Origin: an uncultured Acidimicrobiia bacterium | Lineage (GTDB): Bacteria > Actinomycetota > Acidimicrobiia > Spongiisociales > Spongiisociaceae | Direction: 5' to 3' | Length of the DNA stretch: 64,000 bases | NCBI GenBank assembly: GCA_958295745.1 | Contig: OY282370.1 | Span: 1,770,548 to 1,834,547 of the forward strand | Part shown: positions 1 to 64,000 of the stretch, piece after piece | Layout: each line of letters opens with the position of its first letter | Numbering within the stretch: the first letter of the stretch is position 1 | Notes under the pieces: model-generated | Database searches by the model: none | What the model was told of the DNA's origin: nothing | Seen by the model: only the letters and a program-made list of their open reading frames with translations | Made by a program: the position numbers and the translations under genes

Positions 1-761
1 ATGGACGCGAACAGTTTTGCCGGGGCGGCGGAGAACGCCGAGGCGAAGTTGAGGATGGCCCGCCCCAGGCCGTCCGGCATGCTGGCCGGCAGCTCTCCCA
101 CGATGGCCCCGATGACGGCGGCGGTGGCGGCGATCTTCAGGGCCGGGAACAGGTAGGGAAGGGCGGCCGGGGCCTGCAGTTTCCAAAGCACCTGCCGGGG
201 GGAGGCGGCGTAGGAGGTCATCAGCTCCGAGGCCTCGGCCTGGGGCGAGCGCAGACCCCGCAGGGTATTGATCGCCACCGGGAAGAAGGCCAGATAGGCC
301 GAGATCACCGCCACCACCACCCAGCGGGGCACGCTCAGCCTCCCCGCCCATACCACCAGGATGGGGGCGATGGCCAGGATAGGCACCGTCTGGGAGGCCA
401 CCACATACGGCATCAGCCCCCGTTCGGCCAGCGGCGAGCGGACGAACATCACCCCCAGTCCGAATCCCACCAGGCTTCCGAAGGCGAAACCCAGGAGGGC
501 CGAACGCCATGTGAACAGGGCCGCCCGCAGCAACACCCACAGCAACAGGTCACCCCCGCGGCGGGCGGGGCGGAACAGGGCGAACAGGATGTCCCAGACG
601 TGGGGCATGGAGCGCTCGTTGGTGCGTACCGGAAGCTCGATCGAAGTGCCGGGCCACACCCCGCCGGCAGTGACCCCCATCCACTTGTAGCCCTCCCACA
701 GGAGCACGAACACCGTCAGGATGCCCAAGAAGGCCAACACTCGGCGGCCGCCGGCGCTCAT
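1..761 (-). CDS. ABC transporter permease (binding-protein-dependent inner membrane component, NitT/TauT/SsuC-like); 5' part only, gene runs off window start
   Basis: Reverse-strand translation from ATG (rc of 759-761) gives MSAGGRRVLAFLGILTVFVLLWEGYKWM...LLGFAFGSLVGFGLGVMFVRSPLAERGLMPYVVASQTVPILAIAPILVVWAGRL..., a typical multi-TM ABC permease, open to position 1. Not in the ORF track because no stop lies within the window. Confidence 0.55.
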   Translation of the reverse strand, partial: MSAGGRRVLAFLGILTVFVLLWEGYKWMGVTAGGVWPGTSIELPVRTNERSMPHVWDILFALFRPARRGGDLLLWVLLRAALFTWRSALLGFAFGSLVGFGLGVMFVRSPLAERGLMPYVVASQTVPILAIAPILVVWAGRLSVPRWVVVAVISAYLAFFPVAINTLRGLRSPQAEASELMTSYAASPRQVLWKLQAPAALPYLFPALKIAATAAVIGAIVGELPASMPDGLGRAILNFASAFSAAPAKLFAS

Positions 762-1026
762 ATGCCCCCGCCCTTTCCGAGTCTGCCGGTTTGGAGAGGA
801 AACAGGCGGGGGCGCCGGGCGGCGGGACCGGGGAGCTTTGTCATATACCTATGAATATAGGAGGAGTTCTACAGGCTCGCGGGTACGGCCGGGCGGCGGG
901 GCTCGATTCCCCGACCGCCTCCGTGGTCTGCGGGATGCGGGAGTCTGCCGATGTTGCTGATCCCGCACGCTCAATGAGGGCCGGGCTGGTAGTCCCGGCA
1001 ATACCACCTGGCCGTTGCGCCGTGGG

Positions 1027-2322
1027 TCAGGCGCCGGTGGCCCGGCGGACGGCGGTTTCCAGCATTCCGTATCCCTCGTCGCATTCTTCTTCGGTCAGGG
1101 ACAGGGGAGGGGCGATGCGGAGCACGTTTCCGTACAGGCCGCCCTTGCCTATCAATAGGCCTTCCGTCCTTGCTTCCTCCAGGACGGCGCTCGCCAGCCC
1201 CGGATCGGGGGACAGGGTGTCCGGATCGGCCAGCTCCACCCCGATCATCAGGCCCTTGCCCCGCACTTCCACCATCTGGGGAACCTCGTCGGCCAGGTGG
1301 TCGAGGCCGTTCTTGAGCCGGTTGCCGACTTTGTGGGAGTTGGTCTGGAGGTCCTCTTCGAGCAGCACGTCGAGGGTGGCCAGAGCGGCGGAGGTGGCCA
1401 TCGGGTTGCCGCCGAACGTGGAGATGGCGTTGGCCGGGTAGCTGTCGATGATCTCCCCCCGGCCTACCACCCCGCCGATCGTCATGCCGTTGCCCAGGCC
1501 CTTGGCGAACGTGAGTAGGTCGGGGACGATGCCGTGGGCCTGGTAACCCCAGAAGTTCTCCCCGGTGCGGCCCCATCCGGTCTGCACCTCGTCGGAGATG
1601 AACAGGATGCCGTGCTCGTCCAGCACCTCTTTCATGGCGCCGAAGAAACCGTCCGGCGGGATGACGAACCCGCCCACCCCCTGGATGGGTTCGGCGATCA
1701 TGGCGGCCACGTCTCCGGCGGTGGCGATCTTGAGCAGGTCCCGCAGGTCGTCCACGCACGCCCCGATGAACTTATCCGCGGGCAGGTGGCCGAACGGGGA
1801 CCTCAGCCCGTACCCTCCGTGGACGTAGGTGACGTTGAAGGGCGAGAAAGAGGTCCCGGACCAGGCGGCGTTGCCGGTCACGGCGATGGCGCTGTGCGAC
1901 TTGCCGTGGTAGCTGTTGCGGATGGCCAGCACCTGGTTGGAGCGGCGGTAGCCGGTGGCCATCATCAGGGCGGTGTCGTTGGCCTCGGTGCCGGAGTTGA
2001 CGAAGAACACCTTGGCGTCGGGGATGCCGGACATCTCGGCGACCCGCTCGGCCAGCTCGATCTGCGGCTCGATCAGATACATCGTCGACGAGTGCAGCAA
2101 CTGGTCGGTTTGGGCCTTGATAGCCCCCAGCACCCTGGGGTCGGCGTGGCCGAGCATGGTGACCAGGATTCCGCCGAAGAAGTCCAGGTACTCGTTGCCC
2201 TCGGCGTCTGTCACCCGGCGGCCGGAGCCTTCCGTCAGGGCGATCGGTTCCTCGTAGTAGAGGTTGACCGAGGGGGGGAGCACCCGTCGGTGGCGTTTCA
2301 ACAGTTCGGCGTGGATTCCCAC
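1027..2322 (-). CDS. class-III (PLP-dependent) aminotransferase, omega-amino acid/acetylornithine/GABA aminotransferase family
   Basis: ORF 1027..2652 (-). Homology begins at VGIHAELLKRHRRVLPPSVNLYYEEPIALTEGSGRRVTDAEGNEYLDFFGGILV...; a GTG start near 2322 is preceded by GGAGG. C-terminus reads GGNPMATSAALATLDVLLEEDLQ...LRIAPPLSLTEEECDEGYGMLETAV. Upstream N-terminal extension is Arg/Pro junk. Confidence 0.8.
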   Translation of the reverse strand: MGIHAELLKRHRRVLPPSVNLYYEEPIALTEGSGRRVTDAEGNEYLDFFGGILVTMLGHADPRVLGAIKAQTDQLLHSSTMYLIEPQIELAERVAEMSGIPDAKVFFVNSGTEANDTALMMATGYRRSNQVLAIRNSYHGKSHSAIAVTGNAAWSGTSFSPFNVTYVHGGYGLRSPFGHLPADKFIGACVDDLRDLLKIATAGDVAAMIAEPIQGVGGFVIPPDGFFGAMKEVLDEHGILFISDEVQTGWGRTGENFWGYQAHGIVPDLLTFAKGLGNGMTIGGVVGRGEIIDSYPANAISTFGGNPMATSAALATLDVLLEEDLQTNSHKVGNRLKNGLDHLADEVPQMVEVRGKGLMIGVELADPDTLSPDPGLASAVLEEARTEGLLIGKGGLYGNVLRIAPPLSLTEEECDEGYGMLETAVRRATGA

Positions 2323-2419
2323 GGGCGGCCTCCGTTGTCGTAGTAGTTCCCCCCAGGATACCCGACCGACGGCGCAGGCGATTATCGATCTGCGGCTTCG
2401 GAGGGGTAGATTGGACGGC

Positions 2420-3403
2420 ATGGCCGATCCGATTGCACCCACTGCGCCCTTGGAGTTCTCGCCGATCCCCATCAAGGATGTGTGGCCGAGTGAGGCCATG
2501 GATTTCACGCCCTGGCTGGCCGACAACCTGCAGTACCTGACGGACCATCTGGGGATCGGCGACCTCGATCTGGACGGTACCGAGGTCGAAGTGCCCGGTG
2601 GACGCAGGCTCGACATCCTGGCGGTGGACCCCGACGGCGAGAAATGGGCCATCGAGAACCAGTACGGCGAGGCCGACCACGATCACCTAACTAGGGCCCT
2701 CGCCTACGCGGTGGGCCTCGAATGCCGGGCCGTGATCGTGGTAGCCGAATCGCACAGGGCGGAGTTCGTGGCGGTGGCGGACGAGTGGAACCGGTACTCG
2801 GAAGCCTACGGCAACGACGGTATCCGCCTGTTTCTGACTGTCATCGAGACAGGCCAGATAGGCGACTCGGTCCAGGGTTTCCGGTTCCGGCTGGCAGCCA
2901 GCCCGAACGAGTGGAAGTGGAAGACACCGAGGGAGAGACCGCTTTCGGAGGCCGACCTCATCCGCCATGAGGAGCGAAGAAAGTTTTGGCCGGGGATCAA
3001 AGAGGCCATGAGCGAGAAGGGACAGTTGACCTGGAACGCTAAACCAAAGTCCTATGTGACGGTTATCAACAGGGGGCCATTCCTCTTTCAAATCTGGGTA
3101 ACGGCCCACAATAGCCGAGTGCAGTTACGAATAGCATCGAACGATCGTGATAGGAACGACGATTTGTTCAATAAGCTCAAGGAGGATATCGAAGCCATCC
3201 ATGAGGCCCTCGGAGGAGTCTTGGAGTGGGATAACGATCTTCGTTTCCAGACAAACCGTATCTACTGGGTGCCGGAGGGAGCATGCGGATACCACACGCC
3301 GGCTGACGAGCGGCAGGACGGCTACCAAGTCTTGGCAGATGCCATGTACCGTTTCCATGACGAGTTCATGCCCCGCGTCGAGGGGTTGCTGGACGGGTCC
3401 TGA
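2420..3403 (+). CDS. hypothetical protein; N-terminal region with possible PD-(D/E)xK nuclease-like signature
   Basis: ORF 2264..3403; probable true start ATG 2420 (MADPIAPTAP..., preceded by GAGGGG). Segment GGRRLDILAVDPDGEKWAIENQYGEADHDHLTRALAYAVGLECRAVIVVAE resembles restriction-endonuclease-like cores. C-terminal half has no recognisable motif. Confidence 0.35.
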   Translation: MADPIAPTAPLEFSPIPIKDVWPSEAMDFTPWLADNLQYLTDHLGIGDLDLDGTEVEVPGGRRLDILAVDPDGEKWAIENQYGEADHDHLTRALAYAVGLECRAVIVVAESHRAEFVAVADEWNRYSEAYGNDGIRLFLTVIETGQIGDSVQGFRFRLAASPNEWKWKTPRERPLSEADLIRHEERRKFWPGIKEAMSEKGQLTWNAKPKSYVTVINRGPFLFQIWVTAHNSRVQLRIASNDRDRNDDLFNKLKEDIEAIHEALGGVLEWDNDLRFQTNRIYWVPEGACGYHTPADERQDGYQVLADAMYRFHDEFMPRVEGLLDGS

Positions 3404-3499
3404 CCTCTGACCCGCTTGACACCCTTCTAGTGTGGGTAGGAGTTGTCCCCGGCGGGAATTTGGTTGTTGGATTCCAGCTTGGGTGTATTGCTCGGATAC

Positions 3500-3700
3500 C
3501 CCTTACCGGCCCGCCCTATCACCCGGGCTTCGGTCGCGAAAATCATTACTACATAGGAACATTCCCACACCGCCTCAGCAGGCCAACCCCTTCCTGAGCG
3601 CTGCCGAGAACGCGAAAACCGCCGAAACTCCGCCCCCTTACTGGGCACATCCCCCGCCGCCGTCGGGGATCGCTCAACACTTCCTTGATTCTCATGGGCC
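3500..3700. repeat. copy 1 of a ~150-170 bp dispersed repeat (Q1), ~85-90% identical to 5536-5705
   Basis: Shared core ...caccgcctcagcag(g/a)ccaacc..ccttcctgagcgc(t/c)gccgagaacgcgaaaaccgccgaaac..ccgcccccttactgggc(a/c)catccccc(g/a)ccgcc... present at both loci. Lies between the 3' end of the 2420..3403 gene and the 3' end of the binding-protein gene. Confidence 0.6.
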
Positions 3701-3725
3701 GGTTCCGCCGGGCCCCTGTTTCAGT

Positions 3726-4808
3726 TCATTCGCCGCCTGGGTTGAGGGTGACGGTGGCCCGTTGCCAGTTTGCGCCTACTGTGTCTAGGCCGTCGTCTTC
3801 GAGTGCGTCTACTGCTGCTTGGGCGTAGTCGGTTCGGTAGGCGCTGCTGCCTGGGTCGGCGCTGATCACGCCTTGGCCGACGGCTACGTCGATGGTCTGT
3901 GCCCACAGGTCCGGGTCCATTACTCCGATCCCGGCTGGGGAGGGCCAGATCAAGCCGTTGATCTCGTTCATCTGCCAGGTTTGGTGGCTGCGTCCCAGGG
4001 TGGGTCCGGCCGCCAGCACGATTTCCACGCAGGCGTCCGGGTTGTCTCGGCAGTGGATCCAACCCCGGAAGGAAGCCCTGAGGAAGGCTTCCACTGTGTC
4101 TGGGTTTTCCTCTGCGTATTGTTCGGTTACCCAGATGGCGTCTTGGAGCATGGCGGTGGCGATGGCCGGGTCGTTGAAGTCGATCACGTTCAGGTCGCTG
4201 GGCTGGTACAGCTGGCCGGTGGCGGGGTTGGTGGCCTCCAGCACCTGGGCGTACTCGTTGTAGATCATGGCCTCGGCGGCGGCGATCTCCCGATTGAGCA
4301 GCGCTTCCATGTCGAAGCTCTGGGCGACCAGCTCCACGTCTTGTACACCGAATTTCTCGATGGCTGCGGTCAGTTCGTATTCGTTGCCGAAGCCCCAGTT
4401 GCCGACTGCTTTGCCTGCCCAGTCGGTGGGGGAGGTGATTCCTGAGTCGGCCCAGGACACCATCAGGGTGCCTGAACGCTGGAACACTTGGCCCACGTTG
4501 ACCAGCCCGGCGTCTTCTTCGTTGGATACCAGAGCCTTGGGTACCCAGGCGAGTCCGAACTGGGCGCCGCCGGTAGCGACCACCTGCTGGGGAACGATCT
4601 CCACCGCTCCCTCCAGGATGGTCACGTCCAGGCCTTCTTCTTCGTAGAATCCCTGGTCGACAGCCGCGTAGTAACCGGCGAACTGGGCCTGCGCCACCCA
4701 CTGCAGCTGCAGGTTTATGGGGGTTAGCTCATCGTCTCCCGCGCAGGCTGCGGCTGCCAACGTCAACGCCCCCAAGGCCGCGGCCAGTTTGAAAAGTCTT
4801 GTCCGCAT
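3726..4808 (-). CDS. ABC transporter substrate-binding lipoprotein, NMT1/THI5-like (sulfonate/nitrate/taurine/HMP family)
   Basis: 360 aa. Lipoprotein signal MRTRLFKLAAALGALTLAAAAC. Periplasmic binding-protein-like sequence (..LQLQWVAQAQFAGYYAAVDQGFYEEEGLDVTILEG..). No cognate permease or ATPase is adjacent, so the gene is orphaned and flanked by repeats. Confidence 0.7.
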   Translation of the reverse strand: MRTRLFKLAAALGALTLAAAACAGDDELTPINLQLQWVAQAQFAGYYAAVDQGFYEEEGLDVTILEGAVEIVPQQVVATGGAQFGLAWVPKALVSNEEDAGLVNVGQVFQRSGTLMVSWADSGITSPTDWAGKAVGNWGFGNEYELTAAIEKFGVQDVELVAQSFDMEALLNREIAAAEAMIYNEYAQVLEATNPATGQLYQPSDLNVIDFNDPAIATAMLQDAIWVTEQYAEENPDTVEAFLRASFRGWIHCRDNPDACVEIVLAAGPTLGRSHQTWQMNEINGLIWPSPAGIGVMDPDLWAQTIDVAVGQGVISADPGSSAYRTDYAQAAVDALEDDGLDTVGANWQRATVTLNPGGE

Positions 4809-5009
4809 CGTTGCCTACTCCCTCTGGTTACTTCTCGTTCTTCCGGCAAGCAACAAAACAATACCCTGTTGCTATGACACGGGGAGACTCGGGATTTTGG
4901 AGGTTTCCTTTGTGGGGAGCGCCCCGGATTACGCGTGCCGCAGATCGATAAGACCTCCTGATCGAAGCCGGCATCTCGAAGAAGTAGAGTCAACAGGCGG
5001 GGCGCAACA

Positions 5010-5535
5010 GACGGCGCCGCCGGGCGGCGGGGTTCGATTCCCCGACCGCCTCCGTGGTCTGCGGGATGCGGGAGTCTGCCGATGTTGCGCCGTGGGTCAG
5101 GCGCCGGTTGCCCGGCGGACGGCGGTTTCCAGCATTCCGTATCCCTCGTCGCATTCTTCTTCGGTCAGGGACAGGGGAGGGGCGATGCGGAGCACGTTTC
5201 CGTACAGGCCGCCTTTGCCTATCAATCAGGCCTTCCGTCCTTGCTTCCTCTAGGACGGCGCTCGCCAGCCCCGGATCGGGGGACAAAGTGTCCGGATCGG
5301 CCAGCTCCACCCCGATCATCAGGCCCTTGCCCCGCACTTCCACCATCTGGGGAACCTCGTCGGCTAGGTGGTCGAGGCCGTTCTTGAGCCGGTTGCCAAC
5401 TTTGTGGGAGTTGGTCTGGAGGTCCTCTTCGAGCAGCACGTCGAGGGTGGCCAGAGCGGCGGAGGTGGCCATCGGGTTGCCGCCGAACGTGGAGATGGCG
5501 TTGGCCGGGTAGCTGTCGATGATCTCCCCCCGGCC
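5010..5535 (-). pseudogene. truncated duplicate of the 3' ~520 bp of the class-III aminotransferase gene, with ~30 bp of its downstream flank
   Basis: ORF 4990..5592 (-) encodes GGNPMATSAALATLDVLLEEDLQTNSHKVGNRLKNGLDHLADEVPQMVEVRGKGLMIGVELADP..., almost identical to residues from 1027..1530. Relative to copy 1 it has a ~60-bp deletion and a frame-disrupting change (atcaatcagg...ctctagg). The 5' break at ~5535 abuts repeat Q2. Confidence 0.7.
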
Positions 5536-5705
5536 GCTCTTCACCCGGGCCTCGGGCGCGAAATTACGCCCTGCATAAGGAAAATCCCCCACCGCCTCAG
5601 CAGACCAACCACCTTCCTGAGCGCCGCCGAGAACGCGAAAACCGCCGAAACAGCCGCCCCCTTACTGGGCCCATCCCCCACCGCCACCACGCAGTATCGG
5701 AACTC
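5536..5705. repeat. copy 2 of dispersed repeat (Q2)
   Basis: Aligns to 3521-3690 (see Q1). Followed by an AT-rich stretch at 5790-5880. Confidence 0.6.
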
Positions 5706-6126
5706 CTCTCCGGCGCGTCGGTCCGGCCTCGGCCGGAGGGCGAGCAGAGTGAGATCCCGATATGATCACCGCCCTCTCTAGAACTCGGCGGCGATGTTTG
5801 TAGTTCGGTATCTATTGTTATACAACATATCAGCGACAGATTCAATACCCTTGTTTGGGAGTTTCTTGCGATCGCTCACGGAGGGTCCGCGGTTGGAGGT
5901 CCTCCGCCCCCGCCGGAGGGCCGTCTTCGGTGAGGATGGCCTTCTGCTGTGATGCCCGGCGGCCTGTATCCACTCCACTGGGCGAACGGGACCTCCGCGT
6001 TGGCGGATCGAGGGCGGCGTTGCCCTGAACGGGTCGGGGGCCGGGGTAGGTCCTCCGGCACCTGAGGGAAGGCGGGGGGCGGCCCGGCAGGGGGCCAATC
6101 CTTCTTTATCTCACATTTCGGCCCCG

Positions 6127-6759
6127 ATGACAAGGGGTTCCCTCCGGCCACCTTTTGCGATATCTTCATGTAATGCCAAACAATCTCGAAGAACGATCCA
6201 ACCCTATCAACCGGAGAGGGCCGGGGCCTTGGCGGCTCTAGCCGTACACACCCGGCACGACGACGTGTTGGGCCTGGTGGCGCCGTTCGCACTGGCCGCT
6301 TCCCGGCGCACCGTGCTGGTGATCGACCTCGACCCCGAAGGGTTTCCGCTCCCCGGCCGCCGCACCCTGGCCCGGCTGGTGGAGGACGGCCCCACCCTGT
6401 CCGAGCTGGTTCCGTCCCGCCGCGGGATGGCCGTCCTGCCTCATGGAGGGGTGGACCTGGAGGCGGCCAGGCCGGTGGTGGACGCTCTGGTCGAGTCGTG
6501 GCCCTGCGTGGTGGTGCGGACGCGGACGCCCTTCCCCGGCCTGCCCTTCGCGGAGGCGGCCCCGATGGTTCCCGGAGTCGAAACCCATGCCGGCCCCCGG
6601 GTGTGGGTGCGGACCGGGATCGGAAAGGTGAAGCCCGGCCCCGGCCCGGTCGTGGACGGTCCTGGGCGGCAGGCGGTCGGCGCCGTGCTGGCCGGGCGGA
6701 TGCCCGCCGGACGGTGGCTCCGCTCCTGGGCCGAAGTCTGGAAGTGGCCGTGGCAGTAG
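6127..6759 (+). CDS. Flp pilus assembly protein, TadZ/CpaE-like (degenerate ParA/MinD-like) protein
   Basis: 210 aa, ..LAALAVHTRHDDVLGLVAPFALAASRRTVLVIDLDPEGFPLPG..; sits immediately upstream of and overlapping the CpaF/TadA ATPase, as in actinobacterial tad loci. The exact start is uncertain. Confidence 0.45.
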   Translation: MTRGSLRPPFAISSCNAKQSRRTIQPYQPERAGALAALAVHTRHDDVLGLVAPFALAASRRTVLVIDLDPEGFPLPGRRTLARLVEDGPTLSELVPSRRGMAVLPHGGVDLEAARPVVDALVESWPCVVVRTRTPFPGLPFAEAAPMVPGVETHAGPRVWVRTGIGKVKPGPGPVVDGPGRQAVGAVLAGRMPAGRWLRSWAEVWKWPWQ

Positions 6760-7808
6760 TAGACCGCGTACTCCGCCGGGTGCTCGAATCCGACATCGAG
6801 CTGAGCCGCGAGGGGGCGGAAGCCGAAGTAAGGCGGATAATGTCCTTCGAGTCGCCGCTGGCCTCGCCGCAGACAGTCGATGCGGTGATGGACAACCTGG
6901 TCGGGATGGGCCCGATCGAACCCTTGTTCCGGGACCCGACCGTGTCGGACGTGTTCGTGAACGGGCCGGACGAGGTGTGGGTGGAGCGCCGGGGCGTCCT
7001 GGAACGCACCGATATCGTGTTCGCCGACGACGCGGCGGTGCTGGCCGCGGTGGAACGCACCATCGCCCCGCTCGGACTGCGCCTGGACCGGGCCAGCCCG
7101 CTGCTGAGCGCCCGGCTGCCCGACGGAAGCCGCCTTCACGCGGTCGTTCCGCCGGTGTCGGTCGGGGGTCCGATCGTGGCCATCCGCCGTTTCACCGCGG
7201 TGGCGCCCGACCTGGACACCTTCGTCGAATGGGGTTCCATGACCCCCGGCCAGCGGGGCCTTCTCGAGCGGGCCGTCGAAGACCGCCTCAACATCGTGGT
7301 CAGCGGGGCGGCGGGGGCCGGCAAGACCACCCTGCTCAACGCCTTGGCGGCGGCCTGCCCCCCGGAGGAGCGGATGGTGACCATCGAAGACGCCGCCGAG
7401 CTCAGGTTCCCGGGGCACGTGGTCCGCCTCGAAGCCCGCCCCCCCAACGCCGAGGGCCGGGGGCAGGTGACTCTGGCGGACCTGGTGCGCACCGCCCTCC
7501 GCCTGCGCCCCGACCGCATCATCGTGGGCGAGGTGAGGGGGCCCGAGACGCTCGACATGATCTCGGCGATGAACACCGGCCACGACGGCAGCCTGTCCAC
7601 CGTCCATGCCAACGGGCCCGAAGACGCCCTGTGGCGGCTGGAGACCCTGGCCCTGTCGGCGGGTGACAACGTGGGGGAGACGGCCGTCCGCCGCCAGCTC
7701 CGTTCGGGTGTGGACCTCATCGTGCATCTTTCTAGGCGGGACGCCCGCCGCCGGGTGGAGGTGATCGCCGAGGTCGATCAGGAAGGATGCCGGGAGGCGC
7801 CGTGCTGA
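6744..7808 (+). CDS. tadA: CpaF/TadA-family type II/IV secretion ATPase (Flp pilus assembly)
   Basis: Frame of ORF 6498..7808. N-terminal region ...GMGPIEPLFRDPTVSDVFVNGPDEVWVERRG..; Walker A VVSGAAGAGKTTLLNAL; ..RIIVGEVRGPETLDMISAMNTGHDGSLSTVHAN... A GTG start at 6744 overlaps the upstream gene's stop. Earlier part of the ORF is out-of-context junk. Confidence 0.85.
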   Translation: MAVAVVDRVLRRVLESDIELSREGAEAEVRRIMSFESPLASPQTVDAVMDNLVGMGPIEPLFRDPTVSDVFVNGPDEVWVERRGVLERTDIVFADDAAVLAAVERTIAPLGLRLDRASPLLSARLPDGSRLHAVVPPVSVGGPIVAIRRFTAVAPDLDTFVEWGSMTPGQRGLLERAVEDRLNIVVSGAAGAGKTTLLNALAAACPPEERMVTIEDAAELRFPGHVVRLEARPPNAEGRGQVTLADLVRTALRLRPDRIIVGEVRGPETLDMISAMNTGHDGSLSTVHANGPEDALWRLETLALSAGDNVGETAVRRQLRSGVDLIVHLSRRDARRRVEVIAEVDQEGCREAPC

Positions 7809-8473
7809 TCGTCCTGCTGGCCGCCGTCGGCGTCGCGCTCAGGCCGCGCCGCTTCTGGGAGCCCGCAGCCCTGGTTGCGGTGGTGTCCCTTCCCTGGTGG
7901 ATGACCCTGGCCGGCCTCGGCGCAGGGGTGTTCATCGCCCGCCGCTCCCACCGCGACGACCCCTACCAGGAGGCCGCCTACCTGCAGGCGGTGAGCGCCG
8001 AGCTGCGGGCCGGACGGAGCCTCCGGCAGGCGCTGGTGGAAGCCGTCAGCCGGGCGCCCGGCCTCGATCTGGCCTACGCGTCGCGCCTGGCCCGCTCCGG
8101 CCGCCCGATGGAAGAAGTCGCCCTGGCCGCCTCCGCCGCCCTGCCCGGAACCGGACCCCTGGCGGCCGCCGCCATGCGGATCGGCGCCGAGAGCGGGGGA
8201 GAGGTGGCGTCGGCGTTCGCAACCCTGGCCGGCATCCAGGCGGACCGCATCGAGCTGGCCCGGGAGAACCGGGCGGCAGGCGCCGCGGCCCGGGCCTCGG
8301 TAGCCGTCCTTACCGTCCTTCCGGTCGGGGGGTTGTTCTTCGCCTTCTCCACCGGGATGCTCTCCGACCTGATGGCCATGGGCCGGATCGGCCCCATCCT
8401 GGTGGCGGCCGGCTCGTTCCTGCTGGCGGCGGGCGCCGCCTCCACCCTGGCGCTGGGCAGGAGGCTGACATGA
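7787..8473 (+). CDS. tadB: TadB-like Flp pilus assembly membrane protein (T2SS F-domain)
   Basis: 228 aa, hydrophobic. Position and overlap with tadA stop and tadC start (ATGA at 8470-8473) match tad locus organisation. Confidence 0.55.
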   Translation: MPGGAVLIVLLAAVGVALRPRRFWEPAALVAVVSLPWWMTLAGLGAGVFIARRSHRDDPYQEAAYLQAVSAELRAGRSLRQALVEAVSRAPGLDLAYASRLARSGRPMEEVALAASAALPGTGPLAAAAMRIGAESGGEVASAFATLAGIQADRIELARENRAAGAAARASVAVLTVLPVGGLFFAFSTGMLSDLMAMGRIGPILVAAGSFLLAAGAASTLALGRRLT

Positions 8474-9111
8474 CCTACTTCACCCTCACCGCCGCCGCGG
8501 TCACGGTGTTCATGCTCCTGCGGTCCTTCCCGCCCGGGCGCCGGGCCATGGCGGCGGCGGTTGCCGCACTGGGCCTGGCCAACCCGGTGGCCGGGGCGGG
8601 GATAGGGGTGGCGTGGTTCTCCCTGCACCGCCGCCGAGCCCTCCGGGCCGAACGGCGCGCCGAGGAGCAGGCTCGAGGCGAGCTGGAGCTGCTCACCCAC
8701 TCGATGCTGATCGGCCTCTCGGGCGGCCTGTCGCCGGTGGCGGCCCTGGCCCTTTCACGGGAGAACCTGCGGTCCCGGCTGGGCGGGGAAGTGGACCTGG
8801 TTCTCCGGCGCTCGGTTCAATCCGGCCTCACCGCCGCCCTTCTGGACGCCGCCGGCGCGGGCGGGAGGTTGTTCCGCCAGATAGGGGCGGCCCATCTCTC
8901 CGGCGCCCCCCTGGGGCTGGCCCTGACCGCCTTGGCCGCCGAACACCGGGCGGAGGCCCGCGCCCGGGCGGTGGAACGGGCCCGCAAGCTCCCGGTGAGG
9001 ATGGTGATCCCGCTCACCCTTCTCATGCTCCCGGGTCTTCTGATCCTGATGGTCGGCCCGATCGTGTTGCCGTCGCTGATGCGGCTGCTCGGTCCGATCG
9101 TGAGGCTGTGA
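8470..9111 (+). CDS. tadC: TadC-like Flp pilus assembly membrane protein
   Basis: MTYFTLTAAAVTVFMLLRSF...KLPVRMVIPLTLLMLPGLLILMVGPIVLPSLMRLLGPIV. Start ATG 8470 overlaps the tadB stop. Lies within the frame of ORF 7897..9111. Confidence 0.55.
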   Translation: MTYFTLTAAAVTVFMLLRSFPPGRRAMAAAVAALGLANPVAGAGIGVAWFSLHRRRALRAERRAEEQARGELELLTHSMLIGLSGGLSPVAALALSRENLRSRLGGEVDLVLRRSVQSGLTAALLDAAGAGGRLFRQIGAAHLSGAPLGLALTALAAEHRAEARARAVERARKLPVRMVIPLTLLMLPGLLILMVGPIVLPSLMRLLGPIVRL

Positions 9112-9183
9112 TGTCGATGTCGCTTCCCCCCGAACCGGCCGGACGCCGGATCATCCGCCTCGGCGGGAGAAAGGAAAGAAAGA

Positions 9184-9384
9184 ATGAGAGCTATCACACG
9201 ACTGGTCCGCAAGGGCATCCGGCGCGTAGCCGGCGAGGATGGACAGGCCACCGTCGAGTACACCCTGGTCGGGATGTGCGCTGCCGGGATGGCTTCCGTG
9301 TTGCTGACCTGGGTCAACAAGACCCCCCTGCTCGGGACCTTCTTCAACGCGATCGTCAAGCACATTCGCGGGTTGATCGGCTGA
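9184..9384 (+). CDS. flp: Flp/Fap family type IVb pilin
   Basis: 66 aa, MRAITRLVRKGIRRVAGEDGQATVEYTLVGMCAAGMASVLLTWV...; carries the G/XXXXEY prepilin motif (EDGQATVEY) followed by a hydrophobic helix. Confidence 0.75.
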   Translation: MRAITRLVRKGIRRVAGEDGQATVEYTLVGMCAAGMASVLLTWVNKTPLLGTFFNAIVKHIRGLIG

Positions 9385-9406
9385 GACAGGAAGGAGGTTC
9401 GGCCAC

Positions 9407-9749
9407 CTTGGAGTTCGTCCTCGTCATACCGCTCGTCTTCCTGCTCATCGCGGGCTTGGCGGAGGTGGCGGTCCTGGCGAGGACGTCTCTCCAGGTGGCT
9501 GCGGCGGCCCGGGAGGGCGCCCGGGCCGCCGCCACCACCCCCGACACGTCCAAGGCTGTCGAGGCCGCCCGGCGGGCCTTGGGTGAAGAGCTGGGAGGGC
9601 GGGCCAGGATCACGGTCCGGCGTCCACCGGTCGTGGGAAGGCCCGCACAGGTGACGGTGGCTGTTCACTACACCCTTCTGTCGGCGCTCGGCGGGCTGCG
9701 GGTTCCCCTGGAGTCCACCGCCGTCATGCGCGTCGAGGGAGTGAGGTAA
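9407..9749 (+). CDS. TadE-like pseudopilin
   Basis: ..TLEFVLVIPLVFLLIAGLAEVAVLARTSLQVAAAAREGARAAA.. is a TadE-like N-terminal domain. Probable TTG start ~9407 with GGAGG 9 nt upstream; in frame of ORF 8613..9749. Confidence 0.6.
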
Positions 9750-9753
9750 CAGG

Positions 9754-10197
9754 ATGAGGTCGGAACGCGGTTCGGTGTCCCTGTTCGCGGCGGGTGTGTT
9801 GGTCATGATCGGCACGCTGATCGCGGGGCTGGCGGGCATCGGACAGGTTCTCCTGGCCAGAAGCCAAGCGGTGACCGCGGCGGAGGCGGGCGCCCTCGCC
9901 GCCGCCCCGGTCACCTTCCGCCCCTTCGGCGCCACCGGGTCGGCGGCTTCGGAGGCGGCCAGGCTGGTCCGGGCCAACGGCGCCCGTCTGGTGGCGTGCA
10001 CGTGCACCCACGACCCCGGATACGAGCCGAGGACGGTCACAGTCACCGTGCGGGTGCCCGTGGCCGTCCTCGGACTTCGGGAATTCACCCTGGAGGCCTC
10101 CGCCGCCGCCGAGTTCCGGCCCGTCGCCCTTCTCGACGTGCCGGAACCCATTCTGCGCAAGGTCTTCCACCCCGGAGTAGCCCCCCTGTACGACTGA
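9754..10197 (+). CDS. TadE/TadG-like pilus assembly protein (Rv3654c-3660c-type locus member)
   Basis: 147 aa, MRSERGSVSLFAAGVLVMIGTLIAGLAGIGQVLLARSQAVTAAEAGALAAA...; hydrophobic N-terminal helix, in tandem after the first TadE-like gene. Confidence 0.5.
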   Translation: MRSERGSVSLFAAGVLVMIGTLIAGLAGIGQVLLARSQAVTAAEAGALAAAPVTFRPFGATGSAASEAARLVRANGARLVACTCTHDPGYEPRTVTVTVRVPVAVLGLREFTLEASAAAEFRPVALLDVPEPILRKVFHPGVAPLYD

Positions 10198-10328
10198 CGC
10201 AAGTCTTTCCGCAACCCTCTCTCCTTACAAAGGAATGACAGGTCTTCCTGGCGACGCTGGCAAGGGGGAGGTGGAGCAACCTCCAGACGCGAGTGGGGGG
10301 GTAGAGGGCTTTTCGTTGCGCGCTGGGG

Positions 10329-11030
10329 TCAGGAGCGGTGGGCGCGGATGGTGCAGGAGTGCATGCCGGCGGTTTCTTGGTGGTGGGGGGTTATCTCGAT
10401 GTTGGTGAGGCCCGCCTCTTCCAAGCCCAGGCGGTATTCGTCGAACGTCAGGGCGCCGGCGATGCAGCCCACCCAGGATCCCCGCTCCAGACGCTCTGAC
10501 TCGCTCATGCCGTTCTCGGCCACCACGTCGTAGATGCCTGTCCGGCCGCCGGGTCGGAGCACCCTGGCTATCTCCCGCAACACCGCCTGCTTGTCCGCGG
10601 ACAGGTTGATCACACAGTTGGAGATCACCACGTCCACGCTCTCGTCGGGCAGCGGGATGTCCTCCATGTACCCGAACAGGAACTCCACGTTCTCCGCCCC
10701 GGCCTCGGCCGCGTTCGCCCGGGCCAGATCCAGCATCTCTTCGGTCATGTCCAGCCCGTATACGAAGCCGGACCGCCCCACCCGCCGAGCCGACAGCAGT
10801 ACGTCGATCCCTCCGCCGGAACCCAGGTCGAGCACCGTCTCGCCCTTCCTCAGGTCGGCCACCGCCATCGGATTGCCGCACCCGCGGGAAGCCCCAGCCG
10901 CCGACTGCGGCAACGCTCCCATCTCGTCGTCGGAGTAGTGGCGGCGGGCGAATTCGGGCTCCGCCCCCGCCGCGGACAGGGCAGTTTTGGCGTATGCCTC
11001 CCGCACCTTCTCACGCAGTGCGTCGCTCAT
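10329..11030 (-). CDS. arsM: SAM-dependent methyltransferase, arsenite methyltransferase (ArsM/Cyt19)-like
   Basis: ORF 10329..11090 (-). Probable start MSDALREKV (ATG rc at ~11028-11030, AGGAG upstream). Motifs VLDLGSGGGIDVLLSA, three Cys (..RGCGNP.., ..VGCIAG..), ..VDVVISNCVINL.. typical of ArsM. Confidence 0.65.
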   Translation of the reverse strand: MSDALREKVREAYAKTALSAAGAEPEFARRHYSDDEMGALPQSAAGASRGCGNPMAVADLRKGETVLDLGSGGGIDVLLSARRVGRSGFVYGLDMTEEMLDLARANAAEAGAENVEFLFGYMEDIPLPDESVDVVISNCVINLSADKQAVLREIARVLRPGGRTGIYDVVAENGMSESERLERGSWVGCIAGALTFDEYRLGLEEAGLTNIEITPHHQETAGMHSCTIRAHRS

Positions 11031-11211
11031 CACCCGTCTCCTGTGAACGAAGGGAGATCGGCCTGCCCGCCGACAGGGCCGAACGGCCATTCGTAGATCG
11101 TCGAGCCTTCACAGAAGCATACCTCGGCCCTCGGACAGCTCGTCTTGGCGTCATATGCGATTGTCTCGGACGCTGCTTCGCAACCGGACCTGTATCTCGC
11201 CGGGGCGGCGC

Positions 11212-11775
11212 TCAGGGTTGCGGGGAGGGGCGGGGCAACCTGTAGATGTGGGTGGGTTCCTCGGTTCCGTAGTCGGAGGGGGCCTTGCCTGACCAGATGC
11301 GGACGAAGCCGGCTTTTTCGAGGGCGCGCCAGGAGGCGGGGTTGTCGGCCAGCACCGCCGCGATCACCGAGGGGGCTTCCTGGAGGCGTTCCCACAGCCC
11401 GGCCGTGAACTGTCGGATCATCTCCGTTCCCACGCCTAGGCCCACCCGGTCCGGTTCGCCGATCAGGTAGTCGATGCCCGCCGCCGCCGGGGGCGGATCC
11501 ACCATCGACAATTCCCGCATGTACCGGCGCTCGTCGCCGAGTAGATAGCTCTGGATCAGCCCGATCGGCTTGTCCTCCTCGCAGACCAGGAAGACCTCCA
11601 TCGGGTCGCATCCGTCGACGCTCGCCCCGAACTCGGCCTCCACCCCTGCCGAGGAAGCCTCCACGGTTCCCCACTCGGTGGCGGCTACATGCGGCATTTC
11701 CAACCATCGGGCCACCAGTGGGAAATCGCTCCGCTCCAGATCCCGAAACTCCAGCGTGCACCGGTTGTTCTCCAT
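11212..11775 (-). CDS. GNAT family N-acetyltransferase
   Basis: ORF 11212..11787 (-); ..CTLEFRDLERSDFPLVARWLEMPHVA...IGLIQSY...VGLGVGTEMIRQFTAGLWE...ALEKAGFVRI.. Confidence 0.6.
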   Translation of the reverse strand: MENNRCTLEFRDLERSDFPLVARWLEMPHVAATEWGTVEASSAGVEAEFGASVDGCDPMEVFLVCEEDKPIGLIQSYLLGDERRYMRELSMVDPPPAAAGIDYLIGEPDRVGLGVGTEMIRQFTAGLWERLQEAPSVIAAVLADNPASWRALEKAGFVRIWSGKAPSDYGTEEPTHIYRLPRPSPQP

Positions 11776-12051
11776 GACCGTATCCATGATATGACCGACC
11801 GTTTGCGCGGTTGTTCCTGTTACCGGCTCCTCCGGTTATGATACGGTGGATATGACCACCCGATACTCGATGCGTCCTCTCACCGAGGCCCCGACCCGGC
11901 GGAATGAGCGAATGCGTTGTACCTGCTCTCGGGTGGTTTGTTCGGCGCCTGCCAGGTAACGCCCCCGCCCGAGAGACCTCTCCGGCGTTGCCGTCCCCGC
12001 ATCTTGCCCGCCGATTGCGCGCGGGCTCTCTCGAAACCGAAAGGAAAGACC

Positions 12052-12573
12052 ATGACTATTGAAGTCGACACCCGGCTGAACGAAGTGGACCTCGAATCCG
12101 TGGGGTCGCTGATCGCCGCCGTAGCCGATGATCCGAAGAAGGGGCAGACGGAGTGGAAGGCGACCGTGACCTGGAAGGGCGCTTTCCGGTCGGAGGCCGC
12201 CATCCGCGGCTTCGACCCCGTTCCCTCCGACGAGCCGGCGGCCTTGGGCGGCACCGACACCGCCCCCAACCCGGTGGAGCAGGTGCTCGGGGCCTTGGGC
12301 AACTGCTTGGCGGTCGGATACGCGGCCAACGCCTCGGCGGCGGGCATCAAGATCAACGACCTGCGGATCGACCTGAGCGGAGACGTAGACCTGCAGGCCT
12401 TCCTGGGTCTCAAAGAGGGGCATGCAGGATACGGGGGCTTGGCGGTCGAGGTCCATCTCGATGCCGACGCCACCGAGGAGCAGCTCGACGAGATCCACAA
12501 CAAGGTGGTCAACAGTTCCCCGGTAGGCCACACCCTGAGCAGCGCCGTTCCCCTGGCGATCTCCCTGGCGTAA
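12052..12573 (+). CDS. OsmC/Ohr family peroxiredoxin-like protein
   Basis: MTIEVDTRLNEVDLESVGSLIAAVADDPKKGQTEWKATVTWKGAFRSEAAIRG...ALGNCLAVGYAANASAAGIKINDLRIDL..; ATG 12052 with AAGGAAAG upstream. Confidence 0.75.
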   Translation: MTIEVDTRLNEVDLESVGSLIAAVADDPKKGQTEWKATVTWKGAFRSEAAIRGFDPVPSDEPAALGGTDTAPNPVEQVLGALGNCLAVGYAANASAAGIKINDLRIDLSGDVDLQAFLGLKEGHAGYGGLAVEVHLDADATEEQLDEIHNKVVNSSPVGHTLSSAVPLAISLA

Positions 12574-12784
12574 CCCCGTTCGGGCCGGGGAGGGCCGCCT
12601 CCTACCCTCCCCAGCCCAACCCCCTTCTTCGGGGTTGCCGCCGCACGCCCTGCCTCGTTGAAACCCAGTACATCCCAACCGCTTGCGGTTGGCTCTCACG
12701 GTTCCTACAATCTAATATTGATTCTGATTCTCATTCCTGGAAAAGGAGACGGCACCCGGATTTTCGGGGAAGATTGGAGGGAAA

Positions 12785-14008
12785 ATGTTTGCTGGACATC
12801 GAATATTCGGCTGGCGGGCGGGCCGCAGGGTCCACAGGTTGCCCGGCCTGTGCTTGGCGGCGGCGCTGGTATTCCCGCTGGCTGCGTGCGGTTCAGGCGA
12901 GGACGACCCGGCGGCGGCATGCGATGCCGGAGCGTCCGATTCCGGAGAGGAACCGCTGTCGATAGCGACGACCACCACCATCCTGGGTGACATAGTGACG
13001 AACATCGCGGGCGGGGACGCCCGAGTGACGGTGCTGCTTCCCGTGGGCGCCGACCCTCATGACTACCAGGCGTCGGCGACCCAGGTGGCTCTTCTCCACG
13101 ACGCCGATCTGGTGGTGGTCAACGGCCTCATGCTGGAGGAAGGCCTGATAGACGTGCTGGCGGCCGCTGAGGCAGACGGCGCCTGCCTGTTCGAAGTGGG
13201 CGAATTACTGGACACGCTGCCCTTCGCCGGCACCCCGCACGCCGGCGAAGAGGATCACGATGAGGGGGAAGATGGGGATGACCACGAAGGCGAAGAGGAT
13301 CATGACGAGGGGGAAGAGGATCATGACGAGGGGGAAGAGGATCATGACGAGGGGGAAGAGGATCATGACGAGGGGGAAGAGGATCATGACGAGGGGGAAG
13401 AGGATCATGACGAGGGGGAAGAGGATCATGACGAGGGGGAAGATGGGCATGACGAGGGGGAAGATGGGCATGACCACGAAGGCGAAGATCCTCACTTCTG
13501 GATGGATCCCCTTCGGGCCGGACAGGCCGCCCTCCTGATCGCCGAAGAGCTGGCCGGCATCGCCCCTTCCTTCCGGTGGATGGAACGCGCCGAGGCCTAC
13601 GCCGCTTCCTTGGAGGAGCTGGACGCAGAGATACGGGCCTTGCTGTCCCCGATCCCCGAGGAAAACCGCAAGCTGGTCACCAATCACGATTCGCTCGGCT
13701 ACTTCGCCCACCGTTACGGCTTCGACGTCATCGCCACCGTGATTCCGGGCGGCGCCACCCTGGCGGAGCCGAGCTCGGTCGATCTGGCCGCCCTGGTACA
13801 CACGATCGAGGAGGAAGAGGTGCGGGCGATCTTCGCCGAGACGATCGAGCCCGCGGCGCTGGCCGAAGCAGTGGCCGCCGAGGCAGATTCACCGCTGCGG
13901 GTGGTCGTGCTGTACACGGGATCCCTGGGCGGGCCCGGATCAGGCGCCGATACGCTGATCGGGATGCTGCGTACGAACGCCGTCCGGATCGCGGAGGCCC
14001 TCGGCTAA
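12785..14008 (+). CDS. znuA: metal (Zn/Mn) ABC transporter substrate-binding lipoprotein, ZnuA/TroA family, with long His/Asp/Glu-rich loop
   Basis: Lipobox ..VFPLAACGSG..; ..IATTTTILGDIVTNIAGGDARVTVLLPVGADPHDYQASATQVALLHDADLVVVNG..; central loop HDEGEDGDDHEGEEDHDEGEEDHD(x7)...; C-terminal ..NHDSLGYFAHRYGFDVIATV... Confidence 0.8.
   Translation: MFAGHRIFGWRAGRRVHRLPGLCLAAALVFPLAACGSGEDDPAAACDAGASDSGEEPLSIATTTTILGDIVTNIAGGDARVTVLLPVGADPHDYQASATQVALLHDADLVVVNGLMLEEGLIDVLAAAEADGACLFEVGELLDTLPFAGTPHAGEEDHDEGEDGDDHEGEEDHDEGEEDHDEGEEDHDEGEEDHDEGEEDHDEGEEDHDEGEEDHDEGEDGHDEGEDGHDHEGEDPHFWMDPLRAGQAALLIAEELAGIAPSFRWMERAEAYAASLEELDAEIRALLSPIPEENRKLVTNHDSLGYFAHRYGFDVIATVIPGGATLAEPSSVDLAALVHTIEEEEVRAIFAETIEPAALAEAVAAEADSPLRVVVLYTGSLGGPGSGADTLIGMLRTNAVRIAEALG
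13290..13445. repeat. 21-bp in-frame tandem repeat (gaggatcatgacgagggggaa, ~7 units) encoding the (EGEEDHD)n metal-binding loop of ZnuA
   Basis: Directly visible perfect tandem units at 13293-13440; the unit length is a multiple of 3, so copy-number change alters loop length without frameshift. Confidence 0.8.
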
Positions 14009-14147
14009 AAGACATCGAAACGGTATGGGACGCCGGTCAGTTGAATGCGATTGCCCAGGCCGGCGTCCGCCCTCATGAGCCGTCGATCATTGCGTCCGGG
14101 CGCGGCAACCCCGGGTGCGCAGGTGATCGATCCAGACCGAAGTGCGA

Positions 14148-14351
14148 TCAGGATCGATCAGGTTCGGTCTTCCTGCGGGGAACGGGTTGCAGCCGGGGTT
14201 GGCCGCCGCCGAGCTTCGCCGGCCTGCGGGCGCTCTCCCGTTCGACCAAGGCGCGCAGGCCTTCCGTCACGAGAGAGGACCGTGATTCGATGCAGGTGAG
14301 CTGCCCGGCCCATTCCAACAGCCGGTCGTCTATGTCTACCGTGGTTCGCAC
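14148..14351 (-). CDS. type II antitoxin, VapB-like ribbon-helix-helix family; orphan (no adjacent toxin)
   Basis: 67 aa, (V/M)RTTVDIDDRLLEWAGQLTCIESRSSLVTEGLRALVERESARR.., classic mycobacterial-type VapB N-terminus. Only ~140 bp separate it from znuA, so no room for a VapC-sized gene downstream. Confidence 0.55.
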   Translation of the reverse strand: MRTTVDIDDRLLEWAGQLTCIESRSSLVTEGLRALVERESARRPAKLGGGQPRLQPVPRRKTEPDRS

Positions 14352-14352
14352 A

Positions 14353-14387
14353 GTATCTGTTATGGCATCGATCTGTGACAGATATGA
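14353..14387. promoter_or_regulatory. imperfect palindrome (tatctgt-tatggcatcgatc-tgtgacagata, with embedded atctgtgacagat and atcgat palindromes) immediately upstream of the vapB-like start; candidate autoregulatory operator
   Basis: Inverted-repeat arms tatctgt/acagata and the perfect 13-bp palindrome atctgtGacagat are read directly. Position abuts the antitoxin start codon and lies ~150 bp upstream of znuB. Confidence 0.35.
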
Positions 14388-14543
14388 TTCCGGATTCCGG
14401 ATGCCGACGCTCCAAACATACCGGGGGCTGCCGCGGCCTGAGGAGACGGGGATGCCGCGAGGCGAGGACCAAAGCGTGAGGGATCCAGGGGCCGCCAGGC
14501 CGGCGGGAAGGCTCGGCCCGCCGCCCGAAGACGACCATCATGC

Positions 14544-15380
14544 GTGCTGCCTATGGAATGGTTGATCGAACCCTTCGAGCTGGCCTTCCAGCAACGGGCC
14601 ATGCTGGGCGGCGGACTGGCAGCGGTGTGTTGCTCGGTGGTGGGCGCCTGGGTGGTGATCCGGGGCATGAGCTTTCTGGGCGACGCCCTGGTACACGGCG
14701 TCATACCCGGCATCGCGCTCGCCGTCCTCCTCGACTTCAACGTGTTCGCAGGCGCCGCCCTGGCGGCGGCGGTGATGATCGGCGGGATCAACCTGGTGCA
14801 TCGACAGACGGTTTTCTCGGAGGACACCGGTATCGGGCTGCTGTTCGTAGGGATGCTGGGGCTGGGCGTCATCTTCATCTCCCGCACCCCTTCGTACGGC
14901 GGCAGCCTGGCCGCCATCCTGTTCGGGGACACCTTGGGCGTGACGTACTCGGACATCGCCGTGCTCGCCGCCGTGACCGCGGTGGTGACGCTCGCCTCGA
15001 TCCTGTTCTACCGGGCTTTCCTGGCCCTGTCCTTCAACGACCAGAAGGCCCGCCTCTTGGGCTTCCGCCCCGGTTTCACCAACGCCGTCCTGCTGGTACT
15101 CATAACCCTGGCGATCGTGGGTTCGTTCCGCACGGTGGGCACCCTGCTGGTGTTGGGGCTGCTGGTGGGGCCGCCCGCCACGGCCGCGCTGCTGGTGCGC
15201 AGGGTTCCGGCCATCATGGCGGTGGGCGCCCTGATCGGCGTCCTCAGCGTGGCGGTCGGACTGATCATCAGTTTCCACGCCAACACCTCGGGTTCCGCCA
15301 CGATGGCGGTGGTCCCCATCGTGCTGTTCTTCATCGTGTTGGGGGCGAACAGCCTCCGGTCGGGCGCCGAGCGGGTCTGA
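14544..15380 (+). CDS. znuB: metal ABC transporter permease (ABC-3/ZnuB/TroCD family)
   Basis: 278 aa, MLPMEWLIEPFELAFQQRAMLGGGLAAVCCSVVGAWVVIRGMSFLGDALVHGVIPGIALAVLL... multi-TM. No ATPase (znuC) lies between znuA and znuB. Confidence 0.8.
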   Translation: MLPMEWLIEPFELAFQQRAMLGGGLAAVCCSVVGAWVVIRGMSFLGDALVHGVIPGIALAVLLDFNVFAGAALAAAVMIGGINLVHRQTVFSEDTGIGLLFVGMLGLGVIFISRTPSYGGSLAAILFGDTLGVTYSDIAVLAAVTAVVTLASILFYRAFLALSFNDQKARLLGFRPGFTNAVLLVLITLAIVGSFRTVGTLLVLGLLVGPPATAALLVRRVPAIMAVGALIGVLSVAVGLIISFHANTSGSATMAVVPIVLFFIVLGANSLRSGAERV

Positions 15381-15413
15381 GGCCCGCCGCCGGGAAACGC
15401 GGCCGGCGGGCCG

Positions 15414-17687
15414 TCACCAGGTCTTCGCCGCTGTCTCCAGGAGCCGGAGGGCCCCGTGTTTGGAGAGGGGTTCGTTGAAGTTGCCGCATTTGGGGGATTG
15501 GACGCAGGAAGGGCATCCGGCTGCGCAGGGGCAGCGGCGCAGGGTCTCGATGGTGGCCGCCGTCAGGTCCTTGCCCACCCGGTAGGCGGCGGGGGCGATG
15601 CCCGCCCCGCCCTGGTAGCCGTCGTGGATGAAGAAGACCGCCCCGCCGGTGTCGTGATGGTATGCGGTGGACAGGCCCCCGATGTCGGAGCGGTCGCAGA
15701 TGGCGAACAGCGGCATCATGGCGATCATGGTGTGTTCGGCGGCGTGGAGGGCGCCCGGGGCGTTGCGGCGGTCGAGGCCCGCCTGCGCCAACATCTCGTC
15801 GGGCAACGTGAACCAGAAGGCCTGGGTTTCGATCTCCACCGGCGGCAGATCGAGCCGGTTGACCCGCCTGTTCCCCTGGGCGCCCCTCCGGTACTTCCGG
15901 CGGAACCCCACCACCTGCGAAGACACCTTCACCCATCCCAGGCAGTGGCCCGCCGGACCCAGCCGCCCATCCTGCTCCACATCGAGCACGCTCAGGTCCT
16001 TGTCGATGCTGGGCTCGGTGTAGTAGCTCACCTCGGTGCGCCGCGCCAGTATCTCGGCCCGGCGCAGGTCGATCCGGTGGATCAGATAGGTCCGGCCCAT
16101 ATGCAGGTACACGGCGCCTTCGTGGGCGTCGGAGAAGGCCCTCTCCCATTCGAGCTCGCCCATCCGCCGGCGTGTGTCGAGGTCGTACAGGACGAAGGAG
16201 CGGTTGCTGGACGACCTGAGGCTGATCCTGCGGGCGGGTGACCGGTGCCCGGTCCAGTGCAGCCGGCTGCCCTCCTGCCGCAGGTCCCCTCCGCCCACCA
16301 GCCGGGGGGCCGCTTCCTCCAGACCCTCCCCGAAGTACTTGCGGTCGGAGTGGGTGAGCGGTAGCTCGTGGGCGGCGCAGGACAGGTGCCCGTCGAGCAC
16401 TGACGGGTTGTCGGGATTGACGACCGCGGCTTCCGGAGGACGGTCGAAGAGCTCGTCGGGATGATGCATGAAGTATTGGTCGAGGGCGTCCTCGCCGGCC
16501 ACCAGGACCACCAGCGACATGTCCCTCGACCGCCCCGCCCGTCCGGCCTGTTGCCGGTAGGACGACACGGTTCCCGGGAAGGTGCACAGCAGGGCGGCGT
16601 CCAGGCCCCCCACATCGATGCCCAGCTCGAGGGCGTTGGTGGCGGTGATCCCCAGCAGCTCGCCCGAGAAGAGGCGCTGTTCGGTGCGGCGCCGGTCATT
16701 GGCCGTGTACCCGGCCCGGTAGGGGGCGATCCGGTCGGCCAGCGGGCCCAGTCGGCGGGTCGAATAGATGTGAAGGAGCTCGGCGGTCTTGCGGCTCCGC
16801 CCGAACACGATGGTGTGGGTGCCGCGGCGCACCAGGTCTACGTACAGGTCGGTGGTATCGAACAGCGGCGACCGGCGGCTGCCCTGTTCCGCATCTTCGA
16901 GAGGGGGGTTCCAGAGCGCCGTCACCCTCTCCCCGGTCGGGGCGCCGTTCCCTTCCACCAGGGACACTTCCAGGCCGGTGAGCCGGTCGGCCAGCTCGGC
17001 GGGGTTGCCGATGGTGGCTGAGGTGAGCACGAAGGTAGGCCGGGCGCCGTAATGGGCGGCGAGCCGGCGAAGCCGGCGGACTATCTGCGCGGTGTGGCTG
17101 CCGAACATTCCCCGCAGGTAGTGGATCTCGTCGATGACCACGTAGTCGAGCCGGGACAGGAAGGAACCCCACAGCCCGTGGTGGGGAAGGATCCCGTAGT
17201 GGAGCATGTCGGGATTGGTGAGGATGACGTTGGCCTTCTTCCGGATCCGGGGGCGCTGCTCGGACGGGAGGTCGCCGTCGTAGGTGGAGGCCGCCAACCC
17301 GGGGACGTCCAACCGGTGGAGAGAGCGAAGCTGGTCTTGGGCCAGGGCCTTGGTCGGGAACATCAGCAGGGCGGTGCGGGCCGGATCTTCGAGGATGCGT
17401 TCGGCGATGGGGATCTGGTAGCAGAGGGTCTTGCCGGAGGCGGTGCCCGACACGAGCACCACATTCTCCCCGTTCCGGATCAGGCGGACGGCCCGGGCCT
17501 GGTGGCTGTAGAGCTGGGTGACCCCCTTGCCGGCCAGGCGTTCGGTCAGCGGACCGCTCAGGGGCGGGTCGAGGTCCTCGCAGCGGGCCTCCCGGGCCGG
17601 AAGAACCCTGACATGCACCAGGTCGCCCTCGAAGGAAGGCGCGCTCCGCCAATTCTCCACTAGGCGGCGGAAGTCCGTGGACGCCAA
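15414..17687 (-). CDS. DEAD/DEAH-box helicase with C-terminal DUF1998 (MrfA/YprA-like)
   Basis: ORF 15414..18212 (-). Probable start ~17687 (TTG/GTT with AAGGAG upstream; LASTDFRRLVENW...). Motifs ..VLVSGTASGKTLCYQIP.., ..DYVVIDEIHYLRG.., ..VLTSATIGNP..; C-terminus ..CPCAAGCPSCVQSPKCGNFNEPL.. is the 4-Cys DUF1998 signature. The first ~175 aa of the ORF are junk. Confidence 0.75.
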   Translation of the reverse strand: MASTDFRRLVENWRSAPSFEGDLVHVRVLPAREARCEDLDPPLSGPLTERLAGKGVTQLYSHQARAVRLIRNGENVVLVSGTASGKTLCYQIPIAERILEDPARTALLMFPTKALAQDQLRSLHRLDVPGLAASTYDGDLPSEQRPRIRKKANVILTNPDMLHYGILPHHGLWGSFLSRLDYVVIDEIHYLRGMFGSHTAQIVRRLRRLAAHYGARPTFVLTSATIGNPAELADRLTGLEVSLVEGNGAPTGERVTALWNPPLEDAEQGSRRSPLFDTTDLYVDLVRRGTHTIVFGRSRKTAELLHIYSTRRLGPLADRIAPYRAGYTANDRRRTEQRLFSGELLGITATNALELGIDVGGLDAALLCTFPGTVSSYRQQAGRAGRSRDMSLVVLVAGEDALDQYFMHHPDELFDRPPEAAVVNPDNPSVLDGHLSCAAHELPLTHSDRKYFGEGLEEAAPRLVGGGDLRQEGSRLHWTGHRSPARRISLRSSSNRSFVLYDLDTRRRMGELEWERAFSDAHEGAVYLHMGRTYLIHRIDLRRAEILARRTEVSYYTEPSIDKDLSVLDVEQDGRLGPAGHCLGWVKVSSQVVGFRRKYRRGAQGNRRVNRLDLPPVEIETQAFWFTLPDEMLAQAGLDRRNAPGALHAAEHTMIAMMPLFAICDRSDIGGLSTAYHHDTGGAVFFIHDGYQGGAGIAPAAYRVGKDLTAATIETLRRCPCAAGCPSCVQSPKCGNFNEPLSKHGALRLLETAAKTW

Positions 17688-17827
17688 AACGTTCTCCTTA
17701 CCCTTTGTTGTCGCGGTCCCTTTGCCGCGGCGCCTCTGCCGCGCCGGCCGGTTCGTCCGCCGCGGCGGACGCAGCCCCGCTCCGGCCCGCGGTTCTGCGG
17801 CTCTGTTGCGCGTCCCCGGCCGGGTGG

Positions 17828-18499
17828 TCAGGAGTAGGCGGGAAGCCGGCGGGGAAGTATCCGGTGGAGGTCCTCTTCGTCGAACTCTATGACCTCGTCG
17901 GCGAGCTCGGTCAGCTCGCGGGCCACGCTCCACCGGTCGGGGGTGGCGACTATCAGCTGAGTGCCGAGATCCTGGGCGGTCCGTATCGGCTCCGCCAGGT
18001 CCCGGTCTCCCGAGATCAGCACCGCCGTGTCGTATACGCCCCGCCCCGCCAGCCGGACCAGGTCCAGCGCCACCAGGGTGTCTACGCCCTTTTGCTTGCG
18101 TTCCGGGCGGAAGGCCCAATGCCGGTCGAACTCGTTCATCATCTGGGCGGGGTCCATCCCCAGCCCTTCGGCGGTGTACCTGAGGGCGTCGCGGATCCCC
18201 TGCTCGAACCACGGCCTGTTTTCGACGATATGCCCCAGCCGCAGCTGGATACCCGGGATCTGCGCGATGGCGGTGAAGAACCGGCGCTGCCCTTCGGAGT
18301 GGTTGTGGTCGTAGTCGAATTTGGCGTCGTACCAGTAGGCCCGCAGGAACCGCCCGTCCCCGGAACGGGCCAGCCTCTTGAACCAGTTTACGACCGCCTC
18401 GGCGTCCAGGCGGAAATTGCGGGGGCTTTCGCCGAGGGCCCGGGCGCCTTCCGCCCGCAGGAATCCGGCGTCTATGAATCCGGCGTGTGTGGCAGACAT
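17828..18499 (-). CDS. NYN-domain (LabA/PIN-like) protein
   Basis: 223 aa, ..AGFIDAGFLRAEG...KGVDTLVALDLVRLAGRGVYDTAVLISGDRDLAEPIRTAQDLGTQLIVA... Same strand as and upstream of the DUF1998 helicase. Confidence 0.65.
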   Translation of the reverse strand: MSATHAGFIDAGFLRAEGARALGESPRNFRLDAEAVVNWFKRLARSGDGRFLRAYWYDAKFDYDHNHSEGQRRFFTAIAQIPGIQLRLGHIVENRPWFEQGIRDALRYTAEGLGMDPAQMMNEFDRHWAFRPERKQKGVDTLVALDLVRLAGRGVYDTAVLISGDRDLAEPIRTAQDLGTQLIVATPDRWSVARELTELADEVIEFDEEDLHRILPRRLPAYS

Positions 18500-18683
18500 C
18501 TTCTCAGCACCTCCAAGAACGGCTTATAGATAATGGCCTCGACCCTGATCGGGTTACAGCTCGTGTCGGCGGCAAGCCTAGACGGTCTCCGCATCGGCGG
18601 TTCCGCAGACCATCGGATATGTTTCGCGCTCCAGGATTTTCCGGCGCTCCCGGCCTTCGCCCCGGCGTTATAACCTGACCCGG

Positions 18684-19526
18684 ATGCGCTCGAGCACCGG
18701 AAACCGCCTCTGGCGGCCCTACGCGACCGGCATCGCGGAATTCGCAGATCGGGAATCGGCCGCGTATCTGGCGTCCACCCCGCGGGCCGAGGCCAACCGC
18801 AAAGCGGCGGTGGTCCTCATCACCTCCGCCCTCAGCCTCACGATCCTGAACTTCGGCGCCTCGGCCCAACCGTTCTGGTTCGTCACCATGCTGGACGGGC
18901 TGGGCCTCGACGGATGGGCCCGCAGGGCGCGGGAAGCGTTCGAGCTGTCCGACCATGCGCAGCGCAACGGCTTGGTGTTCTGGGGCATCGGACAGATCGT
19001 CTGCTACACCGCCCCGCCCGTCATAGCCATAAAGCTGGTGCTGCGGGAGAAGGTGGGCGCCTACGGGCTCCGGGTCAGGGGGATCGGTCCCCACGCCCCC
19101 GTCTACGGAGTGCTGCTCGCCGTCTCGGTCCCGTTCGCGGCGGCGGCCTCGTACACCCCTGCCTTCCAGGCCAAATACCCCTTCTACGACCTGGCCGCCG
19201 GGGAAGGGCTCTGGCCGAACATGGCGCTGTGGTGGGTGATCTACGGGCTCCAGTTCCTCGCCCTCGAGTTCTTCTTCCGGGGGTTCATGATCCATGGACT
19301 GAGCGGCCGGCTCGGGTACATGGCGGTGTTCGTCATGGTCGTCCCCTACAACATGCTCCACTACGGGAAGCCGATGGCCGAGGCCCTTGCGGCCATCGTC
19401 GGAGGGATCGTTCTCGGGTCGTTGTCTCTGCGGAGCCGTTCGATCTGGTGGGGGGCGGCGGTCCATGTGGGGGTGGCGGGTGTCATGGATGTGGCCGCTC
19501 TCGTCCACAAGGGGTTCCTGCCGTGA
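18684..19526 (+). CDS. CPBP (CAAX protease/Abi) family intramembrane metalloprotease
   Basis: 280 aa, multi-TM. ..LALEFFFRGFMIHGL.. (EExxxR-like) and ..VVPYNMLHYG.. (FxxxH) motifs. Confidence 0.65.
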   Translation: MRSSTGNRLWRPYATGIAEFADRESAAYLASTPRAEANRKAAVVLITSALSLTILNFGASAQPFWFVTMLDGLGLDGWARRAREAFELSDHAQRNGLVFWGIGQIVCYTAPPVIAIKLVLREKVGAYGLRVRGIGPHAPVYGVLLAVSVPFAAAASYTPAFQAKYPFYDLAAGEGLWPNMALWWVIYGLQFLALEFFFRGFMIHGLSGRLGYMAVFVMVVPYNMLHYGKPMAEALAAIVGGIVLGSLSLRSRSIWWGAAVHVGVAGVMDVAALVHKGFLP

Positions 19527-20308
19527 AGCAGCCCGGACCTCGGCGGGCGGCGGAGGGTTTGGCGGCGGGGGCGGCGGGCGCCGGGCTGGCCTGGTCGGTC
19601 CTGTCTGGTTTGGCGGCGCCGGAGGGTTTGGCGGCGGCCGGAGCGGCGGCGGCCGGCCTCAACGGTTTGATCTCGGGCGCCGCCGGAATCTACGCCTGGC
19701 GGCGGGCCCGGGGGTGGCTGTGCTTCGCGCTCGACTCGACCTGGGGGCTGGCGGGGGCGTCGTCGGGCGTGGTGCTGCATGCCGTCAACCTCTTCTACCC
19801 GGACCGGGCTTATATGGGCCGCATGAGCCGGCGGGCCAACCGCCACGTCTACGAGGGGGGTTTCACCTTCCGGGCCGGTTTCGTGCTGGCTCTGGGCAAT
19901 GTGGTGTCCTGCGGGGGCCGGCGGCGCCGGTATCCCGGGGGCTTCCTATCGGGGTCCTCGCCCGCCGCGGCCCGCCGCCGCAAGCTGGTGGACGTCCACG
20001 AGGGCGCCCATCTGTTCCAGAACCGGGTGTTCGGCCCCTTCTACCCGATCGGGTACGGGGGTTGGATGGTATTGGCCGGTGCGGCGGGGCTGGCGGCCGG
20101 GTCGGCGGCGGTCCTGGCGGCGAGGAGGACGGGCAGACGGGTCAGACTCTGGCCGATCGTGGAGACCTTCGCCTACTACGACAACCCTTTCGAGTACTGG
20201 GCCTACCGGAAGGACGGCAACTGGCCGCCCCCCGGCGCCCACCCCCGCTTCGTCTGGGGCGCCCGCCGGACCCTTCCCGATATGACGTTTCGGGGCGGCG
20301 GCCCCTGA
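19523..20308 (+). CDS. hypothetical membrane protein with HEXXH motif (putative zinc metallopeptidase)
   Basis: GTG 19523 overlaps the CPBP stop. Gly/Ala-rich TM N-terminus; ..KLVDVHEGAHLFQNRVFGPFYPIGYGGWMVLAG..; ..DNPFEYWAY.. Frame of ORF 18914..20308. Confidence 0.4.
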   Translation: MKQPGPRRAAEGLAAGAAGAGLAWSVLSGLAAPEGLAAAGAAAAGLNGLISGAAGIYAWRRARGWLCFALDSTWGLAGASSGVVLHAVNLFYPDRAYMGRMSRRANRHVYEGGFTFRAGFVLALGNVVSCGGRRRRYPGGFLSGSSPAAARRRKLVDVHEGAHLFQNRVFGPFYPIGYGGWMVLAGAAGLAAGSAAVLAARRTGRRVRLWPIVETFAYYDNPFEYWAYRKDGNWPPPGAHPRFVWGARRTLPDMTFRGGGP

Positions 20309-20760
20309 CCGGCCTCCGAGGCCGCGAAAGAAATCGAGCGCTACTCGGCGCGAAGGTATTGGGTTTGTCATAAGTATATAGGATAATAATAGTTACCGAA
20401 GCACAAACATCGTCGTGAGCTTCCGGAGAGGCGGCGATCATCAGCGGATTCTCACCGGTTCGACAATCCTCGGGCCGGAACCGGGCCGCCGCGGCCCGGC
20501 AAGAGTTCCGATGGCGAGAGGTGGAGGTGGGGGCTGGGCCCGGCGGGAGGCGGCCCGGCGGCTGGGGTTTTTCGCGGTCTTGGATGGTTGTGGGGGTTGG
20601 CTTCGGGTACGGAATAGAGCTCGGGCCAGGGTGTTCATGGCGGGAAGGGGGGATTGATGGCGGTGGTTTTTCGCGGTCCCGGCAGGTTCGGGGGTATCGT
20701 CGGGCCAGGCGGTTCGTTCACTTCCATTCCAACGGCGGCGCGGGCGGTACGCTTGGGCAT

Positions 20761-21981
20761 ATGGGAGTATTCAGGACTTTGCGGTCGGTGGTGCGGTTCC
20801 GTTCGTTCGAGCGGGATTCCGACCTGCGGCGCATGCAGCGGGCCGCCAATGTGGATGATCTGCGCCTGATCGCCCGCCGCCGCCTCCCGCGCGGTGTCTT
20901 CGACTACATCGACGGGGCCGCCGAGGACGAGATCACCATGGATCGGAACCAGGCCGACTACCGCAGCTGGGAGTTCGCGCCCGCCGTGCTCCGGGACGTG
21001 GGGCGCATCGATACGTCCGCCGAGCTGCTGGGAAAGCCTTTGCCCTTCCCTCTGGTGCTGGCGCCCACCGGTTTCACTCGGATTGTCGAACCTCCCGGGG
21101 AGCTGTCGGTGGCCAGGGCGGCCGCCCGCCGGGGGATACCCTACGCCCTCTCGACGCTGGGAACCCGCTCCATCGAAGAGGTGGCGGAGGCCGGGGCCGG
21201 AGGCCGCAACTGGTTCCAGGTCTATGTGTGGAAAGACCGGGGGATGGTCCGCAACATGATAGAACGGGCGGCCGCCGCCGGATACGAGGCGCTGTGCATC
21301 ACGGTCGATCTGGCCGTGCCGGGCCGCCGGGAACGCGACGTACGCAACGGCATGACGCTCCCGCCCAAGCTCGGCCTGGACATGCTGATCGAAGGAATGC
21401 TCAAACCCTCCTGGACCTGGCGTTTCATCACCGCCGATCCCATCACCTTCGCCAACGTGGTGGGGCTCCACGAACAGGACGGCAGCAGTGCGGTGGAGCT
21501 GGCCTCCCTGGTGAACGACCAGTTCGACCCGAGCCTCTCCTGGTCCGACATCGAGTGGTTCCGCTCCCTCTGGGACGGCCCGATCATCATCAAAGGCATC
21601 CAGTCGGTGGCCGACGCCCGCCGGGCCGTCGAGCACGGGGTGGAAGCCATCGCGGTGTCCAACCACGGGGGCCGGCAGCTCGAGGGCGCCCCCACGCCCA
21701 TCGGGCTGATCGAACCCATCGCCCAGGAGGTGGGCGGCTCGGTCGAGATAATATGCGACGGCGGGATCCGCCGGGGATCCGACATCCTCAAGGCGTTGGC
21801 CTTGGGCGCCCGGGCGGTCATGGCCGGCCGGGCCTACCTGTACGGTCTGGGTGCGGGCGGCGAAAAGGGCGTCGATTGGGTGCTCGATTTCCTCGATGAG
21901 GGAATGCGCCGCACCATGGCGCTGGCCGGAGTGCGGTCTCTGGCAGAGGTGAATCGGCAATTGGTGCGCCGCCGCCGTTGA
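20761..21981 (+). CDS. lldD: FMN-dependent alpha-hydroxy acid dehydrogenase/oxidase (L-lactate dehydrogenase LldD / mandelate dehydrogenase family)
   Basis: MGVFRTLRSVVRFRSFERDSDLRRMQRAANVDDLRLIARRRLPRGVFDYIDGAAEDEIT..PFPLVLAPTG..SVSNHGGRQLEGAPTPIGLIEPIA..IICDGGIRRGSDILKALALGARAVMAGRAYLYGL.. Start at ATG 20761; the upstream 240 bp of ORF 20521.. is junk. Confidence 0.8.
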   Translation: MGVFRTLRSVVRFRSFERDSDLRRMQRAANVDDLRLIARRRLPRGVFDYIDGAAEDEITMDRNQADYRSWEFAPAVLRDVGRIDTSAELLGKPLPFPLVLAPTGFTRIVEPPGELSVARAAARRGIPYALSTLGTRSIEEVAEAGAGGRNWFQVYVWKDRGMVRNMIERAAAAGYEALCITVDLAVPGRRERDVRNGMTLPPKLGLDMLIEGMLKPSWTWRFITADPITFANVVGLHEQDGSSAVELASLVNDQFDPSLSWSDIEWFRSLWDGPIIIKGIQSVADARRAVEHGVEAIAVSNHGGRQLEGAPTPIGLIEPIAQEVGGSVEIICDGGIRRGSDILKALALGARAVMAGRAYLYGLGAGGEKGVDWVLDFLDEGMRRTMALAGVRSLAEVNRQLVRRRR

Positions 21982-22104
21982 TTCCCCGACGGCGAAAGCG
22001 CCTGCGAACCTGTCACCGCGGCGGTGAACCGGGAGTCCGTCCGGTCCCGTCTTTTGATTGCGATACCCCAACTGAATCCGATACCCCTACTGAAAGGAGG
22101 GCAT

Positions 22105-24285
22105 GTGACCGTCGAAGATGCCGTAGAGATAGAAGGATTGACCGTTGCCGGGGAGCTGCACCGGTTCATATCCGAAGAGGCCTTGCCGGGCAGCGGCGTG
22201 GACCCCGCCCGTTTCTGGAGAGGTCTGTCCGGCCTGATCCACGAGATGGGCCCCCGGAACCGCTCCCTGCTGGAACGCCGGGTCGAGCTCCAGACGCAGA
22301 TCGACGACTGGCACCGCCGGAACCGGGGTTCGCCCTTCGACACCGCCTCCTACCGGACCTTCCTGGAGGAGATCGGCTACCTCGAGCCGGAGGGAGAGGA
22401 CTTCGCCGTCGACACCGCCGGCGTCGACGAAGAGATAGCCTCGGTGTCCGGCCCCCAGCTGGTGGTCCCGGTGATGAACGCCCGGTTCGCCATCAACGCC
22501 GCCAACTCCCGGTGGGTTTCCCTCTACGACGCCCTGTACGGCACGGACGCCCTCGGTGACCGCCCCCCGCCCGGACCCTACGACCCCGACCGGGGCCGCC
22601 GGGTCATCGACTGGTGCCGCCGCTTCCTGGACGACGTTTGCCCCCTCGTCGGCGGGTCTCACCTGAACGCCGCCGGGTATACGGTGGAGGGCGGCGAGCT
22701 GGTCGTGCACCAGGACGAGGGGCCGCCGGCGCGGCTGAGCAGCCCATCGCAGCTGGCCGGCTGCTCCGGAGACCCGGAATCCCCGGCCTCGATCCTGCTC
22801 CGCAACCACGGCCTGCACATCGATATCGTGATCGACCGCGGGCATCCGGTGGGCGCCGCCGACCGAGCAGGGGTGGCCAACATCGTCATGGAGGCGGCCG
22901 TCACCACCATCATGGACCTCGAGGATTCCATCGCCGCCGTCGACGCCGCCGACAAGGCGGCCGCCTACCGCAACTGGCTCGGCCTCACCAAGGGGGACCT
23001 GACCGCCGAGATGACCAAGGGCGGGGTTGCCTTCACCCGCCGGATGGTCCAAGACCGCCGGTACACGGGGGTCGAGGGAGAGACGTTCGTCCTGTCGGGG
23101 CGCTCGTTGATGCTGGTTCGCAATGTCGGGCACCTGATGACCACCCCGGCGGTGCTGGACCGGGCCGGGAACGAGGCTTACGAGGGCCTCCTCGACGCGG
23201 CGGTCACCGCCTTGATCGCCTGTCACGACCTGCGGGGCGATGTCTCCTTCCGCAACTCCCGGACCGGGTCTTTCTACGTGGTGAAGCCCAAGATGCACGG
23301 ACCCGCCGAGGCTGCTTTCACGGGGGAGGTGTTCGACCGGGTGGAGGCGGTGCTCGGCCTTCCGCCCAACACGGTCAAGATCGGCCTCATGGACGAGGAG
23401 CGCCGCACCACCCTCAACCTCCGGGAGTGCATCAGGGCGGTCCGCTCGCGGCTGGTGTTCATAAACACCGGCTTCCTGGACCGCACCGGCGACGAGATAC
23501 ACACCTCCATGGAGGCCGGTCCGATGGTCCGCAAGACCGATATGGCAGACCAGCCCTGGATGGCGGCCTACGAGGATTGGAACGTGGACGTGGGCTTGGC
23601 CTGCGGGCTGCGGGGGCGGGCCCAGATCGGCAAGGGAATGTGGGCGGCCCCCGACCTCATGGGCGCCATGCTCGAACAGAAGATAGACCACCCGAAGGCG
23701 GGGGCGAGCTGCGCCTGGGTTCCGTCCCCCACCGCGGCCGCTCTGCACGCCACCCACTACCACCGGGTGGACGCGGCCGCCCGCCAGGACGAGCTGGCCG
23801 ACCGGCCGCCCCGTTCCCTCGGTGAGCTGCTGAGCATTCCGGTTGCCTCCGAACCCGACTGGAGCGCCGAGGAGATCGCCGCCGAGCTGGACAACAACGC
23901 CCAGGGGATCCTCGGGTACGTGGTGCGGTGGGTCGATCAGGGCATCGGCTGCTCCAAGGTCCCCGACATAGACGACGTGGCTCTCATGGAGGACCGGGCC
24001 ACCTGCCGGATATCTTCCCAGCACATCGCCAACTGGCTCCATCACGGGGTGGTGGACCGCGATCAGGTGATGGAGACCATGAAGCGGATGGCCGAGGTGG
24101 TGGACGTCCAGAACGCCGGCGACGAGGCCTACACGCCGATGGCGCCGGGCTTCGACGGTCCGGCCTTCCTGGCCGCCTGTGACCTGGTGTTCGAAGGGGT
24201 GGAGCAGCCCTCCGGTTACACCGAACCCATCCTCCACGCCCGCCGCGCCGAGCTCAAACGGGGGGCGCCCGGCGCCGGGTCGTAA
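22105..24285 (+). CDS. glcB: malate synthase G
   Basis: ~726 aa. [38 protein letters not shown]...[28 protein letters not shown]... throughout. GTG 22105 preceded by AAAGGAGGG. Confidence 0.9.
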
Positions 24286-24340
24286 CCCTCCGCCGTCGAC
24301 CATATACTCAGGAGTCCCCGTCTAGGAAGAGGTTCCGATC

Positions 24341-26398
24341 ATGTCCTACGCCGTATCGATCACCGCTTTGGCGGCCGGCGCCGCGGCCATCGTCTTGGCG
24401 GTCTACTACGCCCGGGTGGTGCTGGCCGCTGATCAGGGAAACGACCGCATGAAGGAACTGTCGGCGGCCATCCGCGCGGGCGCCGACGCCTTCATGAGGC
24501 GTGAATACACCTGGGTGGCGGTGTTCGTGGTGGTCATGGCGGTGCTCATCTCCGTCGTCCTTCCATGGGGCGCCCCCTGGGGTTCCATCGCCTATGTCTT
24601 CGGGGCGGTGCTGTCGGCGGGGGCCGGCTTCGCGGGAATGCGGATCGCCACCGCCGCCAACAGCCGCACCGCCGAGGCGGCCCGTCAGGGCGGGGTGAAG
24701 CAGGCCCTTCCGGTGGCCTTCCGGGGCGGGGCGGTGATGGGTTTCTGCGTGGCCGGCCTGGGTCTGCTGGGGGTGGCGCTCGGTTACCTGGTGTTCGTGG
24801 AGCTGCTCGACATCGCCGACTCCGACCGCTACAACATCATCGCCGCCATCGGGTTGGGCGGATCGTCGATCGCCCTGTTCGCCCGGGTGGGGGGCGGCAT
24901 CTACACCAAGGCGGCGGACGTAGGCGCCGACCTGGTGGGCAAGGTCGAGGCGGGTATACCCGAGGACGACCCCCGCAACCCGGCGGTCATCGCCGACAAC
25001 GTGGGCGACAACGTGGGGGATGTGGCGGGTATGGGCGCCGACCTCTTCGAGTCCTATGTGGGGTCGATAGTGGCGCCCATCGCCTACGCGGCCATCGTCT
25101 TCGCCGGCAGCAGCTTCGCGGTCGAGGTCATCGTGTTCCCGCTGGCGGTGGCGGCGGTGGGGATGCTGGCGGCCATCATCGGCTCCTTCTTCGTGCGGGT
25201 CACCGGCAACAAACTGGCCGCCGCCCTGCACCGCGGCAACAACGTGGCGGTGGTGCTCACCATCATCGGCACCTTTATCCTCACCAACTCGATCTTCGGC
25301 GGCAGCGGGGTGGACAACCCCTACGGCCTGGCCCTGGCGGTGCTGGTGGGCTTGGTGGTGGGCCTGGTGGTGGGAAAGATCTCGGAGATATTCACCTCCG
25401 ACCACTACCGGACGGTCAAGGAGATAGCCCGCCAGTCCGAGACCGGCCCGGCTACGGTGGTCCTCGCCGGGGTGGCGGAAGGGATGCGCTCGGCCGCCTT
25501 CTCGGTGATCGTGGTGGCGGCCGGGATCGCGGGCGCCTACGCGGCGGGGGACTGGGCGATCGGAGACGGGGGCGGTATATACGGGGTGGCGATTGCCGCC
25601 ATCGGGGTGCTCTCCACCCTCGGCATCACCGTGGCCGTCGACGCCTACGGGCCGATCGCCGACAACGCGGGCGGCATCGCCGAGATGGCCCACCTGCCCC
25701 CCGAGGTGCGGGAAGCCACCGACGAGCTGGACTCCCTCGGCAACACCACCGCCGCCCTGGGCAAGGGGTTCGCCATCGCCTCGGCGGCCGTCACCGCCCT
25801 GGCCCTGTTCGCCGCCTTCACCCAGGCGGTGGGGCTGGATGCGATCGACATCACCAACGTGGGCGCCATCGTCGGCCTCTTCCTCGGGGCCATGTTCCCG
25901 TTCCTGTTCGCGGCGCTGACCATCAAGGCGGTGGGGCGGGCGGCCTTCCAGATGATCGAGGAGGTGCGGCGCCAGTTCCGCGACATCCCCGGGCTGCTGG
26001 CCGGCGATCCGGAGGCCAAGCCCGAATACACCAAGACCGTCGATATCGCCACCGGGGCCGCCCTGCGGGAGATGATCGTTCCGGGGGCTCTGGCCGTTGC
26101 GCTGCCCCTGGCGGTGGGCTTCGTGGACGTGGAAGCCCTGGGCGGTTTCCTGGCGGGGGCGCTGGTGACCGGTTTCCTGCTGGCCATCTTCATGGCCAAC
26201 GCCGGGGGGGCGTGGGACAACGCCAAGAAGTACATCGAGGCGGGGGCCTTCGGCGGCAAGGGCTCCGAGCAGCACAAGGCGGCGGTGATCGGCGACACGG
26301 TGGGGGACCCGTTCAAGGACACCTCGGGCCCGGCGATGAACATCGTCATCAAGGTGATGACCATCGTTTCCCTGATCTTCGCCGCCGCTTTCATCTGA
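24341..26398 (+). CDS. hppA: membrane-bound proton-translocating pyrophosphatase
   Basis: 685 aa, ..GGIYTKAADVGADLVGKVEAGIPEDDPRNPAVIADNVGDNVGDVAGMGADLFESYVGS..DAYGPIADNAGGIAEM..GDTVGDPFKDTSGPAMNIVIKVM.. Confidence 0.9.
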   Translation: MSYAVSITALAAGAAAIVLAVYYARVVLAADQGNDRMKELSAAIRAGADAFMRREYTWVAVFVVVMAVLISVVLPWGAPWGSIAYVFGAVLSAGAGFAGMRIATAANSRTAEAARQGGVKQALPVAFRGGAVMGFCVAGLGLLGVALGYLVFVELLDIADSDRYNIIAAIGLGGSSIALFARVGGGIYTKAADVGADLVGKVEAGIPEDDPRNPAVIADNVGDNVGDVAGMGADLFESYVGSIVAPIAYAAIVFAGSSFAVEVIVFPLAVAAVGMLAAIIGSFFVRVTGNKLAAALHRGNNVAVVLTIIGTFILTNSIFGGSGVDNPYGLALAVLVGLVVGLVVGKISEIFTSDHYRTVKEIARQSETGPATVVLAGVAEGMRSAAFSVIVVAAGIAGAYAAGDWAIGDGGGIYGVAIAAIGVLSTLGITVAVDAYGPIADNAGGIAEMAHLPPEVREATDELDSLGNTTAALGKGFAIASAAVTALALFAAFTQAVGLDAIDITNVGAIVGLFLGAMFPFLFAALTIKAVGRAAFQMIEEVRRQFRDIPGLLAGDPEAKPEYTKTVDIATGAALREMIVPGALAVALPLAVGFVDVEALGGFLAGALVTGFLLAIFMANAGGAWDNAKKYIEAGAFGGKGSEQHKAAVIGDTVGDPFKDTSGPAMNIVIKVMTIVSLIFAAAFI

Positions 26399-26527
26399 GC
26401 GCATCTGGGCGGGTTTCCTGAGCGTGACACCTGTGCGTGACGCCGGTTCGCCGGCCTCGTCCGGCGGGCGGTTCGGGATAGGCGGACCGGCCCTCGGCGG
26501 CAGTGCGCCCGCCGCGGAAGGACGATC

Positions 26528-27766
26528 TTGGCCAGACATGTGACCCTGATGCGCCACGGCCAGTCCGAAGCCAACGCCGGTCATATCTGGCAGGGCGCCG
26601 GCTCTTCGCCCCTCACCGCCGAGGGCAGGCGCCAAGCCGAGCGGGCAGGGGCGAGGCTGGCCCGGCGGCGGTGGACGGTGGTCGAATCCTCGGATCTGGG
26701 GCGCAGCGCCGACACCGCCCGGGCGGCGGGTTTCGAGCCGCGGCAGAACCCGCTCTGGCGGGAGGGGGACATCGGCGAGTGGGAGGGTCTGTCCGGGGAG
26801 GTGGTCCTGGCCCGCTACGCCGACCAGCTGAAACGAATCCACCTCGACCCCGAGGCGAAGCTGGGGGTAACCGGCGAATCCCCCAGGCAGGTCGCCGACC
26901 GGGCCTGGGAAGCATTCCACGATCTGGCCGCCCGGCTCGACGACGGCCAATCCGCCCTGGTCGTGACCCACGCCGGGCTGCTCGACGCCTTGTTCGGGCG
27001 TCTGCTGGAGCTCCCGGCCGGGCATCGGCGGCTCGGGCTTCTGGAGAACACCGCCTTCTGCGAGGTGACCTTCGGGGAGAGGGGTCCGATGATCCGCCGC
27101 TACAACGACGCCGCCCATCTGGGTCCGGTATCCCGCATGCTCGAGTATCTGCGCAGCAGGGAACCCTCGGTGCTGGTCGAGATGATCCGGCACGGGGTGA
27201 CCCTCTCCAACCTGGAAGGCAGGGTGCAGGGGCAGAGCGACCGGGGCCTGCATCCCAAGGGCCGCACGGAAGCCCGGTTGCTGGGCGAATGGATCGGGGA
27301 GGTGGACGAGGTGTATTCGTCTCCGCTGGGGAGGGCCGTGGCCACCGCCGAGACAGCGTTCGGCAGGCGGCCGATTCCGGCCCGCGGCCTGATGGAGATC
27401 GACTTGGGCGAGTGGGAAGGAGAGCTGTGGGAGGACTTGCGGGCGGCGGGCCGCCTCGACGGGTATCTCGGCAACGTCCAAGACTTCCGCAGGGGCGGCA
27501 CCGGCGAGACCTGGGTGGAGGTTCGGGAGAGGATGGCCGCCTTCATGGAGACCCTGGGCCGGACCCATCCGGGCGGCCGGGTGGCGGCCGCCTCCCACGG
27601 AGGCGCCATCAGGACCTACGCGGCGGAGATACTCGGCCTCGGATACCAGAAGGCCAGGAAGATGCTCAGCCCGCTGGCCAACACCTCGGTGACCCAGGTG
27701 TGGATGCCGTCGGACCGGGCGCCGATGCTCTCCACCTACAACGTGGCCGGCCATCTCGAAGGCTGA
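26528..27766 (+). CDS. histidine phosphatase (phosphoglycerate mutase-like) family protein with two tandem catalytic domains
   Basis: Domain 1: VTLMRHGQSEANAGHIWQG.. (RHG motif). Domain 2: VLVEMIRHGVTLSNLEGRVQGQSDRGLHPKG.. Alternative starts are TTG 26528, GTG 26540 or ATG 26549. Confidence 0.65.
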   Translation: MARHVTLMRHGQSEANAGHIWQGAGSSPLTAEGRRQAERAGARLARRRWTVVESSDLGRSADTARAAGFEPRQNPLWREGDIGEWEGLSGEVVLARYADQLKRIHLDPEAKLGVTGESPRQVADRAWEAFHDLAARLDDGQSALVVTHAGLLDALFGRLLELPAGHRRLGLLENTAFCEVTFGERGPMIRRYNDAAHLGPVSRMLEYLRSREPSVLVEMIRHGVTLSNLEGRVQGQSDRGLHPKGRTEARLLGEWIGEVDEVYSSPLGRAVATAETAFGRRPIPARGLMEIDLGEWEGELWEDLRAAGRLDGYLGNVQDFRRGGTGETWVEVRERMAAFMETLGRTHPGGRVAAASHGGAIRTYAAEILGLGYQKARKMLSPLANTSVTQVWMPSDRAPMLSTYNVAGHLEG

Positions 27767-27786
27767 ACTCGCTACCGTGGACGCCC

Positions 27787-28869
27787 ATGCGGGCGTTGCT
27801 GGTAACCAACGACTACCCCCCCAAGGCGGGAGGAATCCAGCAATATCTGTCGAACCTGGTGGGCTGTTCCGAGGCCCGTTTCCGGGTGCTGGCGCCGGAC
27901 CACCCCGGAGCGCCGTCCGACCCTGATGTGGTGCGCGGTCCGGCCTCATTCATGCTGCCCACCCCCCGGATCTACCGCTGGTTGACCGGCCAGATCAGGG
28001 ACTTCGAGCCGGAGGTGGTGGTGTTCGGAGCGCCCCATCCGCTCGCCCAGCTCGGACCGAGGCTCGCCCGGAGGTTCGGGGTTCCCTATGCGGTGATAGC
28101 GCACGGGGCGGAGGTGACCCTGCCCAGTGCGGTTCCGATCCTGCGCCAGATACTGGGCCGGACCTTCCGCAGCGCCTCGCTGGTGTTCACGGTGTCGGCT
28201 TACACCGCCCGCAAGGCGGCGGCGATGGGGGCGGCGAAGGTCTCGGTGCTGGGCGCAGGGGTGGATCTCGAGGAGTTCCGCCCCGCGGAGCTCACGGCAG
28301 GCCGGAGGGGAGGCGGGGAAAGGCTCGTGCTGGGGTGTATCTCCCGGTTCGTTCCCCGCAAGGGCCACCGGCGGGTGCTGGCGGCCGCCGAGCGGCTCCG
28401 GGAAGAAGGGCTGCCGGTGGAGGTGCTGCTGGCAGGCCAGGGCCGCCTCGAAGCCCGCATCAGGCGGCGGGCGGCCCGGTCGCCGGTTCCGGTGCGGGTG
28501 GAGTCGGACGTACCGTGGGGGCGGCTCCCGGATCTGTATCGGTTCTGTCACATCTTCGTGATGCCGGCCCGCTCCCGCCGGTTGGGTCTGGAGGTGGAGG
28601 GCCTGGGCATCGTGTACCTGGAGGCTTCGGCCACCGGGATACCGGTGGTGGCCGGAACGTCCGGAGGCGCCCCCGAGACGGTGGTCCCGGACGTGACGGG
28701 TTACATAGCCGCGTCGGTGGATGAGATTGTCGAGGCGGTGCGCCTGATCGCCCCCCGCCGGGAAGAGATGGGGGCGGCGGCCCGGGCCAGGGCGTTGGCT
28801 CTCTACTCGTGGAAGGCGGCGGCCGGACGCTTCGACGAAGGCCTGGCCGGGGTGGTCGGAGGCGGCTGA
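27787..28869 (+). CDS. GT4 family glycosyltransferase (PimA/MshA-like)
   Basis: MRALLVTNDYPPKAGGIQQYLSNLV..; C-terminal ..GLGIVYLEASATGIPVVAGTSGGAPETVVPDVTGY.. (EX7E-type GT-B motif). Confidence 0.7.
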   Translation: MRALLVTNDYPPKAGGIQQYLSNLVGCSEARFRVLAPDHPGAPSDPDVVRGPASFMLPTPRIYRWLTGQIRDFEPEVVVFGAPHPLAQLGPRLARRFGVPYAVIAHGAEVTLPSAVPILRQILGRTFRSASLVFTVSAYTARKAAAMGAAKVSVLGAGVDLEEFRPAELTAGRRGGGERLVLGCISRFVPRKGHRRVLAAAERLREEGLPVEVLLAGQGRLEARIRRRAARSPVPVRVESDVPWGRLPDLYRFCHIFVMPARSRRLGLEVEGLGIVYLEASATGIPVVAGTSGGAPETVVPDVTGYIAASVDEIVEAVRLIAPRREEMGAAARARALALYSWKAAAGRFDEGLAGVVGGG

Positions 28870-28919
28870 ACCCGGTTACCCTGGGATGCCGCAAGGGACG
28901 ATTTCCGAGGAGGAAGCTG

Positions 28920-29885
28920 ATGCGTGCAATCGTGGTCCGCCGGTTGGGCGGCCCCGAGGTGCTGGTGGCCGAAGAGGTGGACGAACCGGTTCCGGGGCCG
29001 GGAGAGGCCGTGGTCGAGGTGGCGGCGGCCGGCCTCAACTTCATAGACACCTATCACCGGAGCGGCCTCTACCCGGTCGGTTTGCCATTCACTCCGGGGC
29101 TGGAAGCGTCCGGGACGGTGGTTGCGGCGGGTTCGGAGGTCACCTGTGCGGCGGAGGGGGACCGGGTGGCCTTCTGCACGTCCCTCGGCGCCTATGCGGA
29201 GCGGACGGTCGTGCCGGCCGACCGGCTGGTTCCGGTTCCCGGCGGCATTTCCCTGGACAACGCGGCGGCGGTCATGCTGCAGGGCCTCACCGCCCACTAT
29301 CTGGCGACGGATACCTACCCGCTGGACAGCGGATCGACCTGCCTGGTTCACGCCGGCGCGGGCGGGGTGGGCCTGCTTCTCACCCAGATGGCCAAGCGGT
29401 TGGGGGCCGTCGTCTACACCACCGTGGGAACCGATGCCAAGGCGGAGATCTCAGAGGCCGCCGGGGCCGATCATGTGATCGTCTACAGCCGGGAGGACTT
29501 CGCCGAACGGGTGCGGGAGATCGGGGGTGAGCGGCCTTTCGACGTGATATACGACGGGGTGGGGAAGGCTACCGTACCGGCCGGATTCGGACTGCTCCGG
29601 CGGCGGGGCACGATGGCCGCCTTCGGGAACGCGTCCGGTGCGGTGGAACCGGTCGATCCATTGGTGCTCAGCTCCCACGGTTCCCTGTTCTTCACCCGGC
29701 CCACCCTGTTCGACCATGTAGCGGCCAGGTCCGAGCTCCTGGCCCGGTCCGCGCAGCTCTTCGAATGGATGCGGGACGGCTTGTCGGTGCGGATCGGCGC
29801 CCGCTTCCCCCTCGGGGAGGTTCAGGAGGCTCACCGGGCGTTGGAGGGCCGGAAAACCACCGGCAAGGTGCTCATCCGGCCATAG
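28920..29885 (+). CDS. qor: NADPH:quinone oxidoreductase / zinc-type alcohol dehydrogenase-like (MDR) family
   Basis: MRAIVVRRLGGPEVLVAEEVDEPVPGPGEAVVEVAAAGLNFIDTYHRSGLYPV...LVHAGAGGVGLLLTQMAKRLGAVVYTTV..; [10 protein letters not shown] upstream. Confidence 0.75.
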   Translation: MRAIVVRRLGGPEVLVAEEVDEPVPGPGEAVVEVAAAGLNFIDTYHRSGLYPVGLPFTPGLEASGTVVAAGSEVTCAAEGDRVAFCTSLGAYAERTVVPADRLVPVPGGISLDNAAAVMLQGLTAHYLATDTYPLDSGSTCLVHAGAGGVGLLLTQMAKRLGAVVYTTVGTDAKAEISEAAGADHVIVYSREDFAERVREIGGERPFDVIYDGVGKATVPAGFGLLRRRGTMAAFGNASGAVEPVDPLVLSSHGSLFFTRPTLFDHVAARSELLARSAQLFEWMRDGLSVRIGARFPLGEVQEAHRALEGRKTTGKVLIRP

Positions 29886-30070
29886 ACATAGTAAAACAGC
29901 GCCGCCCGCGGGGGGTCGGATCCGGCTCGGACGGATCGGGTTCGGAGCTTCTTTCCCCGGCGTCTGGGGTTCCGGCGGACCGGCGCGGATGACATGCGGA
30001 GAGTATCCTGAGCGGCGAACATGACATCGGATTACACATCCTGCCTTCCTGATTCCCGGCGGCGTATGTA

Positions 30071-31477
30071 GTGCTTGGTCGGTGGGTCTCTTCGTCCATC
30101 CGGCGGCGCCGGGCCGGATATGTCCTCGTCGGATTCGTCCTGGCCTTCTCGGCCGCCGGTTGTTCGGTGGGTGACGGCTCTTCGGCGTTTTTGCTCCCGC
30201 CGTCCACGGCGCCTGCTTCGTCTGACGTTGCGCCGCCCCCCTCCGATGTATCTGCTGTTTCTTCATCCGCCGGCACGGCCGCGGCGGAGGCCGTAGAGCC
30301 GGGCGCGGCCGATGGAGAAAGCGGGGGCGCCCAAGATGATCCCGCCCCGAATGGAAGGGCAGGAGACCCCGCCGAAGTGCGGGATGGGGGGAGCGGGGGC
30401 GCCCAGGATGATCCCGCCGCCCCCCTCGATGAATCCGACCAGACCCGGTCCGGCCCCGCCGCCCCGGAGGAGGACGACTCGCAGGACATCGATGGGGAAG
30501 CCGAAGGGTCGGCCGCCGCGGCAACCCAGGACGGGGGCGGCTCGACGGCGCCGCCGGTGGAAGCCCCTCGGCCCTCAGAGTTTCAGGTTTTCTACCCCGA
30601 TGTCCATATCGACATCGACTACGAGAGCGAGGAGGCCAGGGCCTCGGTGTCGGGTTCCCTCGCCCCCCATCATCGGCAGGTCTACATCGTGGAGGCCTCC
30701 GCCGGGCAGGAGTTCAGGGCAGAGCTCGAAGCGCCGTCCGGGGTGTGGCTCGACGTTCGGAAGGGCGATCAGGTGTTGCTGTCGGATATCGAGCGCCCCC
30801 GGCTGGTGGAAGGGCCGCTGCCCGCCGACGGCGCCTGGCGGGTGAGCGTGGTGTCCACCAGCAGCGAGACCGCCCACTACACGCTGGCGGTGGAGATGAT
30901 GCCTCCCCGTCCGGTCGTGTACCTCACGTTCGACGACGGGCCCCATCCCACCCATACGCCGGAGGTGCTCGACCTTCTCGGCCGTTACGACGCCAGGGCT
31001 ACCTTCTTCGTGCTCGGCAGGCTGGCCGAGCGTTACCCCGAGCTGGTGCAGCGCATCGATGACGAGGGCCACACGCTGGCCAACCACACCTGGAACCACG
31101 AAAACCTGGACGGCATGTCCCGGTCGGCGTTCGATGACACCATTTCCCGGACGCAGGAGGTGCTCGGCGACCGGGCCGCCCCGTGTCTGCGCCCTCCTTA
31201 CGGCGCCCTCGATAGAAATACCCGCGGATGGGCCGCCGGACATGGGTTGGATGTGATCATGTGGGACGTCAGCGGCGCCGACTGGCTCGACATCACGGCC
31301 ACAGAAATCGCCGGGCGGGTGTTGAATAGGGTGGCCGACGGGTCGATCGTGTTGCTCCACGACGGCGGGGGCAACCGTTCCCGGACGGTTCGGGCTTTGG
31401 AGATGATCCTCGAAGGACTGTCCGAGCGGAGGATGCGCTCCGAACCGGTCTGCCTCCCGACATCAGAGGTTCCGTGA
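30071..31477 (+). CDS. secreted/lipoprotein polysaccharide deacetylase (NodB-domain) with acidic low-complexity linker
   Basis: N-terminal TM/lipobox ..AFSAAGCSV..; Asp/Glu/Gly/Ala-rich spacer with an internal ~60-bp direct repeat (GGAQDDPA.. x2); C-terminal VVYLTFDDGPHPTHTPEVLDLL..TFFVLGR..GHTLANHTWNH..IVLLHDGGG. Confidence 0.7.
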   Translation: MLGRWVSSSIRRRRAGYVLVGFVLAFSAAGCSVGDGSSAFLLPPSTAPASSDVAPPPSDVSAVSSSAGTAAAEAVEPGAADGESGGAQDDPAPNGRAGDPAEVRDGGSGGAQDDPAAPLDESDQTRSGPAAPEEDDSQDIDGEAEGSAAAATQDGGGSTAPPVEAPRPSEFQVFYPDVHIDIDYESEEARASVSGSLAPHHRQVYIVEASAGQEFRAELEAPSGVWLDVRKGDQVLLSDIERPRLVEGPLPADGAWRVSVVSTSSETAHYTLAVEMMPPRPVVYLTFDDGPHPTHTPEVLDLLGRYDARATFFVLGRLAERYPELVQRIDDEGHTLANHTWNHENLDGMSRSAFDDTISRTQEVLGDRAAPCLRPPYGALDRNTRGWAAGHGLDVIMWDVSGADWLDITATEIAGRVLNRVADGSIVLLHDGGGNRSRTVRALEMILEGLSERRMRSEPVCLPTSEVP

Positions 31478-31818
31478 AGTTCGATTCTCTTTCCGAGGCC
31501 GAAGCCCACGCCGTCCAGTGGATGGCTGAACTGAGGTCCAGAAGCGACTACGAATGGGAGTGGGATACGCCCGCCGCTCTGGTCTGTGAACCGGTACCCG
31601 GTTTTCCTTGTCGGGTGATGGTGTTGACACCCCCGGATGGGGATAGGTTTCTCTCTCGCCTCGCCTTCACTGCCGGGATCAAGTACGAGGGCAGGTATTG
31701 GCAGGGACTCATAGAAGACGAGGAAGGCTTACTTTCCGGAGCAGCTCTGTCCGAGACGGACGCCATCATCGGGGTGCTCGTTACAGCCTCGCAGACATCG
31801 CTTCCTGTCTATACATGA
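31474..31818 (+). CDS. hypothetical protein (114 aa), start overlaps deacetylase stop
   Basis: GTG at 31474 overlaps TGA (gTGAag). MKFDSLSEAEAHAVQWMAELRSRSDYEWEWDTPAALVCEP.. Region is ~57% GC, below the window average. Confidence 0.35.
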   Translation: MKFDSLSEAEAHAVQWMAELRSRSDYEWEWDTPAALVCEPVPGFPCRVMVLTPPDGDRFLSRLAFTAGIKYEGRYWQGLIEDEEGLLSGAALSETDAIIGVLVTASQTSLPVYT

Positions 31819-31825
31819 TCCCCTT

Positions 31826-32329
31826 ATGAGCATTCTCTACAGGTCCAGGTTCAATGCCGACACTATAGGTTCTGTGATGATTGAGATCGGTGATCTGCTC
31901 GAGGGGCGAGTGGACAACAAGCGACAACTTCTCAACGCCGTGAGAGAACTCGCGGACAACTCCCTATATCATTCAGGAGAGGGCGGTGGATGGTGCTCGG
32001 TCGAGACGATCGACAACCAACTGGCGATAACTGTCCAAGACCGGGGTGAGGGGATACACCAGAGCCTACGTAGGTTGTATGCGGATATCGACGAGAGGCA
32101 GGCTTTACGGTTCGCGTTCGGGGGCGGTGTTTCCGTTACGGGCGACCCTGTTCGCGGGCTGGGCCTGAAGTTGGTGCTGGACTATACGCAGAAGGGAGCA
32201 ACTCTCTTGCTGGAGACCGGCGGGGTGGCGTTCGTAGGCATCGACGGGAAGGGACAAGTGATCGGCAAGAGCACGCAGCGAGTCGAGGGTGTGGTAGCGA
32301 CGCTCTGCCTACCTTTTCCCTGTTGTTAG
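31826..32329 (+). CDS. GHKL-superfamily ATPase (HATPase_c; anti-sigma-factor/RsbW-like serine kinase fold)
   Basis: 167 aa, ..NAVRELADNSLYHSGEGGGWCSVE..LAITVQDRGEGIHQ...GLGLKLVLDY.. (N, G1 and G2-like boxes). ~55% GC. Starts 8 bp after the preceding small ORF. Confidence 0.55.
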   Translation: MSILYRSRFNADTIGSVMIEIGDLLEGRVDNKRQLLNAVRELADNSLYHSGEGGGWCSVETIDNQLAITVQDRGEGIHQSLRRLYADIDERQALRFAFGGGVSVTGDPVRGLGLKLVLDYTQKGATLLLETGGVAFVGIDGKGQVIGKSTQRVEGVVATLCLPFPCC

Positions 32330-32441
32330 GATAGATGCTGAACCAACTTCCGGGAGGGGTGAACTTACCCGTTGCTGTGTATCCGATTTCGACCTTCTGG
32401 TACGCAGGTGCGCCCGAACCGCGCAAACGGGCGGATAGTCC

Positions 32442-33137
32442 CTAACTATTGCAAGGAACTTTGAGGGCCTCCCCTGTATATTGCCATTGGCTTGAACTGG
32501 CTACCTGAGAATAAAGTGTTGCTTTTGCATCAAGCTTACACTTATTACACTTAGTCCAGTGCGTTTCATCTCTTTCTCTCAAGGTTCTTATACTTTCCCA
32601 AGGCGCAAGTTTATGGCCGTGTTTCTCGGCCAGATATGTTGCCAGTTCTCGCCCTTCAGGCGGCAATGGTTTGGGTAGCTTGGGGGCAGGTTTCTTAGCA
32701 GTATCAGGACGCGGGATTCGTATTGCCCTTACCCTTTTACCTTTATGTGGTTCTGTGCTCGGAGTATCGGAAGACGGTATCTCTGGTTCCGCTTGCAGTT
32801 CTGGCTTCTCTTCAGTCGGAGTTGGTTGAGGAGTTGCCGGCTGATATTCCGGGCTGATAGGAGCAGTTGTTTCTGTAGTTGTCGGTGGGTCGGGTATTTG
32901 TTCTGTAGTGCCAGAAGGACGCGGAGCAGTAGCCTCCGTCCTTCGTTCTGTTGCTCTTTTACGGACTCTTGAGATAAAGCCGCCTCTTCGACGGCGTTGG
33001 GGTTTGGGCTTATCCTCTACTGTAGATTTTGCAATAGTACGTCTGTGTCTTCTTTTTCCGCGTTTCGTCGCCACCTCCTTGGGTGTAGGGATATAATAGT
33101 CATCGTCGGCCTGATGTCTGTCATCCGTCATGCCCAT
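32442..33137 (-). CDS. hypothetical basic/Pro-Thr-rich protein with C-terminal Cys cluster; translationally coupled to upstream Hsp70-like gene
   Basis: 231 aa. MGMTDDRHQADDDYYIPTPKEVATKRGKRRHRR..; PT-rich middle; C-terminus ..HWTKCNKCKLDAKATLYSQVASSSQWQYTGEALKVPCNS. Its ATG overlaps the Hsp70-like stop (atgggcATGAcgg). Low-GC coding DNA argues for a genuine gene. Confidence 0.45.
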   Translation of the reverse strand: MGMTDDRHQADDDYYIPTPKEVATKRGKRRHRRTIAKSTVEDKPKPQRRRRGGFISRVRKRATERRTEATAPRPSGTTEQIPDPPTTTETTAPISPEYQPATPQPTPTEEKPELQAEPEIPSSDTPSTEPHKGKRVRAIRIPRPDTAKKPAPKLPKPLPPEGRELATYLAEKHGHKLAPWESIRTLRERDETHWTKCNKCKLDAKATLYSQVASSSQWQYTGEALKVPCNS

Positions 33138-34477
33138 ATCTCCTGCGCGTATACACCGAGACCATAGGCTACCGACAGGAAGGTGTCCCTGCTACGGACT
33201 ATCTCAGGCCCAAACATGCTGTACAGCATTTGTGTAAAGGCAGGGATACTTGACGAACCCCCGGTGCGTATAACTTGGTTCACCTCCCGAGATGTTACCC
33301 CAGCTTCTTCCAAGGCCCTGAGAATGGTTTCCTTCACTATTTCCAGGTGACGGCTGATCCATTGGTTGAATTCATCACGATGTATAGATATTCGGAAGGT
33401 AAGCTCGGAAGAGTAGGGAGAATTGTATTCTATGTGTGTAGACTTATCGGCCGAAAGGGATATCTTGGCATCTTCGATGGCCGAGTAGAAGCGGCCTGCC
33501 TGCCCGCCATAGATCACATCATCGAGTAACTGCCCCGCGCGAGGATTGGCCTTTTTGATATCTGTAACAATCCCTATTGTTTCTGAATCGGTCAAAAGAT
33601 GCTTGAAACCACCAAGATTACGAAGGCGTCCTTTGAACCAAGCCGGGACAGGTAGTTGTTTGGTCCCCAGTTTGCTGTCCAGGCCAAAGTATATAGCTAG
33701 TTTGTTATCGAATATCAAAGCATCGAACATCGATCCGCCTACTGTTGCTCCTTGCATGGACAACACGTCGCCTTCGCCGTCTCGTACCTCGACGACAGCC
33801 GTATCGAAGGTCCCGCCGCCAAAGTCTACGGTGATCGTTATTCCATCTTCTAAAACCTCGTCCAGCACTGCGGCGGCGGGCTCAGGATACATTTCTACCT
33901 CTTCGAACCCGGCGCGTTCTGATGCTTGTATCAAGTGTTGTATAGCTCGTTCGTTCAGTTCTTCGGCTGCAGGGCCGACTGCGCCTACGAAGGCCACCGG
34001 GTAACCGAGCACCACCTTTTCGACTTCATATCCGGGGTGTCTGGAAGATGCTCGTTCCTTGAGATCCTGCATGACTACGGATGCGAGATCGGCCAGTTCG
34101 TAGTCTCTAGCCCAAGAGTGGGTGTGGGAGATATCCGAAGTTAGCTCCGTCTTCAAGTCCGAGATCAGTCGAGAATCTAGGCAACCCTTTCCTTGACTAT
34201 ATTGACGACAATCGGTAATGGCTTCACCACGATATATCTGAACGAGGTCACAACTGCTACAGACGGTTCGCTGATTACCGAATCTCGTGAACCGATCAAG
34301 TGCCTCCTTGCCGGCGGAACTGTCGCCGCTCCGATGGAGATAGACCATAGAGGGTAAACACGCCGGTGTCTGGGAACCGGGATAGACAGGCAATGTCTCA
34401 ACGCGATCCTCGTAGGCTATGGCGAGCGAGCTGTTGGTCGTCCCGAAGTCGATACCGTAGGCGATGGGATCTGTCAT
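33128..34477 (-). CDS. Hsp70-family actin-like ATPase, NBD-only (YegD-like)
   Basis: 449 aa. MTDPIAYGIDFGTTNSSLAIAY.. (phosphate-1), ..ITVDFGGGTFDTAVVEV.. (phosphate-2), ..VIRTGGSSSIPAFTQML.. (adenosine motif). No substrate-binding domain. Low GC. Start overlaps the SNF2 stop. Confidence 0.7.
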   Translation of the reverse strand: MTDPIAYGIDFGTTNSSLAIAYEDRVETLPVYPGSQTPACLPSMVYLHRSGDSSAGKEALDRFTRFGNQRTVCSSCDLVQIYRGEAITDCRQYSQGKGCLDSRLISDLKTELTSDISHTHSWARDYELADLASVVMQDLKERASSRHPGYEVEKVVLGYPVAFVGAVGPAAEELNERAIQHLIQASERAGFEEVEMYPEPAAAVLDEVLEDGITITVDFGGGTFDTAVVEVRDGEGDVLSMQGATVGGSMFDALIFDNKLAIYFGLDSKLGTKQLPVPAWFKGRLRNLGGFKHLLTDSETIGIVTDIKKANPRAGQLLDDVIYGGQAGRFYSAIEDAKISLSADKSTHIEYNSPYSSELTFRISIHRDEFNQWISRHLEIVKETILRALEEAGVTSREVNQVIRTGGSSSIPAFTQMLYSMFGPEIVRSRDTFLSVAYGLGVYAQEIWA

Positions 34478-37400
34478 GGGCCTTTCACCAATCCTGCCGA
34501 CAGCACTTTTACCGAAAGGCCGAACGGCTTGGCTTCAATGTCCTTCTTGGTAGCTTCGTGGTCAGATTCAAGGTCGTCCAATCGCTCTTTGCGTCTCTTC
34601 AGTAGACCTCGCCGGGCTGGAAGAACGCGCCGCTCTTCATCTGTTCCATACTGCTCCAAGGAGCTTATCAGTTCTTGCTCGGCGTTTATCTCTCGTTCCA
34701 ATCTGGCCCTCTTGTATTCGAAGATGCGGGTCTCCCTGTCGAGATCACTTTGCTTCCACAAGCTGTTGCGATGGCCAGCCTCTTGTCTGTATTTCGTGTA
34801 AGTATCTGGGACGGCTTTTAGGCTGACCTCCACGGCCCGCGACAACCAAGCCGGTGGTTTTTCCAATTTGAGATCTGTCCCGATCCGAGGCATGGACTTG
34901 ACTCGCTGCTCTTCGAGCATACCATCTTCTCCTACGAGGTGGCGTATGATAACACCGAACGGTGGATTTCCTTGTGTAGCCAGCTCATAGTATATCTCCA
35001 AGTATACATCTCTGCCGAAATCGTCTACGACCCGAAAAGAGGTCCATGTTGGAGGATTAGCCTCTATCGTTATATTCATGATAGAATCGATCAAAGGATT
35101 GCCCAAGGCTAGAAAGGGTAGGTTTTCGTTCTCTAAAGCAGTCTGTGGATCAAAGATACCCCTATATGTTTTTTTACCGCCCTTCAACCTTTTTATCAAT
35201 TTATCAGGGAGCTGAATTATTTCCCCTGCTTCTTTATGATTACTGAGCCATCCTCCAAAAAACTTTAGAGATATATCTATGTGAGCTTTGAGGTCATCCG
35301 GGGTAGCCATCCGGTCATCTTCAATTATCTTGTTTGCTATATCATGCCGGAAGCTGGCTCGGTCCATAACAAAGTTTTGCCAGGTGCGTTCGGTGATTCG
35401 AGCCTGGGAGATTTTCTTTTCTATGTCCTCTATGTATTCCTCGAAGGCCTCGTCGTCTCGGGTCAATATCAAGCGTTCGATATCCTTTTCAACCTCCCCC
35501 AGAATCGGTTCAAGCGAACCGACCGATTGTTCGAACAGTCCGATTCGTTTATCTAGCACATCCAGTATGCGTTCCTCTATTGTTCCTTGGCATGCCAGAT
35601 TGTAGATGTGAACATCTGACTTTTGTCCTATACGATCAAGTCGTCCGATGCGCTGTTCGATCTTCATGGGGTTCCATGGTAAATCGTAGTTGAACATGGT
35701 ACTCGAGAATTGAAAGTTGCGTCCCTCACCTCCTGCCTCGGTTGTTATGAGGATCTGACTGCGAGTGCGAAATGTTTGAACGGCGTTTTCTTTGGCGTCC
35801 AGGTTCATATTGCCGTTGAACATTACGACGTCATATCCGTTCAATTCTAGTGTTTGACGCAAGAACTCTTGAGTATCTATATATTGAGTAAAGATTAGAA
35901 TCTTTTGTTCGGATACATCTCGCATAGCGCGTAAGAGTACCTGTGCCTTGGAATCCCTGAGGTTCTCAAGCCTATCGACTAAGCCTTTGAGTTCCTGGAT
36001 CTCGTTCTGAGTATCTTCGAGTTCGATGATCCTTCTGAAGCCATCGCTCCAAGTATACAGGTCGATTAGACTCATAGGGTCTTCTGCCTCGCGAGCGTCT
36101 TCCAAAACATCGGGGTCATATATTTTGTCCTTGGATGTCCCATCCTCAATCGTCTGATCATCTATCCTTGCTTCGAGCCTTTCGATTCGCCGATTGAAAC
36201 CCTCGTACAGAGCATATGAACTCGATGCCAAAAGCTTTTGATATGTAACCATGGCAAATCCTACTGCTCGTTGTTTGTTTTGAAGGGCGCGATTATATCC
36301 GCGAACTATATAATCGGTAATGTCTTCGTACAATTGAGATTCTTCTTCGGTTAGATTGACTGGATATATCTTTGCTACACGGTTGGTAAAACCTCCTACT
36401 GTTGCCTTGCGGTTTCTGATCAGAATATCTGCGAAAGGATGCTCTCTGATTATTTGGCCTTCGGCTTCTGAACGTCCTATGTATTCATCTAGGTCGTAAC
36501 TCGGAAGTAGCTTTCTTAGATCCTTTTGCTCTCGGGAATCTAATTCGTCCCATCTCAAAATTTCCTGCATTATACTGTTCAGTACCGGGATATGGTCGAT
36601 CTGGTCTTCGTAATCTTCGAATGAATAAAGGCCGGGTTCGACCAGCTCGATCAACGAATACAATTCGTAGGGATGGAGCTGCATAGGTGTAGCGGTGAGA
36701 AGCAATAGACCGTATTGTTCCTTCAGCTGGTCAGCCAGTCTATAGGCGCGTGTGGTGTCCGTTTTTTTGCCAATCTTATGCCGCCGCAGTCGGTGGGCTT
36801 CGTCGAAGACCACCAAATCCCATCCGGCCTCCGTTATGGATTCGGTGTGCTTTTCCTTGCGTGCGAATTCCAACGAGCAGATCACGTTGTCTCGTTTCTT
36901 CCACGGATTGCCGCCGTCCCTCGACAAGAACTTGACCCCCGCACCGTCGATGACCTCGAAGTCTTCGTTGAATTTGGAACTCAGCTCCTGCCGCCATTGC
37001 TGGGTAAGAGAAGCGGGCGTGATTACGAGCACCCGCTTGATCAGGCCGCGCGCCCGCAGTTCCTTGATGACCAGTCCGGCCTCGATCGTCTTGCCCAGCC
37101 CTACTTCGTCGGCCAGGATCATGCGCGGGCGAGGATTCTTCGACACCACCCGGTTGGCTGCATAGATCTGATGAAGAGCGGGTTCGATCCGGGCGTTGGA
37201 CAGCCCGGCGCAGGGATCGTAACGGTAGGCATGTTGCAGGTAGAGCGCCTGAAGGCGAAGGCCGTACGGCTCGGCGCGCCCGATCACACCCCTTAGGAGA
37301 TCGTCTCGGGGGTCCTCGAAGATCAATTCCAGCTCAGATACGTCAATATATTGAATACTGTTAGGGAATGAAACTTTAGCTAAATCACCTTCAATATTCC

Positions 37401-37488
37401 TTATAATTCCTCTTTCGTCGTTCGCGGTCCATCTAACTCGGTCTCCCGGTTTGAGCGAGCGTTCGCCTCTGGAAGGGTGAGATGACAT
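34474..37488 (-). CDS. SNF2/RAD54-family helicase-like ATPase with small N-terminal beta-rich domain and ~400-aa C-terminal extension of unknown function
   Basis: ORF 34474..37989 (-). Likely start MSSHPSRGERSLKPGDRVRWTANDERGII.. (ATG rc ~37486-37488). Motifs ..ILADEVGLGKTIEAGLVIKEL.. (I), ..WDLVVFDEAHRLR.. (II), ..LLLTATPMQLHPYELYSLIEL.. (III), ..ILIFTQY..VVMFNGNMN.., ..ILITTEAGGEGRNFQ.., ..DLPWNPMKIEQRIGRLDRIGQ.. (VI). GC ~40-45%. Confidence 0.8.
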   Translation of the reverse strand: MSSHPSRGERSLKPGDRVRWTANDERGIIRNIEGDLAKVSFPNSIQYIDVSELELIFEDPRDDLLRGVIGRAEPYGLRLQALYLQHAYRYDPCAGLSNARIEPALHQIYAANRVVSKNPRPRMILADEVGLGKTIEAGLVIKELRARGLIKRVLVITPASLTQQWRQELSSKFNEDFEVIDGAGVKFLSRDGGNPWKKRDNVICSLEFARKEKHTESITEAGWDLVVFDEAHRLRRHKIGKKTDTTRAYRLADQLKEQYGLLLLTATPMQLHPYELYSLIELVEPGLYSFEDYEDQIDHIPVLNSIMQEILRWDELDSREQKDLRKLLPSYDLDEYIGRSEAEGQIIREHPFADILIRNRKATVGGFTNRVAKIYPVNLTEEESQLYEDITDYIVRGYNRALQNKQRAVGFAMVTYQKLLASSSYALYEGFNRRIERLEARIDDQTIEDGTSKDKIYDPDVLEDAREAEDPMSLIDLYTWSDGFRRIIELEDTQNEIQELKGLVDRLENLRDSKAQVLLRAMRDVSEQKILIFTQYIDTQEFLRQTLELNGYDVVMFNGNMNLDAKENAVQTFRTRSQILITTEAGGEGRNFQFSSTMFNYDLPWNPMKIEQRIGRLDRIGQKSDVHIYNLACQGTIEERILDVLDKRIGLFEQSVGSLEPILGEVEKDIERLILTRDDEAFEEYIEDIEKKISQARITERTWQNFVMDRASFRHDIANKIIEDDRMATPDDLKAHIDISLKFFGGWLSNHKEAGEIIQLPDKLIKRLKGGKKTYRGIFDPQTALENENLPFLALGNPLIDSIMNITIEANPPTWTSFRVVDDFGRDVYLEIYYELATQGNPPFGVIIRHLVGEDGMLEEQRVKSMPRIGTDLKLEKPPAWLSRAVEVSLKAVPDTYTKYRQEAGHRNSLWKQSDLDRETRIFEYKRARLEREINAEQELISSLEQYGTDEERRVLPARRGLLKRRKERLDDLESDHEATKKDIEAKPFGLSVKVLSAGLVKGP

Positions 37489-37579
37489 TTGGCTAGCCAA
37501 GAGTAGTGTTGCTCTGAGTGCCGCGGAGAAGCCGGTGCCGGGTCGCGTCAAGGTAATGGGGCGGTCTACCATGGGGGGC

Positions 37580-38731
37580 ATGCTTCGTTTCTTGACTGCA
37601 GGGGAATCGCACGGCCCCGGGCTGGTGACCATCGTCGAGGGGGTTCCGGCGGGGTTGGTCGTTACCCGTGAGGGCTTGGGTACCGAGCTGGCCCGCAGGC
37701 GTCTGGGGTACGGGCGCGGCAACCGTATGAAGCTCGAGCAGGACGAGCTGGAGATCATGGGCGGTATCCGCCACGGGCGCACCCTCGGCTCGCCGGTGGC
37801 GGTGATCATCCGCAACACCGAGTGGCCTCGCTGGCAGGAGGAGATGTCGCCGGACCCCGGCGTCCCGAGGCGGCCCATGACCACCCCCCGCCCCGGCCAC
37901 GCCGACCTGGTGGGGATGCTCAAGTACGACACCAAGGACGCCCGCAACATTCTCGAGCGGGCTTCGGCCCGCGAGACGGCGGCCCGCACCGTCGTCGGTT
38001 ACCTGGCCAAACAACTGCTGGGGAGCATCGACGTCACGGTGCTCAGCCATGTGGTGGCGATCGGCAAGGCCGTGTCGCTCTCCGAACGGCTCCCCGTCAT
38101 CGAGGACCTTCCCGCCATCGATGCTTCCCAAGTCCGGGCCTTCGGTGCCGAAACCGAGCAGGCGATGGTCGCCGAGATCGAGCGGGCCAAGGCCGACCGG
38201 GACACGCTGGGCGGGGTGATGGAGGTGCTGGTCTACGGCCTGCCGCCCGGCGTCGGATCCCACGTGCATTGGGATCGGAAGCTCGACGCCAGGCTGGGGG
38301 AGGCGTTGCTCTCGATCCAGGCCATGAAGGCGGTCGAGGTGGGCGACGGGCTGGAGACGGCCCGCCGCCGGGGTTCCGAGGCGCACGACGAGATCTACTA
38401 CGGGGACGATGGTTTCTACCGCAATACGGGCCGGGCGGGCGGCACGGAGGGCGGGATGACTACCGGACAACCCCTCCGGGTTCGGGTGGCCATGAAACCG
38501 CTCTCGACGGTGATGCGGCCCCTCCCCACCGTGGACGTGGTGACCAAGGAACCGCAGGTGGCCTTCCGGGAACGCTCCGACGTGTGCGCGGTGCCGGCCG
38601 CCGGGGTGGTGGCCGAGCAGATGACGGCGTACGTGGTTGCCCGGGAGCTCCAGCGCAAGTTCGGCGGGGACACCGTCGGCGACTTCGCGGGGAACGCCGC
38701 CGCCTATAGGGCCCGGCTCCGCTCGTTTTGA
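37580..38731 (+). CDS. aroC: chorismate synthase
   Basis: MLRFLTAGESHGPGLVTIVEGVPAGL..GRSSARETAARVVVGYLAKQLLG.. Start at ATG 37580; the ORF-track start 37535 is an upstream GTG extension. Confidence 0.9.
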   Translation: MLRFLTAGESHGPGLVTIVEGVPAGLVVTREGLGTELARRRLGYGRGNRMKLEQDELEIMGGIRHGRTLGSPVAVIIRNTEWPRWQEEMSPDPGVPRRPMTTPRPGHADLVGMLKYDTKDARNILERASARETAARTVVGYLAKQLLGSIDVTVLSHVVAIGKAVSLSERLPVIEDLPAIDASQVRAFGAETEQAMVAEIERAKADRDTLGGVMEVLVYGLPPGVGSHVHWDRKLDARLGEALLSIQAMKAVEVGDGLETARRRGSEAHDEIYYGDDGFYRNTGRAGGTEGGMTTGQPLRVRVAMKPLSTVMRPLPTVDVVTKEPQVAFRERSDVCAVPAAGVVAEQMTAYVVARELQRKFGGDTVGDFAGNAAAYRARLRSF

Positions 38732-38776
38732 TGGCCTCCTCGACTGTTCCCTCTACGTTTTCCTGAGGGCCGGCCG

Positions 38777-40315
38777 ATGGGGAACCTCTGGCTCGTCGGC
38801 ATGATGTGTTCCGGCAAGACCACGGTGGGCGGGCGCGCATCCGAGGCCCGCGCCACACCTTTCTTCGATGTGGACCGGCTGGTGGAGCTGCGGGCCGGGA
38901 AGTCCGTCGTGGACATATTCCGTCAGGACGGGGAGTCCGCCTTCCGGCGCTTGGAGGCGGCCGAGATCCGGCGCTTAGCGGACGATTCGCCGGGCGGCGG
39001 TGGCAGCAGCGGCGGCGGGGGCATGGTCGTCTCCACCGGCGGGGGGGCGGTGCTCGACGACCGGAACGTGGAGGCGATGCGCCGCACCGGGGCGGTGGTG
39101 TGGCTGGATGCCCCCGTTTCCGCTTTGGCGGCCCGGGTGGCGGGGGAGGAGCGGCCTTTGCTGGCCGGGGTGGACGCCCCCCGTTTTCTGGCGGAGATGC
39201 TCGACCGGCGGCGCCCTATGTATGAAGGGGCCGCCCACTACCGGGTCGACGCCGACCGTCCGGTTTCCGAAGTGGCCGCCGAGGTTTCCTGTTGCGCCCG
39301 GATCGCAGTCGGAGGCGCTTCGGAGATACTGATCGGGCCGGGCCTGACATCCCCTCTGCTTCCTCGGTCGTCCGGTCGCGAGCAGGCGGCGGTCATCACC
39401 CAGCCCGGCGCCATGCCGGCGGCCCGCCGGGTGATGGACCGGCTGCGGGCAGAGACAGACGCCGTGTTGATCGAAGTTCCCGACCGGGAGGAGGCCAAGA
39501 CCGTTGGGACCTTGGGGATGCTCTACACCCGGTTGGCGGAGCTGAACCTCGGACGCCACGACACGATCGTCGGGGTGGGCGGCGGGGCGGTAACCGATCT
39601 GGCCGGGTTCGCCGCGGCGACCTGGCTGAGAGGGATCGAGTCCGTGCTGGTTCCCACCACCCTGCTGGGGGCGGTGGATGCGTCCATCGGTGGCAAGACC
39701 GGAATCAACGTGTCGGGCAAGAATCTGGTGGGGGCCTTCTGGCATCCGTCCCGGGTGTCGGTCGGCCTCGACACGCTGGCCGCTCTGCCCGAGGATCTGA
39801 TCAGGGAGGGGGCGGCGGAGACGGTAAAGGCCGGTTTCATCGCCGACCCCGGGCTGGTGGAGCTGTTCACGGCCGACGGGATGTCTTTCCCGCTCGCCGA
39901 GGCGGTGAGGCGGGCGGTTGCCGTCAAGGCGGAGGTGGTCTCTTCGGACTTTCGCGAGGCCGGGCGCCGGGCGGTGCTCAACTTCGGCCATACGATCGGG
40001 CACGGCGTGGAGGCGGCGTGCGGGCTGGCGCACGGACACGCCGTTTCGGTGGGCATGGCGGCGGCGGCGGCCGTATCCGCGGACCGGTACGGGTTCGATC
40101 CGGGCGAGGTGCTGCTTCCGCTCGAACGGCTGGGCCTGCCCACCCGGATAGAGCAGGCCGACCGGGCCGAGATCCGCCGTCTGATCTCCCGTGACAAGAA
40201 GCGCACCGCGGCGGGATTGCGGATGGTTCTGTTGCGCGGGGTGGGGGATCCGGTGGTGGAGCAAGTGGACGAGGACGCCTTGGAGATCGGGTTTTCGGCG
40301 GTGGGTGTGTGTTGA
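38777..40315 (+). CDS. aroKB: bifunctional shikimate kinase / 3-dehydroquinate synthase (AroK-AroB fusion)
   Basis: Residues 1-~175: MGNLWLVGMMCSGKTTVGGRASEARATPFFDVDRLVE.. (shikimate kinase, Walker A) containing a GGGGSSGGGG insert. Residues ~180-512: ..AVITQPGAM..TIVGVGGGAVTDLAGFAAATWLRGIESVLVPTTLLGAVDASIGGKTGIN..NFGHTIGHGVE.. (DHQ synthase). Single uninterrupted ORF. Confidence 0.8.
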   Translation: MGNLWLVGMMCSGKTTVGGRASEARATPFFDVDRLVELRAGKSVVDIFRQDGESAFRRLEAAEIRRLADDSPGGGGSSGGGGMVVSTGGGAVLDDRNVEAMRRTGAVVWLDAPVSALAARVAGEERPLLAGVDAPRFLAEMLDRRRPMYEGAAHYRVDADRPVSEVAAEVSCCARIAVGGASEILIGPGLTSPLLPRSSGREQAAVITQPGAMPAARRVMDRLRAETDAVLIEVPDREEAKTVGTLGMLYTRLAELNLGRHDTIVGVGGGAVTDLAGFAAATWLRGIESVLVPTTLLGAVDASIGGKTGINVSGKNLVGAFWHPSRVSVGLDTLAALPEDLIREGAAETVKAGFIADPGLVELFTADGMSFPLAEAVRRAVAVKAEVVSSDFREAGRRAVLNFGHTIGHGVEAACGLAHGHAVSVGMAAAAAVSADRYGFDPGEVLLPLERLGLPTRIEQADRAEIRRLISRDKKRTAAGLRMVLLRGVGDPVVEQVDEDALEIGFSAVGVC

Positions 40316-40400
40316 CGCAGGTACATGACCATGATCCGACGTCGCCTGGGGAGAAGACCTGGACCTCTGTGCGGATGCCCTCTATTTGGAGATAACCGGC

Positions 40401-42833
40401 TTATCTGTACGGTAAGGCGGGGAGGCTGGCGGCTTCGGTTATTTCTTCGGGGTGGACCAGGGCGGTCATTTCGGCGCCGGTCGTGGTTACGATTTTCACG
40501 GCCACCGGTTGCCCCGTAGGCGGGAAGGGCTGGGAGCGCATGCTGACGATCTTGTCGATCGCGTCTTTGTCGGCCTTCTTGCCCAGTTCTTTCATGAGGC
40601 GCTTGAGGTTCCGTTCCTTGCGGGCGGCGGGCAGGTAGGTGAGGGTCGAGAAGAACGACGCTCCGTCGTGGTCGGTGTCGATCATCCAGGCGGCGATCTG
40701 GTTCGGTCCTCCGGCAACGACGCCGCCGGTCGCCGGGTCGTAGGTGTCGTAGCCGATCACCTCCACCGACACCCGCCCGTCCGGTTCGGGATGGAGGATG
40801 AGGTCGGGCTCGCCCAGCATGGTGAAGGATTCATCGCCGGGAGCGTCGGCGAGCTGGGTGATCTGCAGGTCCCGGTTGGCCTGGACTTTGAGCACCTCTA
40901 CGTCGCGGTAGGCGGTTTCGATGCCGGGGGTGAACGCCCATCCCACCACGATCAGATGCTTCACGTCGGGCAGGTGTTTCTTGGCTTCGTTGGCGGCGAG
41001 GGCGGCCTGCTGGCCGGTCACCGTGGCGTCGGGGGAGGCCAGCATCACCGCTGCCAAGAACTCGTCCTCTCGGTTGGGGGACTGGCAGAGAGCCCCGTGG
41101 GTGGTGAGCTTCCCGGTGGGCCATGGTTCCAGATCGACGACCTCCAACGCCTGCCGCCCGAACGCCGTTTTCACCGTTGCGCCCATCAGCCGTTCCACCA
41201 GGTTGGCCTGTGTTTGGGCGGCGGCCGTTCCCAGATCGTCGGGCCCGGCTTCGGGTTCGTGGAACGGGACGTAGGCGTAGGGCGATTCGGCCTCTACCGT
41301 AAAGGGTGAGCACACCCGCAACACCGAGCGGTCGTGCTTCGGTTTGTCCACCAGGTAGATGGTGTTCTCCGGGTCGTCCACCTTGTCGTAGGCGAGGGTG
41401 GCGGCGGAGACGCGTTGGATGGTTTTATACACGAACCCCACCGAAGGGTCGGCGGATCCCGGTATGTCGGAGTCGACCTCCCACCAGGGGTGGACTCCGG
41501 TGAGGACGCGCTGGCGGGCTATGGAGATTGAAACGGGGGAGGTATCGCAGGTGATCCACCGTCGTCCCCAACGCTCGGCGGCATCCGCCGTTACTCCCGA
41601 TCCGCAGGTAGGGTCGAACACCAGGTCGCCCGGGTCGGAAGCCATCAGGATGCACCGCTCCACTACCGAGGCGGCAGTTTCGACTACATAACGTTTTGCG
41701 CCGGGCTGTGGACGTTTGACTGTATGCCACACGTTGTCGATGCGATGGCCTGGTACCTCGTCTTCATACCACTTCCAATGGAGGCGTCGGCCTTCAACAT
41801 CGAGTCGTCCTAGTTGGGCGAGTCGGTCCATGCCGCTAAGGCCCTGCTCCCCCGTAGGAGAGGACTCTCCACTGGCGCGTGGCCCCATACCACCCCTTCC
41901 ATTGGGGAGTGTTCGCTCCTCAGGAGTGGACACTCTCCACTGGCGCGTGGCCCCTGAGTGGTATCTGACCCCATCATACTCATACCAACCCGTTCGCCCG
42001 GTATTTGATGCCCCTTGGGAGGTGAGGTTCATTCGTCTATAAATACGTGCCCCTGCAGGTAGATTCTCGTCGGGTTCTTTCCTTTCATATCGAGTTAGTT
42101 TACGGGTAGTACCATCTGGGAGCTCCACCATGACATAAGAGGCGAAGTGTTTGACGACTTCTGCTCGTGAAAGGGGTACATAAAGTTGTCTATACTTGAC
42201 CTTTTGGCTGTCCTTGGTATACCAAAGCAGATAGCTGGCTGATTCGGGTAGGTATCTTGAAGATGAACCTCCTGTGGGCCGCCAGGTTATGGTGGCCATC
42301 TTGTTTTCGTGGCCGAACACCTCGTCGCAAACCACTGCCAGTCGATGAACATGATCGTCTCCGATCTGGAGGAACAGCGACCCGCTTTCTGCTAATAGTT
42401 CGCGTATGAGCACCAGCTTTACATATATGGCGTCCAGATATGAGTGGATGCCGTTGCGGTAGCTGTCTCGGAAGGCGGTGACAGAGGCAGGATCGCCGAC
42501 CGGCACGCCGTCCCCTTTGTTGCTGACGTTGAGGTTGTTGGTAGAAGGTTGGAAGTTACTTCTATATCCTATTCCGTAGGGAGGGTCGAAGTAGACCACC
42601 TGTACTTGACCTGCGAGGTCTTCACGGGCCAGCAACGAGGACATTACGCGAGCCGATTCACCATGTATGAGGCGGTTCTGCCAATGACCCCGGTGCCGGT
42701 AGTACTCGAAGGCGGAATGGTCGGCGGGCAGGCCGTTGAAATCATCGAACAGGTTGGGGGTTACCCCTGCTTCGGGTCGGGTCAGCTGGTTGACGAAGGC
42801 GGTGGGCAGGACCTTCTCACGGATCGACAGCAC
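40401..42833 (-). CDS. mod: Type III restriction-modification system methyltransferase (Mod), beta-class N6-adenine/N4-cytosine MTase
   Basis: 810 aa. Motif IV ..VQVVYFDPPYGIGY.. near the N-terminus; motif I ..VFDPTCGSGVTADAAERWGRRWITCD.. about 300 aa later (beta-class order). GTG start; no in-frame start further upstream before a TGA. Confidence 0.75.
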   Translation of the reverse strand: MLSIREKVLPTAFVNQLTRPEAGVTPNLFDDFNGLPADHSAFEYYRHRGHWQNRLIHGESARVMSSLLAREDLAGQVQVVYFDPPYGIGYRSNFQPSTNNLNVSNKGDGVPVGDPASVTAFRDSYRNGIHSYLDAIYVKLVLIRELLAESGSLFLQIGDDHVHRLAVVCDEVFGHENKMATITWRPTGGSSSRYLPESASYLLWYTKDSQKVKYRQLYVPLSRAEVVKHFASYVMVELPDGTTRKLTRYERKEPDENLPAGARIYRRMNLTSQGASNTGRTGWYEYDGVRYHSGATRQWRVSTPEERTLPNGRGGMGPRASGESSPTGEQGLSGMDRLAQLGRLDVEGRRLHWKWYEDEVPGHRIDNVWHTVKRPQPGAKRYVVETAASVVERCILMASDPGDLVFDPTCGSGVTADAAERWGRRWITCDTSPVSISIARQRVLTGVHPWWEVDSDIPGSADPSVGFVYKTIQRVSAATLAYDKVDDPENTIYLVDKPKHDRSVLRVCSPFTVEAESPYAYVPFHEPEAGPDDLGTAAAQTQANLVERLMGATVKTAFGRQALEVVDLEPWPTGKLTTHGALCQSPNREDEFLAAVMLASPDATVTGQQAALAANEAKKHLPDVKHLIVVGWAFTPGIETAYRDVEVLKVQANRDLQITQLADAPGDESFTMLGEPDLILHPEPDGRVSVEVIGYDTYDPATGGVVAGGPNQIAAWMIDTDHDGASFFSTLTYLPAARKERNLKRLMKELGKKADKDAIDKIVSMRSQPFPPTGQPVAVKIVTTTGAEMTALVHPEEITEAASLPALPYR

Positions 42834-42909
42834 CGGAGCGTCGAAGGTATTCTGGTCGTCGGCAGGGTCGCGGTTCCAGAAGAGAGTTGGATCAGTATTC
42901 GCATTCTCC

Positions 42910-42920
42910 GGGGGGGGGGG
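42910..42920. repeat. G11 homopolymeric tract in the res-mod intergenic region, ~78 bp upstream of the mod start
   Basis: Read directly: ctccGGGGGGGGGGGtggtaac (11 G on the + strand; poly-C in the mod transcript direction). Confidence 0.9.
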
Positions 42921-43060
42921 TGGTAACTGATAGGGGCGGCTTCGTCACCCGAGGCGCTTGCTTCTTCGGTGGGAAGGTTCACGCGGGACGCTTCCTGATG
43001 CCGGTAGGAACGCAGGGGTTTCGTTCGCTGTTTCCTTCTCCGTGCCACGGTGTCCTCCGT

Positions 43061-46012
43061 TCAATCAGTATCGCGGATGGCTTTATCGAGGTCGGTTCTG
43101 ACCCGTTGGGTTTCGTTCAGCTCCACCAATCCCCATCGGCGCAGTTCCGGGTCGATCGCCTCTGTTTTGGCCACCGAGGGAATCCAGTGCTCGATTACGA
43201 AACGTTTCTTGTGTTCCCACTTGGGGTCAGGGCGGCCCTTGCCTTCGATGATCAGGTTGAGTCCGTTGTCGAGCCTGGCTGCGAAGTCGGGAGTGTAGAG
43301 GTGCCAAACTCCGTCCGAGCGGTAGGGGATCGTCCAGCCCAGCTGAAAGTTGCGCGCCCAAGCCGTTACCCGCGGGTGCCGGTCGAGCTGCCGGGCGCAT
43401 TCCAGTTCGAGTCCGCTGTGGCAGGCGGCCAGGTTTAGTTCAGAGTGTGCAGTTTCATGTATGTAACTCAGCGTGGTCTCGAAGCGCACCTCGTCGGTGT
43501 CGCTCAGGGGAGGGAGTGCGAGCTTGGCCACCTGGATAGCGCCGCCTTTTGGAGTGGGGCGGCAGGCGGTCAGTATGCGGTCTACTACCTCCTCACGGTG
43601 GTCGGCTCGCAACAGCAGCATGGGGTCGTCTTCGGCTATGGAGATATGTGGATGGGATATCCATTGCTCAACGGCTCGGTAGGCGCCGCGGAAGAGTCCG
43701 CTCCGTCTATGGCCTGCCGCATCACCGTTGCTGAACACAAACCGGCGCACCACCATTGCCGCCAGGGTTGCCTTGGCGGTCTTCAGACGGGTGTCTTGGC
43801 GGCTGATCTCGATGATTTTCTCCTCGCCTGCCACCCCTGTGATCAACGTCATGGTGGGTATGTCACCTACGTCCACGGAGTAGGGCTCCACCAGGTCGGG
43901 GTGGAAGGTCAGGCCGTCCTGGGGCGGGATGGTCATGTACTGCTCCACCAACGGGAAGGTGATCCGGCGGTCTTGGCGGCCCGGTACGGTCTTCACGATG
44001 TGGATGGGTTTCGGCTCGGGCGGCTCGGGATCGATGGGGCCGGAAGGCATGAACTCGAAAGGTATCCCCACCACGTCGGCGTACTCGGGGTTGAGCAACC
44101 GGCGTATCCGTCCGCCGTCGTCGATCTCCCGCCAGTTCTCGTAGTCGACCCGGCGGAGCGCCCGACCCGTCACCTGTTCGCACAGCAGCTGGGTTCCGAA
44201 GCGGCGGTAGCCGAGTACGTGGGTGACGGTGCGGGTGTCCCAGCCCTCGGTGAGCATCGACACCGACACCACGCAGCGCACCCGCTCGCCCGGCCGGTCC
44301 GGTTTGCCGACCGTGTTCATCATCCGCCGCATCGCCATGACCGGATCGGCGGCTCGGTCGTCGAACCGGCCTACCTGGTCTTTCACCAGCTTGGCGAATT
44401 TGCCGGTGAGTTTCTCGTCGGTGTCGAGCTTGGAATGGACCAGCAGGGTGCGGGGATAATCTTTCCAGCCGCTCCCGTCGTCCCGGACGTTGGAGAAGAG
44501 CGGGAGTTCTCCCGGCCTGAAGGAACCGTCGCGCCCTTCGGCGCCGGCGATCCAGTCGTAGAGGGCGGCGGCGTTGGCGATGGTGTTGGCCACCACGATC
44601 ATCACCGGCGGGGTCTTGGTCTCCGCTTTCTCCCAAGTTCGGAAGGAGCGTTCGTAGTCGGCGTACAGGGCCGACATGGCGCCATCCAACGGTTCCTGCA
44701 GCGGTTCGCCGTTCGCTTTGATGCGCTTGTGATGCGAGTTGCCGTACAGGTTGCGCCATACGGTCTGGTCGGCGGAGGCGTCGTCGTCGCAGGGCACCCG
44801 CGGCACCTTGACCAGCCCCGACTCGATCGATTCCATCAGCCCGAAGTCGGACACCACCCATTCGAAGAGCCGGGGTCGCGCCTTGGAAGTGGTGTCGATC
44901 CACATGGGGGTGGCGGAGAAGTCGTATACGACGCTCGCTTGGCCGCGGCGGTCGTCCATCCGTCCGAGGTGTCCGGCGTCCCGCAGGGCGCGAATGGCGT
45001 TGAACCAGACGGCCGCCGCCTTGGAGTCGACGTCCTTTCCGCCCTTGTGACCCTTCTGGCCTGGAAGCCAGCAGTGATGGGCCTCGTCGTTGATCACCAC
45101 CAGGTCGCCGTAGGCGGAGGAAGGGCGGATCAGATCCCTGAGCACTCGTTCGGCGGCGGCTTGGCGCGACTCGCGGCCGGTGTCGTAGTCGACCTCCAGC
45201 AGCTTGCGGGCGTGTCCTGTGGCGCCGAGCAGGTCGCGGGGCTGGAAGGCCTGCCAGTTGACGACGGCCACCTTCGCCCGGTTGAGACTGCGGCGCAGCG
45301 GCCCCGGCGGGACCAGCCCGTATTCGTCGTAGATGTTGTCGGGGTGGGTGGGGCGCAGCACCGCCAGGCGGTCGCGGACGGTGAGGCCGGGGGCGATCAC
45401 GGCGAAGCGCTGGCCGTGATGCAGGTTCCGGCTTCGGGAAGTGCGGACGGCGTTGAGGGTCTGCCAGGCGATCAGCATCGCCATGACCACCGTCTTGCCG
45501 GTGCCGGTGGCCTGCTTGACGCAATGGCGGACGATCCCGTCGTTGTACCTGCGGGACAGTTCCTCGATGCTTCGGCGTTCCGGCGTCCCTCGGGTGGCGA
45601 CCTCCCGCAACCAGATCAGGGTTTCGATGGCTTCCTGCTGGGCGAAGAACGGCTGCTTCCGGCATTGCTCGCCGTCAGCCCAGTGGCGCAGGAGCTGCCC
45701 GGTGACGCGGGTGGCGCCCGGATAACCGTTGTTTCGCCAAGTCTTCACCTTGCCCCGGATGGCGTTGATGGTCTCGTTCAGGTCCTGGGTGGTCAGCTCG
45801 AGAGCGATCTGCGGATCGGAGTCCTTGGCGTCTTTGGGCGTGGACCGGACCGCCATGGATGGACGGCGGCCCGGCACGGGAAGGCGGCCCTTCATCGCCC
45901 GGCCCAGCCGATCCAGCCCCCAGTACCGGTCCGGTTCTTCGTAGGGGGAGCACAGCACCGGGTCTTGCGACGGGTCGTTGCCGACCCGGGTTGCCCTGCC
46001 GTTTTCGCTCAT
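43061..46012 (-). CDS. res: Type III restriction enzyme Res subunit (SF2 helicase-nuclease)
   Basis: 983 aa. ..VKQATGTGKTVVMAMLIAWQTLN.. (motif I), ..DLVVINDEAHHCW.. (DEAH), ..VLGYRRFGTQLLCEQVTGRALRR.. (motif VI), plus a C-terminal endonuclease region. Confidence 0.8.
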   Translation of the reverse strand: MSENGRATRVGNDPSQDPVLCSPYEEPDRYWGLDRLGRAMKGRLPVPGRRPSMAVRSTPKDAKDSDPQIALELTTQDLNETINAIRGKVKTWRNNGYPGATRVTGQLLRHWADGEQCRKQPFFAQQEAIETLIWLREVATRGTPERRSIEELSRRYNDGIVRHCVKQATGTGKTVVMAMLIAWQTLNAVRTSRSRNLHHGQRFAVIAPGLTVRDRLAVLRPTHPDNIYDEYGLVPPGPLRRSLNRAKVAVVNWQAFQPRDLLGATGHARKLLEVDYDTGRESRQAAAERVLRDLIRPSSAYGDLVVINDEAHHCWLPGQKGHKGGKDVDSKAAAVWFNAIRALRDAGHLGRMDDRRGQASVVYDFSATPMWIDTTSKARPRLFEWVVSDFGLMESIESGLVKVPRVPCDDDASADQTVWRNLYGNSHHKRIKANGEPLQEPLDGAMSALYADYERSFRTWEKAETKTPPVMIVVANTIANAAALYDWIAGAEGRDGSFRPGELPLFSNVRDDGSGWKDYPRTLLVHSKLDTDEKLTGKFAKLVKDQVGRFDDRAADPVMAMRRMMNTVGKPDRPGERVRCVVSVSMLTEGWDTRTVTHVLGYRRFGTQLLCEQVTGRALRRVDYENWREIDDGGRIRRLLNPEYADVVGIPFEFMPSGPIDPEPPEPKPIHIVKTVPGRQDRRITFPLVEQYMTIPPQDGLTFHPDLVEPYSVDVGDIPTMTLITGVAGEEKIIEISRQDTRLKTAKATLAAMVVRRFVFSNGDAAGHRRSGLFRGAYRAVEQWISHPHISIAEDDPMLLLRADHREEVVDRILTACRPTPKGGAIQVAKLALPPLSDTDEVRFETTLSYIHETAHSELNLAACHSGLELECARQLDRHPRVTAWARNFQLGWTIPYRSDGVWHLYTPDFAARLDNGLNLIIEGKGRPDPKWEHKKRFVIEHWIPSVAKTEAIDPELRRWGLVELNETQRVRTDLDKAIRDTD

Positions 46013-46102
46013 GTCCTACATGATGCCAGATGGCGGTGACATTTCCTGGACACGGGTGAGCGGCGAGTCGGGACCGGTTGGGAAAGGCTTTACAATGAGG
46101 GC

Positions 46103-46660
46103 ATGGTCTCCACCAACGATGTCAAGTCGGGTATGGCGCTCGATCTCTCCGACGGGCTGTTCCAGATCGTCGAGCACCAGCATGTGAAGCCGGGCAAGGG
46201 CCGGGCGTTCGTCCGCATGAAGCTCAAGAACCTGCGCTCGGGGGCGGTGGTCGACCGCACCTTCCGCGCCGACGAAGATGTGCCGCAGGCCATGATCGAC
46301 CGGCGGGACCACCAATACCTGTACCGGGACGACCTCGGCTACCACTTCATGAACCTGGAGACCTATGCCCAGTTCGCCTTGGCGGAGGAGGATGTCGGGG
46401 AGGCCAGAAACTACATCACAGAGGGCGCCACCGTGATGCTTCCCCTCTACCAGGACTTTCCGATCGGGGTGGAGCTGGCGGCCTCGGTCCGGCTCGAGGT
46501 GACCGGTGCCGAGCCTGCGGTCAAAGGCGACCGGGTGTCGGGCGCCACCAAGCCGGTCACGTTGGAAACCGGGCTGGTCGTTCAAGCGCCGCTCTTCGTT
46601 GAAGCCGGCGATGTCATCAAGGTAGATACCCGCTCCGGTGCCTACATCTCCCGGGTGTGA
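46103..46660 (+). CDS. efp: elongation factor P
   Basis: MVSTNDVKSGMALDLSDGLFQIVEHQHVKPGKGRAFVRMKLKNLRSGAVVDRTFRADEDV... full-length EF-P. Confidence 0.9.
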   Translation: MVSTNDVKSGMALDLSDGLFQIVEHQHVKPGKGRAFVRMKLKNLRSGAVVDRTFRADEDVPQAMIDRRDHQYLYRDDLGYHFMNLETYAQFALAEEDVGEARNYITEGATVMLPLYQDFPIGVELAASVRLEVTGAEPAVKGDRVSGATKPVTLETGLVVQAPLFVEAGDVIKVDTRSGAYISRV

Positions 46661-46680
46661 GCGCCGGCCCCCCTTTTCCG

Positions 46681-47070
46681 ATGAAAGAACACGTGTCGCG
46701 GGACCGGGTGCTCGAAGCTCTCTACCAGGCCGATCTGCGCGAGTCCGCCGATCCGGCCGAGGGCTTGCAAGGCCGCAACCGGAGCTATGTGGAGGGGGCC
46801 TGGAGGGACGTCGAAGATCTGGACAGCCGGATCGAGGCGGTATCCGAACACTGGTCGGTGTCGAGGATGGCCGTCGTGGATCGGGCCATCCTGCGCCTGG
46901 CGTTGTACGAGCTCCTCAACGAGCGGACCCCGGCGGCGGTGGTGCTCGACGAGGCGGTCGAGCTGGCCAAGCGGTATTCGACCGAGAAGAGCGGCGCTTT
47001 CGTCAACGGGGTGTTGGCCGCCCTAGCCGCAGAGGTGAGGAGCGGCGAGATCCGTCCCGGACAAGGCTAG
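46681..47070 (+). CDS. nusB: transcription antitermination factor NusB
   Basis: MKEHVSRDRVLEALYQADLRESADP...VVDRAILRLALYELLNERTPAAVVLDEAVELAKRYSTEKSGAFVNGVLAAL.. The ORF-track start 46657 is probably an N-terminal extension. Confidence 0.8.
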   Translation: MKEHVSRDRVLEALYQADLRESADPAEGLQGRNRSYVEGAWRDVEDLDSRIEAVSEHWSVSRMAVVDRAILRLALYELLNERTPAAVVLDEAVELAKRYSTEKSGAFVNGVLAALAAEVRSGEIRPGQG

Positions 47071-47095
47071 AGAAGGGTGGATCGGGCGACAGGTT

Positions 47096-47593
47096 TCAGT
47101 CTTCGGTCCCTCCGGGCCTCCGCCAAGCCATAGCGTGGGCGGCGCCTAGGACGAGGGCTATCGCCAGGATACGCACCCGCCATGCGCCGTACAGATCGAT
47201 CCCGAGCGGCTCGTCGAGGGACCACCCGCCTGCTCCCATGAGCGCCACCGCCGCCGCAGCCGCCGCCAGGGTGATGACGTACTCGTAGCCCTCTCCCTTG
47301 TTGAAGATGAAGAAACCGTTGGACCGGTGATGGGTCAGGTACGCCACCAGCATCAGGGCCGCCGCCCCCGCCGCGGCTATGGATGTCAGCAGGCCCAAGA
47401 TCAGCCCAGCCCCGACGGCGATCTCGACCCACGAAGACAGCAACGCCTGGTAACGAGGGGCCCGCCACCCCAGACGTCCGAACCAGCGGGCGGTTCCATC
47501 GAAGTTGCGAAGGTGGTTGACCCCGTGGAGGGTCATCACCACCCCGATCCACACTCGCAGGATCAACAGCCCGAGATCGGCGACATCCATGTC
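47096..47593 (-). CDS. DoxX family membrane protein
   Basis: ..MDVADLGLLILRVWIGVVMTLHGVNHL...WVEIAVGAGLILGLLTSIAAAGAAALMLVAYLTHH... Probable start at internal Met (rc ~47593). Confidence 0.65.
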   Translation of the reverse strand, partial: DMDVADLGLLILRVWIGVVMTLHGVNHLRNFDGTARWFGRLGWRAPRYQALLSSWVEIAVGAGLILGLLTSIAAAGAAALMLVAYLTHHRSNGFFIFNKGEGYEYVITLAAAAAAVALMGAGGWSLDEPLGIDLYGAWRVRILAIALVLGAAHAMAWRRPGGTED

Positions 47594-47653
47594 GTCCGAT
47601 GTTAGATGTTCTTCGCCTCGGTGCGGGTAGGGATATCTTGCTATTGTCGTGAC

Positions 47654-47926
47654 ATGGCGAACCTGCAGGTCAGGAACATACCTGACACCCTTCACGAGCG
47701 CTTGCGCCGCTACGCAAGCATCAACAGTTGCACTATCAGCGCAGCAGTACTCACTGCCGTGGAGCGAGAGCTAGCGATGTGGGAGTGGCGCGAACATATG
47801 GCCGTCCGCCCCGAGACCGACCTCGGTGTGGAGGCGGCCGCCCTGATCGCCGAAGAACGCTCACAACGTAGCCGCGAGAGCGGGAGTTTCTGTCAGCACA
47901 CGCAGGCCGCGTCGGCGACCGGTTGA
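47654..47926 (+). CDS. type II antitoxin, FitA/VapB-like ribbon-helix-helix (Arc/MetJ) family; orphan
   Basis: MANLQVRNIPDTLHERLRRYASINSCTISAAVLTAVERELAMWEWREHMA.. is the canonical xLxVRNLPDELHxRLRxRAA RHH antitoxin N-terminus. No PIN-domain toxin follows; a convergent Schlafen-like gene is next. Confidence 0.55.
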   Translation: MANLQVRNIPDTLHERLRRYASINSCTISAAVLTAVERELAMWEWREHMAVRPETDLGVEAAALIAEERSQRSRESGSFCQHTQAASATG

Positions 47927-47957
47927 TTGCGGGCTGTTCCTCGAGAGGTCCTTGCTG

Positions 47958-49580
47958 CTACCCCTCTAGCTGTTTCAGGTATTCGGTGCCCTTGGCTGTT
48001 GAGCGGTAGCGTTGGAGGCGGCTTCGGGGTTTGTCTGGGATGGTCATTTCGATCAGGCCTGATCGTAGGGCGGGTACTAGATAGGCTTCGCGGAAGTGCT
48101 TGATGTCTTTCAAGCCGAGCAGCCTTCTTAGTTGTTGACTGGTCATTTCCCCTGAAATCACATTGAGTAGCTTGACTTCCCCGGTGACTTCCCCGGGTGA
48201 ACTCAGGGGGTTCCTGGTTTCTTCAGATGACTTCCCCGGTCGGTTGACTTTGGGGGTTGACTTGGGGGGTTGACTTTGGGGGTTGACTTGGGGGGTTGAC
48301 TTGGGGGGTTGACTTGGGGGGTTGACTTCCCCGGTGACTTCCCCGGTGGTCTTGGTCGCCGTATGTGAGCGCACTTCGGGGTTGGGTCGAAAGACGACGG
48401 TAAAGAAGCTGTTGGCCTCGAACTCCGGCAACGGGCAGTCCTGTTCCCGGGCGTCGTTCTGGATACGCCGGATTCCGGTGCCCGCCTTCTCGATGAAGTC
48501 GATGCGGTGGAGCAGATCGGCGAGTAGCGGATTGCGCCTGATGCTCTTGTGGCCGAGCTCGGCCATGGTGATACCTTTGGGCAGGCTACCGGGGCTGACC
48601 ACTTCGATCCGGTCGGGGTAGAGCTCGACGAAGACGTTGGCGCCTTCTATGAACCAGTCCCGGTGCATGACCGCGTTGGTGATGGCCTCCCGCAACGCCT
48701 TCATCGGGTACTCGGGGATGTTCTGCCTCCTCAGGCCCTCGATCCGGTAGGCGAGGCGGGTGTTGCGCTCGATGAACCGCATCGACTCCTCGATGTCGGC
48801 CGCGATCCCGCCGTTGAAGTCCTTGCGATCCAGGATGTGAACCTTGTTGGGGTCGCGCGCCAGCAGGCAGGTGATGTACGCCTGCGAGAAGAACCGCCGC
48901 ACCTCCTTGGCGAAAAACAACACGCCCGCGTTGCGGAACAGCAATCGGTCGCCGTCCTGCTCGGCGGCTTCGATGTTCGTCAGTACATCCTCGACGGGCG
49001 GCCGGCCGGTGATGCCGGACATCTCCAGCCAGGTTCTGTACTTGTCGAAGTCGAAGTCATCGGGGTACTTGAAGCGCGGACAGGGGGTGAGGTCGAACCG
49101 GATCACTCCCTCGCTTCGGAAGAAGTTGCGTATTTCGTCTCTGCTGAGCTTTTGGGTCATGGCGCCCTGACGCCAGAAGAAACCATCGCTGCACTGCACC
49201 GGCTTGCCGTCGCTTTCCCGAACATGGACGACGATCACCTCATTCACCGGTTCCACCACGATTTTTACCGGAGGATCACAGTTGTGTGCGATGTTCTGGA
49301 TCCGAGCGCGCAGGGCGTTGGAGTCCTGAACCCCGGCCACCGCGCCGTTGTCGCTTACCCCCAAGAGGATCCTGCCGCCGATAGTGTTGGCCAAGGCCGC
49401 CATCTCTCTCGCCAACGAGGACGAGAGTCTCTCCTTGAACTCGAGGGTTGCGCCCTCACCCTGCTGGATGAGCATTGCGAGGTCGGCAGGAGTCATGTCG
49501 CTTCTCCCAACCTCGGGCGGCGTGAGTTCGTCAGGAGGCGGCGGGTTCGTACCATCCGGAGCCGAAGATGAGGCCGTCAT
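47958..49580 (-). CDS. AlbA_2 (Schlafen-like) / HATPase_c_4 ATP-binding putative DNA-binding protein with C-terminal wHTH
   Basis: 540 aa. ..ATLEFKERLSSSLAREMAALANTIGGRILLGVSDNGAVAGV.. (AlbA_2), ..GSLPKGITMAELGHKSIRRNPLLADLLHRIDFIEKAGTGIRRI.. (HATPase_c_4), linker with (GEVTGEV)-flanked PPSQPPKSTPQVNPQSQPPKSTPKVN repeats, C-terminal ..QQLRRLLGLKDIKHFREAYLVPALRSGLIEMT.. (wHTH). Confidence 0.6.
   Translation of the reverse strand: MTASSSAPDGTNPPPPDELTPPEVGRSDMTPADLAMLIQQGEGATLEFKERLSSSLAREMAALANTIGGRILLGVSDNGAVAGVQDSNALRARIQNIAHNCDPPVKIVVEPVNEVIVVHVRESDGKPVQCSDGFFWRQGAMTQKLSRDEIRNFFRSEGVIRFDLTPCPRFKYPDDFDFDKYRTWLEMSGITGRPPVEDVLTNIEAAEQDGDRLLFRNAGVLFFAKEVRRFFSQAYITCLLARDPNKVHILDRKDFNGGIAADIEESMRFIERNTRLAYRIEGLRRQNIPEYPMKALREAITNAVMHRDWFIEGANVFVELYPDRIEVVSPGSLPKGITMAELGHKSIRRNPLLADLLHRIDFIEKAGTGIRRIQNDAREQDCPLPEFEANSFFTVVFRPNPEVRSHTATKTTGEVTGEVNPPSQPPKSTPQVNPQSQPPKSTPKVNRPGKSSEETRNPLSSPGEVTGEVKLLNVISGEMTSQQLRRLLGLKDIKHFREAYLVPALRSGLIEMTIPDKPRSRLQRYRSTAKGTEYLKQLEG
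48243..48328. repeat. imperfect 14-bp tandem repeat (gttgacttgggggg x ~6) inside the Schlafen-like CDS; unit length not a multiple of three
   Basis: Read directly: gttgactttgggg|gttgacttgggggg|gttgactttggggg|gttgacttgggggg x3. Flanked on both sides by ggtgacttccccgg(tgacttcccc). Encodes the 14-aa-period QVNP(P/Q)SQPPKSTP segment. Confidence 0.85.
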
Positions 49581-52443
49581 GGCGGATGACCCAGGAGTGT
49601 TTTTGTTCTAGTTGGTCGGTGGCTGGGTTGCGCCGGACGTAGTCCACCCATCTGCCTGACTCGGTGGCGTCGGATAGTTCTTGGCCGTAGTTTTTGCCGT
49701 TGACGTCGATGCGGGTGGTTGTCTTGGTTCCTACTCGTTCTGGGTTGGGGGCTAGGGCGATGGTGGTTCCGTCTTCGATGATGAAGATGTACCAGGGGCC
49801 GTCGATGCTGTCGGTGGAGTTGTAGTGGTCGATGGTTGCTTGGCGGCCGTCTTGGTTGTAGCGGTTGATGGCTTGTTGTACGAAGTATTGGGTGTAGGCG
49901 GGTGGGTCGGCTTTGGTGGGCGGTGCCGGGGCTTCGTCTTCGTACCATCCGGAGCCGAAGATGAGGCCGTCTCGTTTTATCACCCAGGAGTGTTTCTGTT
50001 CTAGTTGGTCGGTGGCTGGGTTGCGCCGGACGTAGTCCACCCATCTGCCTGACTCGGTGGCGTCGGATAGTTCTTGGCCGTAGTTTTTGCCGTTGACGTC
50101 GATGCGGGTGGTTGTCTTGGTTCCTACTCGTTCTGGGTTGGGGGCTAGGGCGATGGTGGTTCCGTCTTCGATGATGAAGATGTACCAGGGGCCGTCGATG
50201 CTGTCGGTGGAGTTGTAGTGGTCGATGGTTGCTTGGCGGCCGTCTTGGTTGTAGCGGTTGATGGCTTGTTGTACGAAGTATTGGGTGTAGGCGGGTGGGT
50301 CGGCTTTGGTGGGCGGTGCCGGGGCTTCGTCTTCGTACCATCCGGAGCCGAAGATCAGGTTGTCGTGGCGGATGACCCAGGAGTGTTTCTGCTGGTTTTG
50401 GTCGGCGGCCGGGTTGAGGAACACGTAGTCGACCCATCTCCCGACTTCGGTGGCGTCGGCTATCTGCTGTCCGCTGGTTTGGCCGTAGACGTCGGTTGTG
50501 TGGGTGATGTTGGTGTTGCGCAGATCGGGTCGGGTGGCGTGGGCGATGATGTTTTCGTCTTCGATGATGAAGATGTACCAGGGGCCGTCGATGCTGTCGG
50601 TGGAGTTGTAGTGGTCGATGGTTGCTTGGCGTCCGTTTTGGTTGTAGCGGTTGATGGCTTGTTGTACGAAGTATTGGGTGTAGGCGGGTGGGTCGGCTTT
50701 GGTGGGGGGTGTTGGGGTTTCGTCTTCGTACCATCCGGAGCCGAAAATCAGGTTGTCGTGGCGGATGACCCAGGAGTGTTTCTGGCGGTTCTGGCCGATG
50801 GCGGGGTCGAGGAACACGTAGTCCACCCACCTGCCGGCTTTGGTGACGTCGGCTATCTGCTGCCCGTAGGGCTTGCCGTAGATGTCGGTGCGGTAGGCGC
50901 TGCCGGTGCCGATCCGTTCAGGCAGGGTGGCGTGGACGATGACTTCGTCGTCTTCGACGATGAACATGTACCAGGGGCCGTCGATGCTGTCGGTGGAGTT
51001 GTAGTGGTCGATGGTTGCTTGGCGTCCGTTTTGGTTGTAGTGGTCGATGGCTTGTTGTACGAAGTATTGGGTGTAGGCGGGTGGGTCGGCTTTGGTGGGG
51101 GGTGTTGGGGTTTCGTCTTCGTACCATCCGGAGCCGAAGACGAGGCCGTCGTGGCGGATGACCCAGGAGTGTTTCTGGCGGTTCTGGCCGATGGCGGGGT
51201 CGAGGAACACGTAGTCCACCCATTCACCTGCCTCGGTGGCGGCGGCTAGCTGCTGTCCGCTGGGTTCGCCGTAGACGCCGGGTGTGTGGGTGATGTTGGT
51301 GTTGCGCAGATCGGGTCGGGTGGTGTGGGCGATGATGTTTTCGTCTTCGACGATGAACATGTGCCACTGGCCGTCGATGCTGTCGGTGGAGTTGTAGTGG
51401 TCGATGGTTGCTTGGCGTCCGTTTTGGTTGTAGTGGTCGATGGCTTGTTGTACGAAGTATTGGGTGTAGGCGGGTGGGTCGGCTTTGGTGGGGGGTGTTG
51501 GGGTTTCGTCTTCGTACCATCCGGAGCCGAAGACGAGGCCGTCGTGGCGGATGACCCAGGAGTGTTTCTGGCGGTTCTGGCCGATGGCGGGGTCGAGGAA
51601 CACGTAGTCCACCCATTCACCTGCCTCGGTGGCGGCGGCTAGCTGCTGTCCGCTGGGTTCGCCGTAGACGCCGGGTGTGTGGGTGATGTTGGTGTTGCGC
51701 AGATCGGGTCGGGTGGTGTGGGCGATGATGTTTTCGTCTTCGACGATGAACATGTGCCACTGGCCGTCGATGCTGTCGGTGGAGTTGTAGTGGTCGATGG
51801 TTGCTTGGCGGCTGTTTTGGTTGTAGTGGTCGATGGCTTGTTGTACGAAGTATTGGGTGTAGGCCGGTTCGTCCGACTTGGCGGGGGCGCGGCCCGCGGC
51901 GAGCAGAGCTTGGTTGCCCGCCCGCAAGTATGCCGATAGGTCGGCGCGGGTGGCCCCTTCCGGGAAGGCGCGGCCTATGACGGCGGCGGTATGGGCGGCG
52001 GTGACGGTCCGGTCGGGCCGGAAGGTTCCATCGGGGTAACCCAAGAACCATCCGCGGGCAGCGGCGTATCCGATGTCGGCCCCCCGTGCGTGGTCGGCGG
52101 GAACATCGGAGAACGTGGGTAGTTCTATGGTTGTGGCGGCGGGGGAGGCGAGGGCCTGGTTGCCCGCCCCTGCGTAGGTGGCCAGGTCGGCGCGGGTGGC
52201 CCCTTCCGGGAAGGCGCCGCGGACGGCGGCGATGGTCTGGGCGGTGGTGACGGTCTGTCCGGGCCGGAAGGTTCCATCGGGGTAACCCAAGAACCATCCG
52301 CGGGCAACCGCGTATTCGATGTCGGCCCGCTGCGGATGGTCGGCGGGAACATCGGAGGACCCGGAGTCCCCGTTCGCATAGCCGGCGCCCGCGGAGACAA
52401 CGAGGAAGAGCGCGAGCGCGGCTGCGGGGAGTTTACGTTTCAT
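49531..52443 (-). CDS. cell-surface protein: signal peptide, two SLH domains, six near-identical ~127-aa tandem repeat domains
   Basis: ORF 49531..52524 (-). Likely start MKRKLPAAALALFLVVSAGAGYA (AGAGG RBS). SLH-like ..FSDVPADHARGADIGYAAARGWFLGYPDGTFRPDRTVTAAHTAAVIGRAF.. twice. Then six repeats ..PPTKADPPAYTQYFVQQAI(D/N)(H/R)YNQ(N/D)GRQATIDHYNSTDSIDG(Q/P)W(H/Y)(M/I)FI(V/I)ED..SWVIRHDGL(V/I)FGSGWYEDE(T/A)P.. Confidence 0.6.
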   Translation of the reverse strand: MKRKLPAAALALFLVVSAGAGYANGDSGSSDVPADHPQRADIEYAVARGWFLGYPDGTFRPGQTVTTAQTIAAVRGAFPEGATRADLATYAGAGNQALASPAATTIELPTFSDVPADHARGADIGYAAARGWFLGYPDGTFRPDRTVTAAHTAAVIGRAFPEGATRADLSAYLRAGNQALLAAGRAPAKSDEPAYTQYFVQQAIDHYNQNSRQATIDHYNSTDSIDGQWHMFIVEDENIIAHTTRPDLRNTNITHTPGVYGEPSGQQLAAATEAGEWVDYVFLDPAIGQNRQKHSWVIRHDGLVFGSGWYEDETPTPPTKADPPAYTQYFVQQAIDHYNQNGRQATIDHYNSTDSIDGQWHMFIVEDENIIAHTTRPDLRNTNITHTPGVYGEPSGQQLAAATEAGEWVDYVFLDPAIGQNRQKHSWVIRHDGLVFGSGWYEDETPTPPTKADPPAYTQYFVQQAIDHYNQNGRQATIDHYNSTDSIDGPWYMFIVEDDEVIVHATLPERIGTGSAYRTDIYGKPYGQQIADVTKAGRWVDYVFLDPAIGQNRQKHSWVIRHDNLIFGSGWYEDETPTPPTKADPPAYTQYFVQQAINRYNQNGRQATIDHYNSTDSIDGPWYIFIIEDENIIAHATRPDLRNTNITHTTDVYGQTSGQQIADATEVGRWVDYVFLNPAADQNQQKHSWVIRHDNLIFGSGWYEDEAPAPPTKADPPAYTQYFVQQAINRYNQDGRQATIDHYNSTDSIDGPWYIFIIEDGTTIALAPNPERVGTKTTTRIDVNGKNYGQELSDATESGRWVDYVRRNPATDQLEQKHSWVIKRDGLIFGSGWYEDEAPAPPTKADPPAYTQYFVQQAINRYNQDGRQATIDHYNSTDSIDGPWYIFIIEDGTTIALAPNPERVGTKTTTRIDVNGKNYGQELSDATESGRWVDYVRRNPATDQLEQKHSWVIRHDGLIFGSGWYEPAAS
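49540..51900. repeat. ~380-bp coding tandem repeats (6 copies, adjacent copies ~90-99% identical) within the surface-protein gene
   Basis: Long identical DNA stretches recur, e.g. ccatccggagccgaagatgaggccgtc...gttgtagtggtcgatggttgcttggcg... Clear in the six-frame track as repeated ORF fragments on several frames. Confidence 0.8.
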
Positions 52444-52587
52444 CGGCAACACCTCTTGAATCAAATCCTGACTGGCCTTATTGAGCATACCAAAGACGGT
52501 TTGCATGCCAAAGACGGCTTGCAACGAGGGGGGCGGGTATGAAACCGCAGGAATATCTCTGATCGGATGCGCTCGGGACGGCGTGAT

Positions 52588-53727
52588 TCACGGCGCCGCC
52601 GTCAGGAGGGGGATCTCCACCTCGCGGGGGTCCAGCCCGCCGTGGTAGCCGATCATGCGGCGGTCCATGTGGCCGGGGAGCAGCGCACATCCCTCGCGGG
52701 CCAGGAAGGCTCCGTCCGGTTTCTTCAGCGCCGCCGGCGGACTCAAGGGAATATGGTCGTCCTCCTCCGGTCCCCAGAGGGCCTCCAGGCTCTTAGCCGG
52801 ATGCCAGACCGCGGGCAGGTCGGCGCCCAGTCCTTGGATCCGCTCGGCAGGCCCCCGTACATACAAGGATCGGGGATCCCCGTACAGGGTGAGCTCGGGG
52901 ACGGCCCGGCGGGTCAGCCGGTGCTTGCCGGACTCGGCCACGGATACGAACCCGTGATCGGCGGTTCCGACCATCGCCGCGCCGGGCGGGAGGCGGACGG
53001 CGATCCGTTCCCATACGGCGGCCGCCTGGGAGAGGGCCCCGCGGTATTCGGGGCCGGCGGTCCCATGCATGTGGGCGGCCGCGTCCACCGCCGGAAAGTA
53101 GACGAACACCAGCCGATCGGGTGTCCGGGCCAGCCCCGCCGCGGCCATGACGAGCTGGTCGACGAGCGTGACCCCTTCGAAGCGGCACCCCCGGTACAGG
53201 GCCCTGGTGAGGGGGGTGTCCGTATAGCCGGCGGGCTGTATGGTTATCGGCTCGACCCCCGCCCTCCTGAGCCTCTCCCAGAGGTTGGGGGCGGGAAGCA
53301 AGCCGGACGTGTCGAAGCCCGCCGGACGGCCGGCGGCGTCGATCCATCGCAGGGAGTTCACCGGGGTGGGGAAGCCGGGCAGCAGGACGAAGTGCCCGAT
53401 CAACCCGTGCCTGCGCGGGGGCAGGCCGGTGGCCACCGAGGCGAGGCTCACGGAGGTGGTGGTCGGAAAGGGGGCGTCTATCACCCCTCGCAGGTCGGCG
53501 GCCAGCGGCGCCGCGGCCGGATGATCCAGCTGATGGGCGCCGAGTCCGTCTATCAGGAGCAAGATGTAGGTCGCGGCCTCCGGGATCTGCCCGGCAAGAC
53601 GGGCATGCAGCCCGGGGGCCGGAGAGGACCCGGTGAGCCGCCGTTCCAGCTCCGCCACCAGGTTGTTCAGCGATCCTCCGGTGTAGTCCGGCGCCCGGAG
53701 GTCGGATACGTCGGTCACACAGAGCAC
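52588..53727 (-). CDS. alkaline-phosphatase-superfamily metalloenzyme (nucleotide pyrophosphatase/phosphodiesterase or PglZ-like)
   Basis: 379 aa. ..ATYILLLIDGLGAHQL..APFPTTTSVSLASVATGLPPRRHGLIGHF..LVFVYFPAVDAAAHMHGT..VGTADHGFV.. (metal-ligand Asp/Thr/His pattern of the AP superfamily). Confidence 0.5.
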   Translation of the reverse strand: MLCVTDVSDLRAPDYTGGSLNNLVAELERRLTGSSPAPGLHARLAGQIPEAATYILLLIDGLGAHQLDHPAAAPLAADLRGVIDAPFPTTTSVSLASVATGLPPRRHGLIGHFVLLPGFPTPVNSLRWIDAAGRPAGFDTSGLLPAPNLWERLRRAGVEPITIQPAGYTDTPLTRALYRGCRFEGVTLVDQLVMAAAGLARTPDRLVFVYFPAVDAAAHMHGTAGPEYRGALSQAAAVWERIAVRLPPGAAMVGTADHGFVSVAESGKHRLTRRAVPELTLYGDPRSLYVRGPAERIQGLGADLPAVWHPAKSLEALWGPEEDDHIPLSPPAALKKPDGAFLAREGCALLPGHMDRRMIGYHGGLDPREVEIPLLTAAP

Positions 53728-53898
53728 GGTAGCCGAGGGGAATTCATTCGGTGCGGGGTGGGCGCGTATACTCCATCCTGGTTCGGGGTTGTCGGAGACG
53801 CGGCCCCGGCCCCGCCCCTATGAGGCGGTATGAGGCGGTGAGAGCCGGCCGGAGACAGACAGGCATGTCAGCCGAACAGGCCGAGGGCAGAGAGACCC

Positions 53899-54264
53899 GT
53901 GAGCGAATACTTCCAGGACTATGTCGCCGTGGCGGCCTTCGCCGCTTTCGGCCTCGTCTTGGTGGTGCTCACCCTGGGCATCACCTACCTGGTGCGACCT
54001 TCCAATCCCACCAAGGAGAAGGTGACCACCTACGAGTGCGGCGTGGATCCGGTGGGCGAGGGCTGGAACCATACCTTCATCCGCTACTACATCTTCGGGT
54101 TGCTGTTCGTGGTGTTCGACGTGGAGGCGGTGTTCCTCTTCCCGTGGGCGGTCGCCGCCGAATCCCTTGGAGTGCCGGGGATGATCGCGGTCGTCATCTT
54201 CATCCTCACCCTGCTCGAAGGGTTGCTCTATGCGGTGCGCAAAGGGGTGCTCAAGTGGGAATGA
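53899..54264 (+). CDS. nuoA: NADH-quinone oxidoreductase subunit A
   Basis: MSEYFQDYVAVAAFAAFGLVLVVLTLGITYLVRPSNPTKEKVTTYECGVDPVGEGWNHTFIRYYIFGLLFVVFDVEAVFLFPWAV.. Confidence 0.9.
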   Translation: MSEYFQDYVAVAAFAAFGLVLVVLTLGITYLVRPSNPTKEKVTTYECGVDPVGEGWNHTFIRYYIFGLLFVVFDVEAVFLFPWAVAAESLGVPGMIAVVIFILTLLEGLLYAVRKGVLKWE

Positions 54265-54282
54265 GGGCGGCCGGGTGAGATC

Positions 54283-54783
54283 GTGGGCATAGTCGCCGAG
54301 CGCTTCGGCGGTCTCAAGCCGGTGTCCTGGCTGCTCAACTGGTCGCGCCGCTATTCGCTCTGGCTGTTCCAGTTCGGCCTGGCTTGCTGCGCCATCGAGA
54401 TGATGGCCGCCTCCGGCCCCCGCTACGACTTCATGCGGTTCGGCATCATCCCCCTCCCCGCCTCTCCCAGACAGGCCGACCTGATGGTGGTGGCGGGCAC
54501 GGTGACCGACAAGATGGCCCCCGCCATCAAACGCCTCTACGAGCAGATGCCCGACCCCAAATACGTGATCTCCATGGGTTCCTGCTCCAACTGCGGCGGC
54601 CCCTACTGGGACTCCTACTCGGTGACCAAGGGCGTGGATCAGATCATCCCCGTGGATGTATACGTGCCGGGCTGCCCGCCCCGCCCCGAGGCCCTGATGG
54701 AGGGGATCGTCCTGCTGCAGGAGAAGATCAGCAAAGAGGACGTGCGCGAGAAGTGGAAGCAGCGTGACCGCCGGCCCGTCTGA
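54283..54783 (+). CDS. nuoB: NADH-quinone oxidoreductase subunit B
   Basis: ..[93 protein letters not shown].. Confidence 0.9.
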
Positions 54784-55399
54784 GACCGTTGCTGCGGAGG
54801 CCGCTGTTGCGGAGGCCGCCGACCCCTTGGCCGAGCTGGCCGGGCAGGTGGCCGCCGCGGTGGGCGGCCGGGCCGAGTACGCCCACGGAACCGCCAAGAT
54901 ACGGGTGGACGCCTCGGCCTGGAAGGAGGCCCTCACCGCCGCCCGCGACCGCTTCGGCCTGGTGTTCCTGTCGTGGTTGTCGGCCATCGACTGGTCCAAC
55001 GAGACGGCGGTGGGCGACCCCCCCGACCCGCCGGTGGAGGAGCGCTACGAGATGCTCTGCGCCGTCTCCGACCTCGACGAGGGGAGGCTGGTGCTGTTCT
55101 CCGCCGACATCGGACGGGGCGATCCGTCGATCGACAGCCTCTGCGGCGTGTACCCCGGCGCCAACTGGCACGAGCGGGAGGCGGCGGAGATGTTCGGCAT
55201 CGACTTCGCAGGCCATCCAGACCTCACCAAGCTCTACCTGCCCGACGGGTTCGAGGGGTATCCGCTGCGCAAGAGCTACCCGTTGCTGAGCCGCGAGGTC
55301 AAGCCCTGGCCCGGCAAGGTGGACGTGGAGGATATGCCCGAGGCGGGCCCCGATGCGGGCAATGGAACGAGGCCCTCGACCGAGAACCCGGGGGCATAG
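54764..55399 (+). CDS. nuoC: NADH-quinone oxidoreductase subunit C
   Basis: ..[17 protein letters not shown]...[72 protein letters not shown].. Confidence 0.85.
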
Positions 55400-56583
55400 T
55401 GGACCGGATGCTGGCGCACCATCTGTCGGAGGCGGCGGTCTCGGTCGAGCTGGAGACCGAGGGCATGACCCTCAACATCGGCCCCCAGCATCCCTCCACC
55501 CACGGCGTGCTGCGCCTGGTGGCCACCATCGACGGGGAGCGGGCCACCGACGTGCGCCCGGTCATCGGCTACATGCATCGGGGGTACGAGAAGCTGGCCG
55601 AGGTGCGCACCTATCCCCAGATAACCACCATCGTCAACCGGATCGACTGGGTGTCAGGGTTCGCCAACGAGGTGCCTTTCATCGTGGCCGCCGAGCGCCT
55701 GATGGGGGTGGAGGCCCCGCCCCGCGCCCAGTGGATAAGGCTGGTGCTCACGGAGATGGCCCGCATATCGTCCCATCTGGTCTTCATGGCCTCCTACCCG
55801 TTGGAGCTGGGCGCCGCCACCCCTCTGTTCTTCGCCCTCCGTGAACGGGAACGGGTGCTGGACCTGCTCGAATCGGTGACCGGAGGCCGGTTCCACCCCA
55901 ACTTCAACCGGATCGGCGGGGTCAAGCCCGTCTACGCCGCCGGGCCGGTGACCAAGAAGGCGGGCATGGACATCCCGGCCGCCTTCCTGGCCGAGACCCG
56001 GGACGCCATGGACAAGGTGGAATCCACCTGCGAAGAGATAGAGAACCTGGTGGCCGGCAACGAGGTGTTCCTGGCCCGCACCAAGGGGGTGGGGGTCATA
56101 CCGGTGGAGAAGGCGGCTTCCTACGGGGTGTCGGGACCCAACCTGCGGGCCTCCGGATGCGGTTTCGACCTGCGCAAGACCTCCGACTACCTGCCCTACG
56201 ACGGGTTCGACTTCGACATCCCCACCGGGGAGAACGGCGACTGCTGGGACAGGTGGTGGGTGCGCCTCGAGGAGATACGGCAGTCGGCCCGCATCATCCG
56301 CCAAGCCATCGACGGCATACCGTCCGGGCCCCTCCAGGCCAAGGTCCCCCGGATCATCAAGGTTCCGGCCGGGGAGACCTACGTGCGCGCCGAGAATCCG
56401 AAGGGAGAGATGGGCTACCACCTGGTGTCCTTGGGCGGCCTCGGCCCCTACCGGTTGAAGATACGCTCGGCTTCCTTCTCCAACCTGTCCATCCTTCCTT
56501 GGATTCTGCAGGGCGCCCTGGTGCCCGACTTCATCGCCATCATGGGATCGATCGACTTCGTGCTGGGAGACGTGGACCGATGA
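55399..56583 (+). CDS. nuoD: NADH-quinone oxidoreductase subunit D
   Basis: Frame of ORF 54973..56583. (V)DRMLAHHLSEAAVSVELETEGMTLNIGPQHPSTHGVLRLVATIDGERATDVRPVIGYMHRGYEKLAEVRTYPQITTIVNRIDW.. GTG 55399 overlaps the nuoC stop (alternative ATG 55408). Confidence 0.85.
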   Translation: MDRMLAHHLSEAAVSVELETEGMTLNIGPQHPSTHGVLRLVATIDGERATDVRPVIGYMHRGYEKLAEVRTYPQITTIVNRIDWVSGFANEVPFIVAAERLMGVEAPPRAQWIRLVLTEMARISSHLVFMASYPLELGAATPLFFALRERERVLDLLESVTGGRFHPNFNRIGGVKPVYAAGPVTKKAGMDIPAAFLAETRDAMDKVESTCEEIENLVAGNEVFLARTKGVGVIPVEKAASYGVSGPNLRASGCGFDLRKTSDYLPYDGFDFDIPTGENGDCWDRWWVRLEEIRQSARIIRQAIDGIPSGPLQAKVPRIIKVPAGETYVRAENPKGEMGYHLVSLGGLGPYRLKIRSASFSNLSILPWILQGALVPDFIAIMGSIDFVLGDVDR

Positions 56584-57587
56584 CGGGGCTGGTACCGATG
56601 ACGGGGCTGGTCTTCTGGGCGGAGCTGGGCATAAAGATGGCCGTGGCGGCGGCGGCCGTGCCGGCCATCGGGATGGTGATCGGCTACGCCGAGATGAAGC
56701 TGTCCGCCCACATGCAGAGCCGGGTGGGGCCCTACTTCGCCGGCGGGCGCTACGGATGGGCCCAGCTGATCGCCGACGGGGTCAAGTTCATCCAGAAGGA
56801 GGACATCATCCCCGCCGAGGCCGACCGCCCGGTCTTCAAATGGGCGCCCGCCCTGGTCATGCTGGGAACGATGGCGCTCTTGGTGGTCATCCCCCTCCAC
56901 CCTTCCCGCTACGGCATGGTGCGCGACCTCGACGTGGGCATCTTCTACGCCCTGGCCGTCTCTTCGGTGAGCACCATCGGGGTGCTGATGGCCGGATGGT
57001 CCTCGGCCAACAAGTATTCGATGATCGGCGGGCTGCGGGCCGCCGGGCAGCTCATCGCCTACGAGCTGCCCTTGGTGCTCGCCACCGTGGGGGTGGTGAT
57101 CCAGGCCGGCACCATGTCGATGCAGGGGATCGTCCAGGCGCAGGTGGCGCAGAGCTGGCCCTTCATGCTCACCCAGTTCGTGGGTTTGGCCATCTTCATG
57201 ACCGCCGCCCTCGCCGAGCTGACCCGGCTGCCCTTCGACATGCCCATCGCCGAGTCGGAGCTGGTGATGGGCTACGTGACCGAATATTCGGGGTTCCGGT
57301 TCCTGTTCTTCTTCCTGGCCGAGTTCGCCAACATGTTCTCGATGTCGGCCATCGCCGTCACCCTGTTCCTGGGCGGATACGGTTTCTGGGGCATTCCCAC
57401 CGACACCCTGCTCTCGCCGCTCATCGTGTTCGCCAAGGTGGGCATACTTGTATTCATCATGATCTGGCTGCGCTGGACGCTGCCCCGGTTCCGGGAAGAT
57501 CAGCTCCAGACGCTGGCCTGGAAATGGTTGATCCCGATCTCGATCGTCAACATCATCGTGACGGCCGTCCTGAAGGTGGTGGTATAG
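56580..57587 (+). CDS. nuoH: NADH-quinone oxidoreductase subunit H; follows nuoD directly, so no nuoE/F/G
   Basis: MTGLVPMTGLVFWAELGIKMAVAAAAVPAIGMVIGYAEMKLSAHMQSRVGPYFAGGRYGWAQLIADGVKF.. ATGA overlap with nuoD stop. An 18-bp direct duplication (atgacggggctggtaccg / atgacggggctggtcttc) lies at the start. Confidence 0.85.
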   Translation: MTGLVPMTGLVFWAELGIKMAVAAAAVPAIGMVIGYAEMKLSAHMQSRVGPYFAGGRYGWAQLIADGVKFIQKEDIIPAEADRPVFKWAPALVMLGTMALLVVIPLHPSRYGMVRDLDVGIFYALAVSSVSTIGVLMAGWSSANKYSMIGGLRAAGQLIAYELPLVLATVGVVIQAGTMSMQGIVQAQVAQSWPFMLTQFVGLAIFMTAALAELTRLPFDMPIAESELVMGYVTEYSGFRFLFFFLAEFANMFSMSAIAVTLFLGGYGFWGIPTDTLLSPLIVFAKVGILVFIMIWLRWTLPRFREDQLQTLAWKWLIPISIVNIIVTAVLKVVV

Positions 57588-58106
57588 ATGAAGCTCTCCG
57601 GTTTGCGCAACCTGCGGCCCCCCAAGTTGGGGATTCTCTCCGGAATGCGGGTCACCTTCACGACCATGCTCCGGACCTGGGCTTTCAACCTGAGCGGCGG
57701 GAAGGTGGGGCTGCGGTCGACCGTCAACTATCCGAAGATCAAGGAGATGCCGGTGCCCAGGGCCCGGGGGGTCATCGCCCTCGAACAGGATGCCTGCACC
57801 GTATGCATGCTGTGCGCCCGCTCCTGCCCCGATTGGTGCATATACATCGAGGGCCACAAGGAGATCAAGCCCCCGTCCCGGCCGGGGGGGCGCCCCAGGG
57901 CCCGCGCCACCCTCGACCGTTTCGACATCGACTATGCGCTGTGCATGTACTGCGGGATCTGCGTGGAGGTCTGCCCGTTCGACGCTCTGTTCTGGACCCC
58001 CGAATACGAGTATTCGGAGTACGACATGGGCCCGATGATGCATGACATGGACCGGCTCCAGGACTGGATGAAGACCGTGCCCGAAGGCCTGGGGGCGCAG
58101 TCGTGA
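57588..58106 (+). CDS. nuoI: NADH-quinone oxidoreductase subunit I (2x[4Fe-4S])
   Basis: ..CTVCMLCARSCPDWCIYI.. and ..CMYCGICVEVCPFDAL.. Confidence 0.9.
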   Translation: MKLSGLRNLRPPKLGILSGMRVTFTTMLRTWAFNLSGGKVGLRSTVNYPKIKEMPVPRARGVIALEQDACTVCMLCARSCPDWCIYIEGHKEIKPPSRPGGRPRARATLDRFDIDYALCMYCGICVEVCPFDALFWTPEYEYSEYDMGPMMHDMDRLQDWMKTVPEGLGAQS

Positions 58107-58185
58107 CCTCCGCCGCGGCCGCGGTCCGCTCCGCCGGGCGCCCCCCTGCCGCCCCGTCCGCAGGAACCGCGGGAGGCGGGCCGGT

Positions 58186-58752
58186 ATGACCTTCTCCGAC
58201 TGGCTGGCCGAACCCGTCAACTGGGCCTTCCTGGCCTTGGCGTTGCCTATGACGGTGGCCGCCGTGCGGGTGGTGACCAGCCGCAACGTGGTGCATGCCG
58301 CCCTGTTCCTGGTGCTTACCCTGGCCGCCTCCGCCGGTCTGTTCATCCTGTTGTCCGCCGAGTTCGTTGCCTGGGTGCTGGTACTGGTCTACATCGGGGC
58401 GGTGATCGTGCTGTTCCTGTTCGGCATCATGATCACCCGGGCGCCTATCGGGAGGGAGACCGACCTCAGCCATGCCGGCCGGTGGCCGGCCGCCCTGGCC
58501 TCCCTGGCGGTGCTGGCCCTCACGCTGTGGCTGATCACGGCGGTCTCCGGCCAGGTCGAGGGCTTCGACGGCCCTCTCCCCGCGGTGGGCGTCGCCACCG
58601 ACTCCGCCATCCTCGGGGAGGGCTTCATCATGCGGTACCTGATCCCGTTCGAGGCGGTGGGGTTCATTCTGCTGGCCGCCTTGATCGGCGGCATCACCCT
58701 GGCGCGCAAGGACCTCACGCCGGCCGAGGAAGAAGAGGCGGAGCGGGTATGA
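58186..58752 (+). CDS. nuoJ: NADH-quinone oxidoreductase subunit J
   Basis: [83 protein letters not shown].. Confidence 0.85.
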
Positions 58753-58810
58753 CACGGGGCTTTGCCGGGGTGTCGGGCGATGGGGGCCCGGCCGTGATCG
58801 GGGGCCGGCC

Positions 58811-59116
58811 GTGATCCTCACCCAGTTCCTGGTGCTCGGAGCGGTGCTGTTCTCCCTCGGCATCTACGGGCTGCTGTCCCGCCGCAACGCGGTCACCGTC
58901 CTGCTGGCGGTGGAGCTGATGCTGGCGGCGGTCAACATCAACTTGGTGGCCTTCGAGGCCTTCTGGAACACGCCCGCCGCCCACGGCCAGATCTTCGCCA
59001 TCTTCGTCATCACCATCGCCGCCGCCGAGGTGGGCATCGGCCTGGCCATCATCCTGCTGGTGTTCCGCAACCGGGCTTCGGGCAACGTCGACGAGCTGGA
59101 CCTGCTGAAATGGTGA
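58811..59116 (+). CDS. nuoK: NADH-quinone oxidoreductase subunit K
   Basis: (V/M)[47 protein letters not shown].. (GTG start). Confidence 0.85.
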
Positions 59117-61176
59117 CAGCCTCCGCCGCCGCGGCCGCCCCGCTGTTCCTGGCCGCCGGGGAGGAGCACGCACCCGAGCTGGCGGCGGGCGGGTTCTTCG
59201 CCGGGGGCGCCTGGATCATGCTGGTACTTCCGTTCGCGGCGTTCCTCGGGATCGTCCTGTTCGGCAAGCGCATGCGGAAGCAGGGCGCCGAGCTGGCGGT
59301 GGGGGCGATGGGGGTCAACCTGCTGTGGGCCTCGGTGCTGTTCGTCCAGAACATGTTGGGGGGCATACACAGGGAGGTGAACCTCACCATCGCCGACATC
59401 GGGCGGCTGGGCGGCGTGGACCTGTCGTTCGAGCTGGGCTTCGTGGTGGACGGGCTGTCGATCATGATGTACTGGGTGGTGGCCTTCGTGGGCTTCCTGG
59501 TGTTCGTGTACGCGGTGGGCTACATGGAAGGGGATGTCCGGGTTCCCTGGTTCTTCGCCTCCCTGTCCCTGTTCGCCGGTTCGATGCTGGTGCTGGTGGG
59601 GGCGCCCAACCTGATCCAGCTGATCATCGGCTGGGAGGGGGTGGGCCTTGCCAGCTACCTGCTGATCGGCCACTACTGGGAGCAAAAGGAGAACAGCGAC
59701 GCCGCCGTCAAGGCCTTCCTCACCAACAAGGTGGCCGATGTGGGCCTGATCCTGGGCGCCATCCTGATCGGGGTGTCGCTGGGCGGGTTCCGGTTCTCCG
59801 ACCTGTCGAGGGCGGCGGCCGAGCACAGCCATGCGCTCGAAGGGGTGGCCTTCGCCGGAGGGCTGCTGCTGTTCCTGGGGGCGATGGGCAAGTCGGCCCA
59901 GTTCCCGCTGCATGTCTGGCTGCCGGACGCCATGGCCGGCCCCACCCCGGTCTCGGCCCTCATGCACGCCGCCACGATGGTCACCGCCGGCATCTACCTG
60001 ATGGCCCGCACCTTCCCGCTCTACCAGAACCTGGCCGCCGAGGCCCGTCAGTGGATGATCCCGATCGCGGTGATCACCCTGTTCGTGCTGGGGTTCTTGG
60101 CGCTGACGGCCAACGACCTCAAGCAGGTGCTGGCCTATTCGACCGTCTCGCAGCTGGGCTACATGATGGCGGCGGTGGCGGCGGGCGGATACACGGCCGG
60201 GCTGTTCCACCTGTTCACCCACGCCTTCTTCAAGGCCCTGCTGTTCCTCGGGGCCGGATCGGTCATCCATGCGGTCCATTCCAACAACATGAGCGACATG
60301 GGGGGCCTGCGCCGCAAGATGCCGGTCACCTTCTGGACCTTCGTGGTCGGTTCTCTGGCGCTGGCCGGGGTGATCCCCCTGGCCGGGTTCTGGTCGAAGG
60401 ACGAGATACTGGCCACTCTGAGCCACGAGGGTTACACCGCGTTCATGTGGGTGGCCGTGGCCGGGGCTTTCGTGACCGCCTTCTACATGACCCGGGCGGT
60501 GGCCCTCACCTTCTTCGGGACGTATAAGGGGCATGGCCATCCGCACGAGTCCCCCCGGATGATGACCGGGCCGCTGGTGGCGCTGGCGGTTCCCACCGTC
60601 ATCGCCGGTTTCTTCAACATCCCCGGCGTGTCGTGGGGTCCGATCGGCAACTTCACCGAATGGGTGGGGGCCCGGGTGGTGACGATGGGGGACTACCACC
60701 CGTCGGCCATCGAATGGGATCTGGCCGCCTACGGACTGGCGGCGGCGCTGGCCGGCATCGCCCTGGGCTGGTGGCTGTTCTCGCCGGAGGCCGAGACCCA
60801 GGCGGCCCGGGACCGGCTGGAGATACCGGTGCTGTACCCCCTCCTGCGCCGCAAGTACTACATCGACCACCTGTACATGCATGGGGTGGTGAACCCGATA
60901 AAAGGCCCCCTGGCCAGGGGGGTGGATTGGGTGAACGGCCATGTGATCGATGCGGCGGTCAACGGGGTCGGTTTGCTCACCGCCTGGCTGGGCCGTCTGG
61001 TCTACGGGCGCCTCGATCAGCAGGGCATCGACTTGGTGCTGAACGCCGCGGCGGGGGGCGCCGGAGGGGCGGGGGGCCGCCTCCGGTTGCTGCAGAGCGG
61101 CAAGGTGCAGCAGTATGCGGGCGGGTTCGTGGTGGGGGCGTTGGTGTTGGTAGCCGTGCTGGTGATCGTTACCTAG
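59110..61176 (+). CDS. nuoL: NADH-quinone oxidoreductase subunit L
   Basis: 688 aa antiporter-like subunit, ..[57 protein letters not shown].. with long C-terminal helix region. Confidence 0.9.
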
Positions 61177-61193
61177 AGGAGGGTGCTGAAACA

Positions 61194-61334
61194 ATGACGA
61201 TTGCTCTTGTCCGTCGTTCCGGTCCTTCGCTGACCAGGGAGCTGACCAGGGATTTTGATATCGACCGGCGGGCCGCCGGTGTATTGCTCGGCGCCCTCCT
61301 AGAAGAAGACAGGCTGTATACAGGAGTCAGATGA
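61194..61334 (+). CDS. small hypothetical ORF (46 aa) between nuoL and nuoM
   Basis: MTIALVRRSGPSLTRELTRDFDIDRRAAGVLLGALLEEDRLYTGVR. Preceded by GAGGAGGG; stop overlaps the nuoM start (ATGA at 61331-61334). Local GC is lower than the flanking nuo genes. Confidence 0.3.
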   Translation: MTIALVRRSGPSLTRELTRDFDIDRRAAGVLLGALLEEDRLYTGVR

Positions 61335-62920
61335 TGGAGTTTTTCGACAGCGGATTGGGGCTTAGCCTCATCGTGTTCCTGCCGGCGGCGGGCGCATTGG
61401 CACTGTTCGCCTTCCCGAAAGCCAACGAGGCGGCCCAGAAGTGGACCGCCCTAGTCTTCAGCGCCGTGACCGCGCTGCTGGCCGTGATCGCGGCCGCCGT
61501 CTTCGACTACGGGGCGGCCGAGCGGTTCCAGTTCGAGGTCATGGAGAGCTGGATTCCGGCCATCGGGGCCAACTATCACATCGGGGTGGACGGGATCAGC
61601 CTCCCGCTGCTGGTGCTGTCGGCGGTGGTGACCCTCCTGGCGGTGATCTACTCGTGGGACCATTGGGAGGAGCCACGCAACGTCCGGGGGTTCCTGGCGC
61701 TGATGCTGCTGCTGGCCACCGGCATGAACGGGACGTTCGCGGCCCTCGACCTAGTGCTGTTCTTCATCTTCTTCGAGCTGGTGCTGCTGCCGATGTACTT
61801 CATGATCGGCATCTGGGGCGACGGCGCCCGCCGGCGCATCCCGGTGCTGGGCCGGACGGTGACCATGCGCCTCTACGCGTCCATCAAGTTCTTCATCTTC
61901 ACCCTGTTCGGGTCGGCGTTCATGCTGCTGGGCTTCCTGGCGCTCTACTTCCGCTCGGGTGATTTCCTCGGCGCCAACACGTTCGACATCCCGGTCCTGA
62001 TCGCCTTGGGATCCGAGAACGCCTTCGGGAGCGGGACCTTCGCCTTCCTGGTGTTCGGCGCCATGTTCCTCGGGTTCGCGGTGAAGGTTCCCATGTGGCC
62101 GTTCCACACCTGGCTGCCGGACGCCCACACCGCCGCCCCCACGGTCGGCTCGGTGCTGCTGGCGGCCATCCTGCTGAAGCTGGGTTCTTACGCCTTCCTC
62201 CGCATCTCGATTCCGGTCCTTCCCGACATGGCCCGCCAGTGGGCGCCGGCCATCGGTCTGTTGGCGGTGATCGGGATCATCTACGGCTCTTTGGCCTGCC
62301 TGGCCCAGACCGACGTGAAGCGGCTCATCGCCTTCTCGTCGGTGGGGCACATGGGCTTCGTCATGCTCGGCATCGCCACCATGACCGACGTGGGCTTCAA
62401 CGCCGCACTGATCGGGATGGTGGCCCACGGGTTGATCACCGGGCTGCTGTTCTTCATCGCCGGGTCGATGCATCACCGTTACCACACCCGGGAGATCGCC
62501 CGCCTGGGCGGCAACCAGAAGCTGATGCCCTGGATGGGCGGCATCCTGGCCTTCACCGCCATGGCCTCGCTAGGCCTGCCCGGCCTGGCGGGGTTCTGGG
62601 GCGAGTTCATGTCTCTGTTGGGGGCCTACCGCCCCCTGGCCGGCCTAAGCCTGTCCCAGTTCCAGACCTACATGGTGATCGGCGCCGTCGGCACCGTCCT
62701 GACCGCCGGATACATGCTTTGGATGCTGCAGAGGGTCAATCTCGGCGAGCCCAAGGAGGAATGGTCGGGCCGTGAATTCGCCGATATAGGTCGCTACGAG
62801 TGGCTGGCGTGGGCGCCGTTGATCGTCGCCATAGTGGCCATAGGCGTGTATCCGAGGATCGTTCTGGGGGCCACCACAGACGCGGTCGTGAACCTGGCGC
62901 GGAACGCTTTCGGAGGCTGA
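61331..62920 (+). CDS. nuoM: NADH-quinone oxidoreductase subunit M
   Basis: MMEFFDSGLGLSLIVFLPAAGALALFAF...; 529-aa antiporter-like subunit, ..FFELVLLPMYFMIGIWG.. Confidence 0.9.
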   Translation: MMEFFDSGLGLSLIVFLPAAGALALFAFPKANEAAQKWTALVFSAVTALLAVIAAAVFDYGAAERFQFEVMESWIPAIGANYHIGVDGISLPLLVLSAVVTLLAVIYSWDHWEEPRNVRGFLALMLLLATGMNGTFAALDLVLFFIFFELVLLPMYFMIGIWGDGARRRIPVLGRTVTMRLYASIKFFIFTLFGSAFMLLGFLALYFRSGDFLGANTFDIPVLIALGSENAFGSGTFAFLVFGAMFLGFAVKVPMWPFHTWLPDAHTAAPTVGSVLLAAILLKLGSYAFLRISIPVLPDMARQWAPAIGLLAVIGIIYGSLACLAQTDVKRLIAFSSVGHMGFVMLGIATMTDVGFNAALIGMVAHGLITGLLFFIAGSMHHRYHTREIARLGGNQKLMPWMGGILAFTAMASLGLPGLAGFWGEFMSLLGAYRPLAGLSLSQFQTYMVIGAVGTVLTAGYMLWMLQRVNLGEPKEEWSGREFADIGRYEWLAWAPLIVAIVAIGVYPRIVLGATTDAVVNLARNAFGG

Positions 62921-62924
62921 TCGG

Positions 62925-64000
62925 TGGATCTCGACTACCACGCGCTGGCGCCAGAGATCGTCGTCGCGGCCACCATCCTGTTGGTGTTGGGCCTCGATGT
63001 GGCCCTGCCCCGCCGCCGCAAGTACTGGACTGCCTTCGCCGGGGTGGTGGGCCTGACCCTGGCGGCGGTCCCGCTGGTGACCCTGGCTTTGGGCGGCGGC
63101 CCCGGAGCGAGGTCGATGCTCGGAGGCGGTTACGTGGTGGACGATTTCGCCTTGGTGCTCAAGGCGGTGTTCATCGCGGGCGGTTATCTGGTGTTGTTGA
63201 TGTCCGTTTCCTATATCGAGAGCGACCGCTATTACCAGGGCGAGTACTACCTGCTGCTGCTGACCTCGATCCTCGGTTCGTTGATCATGGCGTCGTCGCG
63301 GGATCTGATCACGGTCTTCGTGGGGCTCGAGCTGGTGACCGGGCCGCTGTTCCTGCTGGCCGGCTGGCGCAAGGGCGATGCCCGTTCCAACGAGGCGTCC
63401 CTGAAGTTCTTCATCCTCGGGGTGCTCTCGACCGCCGTCCTGCTCTACGGCATGTCGTTCCTGTACGGGCTGACCGGATCGGTGACCTTTGAGGGGATCC
63501 GCACCGCCGGGGCGGGCCTGTTGGACAGCGGCGCCTTCCGCTTGGCTGTCCTCTTCACCCTGATCGGATTCGGGTTCAAGATCACGGCGGTGCCCTTCCA
63601 TTTCTGGGCCCCCGACACCTACGAGGGCGCCCCCACTCCGGTTACCGCCTATCTGTCGGTGGGATCGAAGGCCGCCGGCTTCGTGGGGCTGCTGTTGCTC
63701 TGCTACAGGGCCTTTCCTTCGGTGACCGAGATCTGGGGGCCGGCGCTGTGGGTGCTGGCGGCGCTTTCGATGACCCTCGGCAACCTGACCGCGCTGCGCC
63801 AGGACAACATCGTGCGCATGCTCGCCTATTCCTCCATCGCCCAGGGCGGCTTCATCCTGGTGCCGTTCGCGGCGGCGGCCGTGACCAACGATCCACTGGT
63901 GATCCAGGAGGCGGCCTCGGCCACCATCGTGTATGTCATCATCTACGCCTTCATGAACCTCGGGGCTTTTGCGGTGGTGATAGAGGGCGCCCGCCGCACC
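62925..64000 (+). CDS. nuoN: NADH-quinone oxidoreductase subunit N (3' end beyond window)
   Basis: GTG 62925. VDLDYHALAPEIVVAATILLVLGLDVAL....VFVGLELVTGPLFLLAGW..FKITAVPFHFWAPDTYEGAPTPVTAYLSVGSKAAGF.. Open to the window end, so absent from the ORF track. Confidence 0.8.

What the first reader, a model, noticed from the sequence alone, without database searches (positions are those of the whole stretch)
40401..46012. Type III R-M system inserted between aroB and efp, in unusual res-then-mod order, with a G11 tract 5' of mod
In actinobacteria aroC-aroK-aroB are normally followed by aroQ and then efp-nusB. Here a 5.6-kb res plus mod module occupies that position and no aroQ is present in the window. 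The gene order is res upstream of mod, whereas mod-res is canonical for Type III systems. An 11-G homopolymer at 42910-42920 lies between res and the mod GTG start. No in-frame alternative start exists upstream of the tract, so slipped-strand changes would act on transcription, spacing or read-through rather than on the reading frame. Homopolymer-driven phase variation of Type III mod genes is well established in other phyla.
Basis: partly seen in the sequence, partly recalled or inferred. Interest (0 to 1): 0.55.

Follow-up and report, generated by a model that had tools for sequence, protein, structure and literature searches.

The report
Poly-C switch inside a methylase gene
The run of eleven G's is not between two genes but inside the start of a DNA-methylase gene of a restriction system, where it knocks the gene out of frame; related strains carry 10, 11 or 12 copies, the familiar signature of a randomly switching ("phase-variable") defence gene, here in an uncultured, probably sponge-associated actinobacterium.

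Summary
The sequence facts are confirmed. res (46012-43061) and mod both lie on the minus strand between aroKB and efp, in res-then-mod order, and G11 sits at 42910-42920. It is not intergenic. A GTG at 43048, with a GGAGGA Shine-Dalgarno site 12 nt after the res stop, opens a 43-codon reading frame. That frame is conserved in homologues down to about 50% identity. It joins the mod body only if the tract is C12 or C9, giving 882 or 881 aa. The window's C11 is therefore out of frame.

Near-identical contigs carry C10 and C12. Relatives about 80% identical carry C10, C11, C17 or C9-TG-C18 at the same site, or a C11 about 55 nt downstream. In-frame and out-of-frame copies both occur, and dN/dS is below 0.5 on both sides of the tract.

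This is a classic slipped-strand contingency locus in a Type III-like system whose Res belongs to the BPTD_3080 family. Both gene orders are common in that family. The lack of aroQ is normal for the lineage. The R-M system is an old resident of a variable aroKB-efp site. It is a new member of a known kind. Read-level heterogeneity was not tested.

The parts
43061..46012 (-). res: 983-aa restriction subunit. It has an SF2 ATPase with motifs ATGTGKT, NDEAHH, SAT and QVTGRALRR, and a C-terminal PD...EGK nuclease motif.
   Evidence: ORF. Pfam ResIII 27.6 bits. NCBIfam NF046055 BPTD_3080 family, 781 bits over positions 2-969 of 970, cutoff 800. Motifs read in the translation. AF2 model pLDDT 81.8, with Foldseek hits to RadD, HsdR and Type ISP motors. 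Weak profile match of residues 884-933 to T7 endonuclease I.
43053..43058 (-). Shine-Dalgarno GGAGGA of mod, 4 nt upstream of GTG 43048, within the 12-nt res-mod spacer (43049-43060).
   Evidence: Read directly from the sequence. The same arrangement is seen in L085, L001, L002, L003 and L004.
42921..43048 (-). True 5' end of mod: GTG start plus codons 1-43 (MARRRKQRTKPLRSYRHQEASRVNLPTEEASASGDEAAPISYH).
   Evidence: With C11 this frame ends after 88 codons at 42782. The peptide is identical to the N-terminus of P0001 and conserved in 14 homologues down to 55% identity, with invariant Y15 R16 H17 A20 R22 N24 P26 T27 E29. dN/dS is 0.09-0.46.
42910..42920 (-). Hypermutable poly-C tract (G11 on the + strand), encoding the Pro run of a poorly conserved linker. 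C12 or C9 is in frame; the window's C11 is out of frame.
   Evidence: reconstruction; C10 in L085, C12 in L001.
40401..42909 (-). Body of mod: a beta-class N6/N4 methyltransferase with DPPY before FDPTCGSG, the target-recognition region between them, and a family-specific C-terminal extension of about 350 aa. It is open throughout.
   Evidence: Pfam N6_N4_Mtase 1e-27. PADLOC MTase_III 1e-126. EcoP15I Mod 4zcf_A 1e-15, tested with close homologue P0002. dN/dS 0.14-0.36.
38777..40315 (+). Flank: fused aroK-aroB (shikimate kinase / 3-dehydroquinate synthase), convergent with mod.
46103..47070 (+). Flank: efp (46103-46660) and nusB (46657-47070), divergent from res.

Best explanation
res and mod form one minus-strand operon of a Type III-like restriction-modification system.

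mod begins at GTG 43048, 12 nt after the res stop. It carries a poly-C tract at codons 43-47, in a poorly conserved proline linker between a conserved N-terminal segment and the methyltransferase body. Slipped-strand mispairing at this tract during replication changes its length.

Lengths of C12 or C9 give full-length Mod of 882 or 881 aa. C10 or C11 terminate translation after 51 or 88 codons. The window copy (C11) is in the OFF frame.

In Type III enzymes Res depends on Mod for target recognition, so mod-OFF should switch off both methylation and restriction without harming the cell. Populations would then hold mixed ON and OFF cells, a bet-hedging arrangement for defence, DNA uptake or methylation-dependent gene expression.

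Shown here: the position of the tract inside the gene, the frame consequences, length polymorphism between close strains, recurrence of tracts in orthologues, and purifying selection on both sides of the tract.

Inferred: switching within a clonal population, dependence of Res on Mod, and the biological pay-off.
For: - Frame reconstruction shows that only C9 or C12 gives an 881- or 882-aa ORF.
- Homologues are 860-890 aa and cover 97-99% of the reconstructed protein. P0001, 98% identical, has exactly the predicted N-terminus '...SYHPPPPENANTDPTLFWNRD'.
- Three contigs 97.5-98% identical carry C10 (L085), C11 (window) and C12 (L001). Between the window and L085 the tract is the only indel inside res and mod, apart from one at the divergent 3' tail.
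- In clusters about 80% identical, assemblies from other samples (scaffold and Logan contigs, apparently short-read) carry C10 out of frame (L003) and C11 in frame (L166, L167). Others carry C17 in frame (L169) and C9-TG-C18 out of frame (L002). A sub-lineage with no tract at this site has a C11 about 55 nt downstream, in frame in L168 and out of frame in L004.
- Many N-terminally truncated gene calls of 809, 800 and 846 aa sit beside 875-882-aa calls in the same 90% clusters.
- dN/dS is 0.14-0.46 for both mod segments and 0.28-0.39 for res, even between copies that are all out of frame.
- The CCC codon is only 35% of Pro codons, and only 2 of 22 Pro-Pro runs in trusted window genes are CCC CCC.
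- In the wider family, 7 of 11 G/C runs of 9 or more in 80 loci lie in res or mod, which make up 30% of the bases (p=0.02). Frame breaks coincide with the tract in L012, L062, L007, L024 and L028.
- A sister lineage has (AG)12-14 inside res.
- Precedent: 17.4% of REBASE Type III mod genes carry simple sequence repeats (PMC5909438).
Against: - No reads were available, so heterogeneity within one population is not shown.
- L001 and L085 are long-read metagenome contigs (hifiasm-style 'ptg' names), and the window may come from a similar assembly. Long homopolymers are a weak point of such data.
- L001, the only in-frame copy in the closest cluster, has further 1-nt indels in res, in the 3' part of mod and in aroKB. 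It is either error-prone or decaying.
- Of the three closest copies, two are out of frame at the tract and the third is broken elsewhere. No fully intact allele of this species was seen.
- Res has no detectable sequence match to EcoP15I Res, so its dependence on Mod is an extrapolation.
- A G11 is not improbable from composition alone.
Confidence: 0.72

Rival explanations
1. Homopolymer miscall. The real tract is in frame (C12) in all these strains, the gene is simply intact, and the C10/C11/C12 differences are consensus errors of long-read assembly.
For: L001 and L085 are long-read contigs. L001 shows other 1-nt indels, including some in the housekeeping gene aroKB. The tract is the only long homopolymer in the region, so it is the only place where such errors would appear.
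Against: The same in-frame versus out-of-frame polymorphism appears in scaffold and Logan assemblies from different samples: L003 has C10 while L166 and L167 have C11. Many independent truncated calls exist. Tracts of 17-18 C cannot be stable whatever the sequencing platform. A mixed population is also what would make a consensus length unstable.
Confidence: 0.12
2. Irreversible decay. mod is a pseudogene, killed by a frameshift at a mutational hot spot in a genome that is shedding this R-M system.
For: A sister lineage has deleted most of the system, leaving res residues 1-61 fused to mod residues 621-877. L001 has additional lesions. L062 looks fragmented.
Against: In the window and in L085, res (983 aa) and the 810-codon mod body are free of stops. 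dN/dS is well below 1 on both sides of the tract across lineages. In-frame alleles coexist with out-of-frame ones within 90% clusters. The tract has been kept long at dS 0.4-0.7, and a second tract arose independently nearby.
Confidence: 0.08
3. Mod starts at GTG 42833 (810 aa), and the tract lies in its untranslated leader, where its length tunes transcription, spacing or read-through from res.
For: GTG 42833 is the first start in the body frame, and no in-frame start lies upstream of the tract.
Against: No Shine-Dalgarno site precedes 42833. The conserved protein sequence continues upstream of it ('TDPxLxWxRD...APVL') and, in the other frame, back to GTG 43048. The PADLOC MTase_III profile has about 110 more N-terminal positions than the 810-aa ORF. 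No minus-strand promoter-like or terminator-like site lies in the spacer.
Confidence: 0.03
4. Recoding. RNA-polymerase slippage or ribosomal frameshifting on the C run restores the frame in a fraction of products, so out-of-frame alleles give low, graded Mod levels rather than OFF. This is not exclusive of the main explanation.
For: Most copies observed are out of frame yet remain under purifying selection. Transcriptional slippage on long homopolymers is established in other bacteria; this point rests on my own knowledge.
Against: There is no direct evidence. Slippage is best documented for A/T runs. In-frame alleles do exist, so recoding is not needed to explain the conservation.
Confidence: 0.1

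Closest known systems
Phase-variable Type III mod genes (phasevarion methyltransferases such as ModA of Haemophilus and Neisseria and ModH of Helicobacter pylori; survey in PMC5909438)
   Same: A simple sequence repeat lies inside the mod ORF, and its length sets the reading frame. ON and OFF alleles occur among strains. Mod is a beta-class N6-adenine methyltransferase related to EcoP15I Mod. The tract meets the survey's criterion of a mononucleotide run of 9 or more.
   Different: The host is an uncultured, high-GC actinobacterium, probably of the class Acidimicrobiia and probably sponge-associated, rather than a small-genome pathogen. res lies upstream of mod. Mod is about 240 aa longer than EcoP15I Mod, with a family-specific C-terminal region. 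No methylome or regulon data exist.
EcoP15I / EcoP1I (prototype Type III R-M; PDB 4ZCF)
   Same: It is a two-subunit system. Mod is homologous (1e-15). Res combines an SF2 ATPase with a C-terminal PD-(D/E)xK nuclease.
   Different: The gene order is reversed. Res shows no sequence-level match to EcoP15I Res. Biochemistry, including recognition site, two-site requirement and ATP use, is unknown.
NCBIfam NF046055 'BPTD_3080 family restriction endonuclease' with its partner methyltransferase (PADLOC MTase_III PDLC03632)
   Same: Res aligns end to end (positions 2-969 of 970), and Mod gives 1e-126. Res and Mod homologues are co-oriented neighbours in 78 of 84 loci across many phyla and in archaea.
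   Different: The Res score of 781 bits is just under the curated cutoff of 800. I found no paper on this family.

Membership tests
Type III restriction-modification system | Co-oriented, adjacent mod and res genes forming one unit | tested here: met
   The res stop at 43061 and the mod GTG at 43048 are 12 nt apart on the same strand. The pairing is kept in 78 of 84 homologous loci.
Type III restriction-modification system | Mod is a beta-class N6-adenine methyltransferase (motif IV DPPY before motif I FxGxG, target-recognition domain between) homologous to characterised Type III Mod | tested here: met
   'YFDPPYGI' lies about 320 aa before 'FDPTCGSG'. Pfam N6_N4_Mtase 1e-27. PADLOC MTase_III 1e-126. 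EcoP15I Mod 4zcf_A 1e-15 and 6k0w Mod 2e-11.
Type III restriction-modification system | Res has SF2 helicase-like ATPase motifs followed by a C-terminal PD-(D/E)xK endonuclease | tested here: met
   Motifs ATGTGKT, NDEAHH, SAT, QVTGRALRR and PDF...IIEGK are present in the translation. Pfam ResIII scores 27.6 bits against a cutoff of 22.5. Foldseek matches SF2 motors including HsdR and Type ISP enzymes. Residues 884-933 match T7 endonuclease I weakly, E=0.014.
Type III restriction-modification system | Res is homologous in sequence to a biochemically characterised Type III Res (EcoP15I) | tested here: not met
Type III restriction-modification system | Canonical gene order mod then res (typical of the prototypes, not strictly defining) | tested here: not met
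   The window has res then mod. In this family res is upstream in 43 loci and downstream in 35.
Type III restriction-modification system | Res needs Mod for recognition; hemimethylation of an asymmetric site; ATP-dependent cleavage needing two inverted sites | not testable with these tools
   These are biochemical properties.
NCBIfam NF046055 BPTD_3080 family restriction endonuclease | Whole-protein score at or above the curated cutoff of 800 bits | tested here: inconclusive
   The score is 781.3 bits, E=1e-234, aligned over residues 16-978 to positions 2-969 of 970. That is full length but 19 bits under the equivalog cutoff.
Phase-variable (contingency) mod gene | Simple sequence repeat of 9 or more mononucleotides inside the ORF (criterion of PMC5909438) | tested here: met
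   C11 lies at codons 43-47 of the ORF that starts at 43048.
Phase-variable (contingency) mod gene | Tract length differs between closely related strains and moves the gene in and out of frame | tested here: met
   C10, C11 and C12 occur at 97.5-98% nucleotide identity. C10 and C11 occur within one 90% cluster (L003 versus L166 and L167).
Phase-variable (contingency) mod gene | Reversible ON/OFF switching within a clonal population, with matching methylation change | not testable with these tools
   No reads, cultures or methylomes were available.

The most novel reading that the evidence does not exclude
Repeat-driven switching may be a lineage-spanning property of this BPTD_3080-type R-M family in sponge-associated microbes, not a one-off. 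Repeats appear to have arisen independently at least five times:
- poly-C at two sites in the 5' part of mod
- poly-G/C in mid-mod in Acidobacteria, Rhodothermales and Gammaproteobacteria MAGs
- poly-C in the res linker
- (AG)n in the res linker

This would mean stochastic toggling of restriction, methylation or both within symbiont populations of one host. That would extend the phasevarion and contingency-locus concept from pathogens to beneficial, uncultured symbionts.
Probability: 0.45. Interest if true: 0.6.

Novelty: new member of a known kind. Interest (0 to 1): 0.42.

Why it matters
Annotation pipelines will call this mod either as a pseudogene or as an 810-aa protein with a false start. 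Recognising the tract as an intragenic switch corrects the gene model, to 882 aa from GTG 43048.

It also adds an uncultured actinobacterium, probably of the class Acidimicrobiia and probably sponge-associated, to the organisms with candidate phase-variable Type III-like methyltransferases. If read-level heterogeneity is confirmed, this family, with repeats in mod in some lineages and in res in others, offers a way to ask whether symbiont populations inside one host hedge between phage defence and DNA uptake, or run methylation-dependent regulons. So far that question has been studied almost only in pathogens.

The aroKB-efp interval is also shown to be a variable insertion site in this lineage.

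Tried and rejected
- Chance test of G11 by dinucleotide shuffles: not significant, mean 1.07 per window. The case rests on comparative data instead.
- Promoter and terminator scan of the res-mod spacer: nothing on the minus strand.
- PDB sequence and profile searches for Res: no EcoP15I Res hit.
- Literature search for BPTD_3080: no paper. Search for phase variation in sponge symbionts: only one general review.
It was therefore used for family-wide gene order and tract statistics only.
- Look-up of P0122, which may come from the window's own genome: not on record.
- The AroKB homologue search gave almost no taxon names. The assignment to Acidimicrobiia therefore rests on a few labelled homologues.
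- Alternative starts were considered and rejected as real initiation sites: GTG near 42952 for C10, which is the 851-aa gene call in L085, and GTG 42833 for C11. Neither has a Shine-Dalgarno site, and both would drop conserved residues.
Full report
**1. Observation**

Both large ORFs of the finding are on the minus strand: 43061-46012 (983 aa, ATG) and 40401-42833 (810 aa from the first GTG after a stop).

The upstream protein matches Pfam ResIII. It also matches NCBIfam NF046055, 'BPTD_3080 family restriction endonuclease', over its full length: 781 bits against a cutoff of 800, positions 2-969 of 970.

The downstream protein matches N6_N4_Mtase and a PADLOC Type III methyltransferase model at 1e-126.

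The flanks are aroC (37535-38731), a fused aroK-aroB (38777-40315), efp (46103-46660) and nusB (46657-47070).

G11 at 42910-42920 is real and is the only homopolymer of 8 or more bases in the window. Dinucleotide shuffles give 1.07 such runs per window, so it is not improbable by composition alone.

**2. The tract is inside mod**

On the coding strand, the res stop (43063-43061) is followed by GGAGGA (43058-43053) and then GTG at 43048. This ORF runs across the C11 tract and stops after 88 codons at 42782.

The mod body frame is open from a TGA eight codons upstream of the tract. It encodes '...PPPPPENANTDPTLFWNRDPADDQNTFDAPVLSIREKV', so conserved-looking protein continues upstream of the nominal GTG 42833.

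Replacing C11 by C12 or C9 fuses the two frames into an ORF of 882 or 881 aa. C10, C11 and C13 do not.

A search with the reconstructed protein found thousands of homologues. The best are 860-890 aa and cover 97-99% of it. P0001, 98% identical, begins 'MARRRKQRTKPLRSYRHQEASRVNLPTEEASASGDEAAPISYHPPPPENANTDPTLFWNRD', which is exactly the C12 reconstruction.

In an alignment of 14 homologues down to 55% identity, the N-terminal segment contains invariant residues: Y15, R16, H17, A20, R22, N24, P26, T27, E29, T50, D51, P52, L54, W56 and R58.

The window's mod is frameshifted at codons 43-47.

**3. Tract-length variation**

Two contigs from one metagenome (ERZ19489113) are 97.5-98% identical to the window over 8-14 kb and have the same gene context.
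- L085 (2.2 Mb) has C10.
- L001 has C12.

Between the window and L085 the tract is the only indel inside res and mod, apart from one at the divergent 3' tail. L001 has additional 1-nt indels in res, in the 3' part of mod and in aroKB, so it is either error-prone or decaying.

Relatives about 80% identical have the same efp|res-mod|aroKB-aroC context. They carry the following at the same site:

| Locus | Tract | Frame |
|---|---|---|
| L003 | C10 | out of frame |
| L166, L167 (other samples, same 90% cluster as L003) | C11 | in frame, 875 aa |
| L169 | C17 | in frame, 882 aa |
| L002 | C9-TG-C18 | out of frame |

A sub-lineage without a tract at this site has a C11 about 55 nt further on. It is out of frame in L004 and in frame in L168.

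Cluster membership lists show many more truncated calls beside full-length ones: 809 aa six times, 800 aa three times and 846 aa twice.

**4. Selection**

Nei-Gojobori dN/dS was computed between the window and L085, L001, L002, L003 and L004:
- res: 0.28-0.39
- mod body: 0.14-0.36
- the 42 codons before the tract, where substitutions exist: 0.09-0.46

Most of the copies compared are out of frame, yet both parts evolve as coding sequence. That fits reversible switching better than decay.

The tract sits in the least conserved stretch of Mod. Residues 41-80 are 45-60% identical, against 70-100% in the flanking blocks. This is a linker that tolerates a variable number of prolines.

CCC makes up only 35% of Pro codons in trusted window genes, and only 2 of 22 Pro-Pro runs are CCC CCC. 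The homopolymer is therefore not a by-product of codon usage.

**5. The wider family**

A scan of one genome per species with the Mod alignment gave 80 loci (L005-L084). They come from many phyla and archaea, and many are MAGs whose names suggest sponge association.

A Res homologue lies on the same strand in 78 of the 84 loci held at that point (L001-L084). It is upstream of mod in 43 (32 adjacent) and downstream in 35 (19 adjacent). The res-then-mod order is therefore ordinary for this family.

G/C runs of 9 or more are enriched in res and mod: 7 of 11, against 30% of the bases (binomial p=0.02). The reading frame breaks at the tract in L012, L062 and L007 (res) and in L024 and L028 (mod). 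It is intact in L006 and L021.

In a lineage whose Res is about 60% identical, nine protein clusters all end near residue 818. DNA from four contigs (L170-L173) shows an (AG)12-14 repeat at that point. The conserved PD...ECK nuclease part follows in another frame.

**6. Is it Type III?**

Mod clearly is. DPPY precedes FDPTCGSG with about 320 aa between them. The best solved relatives are EcoP15I Mod (1e-15) and another Type III Mod.

Res has the SF2 motifs and a C-terminal PD...EGK. Its AlphaFold model (pLDDT 81.8) matches SF2 motors, including HsdR and Type ISP enzymes. Its C-terminus matches T7 endonuclease I weakly.

Neither the single sequence nor the profile finds EcoP15I Res. I therefore call the system Type III-like: the architecture is met, but Res homology to the prototypes is not demonstrated.

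**7. Genomic context**

- No aroQ or aroD is detectable in the window.
- The nearest R-M-free relatives found (L086-L088: AroKB 52-57% identical, EF-P 64-76%) have aroC-aroKB-efp with gaps of 51-95 bp and no aroQ. More distant actinobacterial loci do have aroQ there. The lack of aroQ is therefore a lineage trait and not a result of the insertion.
- A sister lineage (L174-L176: AroKB 74%, EF-P 89%) has 6.4 kb of other cargo in the interval, including an IS. Next to efp it also holds a remnant in which res residues 1-61 are fused to mod residues 621-877.
- The R-M system is thus an old resident of a variable site: conserved in one clade and deleted in another.

**8. Mechanism and verdict**

The best-supported reading is a classic contingency locus. 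Slipped-strand mispairing at an intragenic poly-C tract toggles Mod between full-length and truncated forms. If Res depends on Mod, as in characterised Type III enzymes, the whole system is toggled.

Simple sequence repeats occur in 17.4% of REBASE Type III mod genes, including some from environmental bacteria (PMC5909438). This is therefore a new member of a known kind.

The main uncertainty is that no reads were available. Homopolymer miscalls in long-read assemblies cannot be excluded for the window itself. Even so, the apparently short-read assemblies and the recurrent, independently arisen tracts argue that the hypermutable sequence is real and maintained.

Noticed in passing
L170:6544-6571; L171:6443-6466; L173:3747-3770: In a lineage whose Res is about 60% identical, res carries an (AG)12-14 dinucleotide repeat in the linker before the nuclease domain. 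The conserved PD...ECK part follows in another frame in every copy read. Nine protein clusters (P0160-P0168) all end there.
   Followed up: partly
L006:9271-9282, L012:9445-9456, L062:9362-9371, L007:8610-8617 (res); L021:11680-11695, L024:11804-11814, L028:7157-7166 (mod): Poly-G/C tracts of 8-16 bases lie inside res or mod of the same family in MAGs of several phyla (Acidimicrobiia, Acidobacteria, Rhodothermales, Gammaproteobacteria). The frame breaks at the tract in five of the seven.
   Followed up: partly
L174:15884-16850 (also L175, L176): A sister lineage keeps only a remnant of the R-M system next to efp, with res residues 1-61 fused to mod residues 621-877. The aroKB-efp interval there also holds an IS (DDE_Tnp_1) and unknown ORFs of 494 and 550 aa.
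   Followed up: partly
window 32442-37989 (-): A low-GC patch (0.43-0.52, against about 0.67 nearby) upstream of aroC holds an SNF2 helicase resembling BrxHI, DrmD or HmaA. It also holds an Hsp70-like gene that appears split into 449-aa and 231-aa ORFs; the equivalent gene in L002 is a single 679-aa product. This may be a second foreign defence module.
   Followed up: no
window 49531-52524 (-): A 997-aa protein with SLH and Cache domains is built of tandem units of about 393 nt and shows very strong GC skew. Its copy number differs from the L001 homologue, which is 860 aa.
   Followed up: no
window 47958-49580 (-); 48335-48347: A gene with AlbA_2, HATPase_c_4 and Fic-like_C domains, a type common in defence islands, lies next to the locus. 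Relative to L085 the window has a 12-bp in-frame duplication (CACCGGGGAAGT).
   Followed up: no
L016:7853-7875 and 7919-7930: C23 and C12 tracts lie about 2 kb upstream of the mod homologue in an Acidimicrobiales MAG, outside res and mod. The gene that contains them was not identified.
   Followed up: no
L018, L019, L035, L038, L046, L048 and others: In many loci with mod-then-res order, 1-6 kb of other genes separate mod from res. This may indicate three-component variants of the system.
   Followed up: no
L001 (window equivalents 44876, 40838, 40724, 40246, 39953): The only contig of the closest cluster with an in-frame tract has extra 1-nt indels in res, in the 3' part of mod and in aroKB. 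This is either assembly error or a decaying haplotype.
   Followed up: partly
window 40401-41450 (Mod residues about 530-882): Mod has a conserved C-terminal region of about 350 aa with no Pfam or PDB match. It makes the protein about 240 aa longer than EcoP15I Mod.
   Followed up: no

Follow-up and report, generated by a model that had tools for sequence, protein, structure and literature searches.

The poly-psi VNTR of NeuO in E. coli K1 is built from the heptanucleotide AAGACTC (PMC3046976). It is a tandem unit within the coding sequence whose length is not a multiple of three, such that full-length protein is made only at copy numbers divisible by three, and three units encode an unfolded peptide repeat with as many residues as the unit has bases, a heptad in this case (PMC3046976). 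The NeuO array lies at the 5′ end of the gene, acts as a true on/off switch, has copy numbers of 2 to 93 in different isolates and has been shown experimentally to be phase-variable (PMC3046976). A second precedent is the C-terminal phase variation described in Neisseria gonorrhoeae and Helicobacter canadensis, in which a 3′-proximal repeat could alter or remove the C-terminal part of a protein with the gene not being silenced (PMC5320596). The cases tabulated are mostly homopolymeric tracts, most of them with documented length differences between strains (PMC5320596), and in contingency genes the repeat number and phase commonly vary among sequenced strains (PMC5320596 tables).

In the window analysed here (the whole stretch of DNA, 64 kb in length) a gene for an AlbA_2/HATPase_c_4 protein carries an array with the same arithmetic as NeuO, its unit being of the 3n±1 type and three units encoding a peptide repeat of as many residues as the unit has bases, a 13-mer predicted likewise to be unfolded. 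The wide natural copy-number range of NeuO is missing. In contrast to NeuO the array separates two domains and is found in the last third of the gene, towards the 3′ end, has a 13-bp unit and is constant at six copies in five haplotypes. The position near the 3′ end resembles that of the Neisseria and Helicobacter cases, with the difference that no strain length difference was detected in the 13-bp array across the five haplotypes.

The maximal ORF in the ORF list spans 47958-49580 on the minus strand and encodes 540 aa. In keeping with the sequence-only reading of this locus, which proposed a Schlafen/AlbA_2-HATPase_c_4 protein with a C-terminal winged helix, Pfam identified SLFN_AlbA_2 (PF04326) at residues 42-145 of the 540-aa ORF (49146-49457; E 1.8e-18, 67.6 bits), HATPase_c_4 (PF13749) at residues 313-397 (48390-48644; E 7.8e-24, 83.9 bits) and the Fic-like_C winged helix (PF21247) at residues 470-528 (47997-48173; E 9.8e-22, 77.1 bits), all on the minus strand. 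All three exceed their Pfam gathering scores (25.3, 26 and 27 bits, respectively), which places the protein among the COG2865-like AlbA_2/HATPase_c_4/winged-helix proteins. In a PDB search with the protein, 3LMM aligned to residues 53-373 (E 9e-15) and the Fic protein 4RGL matched the winged helix (E 3.7e-9), while a protein collection search returned 1193 homologues. The true start is probably Met29 (ATG at 49494-49496), giving a coding sequence of 47958-49496 (minus strand) and a 512-aa product. A GGGAG lies 8 nt upstream of this ATG, homologue alignments all begin at residue 29 and gene callers picked the same start in three of the four full-length proteins of the species' cluster (P0001, P0121, P0123), with P0121 identical to the 512-aa product; the longer ORF, extending to 49580, runs 50 nt into the upstream gene.

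HATPase_c_4 and the winged helix are joined by a linker of residues 400-470 (48171-48383, minus strand; boundaries from BLAST against homologues), running from NPEVRSHTATKT to GEVTGEVK, in which repeat units are read in several frames. The 13-bp array occupies 48242-48328 on the minus strand, with six full units at 48242-48319 and a partial seventh reaching 48328, and was scored by Tandem Repeats Finder as period 13, 6.7 copies, 95% matches and 0% indels. The pattern GGTTGACTT[G/T]GGG has six tandem matches in the array and none outside it in the 64-kb window at 0-1 mismatch. The six tandem copies noticed in the sequence-only reading are therefore present but its 14-bp units are not, all units being 13 bp; the apparent alternation of 13 and 14 bp arises because a T/G substitution (TTT+G5 versus TT+G6) alters the motif with no change in length. 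On the coding strand the unit is AAGTCAACCCCC[C/A], and the array is 100% pure in contigs L001, L003 and L004 and 95% pure in the window, where there are two C>A substitutions. The encoded peptides are NPPSQPPKSTPQV and NPQSQPPKSTPKV, with three units (39 bp) giving 13 residues, such that translation of the six units yields NPPSQPPKSTPQV twice. The unit is A+ACCCCCCAAGTC, that is the TPQV 12-mer plus one base, and TPQV is still read in every third unit.

Around the array the motif TGACTTCCCCGG occurs five times (48173, 48185, 48228, 48323 and 48335), and the 12-mer was found nowhere else in the 64-kb window. A duplicated motif had been said to bracket the array, and this proves to be an exact 25-nt direct repeat, TTGACTTCCCCGGTGACTTCCCCGG, at 48172-48196 and 48322-48346, the arms of which are 150 bp apart and so in frame. 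The arm that is 5′ in gene orientation (48322-48346, minus strand) holds two canonical 12-bp units, CCGGGGAAGTCA, encoding (T)GEVTGEV, and the 3′ arm (48172-48196, minus strand) holds two more, encoding GEVTGEV directly before helix 1 of the winged helix. A lone copy at 48228-48239 (minus strand) lies outside the canonical frame, being read as P-G-K-S, with spacings of 17 and 43 nt around it that bring the frame back, which shows that the linker can accommodate a rotated frame. A dispersed repeat or mobile element was ruled out, as both the 13-mer and the 12-mer are confined to the linker within the window. In an AlphaFold model that was poor overall (mean pLDDT 55, pTM 0.27) and was used solely for the contrast between linker and winged helix, the linker is predicted to be unstructured, with residues 402-464 at pLDDT 27-36 and without secondary structure, and the winged helix is confidently modelled at pLDDT 80-92.

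In silico, 3, 6 or 9 units preserve the reading frame, whereas 4, 5, 7 or 8 units, or a one-base change in a C6 run, lead to a stop after 443-467 residues and loss of the winged helix, as had been foreseen for the gain or loss of a single unit. On this basis the locus had been called a classic contingency-locus architecture. In a genuine contingency locus, slippage in the 13-bp units or their C6 runs would reversibly toggle the population between the full-length and the winged-helix-less protein, with the heterogeneity itself under selection. This would be phase variation of the C-terminus, perhaps linked to restriction-modification genes in the vicinity. Such a switch would be in keeping with the 443-467-aa products of a single unit or base change, the pure repeats of three haplotypes, the presence of the family in defence islands beside DNA methylases and type III restriction genes, and the precedents of the NeuO 7-bp VNTR (PMC3046976) and Neisseria C-terminal phase variation (PMC5320596). 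The strain comparison, which the sequence-only reading had itself proposed with an invariant copy number as the outcome that would speak against it, points the other way, in that six units were present in all five haplotypes, few as these are (the window and contigs L001-L004; four of the five from one metagenome and L002 error-ridden), at a nucleotide divergence of 0.8-2.0%. Over the same haplotypes the 5′ 12-bp block does vary, with two copies in the window, L001 and L002 and one in L003 and L004, and a 393-bp repeat nearby also differs between strains. No truncated 99%-identical protein was present in a collection of 5.8 billion proteins. Further points against it are the length of the unit, the placing of the array in the last third of the gene (towards the 3′ end) and the two substitutions that break up the copy in the window. 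The non-triplet arrays of the family are in frame in 15 of 15 cases, unlike those of real contingency genes, and the divergence between units in the 11-bp rounds of relatives (see below) points to old, stable structures. As such, a contingency locus is mechanically possible but unsupported, and is considered unlikely. The 78 bp of six perfectly identical units in three haplotypes make a good slippage substrate and suggest recent homogenisation, and, the haplotypes being few and mostly from one metagenome with L002 error-ridden, rare out-of-frame subpopulations may be present. A search of JGI metagenomes returned 0 matches to the exact 13-mer array and 11 to a looser pattern of 13-bp period, all of them in unrelated arrays where the gene has no homologue, which is consistent with the chance level for any 9-mer among 13-bp tandem repeats.

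The compensating homopolymer indels that L002 carries in and around the array could be taken to mean that the low-complexity region is a product of sequencing or assembly error. This is hardly credible, since three clean, independent contigs have an architecture identical to that of the window, and L002 is broken in several genes, EF-P among them. An artefact of assembly was excluded by the recurrence of the array in four independent contigs of the species. A different possibility is that ribosomes are led to change frame at the C CCC CCA heptamers of the array, one allele then giving rise to both protein forms, and AAC CCC CCA does fit X XXY YYZ in the zero frame. Recoding is nonetheless very improbable given that there is no downstream stimulatory structure (z = +0.7), that the alternative frames both stop within 10-25 codons with nothing recognisable encoded and that the heptamer motif is missing from most relatives.

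Comparison with around 200 homologues (120 proteins and 80 genomic loci) places the array in a family-wide context. A length-variable linker of 17 to 147 residues, made of T-x-E/Q-V tetrapeptide runs, is found at the same position throughout, encoded by a 12-bp unit, ACC-NNN-SAA-GTY; a literature search found no published description of such a linker family. Of the 83 linker arrays scored by Tandem Repeats Finder, 65 had a dominant period of 12 (or 24/36), frequently at 100% perfection and reaching 22 copies, and the length difference between close relatives is a multiple of 12 nt. The window shows the same organisation, with tandem 12-bp units of the SAAGTYACC core directly upstream of the winged helix in numbers that vary among relatives. 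Like these in-frame coding VNTR linkers, in which the 12-bp T-x-E/Q-V units precede Fic-like_C, the linker in the window begins and ends with canonical GEVT units, one block of which is strain-variable, and it differs from them in its central unit of 13 bp, one base from the TPQV unit, with the reading rotating through three frames. Orthologues with a conserved linker but no repetition at the DNA level had also been named as counting against phase variation; the orthologues do repeat, in the form of the in-frame 12-bp unit. Rotation of the frame is not confined to the window, since at ten homologue loci 11-bp units form rounds of three in which the AAGT core falls in frames 1, 0, 2, 1 and which encode 11-residue peptides such as QVGTKSGPSRD, and the units of these rounds have diverged from one another. 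The winged helix is in frame behind 83 of 83 linkers, including all 15 with 11- or 13-bp arrays. Two stand-alone winged-helix ORFs (P0128 and P0125) were examined as possible remnants of frameshifted alleles and rejected, both being in other gene contexts and not behind a truncated homologue.

The reading preferred here, at a probability of about two in three, is that the 13-bp array derives, as a lineage-specific 3n+1 form, from this family-wide linker repeat and serves as a frameshift-tolerant spacer held in frame by selection. The 12-bp VNTR of the family spacer would gain and lose units in frame via slippage or unequal recombination, and one TPQV unit (ACCCCCCAAGTC) may have gained an extra A in the lineage leading to the window's species, after which the 13-bp unit would have been amplified. 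The survivors would be those arrays whose total length leaves the winged helix in frame, hence six units (78 bp), and the reading would pass through all three frames to give a Pro/Ser/Thr/Gln/Lys-rich 13-residue peptide, twice. The peptide is likely to be a disordered tether, the exact sequence of which would be of little importance, with selection acting on continuity with the DNA-binding domain, such that out-of-frame copy numbers would be removed by purifying selection. Repeats of this kind are reportedly the subject of a theoretical proposal on primordial genes by Ohno in 1984, which is said to have concerned 'oligomer repeats with N not divisible by 3' that are stop-free in every sense frame and encode the same periodic peptide in three frames. 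The likeness is that the array itself is insensitive to frameshifts, and the difference is that in the window the downstream domain still imposes a frame. The original phase-variation claim gives way to a view of the array as best seen as an evolutionary curiosity of the spacer.

A spacer in which the sequence does not matter leaves the strong conservation of the AAGT core at the nucleotide level unaccounted for. The Glu or Gln codon before Val in the linkers is GAA in 97% and CAA in 96% of cases, figures that fall to 30% and 48%, respectively, for these dipeptides in the remainder of the genes, and all 21 conserved E/Q columns of the N-terminal domain are polymorphic on the same tree. The AAGT core is retained in all three frames within 11- and 13-bp arrays, and the repeat and winged-helix module is also found downstream of Fic, LRR and other, unrelated N-terminal domains, which counts for the spacer reading as well, and is duplicated up to 7-8 times. 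These observations could mean that the repeats are chiefly a nucleic-acid element within the coding sequence, with SAAGTYACC motifs every 11-13 bp (near one helical turn) putatively recognised as DNA or RNA and the peptide a by-product. The spacer repeat of Fic-like_C would then be a candidate array of sites to which the neighbouring winged helix binds, or would serve recombination that moves the winged helix between Fic, AlbA_2/HATPase_c_4, LRR and other defence-island proteins, and slippage in 3n±1 versions such as that of the window could in addition disconnect the DNA-binding domain. Such an element is rated as distinctly unlikely. Copies of the motif are not enriched in the 300 bp upstream of the family's genes, two unconvincing matches in 24 kb leading to the rejection of upstream operator copies, and the array has no promoter-like site, no sigma-70-like site being found for an antisense promoter from the TTGACT boxes. 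Likewise, no stable DNA or RNA fold was detected in the array (z-score +0.7 for both), and G-quadruplex-capable runs, present on the coding strand of just 19 and on the template strand of 18 out of 80 linkers, were dismissed as a common denominator. The loci are also not independent, because many are related by recent horizontal transfer. Avoidance of a Shine-Dalgarno-like GAGGT was rejected as the cause of the GAA bias, since the same genes have GAG in 70% of their E-V dipeptides once the linker is left aside, and it would not account for CAA.

The association of the AlbA_2/Schlafen-like family with defence islands was borne out, the neighbours of homologues being enriched in DNA methylases, ResIII, GmrSD and AbiEii, and the gene in the window has housekeeping genes on one side and an S-layer-homology protein on the other. 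PADLOC matches were partial and at the level of domains (the pAgo model PDLC02394, E 1e-25, and Aga_SIR2-PNTD1-PNTD2), with no match to a complete known anti-phage defence system model with its partner genes and no Argonaute or SIR2 gene adjoining the gene in the window. The domain content is that of the AlbA_2-HATPase_c_4 defence-island proteins and the PADLOC pAgo-associated Schlafen-type modules; no conserved operon partner was found, and neighbours are not conserved among homologue loci. As for the orphan ribbon-helix-helix (RHH) antitoxin proposed next door, a convergent 90-aa ORF is indeed present at 47654-47926 on the plus strand, but its assignment as an antitoxin was not upheld, the match to FitA-like_RHH being weak (24.1 bits against a Pfam cut-off of 27) and no toxin gene being adjacent, the 31 bp between this ORF and the convergent gene leaving no space for one. 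The ORF is species-specific, tblastn finding it in L001, L003 and L004 alone among 84 loci, and as a partner of the AlbA_2 family it was rejected, being below threshold and absent beside homologues in other taxa.

For scans of genomes, the locus is a caution that a non-triplet repeat within a coding sequence is insufficient as evidence for a contingency locus. At the level of the family, a horizontally mobile set of defence-island proteins, like the Fic-like_C module in general, carries a rapidly length-variable spacer, the 12-bp unit of which is conserved at the nucleotide level across phyla and has repeatedly given rise to 11- and 13-bp derivatives read in all three frames. As such it provides a natural system for the tolerance of a tether to frame rotation, for a possible repeat-driven shuffling of a DNA-binding module and for a frozen synonymous site (GAA/CAA, 96-97%).

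The target gene is a minus-strand ORF of 540 aa (47958-49580 in the ORF list) in which Pfam places an SLFN_AlbA_2 domain at residues 42-145, a HATPase_c_4 domain at residues 313-397 and a Fic-like_C winged helix at residues 470-528. The PDB relative of the N-terminal two-thirds of the protein is 3LMM and that of the winged helix is the Fic protein 4RGL. The true start is probably Met29 (ATG at 49494-49496), since the homologues all begin there, most gene calls of the species use it, it is preceded by GGGAG at a distance of 8 nt, and the longer ORF runs into the upstream gene. The 71-residue linker between HATPase_c_4 and Fic-like_C is predicted to be unstructured, with pLDDT values of 27-36 at residues 402-464 and of 80-92 in the adjoining winged helix, in a model that is poor overall.

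Tandem Repeats Finder (TRF) located a 13-bp array in this linker at 48242-48328 (period 13, 6.7 copies, 95 % matches, no indels). The sequence-only reading had reported 13- and 14-bp units, of which the 13-bp unit stands while the 14-bp unit was a T/G substitution misread. The plus-strand unit GGTTGACTT[G/T]GGG is present six times in the array, with no further copies in the 64-kb window. On the coding strand the 13-mer AAGTCAACCCCCC passes through all three frames, such that 39 bp encode NPPSQPPKSTPQV and the six units make this 13-residue peptide twice. A 12-mer, TGACTTCCCCGG, read on the coding strand as GEVT, occurs five times in the window, with two double copies forming an exact 25-nt direct repeat (48172-48196 and 48322-48346, 150 bp apart). 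The linker is a patchwork of reading frames, because the 12-mer copy at 48228-48239 is out of the canonical frame and read as PGKS, the frame being regained 43 nt later.

A search of 5.8 billion proteins returned 1193 homologues, the best 120 of which are 461-601 aa long and differ in length in the linker, which spans 17-147 residues and is made up of runs of the tetrapeptide T/A-x-E/Q-V, with TGEV, TPQV, TPEV and TDQV among its variants. A genome scan returned 254 loci, of which 80 were kept (58-70 % protein identity to the window), from MAGs labelled Pseudomonadales, Alphaproteobacteria, Binatia, Latescibacterota, Acidobacteriota, Gemmatimonadota, Caldilineaceae, Spirochaetia and Planctomycetota, among others. 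A sponge association is possible for many of them, their taxon labels being typical of sponge microbiomes. Several pairs of homologue genes from differently labelled phyla, such as loci L011 and L025, L014 and L026, and L017 and L045, share 85-94 % nucleotide identity, with pairings that include Latescibacterota/Gemmatimonadota and Alpha-/Gammaproteobacteria; identity this high implies recent inter-phylum horizontal transfer, or mis-binning.

In the 83 linker arrays scored at the DNA level, the dominant period was 12 (48 arrays), 24 or 36 (17 arrays) or 11 (10 arrays), with period 13 found in the window's species only. Units are 100 % perfect in many of the 12-bp arrays, which reach about 22 copies, and linker length gaps between close relatives are multiples of 12 nt; the family's linker is therefore an in-frame VNTR. 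The window's 13-mer equals the TPQV 12-mer ACCCCCCAAGTC plus one A, and the 13-bp array probably originated by a one-base insertion into this 12-bp VNTR followed by amplification. The 11-bp arrays mirror the 13-mer, running in rounds of three with an AAGT core in frames 1,0,2,1, and yield 11-residue peptides (e.g., QVGTKSGPSRD, QVPPKYPPSTP) that recur in many homologues. Divergence between the units within the 11-bp rounds suggests that these are old, stable structures.

The sequence-only reading had proposed a contingency locus in which gain or loss of a unit shifts the frame. The arithmetic is sound, with 3, 6 or 9 units keeping the frame, and 4, 5, 7 or 8 units, or a one-base change in a C6 run, giving products of 443-467 aa without the winged helix. 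The comparative data do not support switching. The 90 % identity cluster of the target protein has five members, one identical to the window's product and the other four encoded on four contigs from a single long-read metagenome assembly. These five haplotypes differ by 0.8-2.0 % over 3.5 kb and all have six 13-bp units, perfect in three haplotypes and with two C>A changes in the window, while between these haplotypes the GEVT block on the 5′ side goes from two copies to one. The sister-strain contig L002 (ENA ERZ19489113 s5132.ptg005703l) has homopolymer indels in compensating +1/-1 pairs, both within the array and ahead of it, a truncated C-terminus, broken EF-P, NusB and DoxX genes and a ~600-nt deletion that takes out the RHH gene together with a portion of DoxX. 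The contig is probably error-ridden; it represents a contig end of low quality or else a copy in decay. No truncated allele of the species was present in the 5.8-billion-protein search, in which such an allele would outscore all other matches, and the winged helix is in frame in 83/83 linkers, including 15 with 11- or 13-bp arrays. The array is thus a potential slippage substrate, but the sequences show a constant unit number and point to selection that keeps the winged helix in frame.

JGI metagenomes held no more copies of the 13-mer array, and 11 matches to a looser pattern were rejected as unrelated intergenic repeats. Contigs L087-L097 (JGI, diverse organisms) carry tandem AAGTCAACC+N4 with a 13-bp period in 3-4 copies, with many more in L095, probably chance matches among many 13-bp tandem repeats.

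Among systems studied by experiment, the closest analogue is NeuO of E. coli K1, in which a 7-bp VNTR encodes an unfolded heptad repeat and full-length protein is made at multiples of three copies only (PMC3046976). The two share this arithmetic, but the window's array lacks the copy-number variability that defines NeuO, as well as its 5′ position and short unit. In Neisseria, 'C-terminal phase variation' occurs through 3′ repeats (PMC5320596). In the literature searched, no description of the tetrapeptide linker or its 11-/13-bp variants was found.

Over the divergence that separates the haplotypes, length variation between strains was found in the upstream gene (49531-52524, minus). Its 997-aa product carries S-layer-homology motifs together with some six Cache-like repeats of 131 residues each, corresponding to an array of 393-bp period at 49546-50459 (TRF, 93 % matches). 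As judged from lengths of 997, 991, 860 and 729 aa in strains of the same species, this product is a real copy-number-variable surface protein. GC content is 58-63 % over the AlbA_2 and repeat-rich surface-protein genes (47500-51500) vs 66-72 % in the flanks, consistent with foreign origin, and GC skew is strong across the repeats.

The defence-island association suggested for proteins of this type was upheld by the neighbours of the homologues. Downstream (n=75) these include 12 N6_N4 DNA methylases and 5 ResIII helicases along with Eco57I, HsdR, GmrSD, PLD and SNF2 proteins, and upstream GmrSD, AbiEii and KAP NTPases, with the N-terminal part of the target protein matched by PADLOC models for pAgo-associated proteins. 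These neighbours revealed neither a conserved partner nor a system. At ~2 kb from the target gene, past EF-P and NusB, the window's species has a large ResIII ORF and a putative methylase; the large ORFs of the window at this place (983 aa and 810 aa, 40401-46012, minus) have sister-strain counterparts with ResIII and N6_N4_Mtase domains, so a type III-like restriction-modification system lies close by. The convergent gene taken for an RHH antitoxin (47654-47926, plus) falls under the Pfam threshold, has no toxin and is confined to the window's species. The maximal DoxX ORF (47096-47695, minus, 199 aa) overlaps it; DoxX is called as 164 aa in the sister strains, with no such overlap.

The repeat unit is kept at the nucleotide level beyond the needs of the peptide. 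ACC codons make up 84 % in linkers and 55 % in the rest of the same genes, GTC plus GTT 82 % and 47 %, and GGG 67 % and 19 %. Before Val, Glu is GAA in 222/230 linker cases and 58/191 elsewhere in the same genes, and Gln is CAA in 179/186 and 21/44 (96-97 % vs 30-48 %; linkers of homologue loci L005-L084 and window 48171-48383). This within-gene comparison ruled out that Shine-Dalgarno-like GAGGT is avoided in general. In the N-terminal domain of the same sequence set, the conserved E/Q columns are polymorphic without exception (21/21, 7-63 % A-ending codons), therefore shared ancestry alone is insufficient for the linker pattern. Between arrays the unit's second codon is free to vary. The AAGT core is maintained in all three frames of the 11- and 13-bp arrays. 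No promoter, stable fold or universal G-quadruplex potential was found in the array and linkers, and no motif copies upstream of genes. The pattern might reflect a role in cis as DNA or RNA, a bias as to which units are able to expand, or recombinational module exchange.

The repeat is a feature of the winged-helix module and not of the AlbA_2 protein. The alignment to 4RGL begins at 'QVTDQV', and the 4595 proteins with this winged helix (exhaustive HMMER search) include the Fic protein P0310, which has a TPEV-type leader, an LRR protein and other HATPase_c_4 proteins. Linker-plus-winged-helix modules occur in tandem, in 2 to 8 copies, in proteins P0202 (801 aa), P0203, P0237, P0209 and P0212 and at homologue loci L014, L042, L049, L059, L060, L071 and L074, with repeat arrays on both sides of each copy suggesting module duplication by unequal recombination between arrays. 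A stand-alone (TPEV)2 plus winged-helix ORF, P0128 (contig L085, 3001-3294), shares 4 nt with the end of a 268-aa ORF located after an N6_N4 DNA methylase, and could represent an accessory protein of restriction-modification that has been split or fused. In the target protein the array most likely forms part of a flexible tether of loosely constrained amino-acid sequence, persisting only at copy numbers that leave the DNA-binding domain attached.

Follow-up and report, generated by a model that had tools for sequence, protein, structure and literature searches.

The closest described relatives of the protein analysed here are the sCache_2 sensor domains of bacterial chemoreceptors, represented by the structures of PscD-SD (5G4Y/5G4Z), Adeh_3718 (4K08), a V. 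parahaemolyticus receptor (4EXO/2QHK) and H. pylori TlpB (3UB6-9). Each receptor carries one such domain. The PscD residues that contact the ligand's carboxylate are Tyr90, His103, Tyr143 and Lys156, while Trp92 and Trp145 sandwich the ligand and Phe126 forms the back wall of the pocket; C2-C3 carboxylates are known ligands of sCache_2 domains (PMC5062169). The alpha2delta subunits of animal calcium channels and CACHD1 are likewise extracellular and tethered to the membrane; they contain several Cache domains each and have no intrinsic signalling output. Alpha2delta binds small ligands. Both differ from the protein described below in being eukaryotic auxiliary subunits of channels, in which double-Cache domains are interleaved with VWA and do not build homogeneous arrays.

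Two further groups of proteins share parts of their plan with this locus. Bacterial surface proteins built from tandem repeats, fibrillar adhesins among them, combine an anchor, repeated domains and linkers, and differ in copy number from strain to strain through recombination inside the repeats; their repeats are usually Ig-like or beta-sandwich modules that form a stalk with one adhesive tip. SLH proteins such as B. anthracis Sap and P. alvei SpaA have the Pfam SLH motif with its GxxxG signature, and canonical SLH trimers contact the pyruvylated wall polymer via Trp13, Gly29 and the Arg43 of the TRAE motif (PMC6081394).

The locus under study lies in a stretch of 64,000 nucleotides (the window) from an uncultured Acidimicrobiia bacterium. 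The mechanical open reading frame spans 49531-52524 on the minus strand. The best start for the 970-aa protein is the ATG at 52443, which with its ribosome-binding site yields exactly the gene limits given in the original prediction (Table 1), although at this length the protein hardly deserves the epithet "giant" that was used there. The protein collection holds the identical product as entry P0001, called from an upstream ATG. The amino terminus of the 970-aa product, MKRKLPAAALALFLVVSAGAGYA, is a typical Sec signal and the only hydrophobic segment found in the translation, so that the remainder of the polypeptide is expected to be extracytoplasmic. Secretion and the presence of two SLH-type repeats behind the signal, both anticipated from the sequence, are borne out by this hydrophobic segment and by the Pfam SLH match (PF00395; 54.9 bits, cutoff 20.8, two stretches).

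Table 1. Features of the six-module Cache gene and its product (positions in the window)
Feature	Position	Strand	Basis or remark
Coding sequence, 970-aa product	49531..52443	-	Stop codon 49531-49533; ORF list and ATG with ribosome-binding site
Ribosome-binding site GAGGTG	52450..52455	-	6 nt upstream of the ATG; read from the sequence
Signal peptide, aa 1-23 (MKRK, hydrophobic core, AGYA|N)	52375..52443	-	From the translation; cleavage site putative
SLH-like repeat 1, aa 30-110: SLH motif, extra helix, conserved TRADLA helix	52114..52356	-	Pfam SLH, alignment A4, model
SLH-like repeat 2, aa 111-193	51865..52113	-	Pfam SLH, alignment A4, subfamily profile, model
Cache module 1, pocket type A: His, His, Tyr, Lys at the PscD Tyr/His/Tyr/Lys positions	51472..51864	-	
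Cache module 2, type A; 99.5% nucleotide identity with module 1	51079..51471	-	
Cache module 3, type B, complete Tyr-His-Tyr-Lys set	50686..51078	-	
Cache module 4, type C, complete Tyr-His-Tyr-Lys set	50293..50685	-	
Cache module 5, type D: Tyr-Leu-Tyr-Lys; Arg-Arg at the PscD Trp145 position	49900..50292	-	
Cache module 6, type D, terminal; protein stops 3 aa later	49534..49899	-	
Hypervariable pocket-lid segment, module 1 example (module aa 41-85)	51610..51744	-	Recurs each 393 nt

Most of the gene is a single tandem array, detected by Tandem Repeats Finder at 49546-51868 with a period of 393 nt, 5.9 copies, 90% matches and a score of 3112, which cannot be explained by chance. When the protein is divided at each occurrence of the motif AYTQYFVQQAI, six units result, a number that agrees with the original count. 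The period is 131 aa rather than the ~127 aa first estimated, each unit comprising a domain of ~119 aa and a 12-aa Pro/Thr linker of the DETPTPPTKADPP type.

The module had been described as having a Cache/PDC-like feel while resisting assignment to a family. The first impression was right, and the assignment can in fact be made. Pfam recognizes dCache_2 (PF08269) with an E-value of 1.5e-34 and 120 bits (cutoff 26.5) in six stretches, and sCache_2 (PF17200) at 7.1e-26 and 91.4 bits (cutoff 25). Alignment A1, which covers 53 diverse family modules, yields a profile that matches five structures in the PDB, all of them single-Cache sensor domains of chemoreceptors: Adeh_3718 (4K08), PscD-SD (5G4Y), TlpB (3UB6) and the Vibrio receptor (4EXO and 2QHK). 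The AlphaFold model of module 1 (pLDDT 96.7, pTM 0.90) has the Cache fold, in which N-terminal helices (two here) precede a PAS-like alpha/beta core with an antiparallel sheet, and shows five strands and a lid helix; Foldseek places 4EXO first among PDB structures (3.8e-8, TM 0.77), followed by 4K08, 5G4Y and 3UB6-9, and the TM-scores against the best sCache_2 sensor domains range from 0.68 to 0.78. Since the Pfam, profile and fold matches agree, the module is a bona fide sCache_2 domain. It is thus no well-known adhesin domain, a match that would have spoken against the original prediction, but a well-known sensor domain in unusual use. NCBIfam returned only sub-threshold noise (for instance FlgE, 42.7 bits against a cutoff of 801), and therefore holds no curated model for this architecture. 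Low-scoring Pfam matches (Acyl-CoA-dh_C, Cons_hypoth95, HTH_29 and others) had no accepted stretch or were weak repeats of the tandem copies. A heme-binding PAS/Cache domain was ruled out, cysteine being absent from every module and a CxxCH motif hence impossible.

The array modules share with chemoreceptor sCache_2 domains the Pfam family, the fold and the extracytoplasmic location, at a sequence identity of 14-20%. They depart from them in several respects. There are six in tandem instead of one per receptor, their N-terminal helix is short and folded back in two pieces, and the array lacks a flanking transmembrane helix, HAMP and MCP output. The window protein lacks the layout of transmembrane Cache sensors, in which the domain sits between membrane helices and feeds a cytoplasmic output domain; MCPsignal, HisKA, HATPase, GGDEF and HAMP were found neither in it nor in the 128 homologues scanned. 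With neither a transmembrane nor a cytoplasmic signalling part, the protein is unable to signal by itself.

The region between the signal peptide and the array is covered by a subfamily profile match at 51865-52356. Alignment A4 shows in each of its ~80-aa repeats an SLH motif with GxxxG (GWFLG), as in Sap and SpaA, then an extra helix and a (T/S)RAD(L/M)A helix. Of the residues that contact the wall polymer in canonical SLH domains, Gly29 is kept (in GWFLG), while Trp13 is replaced by Pro or Ala and Arg43 by Thr or Ala; TRAE itself reads TTAQ or TAAH, and a conserved Arg occurs in the TRADLA motif, displaced ~20 residues later. Pfam, the alignment and the profile all find two repeats, not the three motifs of the SLH pseudo-trimer. 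The model of the region (pLDDT 84) retrieves from the PDB only SLH structures (3PYW, SpaA-SLH), weakly (E 6e-3) and without superposing on the SLH trimer (TM 0.29-0.36). In searches with the SLH-like region all matches were short proteins of 282 aa or less, small secreted polypeptides that begin with one or two copies of the 75-aa unit. The N-terminal pair is read here as a divergent SLH-like unit that would bind the cell wall. The anchoring originally assigned to it is uncertain; it could fail, and the protein might then be released, because Trp13 and Arg43 are missing and the usual third repeat is absent.

A search for a ligand-binding pocket had been suggested together with the original prediction, and a candidate pocket is found by reference to PscD. 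Its ligand-contacting positions were transferred, by HMMER profile alignment and without a superposed complex, to 691 modules from 134 proteins of the family. Of the 691 modules, 629 have Tyr at the first position, 524 have His at the second, 645 have Tyr at the third and 636 have Lys at the fourth, and the complete Tyr/His/Tyr/Lys set occurs in 508 (74%). By this alignment the carboxylate-binding positions of chemoreceptors are conserved in the arrays. In the window protein the full set is predicted in modules 3 and 4; His takes the place of Tyr90 in modules 1 and 2, and Leu that of His103 in modules 5 and 6. These departures would count against an explanation by carboxylate pockets. The type D variant of modules 5 and 6 is not a product of decay: it is kept in the terminal module of every species in the clade of the window protein. 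The back-wall Phe126 of PscD aligns with Gly in 664 modules (96%), a replacement that suggests a larger or different pocket.

The six units belong to four pocket types and read A A B C D D along the protein. Their amino acid identity ranges from 62 to 99%, and that of adjacent units at the nucleotide level is, in order, 99.5, 87.5, 86.8, 82.4 and 96.2%, a broader range than the ~90-99% estimated originally. Only units 1/2 and 5/6 are near-identical. Divergence is distributed as a mosaic along the unit: residues 1-40 are 93-100% identical in DNA across all types, while residues 41-85 show 64-73% nucleotide identity between types. The latter segment corresponds to strands 1-2 and the loops and helix that make up the pocket lid in PscD. 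Synonymous divergence (dS) between types is low in residues 1-40 (0.02-0.05) and much higher in the central segment (0.3-0.6). Given this contrast of low and high dS, types A-D are old and their boundaries are undergoing homogenisation, with recent duplication limited to A-A and D-D. The recent expansion of near-identical copies that had been proposed therefore applies to these two pairs and not to the four types, of which type D is conserved across species. The dN/dS ratio between types is 0.7-1.3 in the central segment and 0.35-0.6 in the C-terminal one; the central values fit relaxed constraint and diversifying selection equally.

The protein search retrieved at least 903 relatives. Among the best 120 homologues the arrays have 3-12 modules and the polypeptide ends 0-35 residues past the last full-length module match, the one exception having a partial module at its end. 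When 1.84 billion representatives were searched with a profile, 371 clusters were obtained at E<=1e-30, with a maximum of 16 modules. Array size in the family ranges from 2 to 16. The N-termini of homologues carry a lipoprotein-like Cys, a hydrophobic helix with a coiled coil, collagen-like sequence, or PPC or FN3 domains, the lipoprotein-like and hydrophobic classes being assigned by a heuristic; among the homologues scanned the SLH-like N-terminus is restricted to the small clade of the window protein. Longer members have additional domains (LRR, Ig with Laminin_G_3, PPC, subtilase with RCC1, 5'-nucleotidase).

Loci were searched in genomes with a profile from a 12-sequence alignment. The host genomes belong mainly to Dehalococcoidia and other Chloroflexota, and also to Ca. 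Spongiisociaceae, other Acidimicrobiia, Caldilineaceae and Limisphaerales; known sponge symbionts are among them. The genomes closest to the window are those of Ca. Spongiisociaceae, a family named from sponges (PMC11384910), in which the nuo genes are 87-89% identical to those of the window and the locus is syntenic. A member of the family was also found in bin125, a metagenome-assembled genome from the sponge Aplysina aerophoba (PMC5649159). The gene stands alone: no neighbour family is conserved across 65 loci (130 flanking ORFs) or across four annotated contexts, and neighbourhood enrichment gave no functional signal; the commonest families are serine recombinase (6/130), PhyH (6/130) and ABC_tran (5/130). 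A slight excess of recombinases and transposases was observed among the flanking ORFs.

Literature searches on tandem or stand-alone Cache domains, on Cache in sponges or Chloroflexi and on Cache with SLH retrieved no description of such proteins. The sole related statement found concerns Thaumarchaeota of sponges, in which Cache domains are enriched (PMC7848895). The domain is thus known, and its array architecture and apparent non-sensory use are undescribed in the literature found.

We tentatively propose, as a reading with a reasonable though less than even prospect of being correct, that this secreted and probably wall-retained string of six sCache_2 domains acts as a multivalent surface binder of anionic ligands in a sponge-associated Acidimicrobiia bacterium. 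Each module would contribute a single small pocket based on Tyr/His/Tyr/Lys, the set that holds carboxylates in chemoreceptor Cache domains, and six pockets of four kinds could combine their avidity for anionic ligands. The ligand would most probably be repeated carboxylated groups on a sponge polymer or matrix, with small acids less probable, and a polymer or matrix ligand would imply an adhesin- or lectin-like role. Binding to a polymer or host matrix is favoured because the family co-occurs with adhesion-type domains, because tandem arrays give avidity, because most pockets would lie far from the membrane, and because no transporter or receptor is linked to the locus. The window protein resembles fibrillar adhesins in its anchor-like N-terminus followed by repeats. 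It differs from them in that every repeat is PAS-like and predicted to bear a pocket, and in the absence of a separate tip domain.

The main rival to multivalent binding of a polymer or matrix is nutrient capture, in which the array would trap small organic acids or similar solutes at the cell surface and pass them to membrane transporters in the manner of tethered substrate-binding domains. The conserved carboxylate-binding residues and the C2-C3 carboxylates among known sCache_2 ligands suit this explanation. So do some gene neighbourhoods: the gene of homologue P0008 divergently adjoins a five-gene ABC importer of the branched-chain type, that of P0012 adjoins a Xan_ur (nucleobase-type) permease, and the 130 neighbours include, besides the ABC_tran genes, three each of Peripla_BP_6 and Xan_ur_permease. 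No linkage to transporters is conserved, nevertheless, nor is any such linkage present within the 64-kb window. With up to 16 modules per anchor, or with an anchor bound to the wall, most pockets would be tens of nanometres from the membrane, and no docking surface is known. Fusions of family members to LRR, Ig, LamG and collagen fit adhesion better, and overall nutrient capture seems rather unlikely.

It is less probable still that the Cache fold has been reused as a stalk or spacer in an S-layer-associated or fibrillar protein whose pockets are non-functional. The N-terminal anchor, Pro/Thr linkers, tandem repeats and varying copy number are features of fibrillar adhesins (PMC8286594), and the gene next to that of relative L004 codes for a repetitive SLH protein of 2139 aa. 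Against a spacer stand the retention of all four pocket residues in 74% of the modules and of the back-wall Gly in 96%, the conservation of the type D pocket variant across species, and the purifying selection acting on orthologous modules (dN/dS 0-0.44).

A role as accessory sensor, with the array binding a signal and then contacting a separate membrane receptor as some solute-binding proteins do, draws on the classically sensory function of Cache domains and on known solute-binding proteins that signal via partners (PMC8050422). It is quite unlikely, as no receptor, kinase or chemotaxis gene occurs in the window or in the 25 families most matched by the 130 neighbours. A histidine kinase gene that lies 4 kb from P0008, in a different operon, is the single case encountered, and the variation in copy number and module order argues against a fixed docking geometry.

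The array also differs in length between closely related genomes. Contigs L001, L002 and L003, all from one ENA sample (ERZ19489113), carry the locus between the same flanks: one border is formed by the nuo operon together with a Phosphodiest gene, the opposite border by an AlbA_2/HATPase_c_4 gene. The module strings are AABCDD in L001, ABDDD in L003 and AADD in L002. Over 22 kb, the entire array included, L001 aligns collinearly with the window at 98.3% identity and with no indel. L002 and L003 match the window at 97-98% identity and show a clean loss of two modules and of one module, respectively. Module number is thus polymorphic within the species (6, 5 and 4 copies at the same locus), as the original prediction had supposed, while the collapse of the repeats in assembly that it feared is unlikely, the six-copy array being repeated in an independent contig. 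It is true that 393-nt repeats of 82-99.5% identity can collapse in short-read assemblies and that the proteins with four (P0121) and five (P0002) modules come from shorter contigs; mis-assembly as the source of the six-copy array or of its shorter variants is nonetheless hardly credible, given the collinearity of L001, the same 991-aa call in a third assembly (P0122), flanks of the variant contigs that differ by 2-3% from the window and so denote other strains and not collapsed copies, contig names (ptg...l) whose style suggests a HiFi long-read assembler, and the 3-5 modules present in more distant relatives and species.

Under the multivalent-binder proposal, the array evolves as a cassette system. 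Near-identical module boundaries would allow unequal recombination to add, remove and reshuffle modules, as the strings AABCDD, ABDDD and AADD suggest, while the pocket-lid segments would stay distinct despite recombination at the boundaries. The locus offers a clean natural case of concerted evolution at repeat boundaries alongside divergence kept in a functional segment, with the copy-number alleles visible inside one metagenome.

Beyond this locus, poly-Cache arrays might form an unrecognised class of surface receptors for an animal host, in which a converted sensor domain supplies horizontally shared, recombining pockets of lectin type that serve sponge attachment or recognition. We consider this extension possible but on balance improbable. 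If true, such receptors would have spread among unrelated sponge symbionts (Chloroflexota, Acidimicrobiia, Verrucomicrobiota), and variation between strains in the number and type of modules would tune specificity. The hundreds of clusters that use Cache without an output imply a second, non-sensory role of the domain, that of a binding module repeated along surface proteins. Few of the molecules by which bacteria maintain themselves in a sponge host are known, and the abundance of these proteins in sponge symbionts makes them concrete, expressible candidates for ligand screening.

The two SLH-like repeats of the Cache-array protein belong, together with units found in five other proteins (P0281, P0292, P0296, P0300 and P0311), to a distinct SLH-like subfamily. 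Its units, each roughly 75 aa in length, are built from the segment FSDVxxDHPQ..DI.YA...GWF.GY.DGTF.PD, followed by an extra helix and then by RAFPEG.TRADLA. Neither Trp13 nor the arginine of the TRAE motif, residues that contact the polymer in canonical SLH domains, is present in the unit, which features a displaced TRAD motif with an invariant arginine. Small secreted proteins carry one or two of these units.

Canonical SLH motifs are found in the related-species locus L004 (OZ241842.1, Ca. Spongiisociaceae), where a Phosphodiest gene, the gene of a highly repetitive protein and a three-module Cache-array gene follow one another. The carboxyl terminus of the repetitive protein displays three such motifs (TRRQ, TRAD and TRAQ). 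Since this SLH protein adjoins the Cache-array gene, the Cache-array locus gathers probably wall-bound proteins.

Features of the window and of locus L004
Feature	Size	Position	Strand	Matches
Low-GC island		window 32442-37989	-	
SNF2 helicase	1171 aa	within window 32442-37989	-	PADLOC BrxHI 2.7e-112, HmaA 3.9e-86, also DrmD
Hsp70-like protein	449 aa	within window 32442-37989	-	
Type III restriction-modification pair		window 40401-46012	-	
Methyltransferase		window 40401-42833	-	PADLOC MTase_III 1.4e-126
ResIII-type enzyme	983 aa	window 43061-46012	-	REase_III, weak
SLFN_AlbA_2 + HATPase_c_4 + Fic-like_C gene, directly downstream of the Cache gene		window 47958-49496	-	
13-nt repeat inside that gene	~6 copies	window 48242-48328		
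SLH-like pair of the Cache-array protein		window 51865-52356	-	
Highly repetitive protein	2139 aa	L004 2861-9280		

The repeat gene has a GC content of 0.60-0.61 (window 50001-52000) against 0.67-0.69 in its flanks, with extreme strand skews in the same interval (GC skew +0.32, AT skew -0.41). A likely cause is the set of repeated codons; a foreign origin is possible as well.

The gene coding for the SLFN_AlbA_2, HATPase_c_4 and Fic-like_C domains probably starts at the internal ATG at 49496 rather than at 49580; the latter start leads to an overlap with the Cache gene. Its internal repeat has the unit CCCCAAGTCAACC, whose length of 13 nt implies that only multiples of three units preserve the frame. 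Two frames are open across the repeat, and approximately six units are present in all four strains, one of which shows small indels.

The low-GC island (GC 0.49-0.55 vs 0.65-0.70 in the surroundings) also encodes a 231-aa protein without any match. This segment is possibly an acquired defence island.

The 130 genes flanking Cache-array family members at 65 related loci (L007-L083) include serine recombinases (6), DDE transposases (4, 3 and 3) and PIN toxins (4). Such neighbours hint that Cache-array genes are located in mobile or variable regions.
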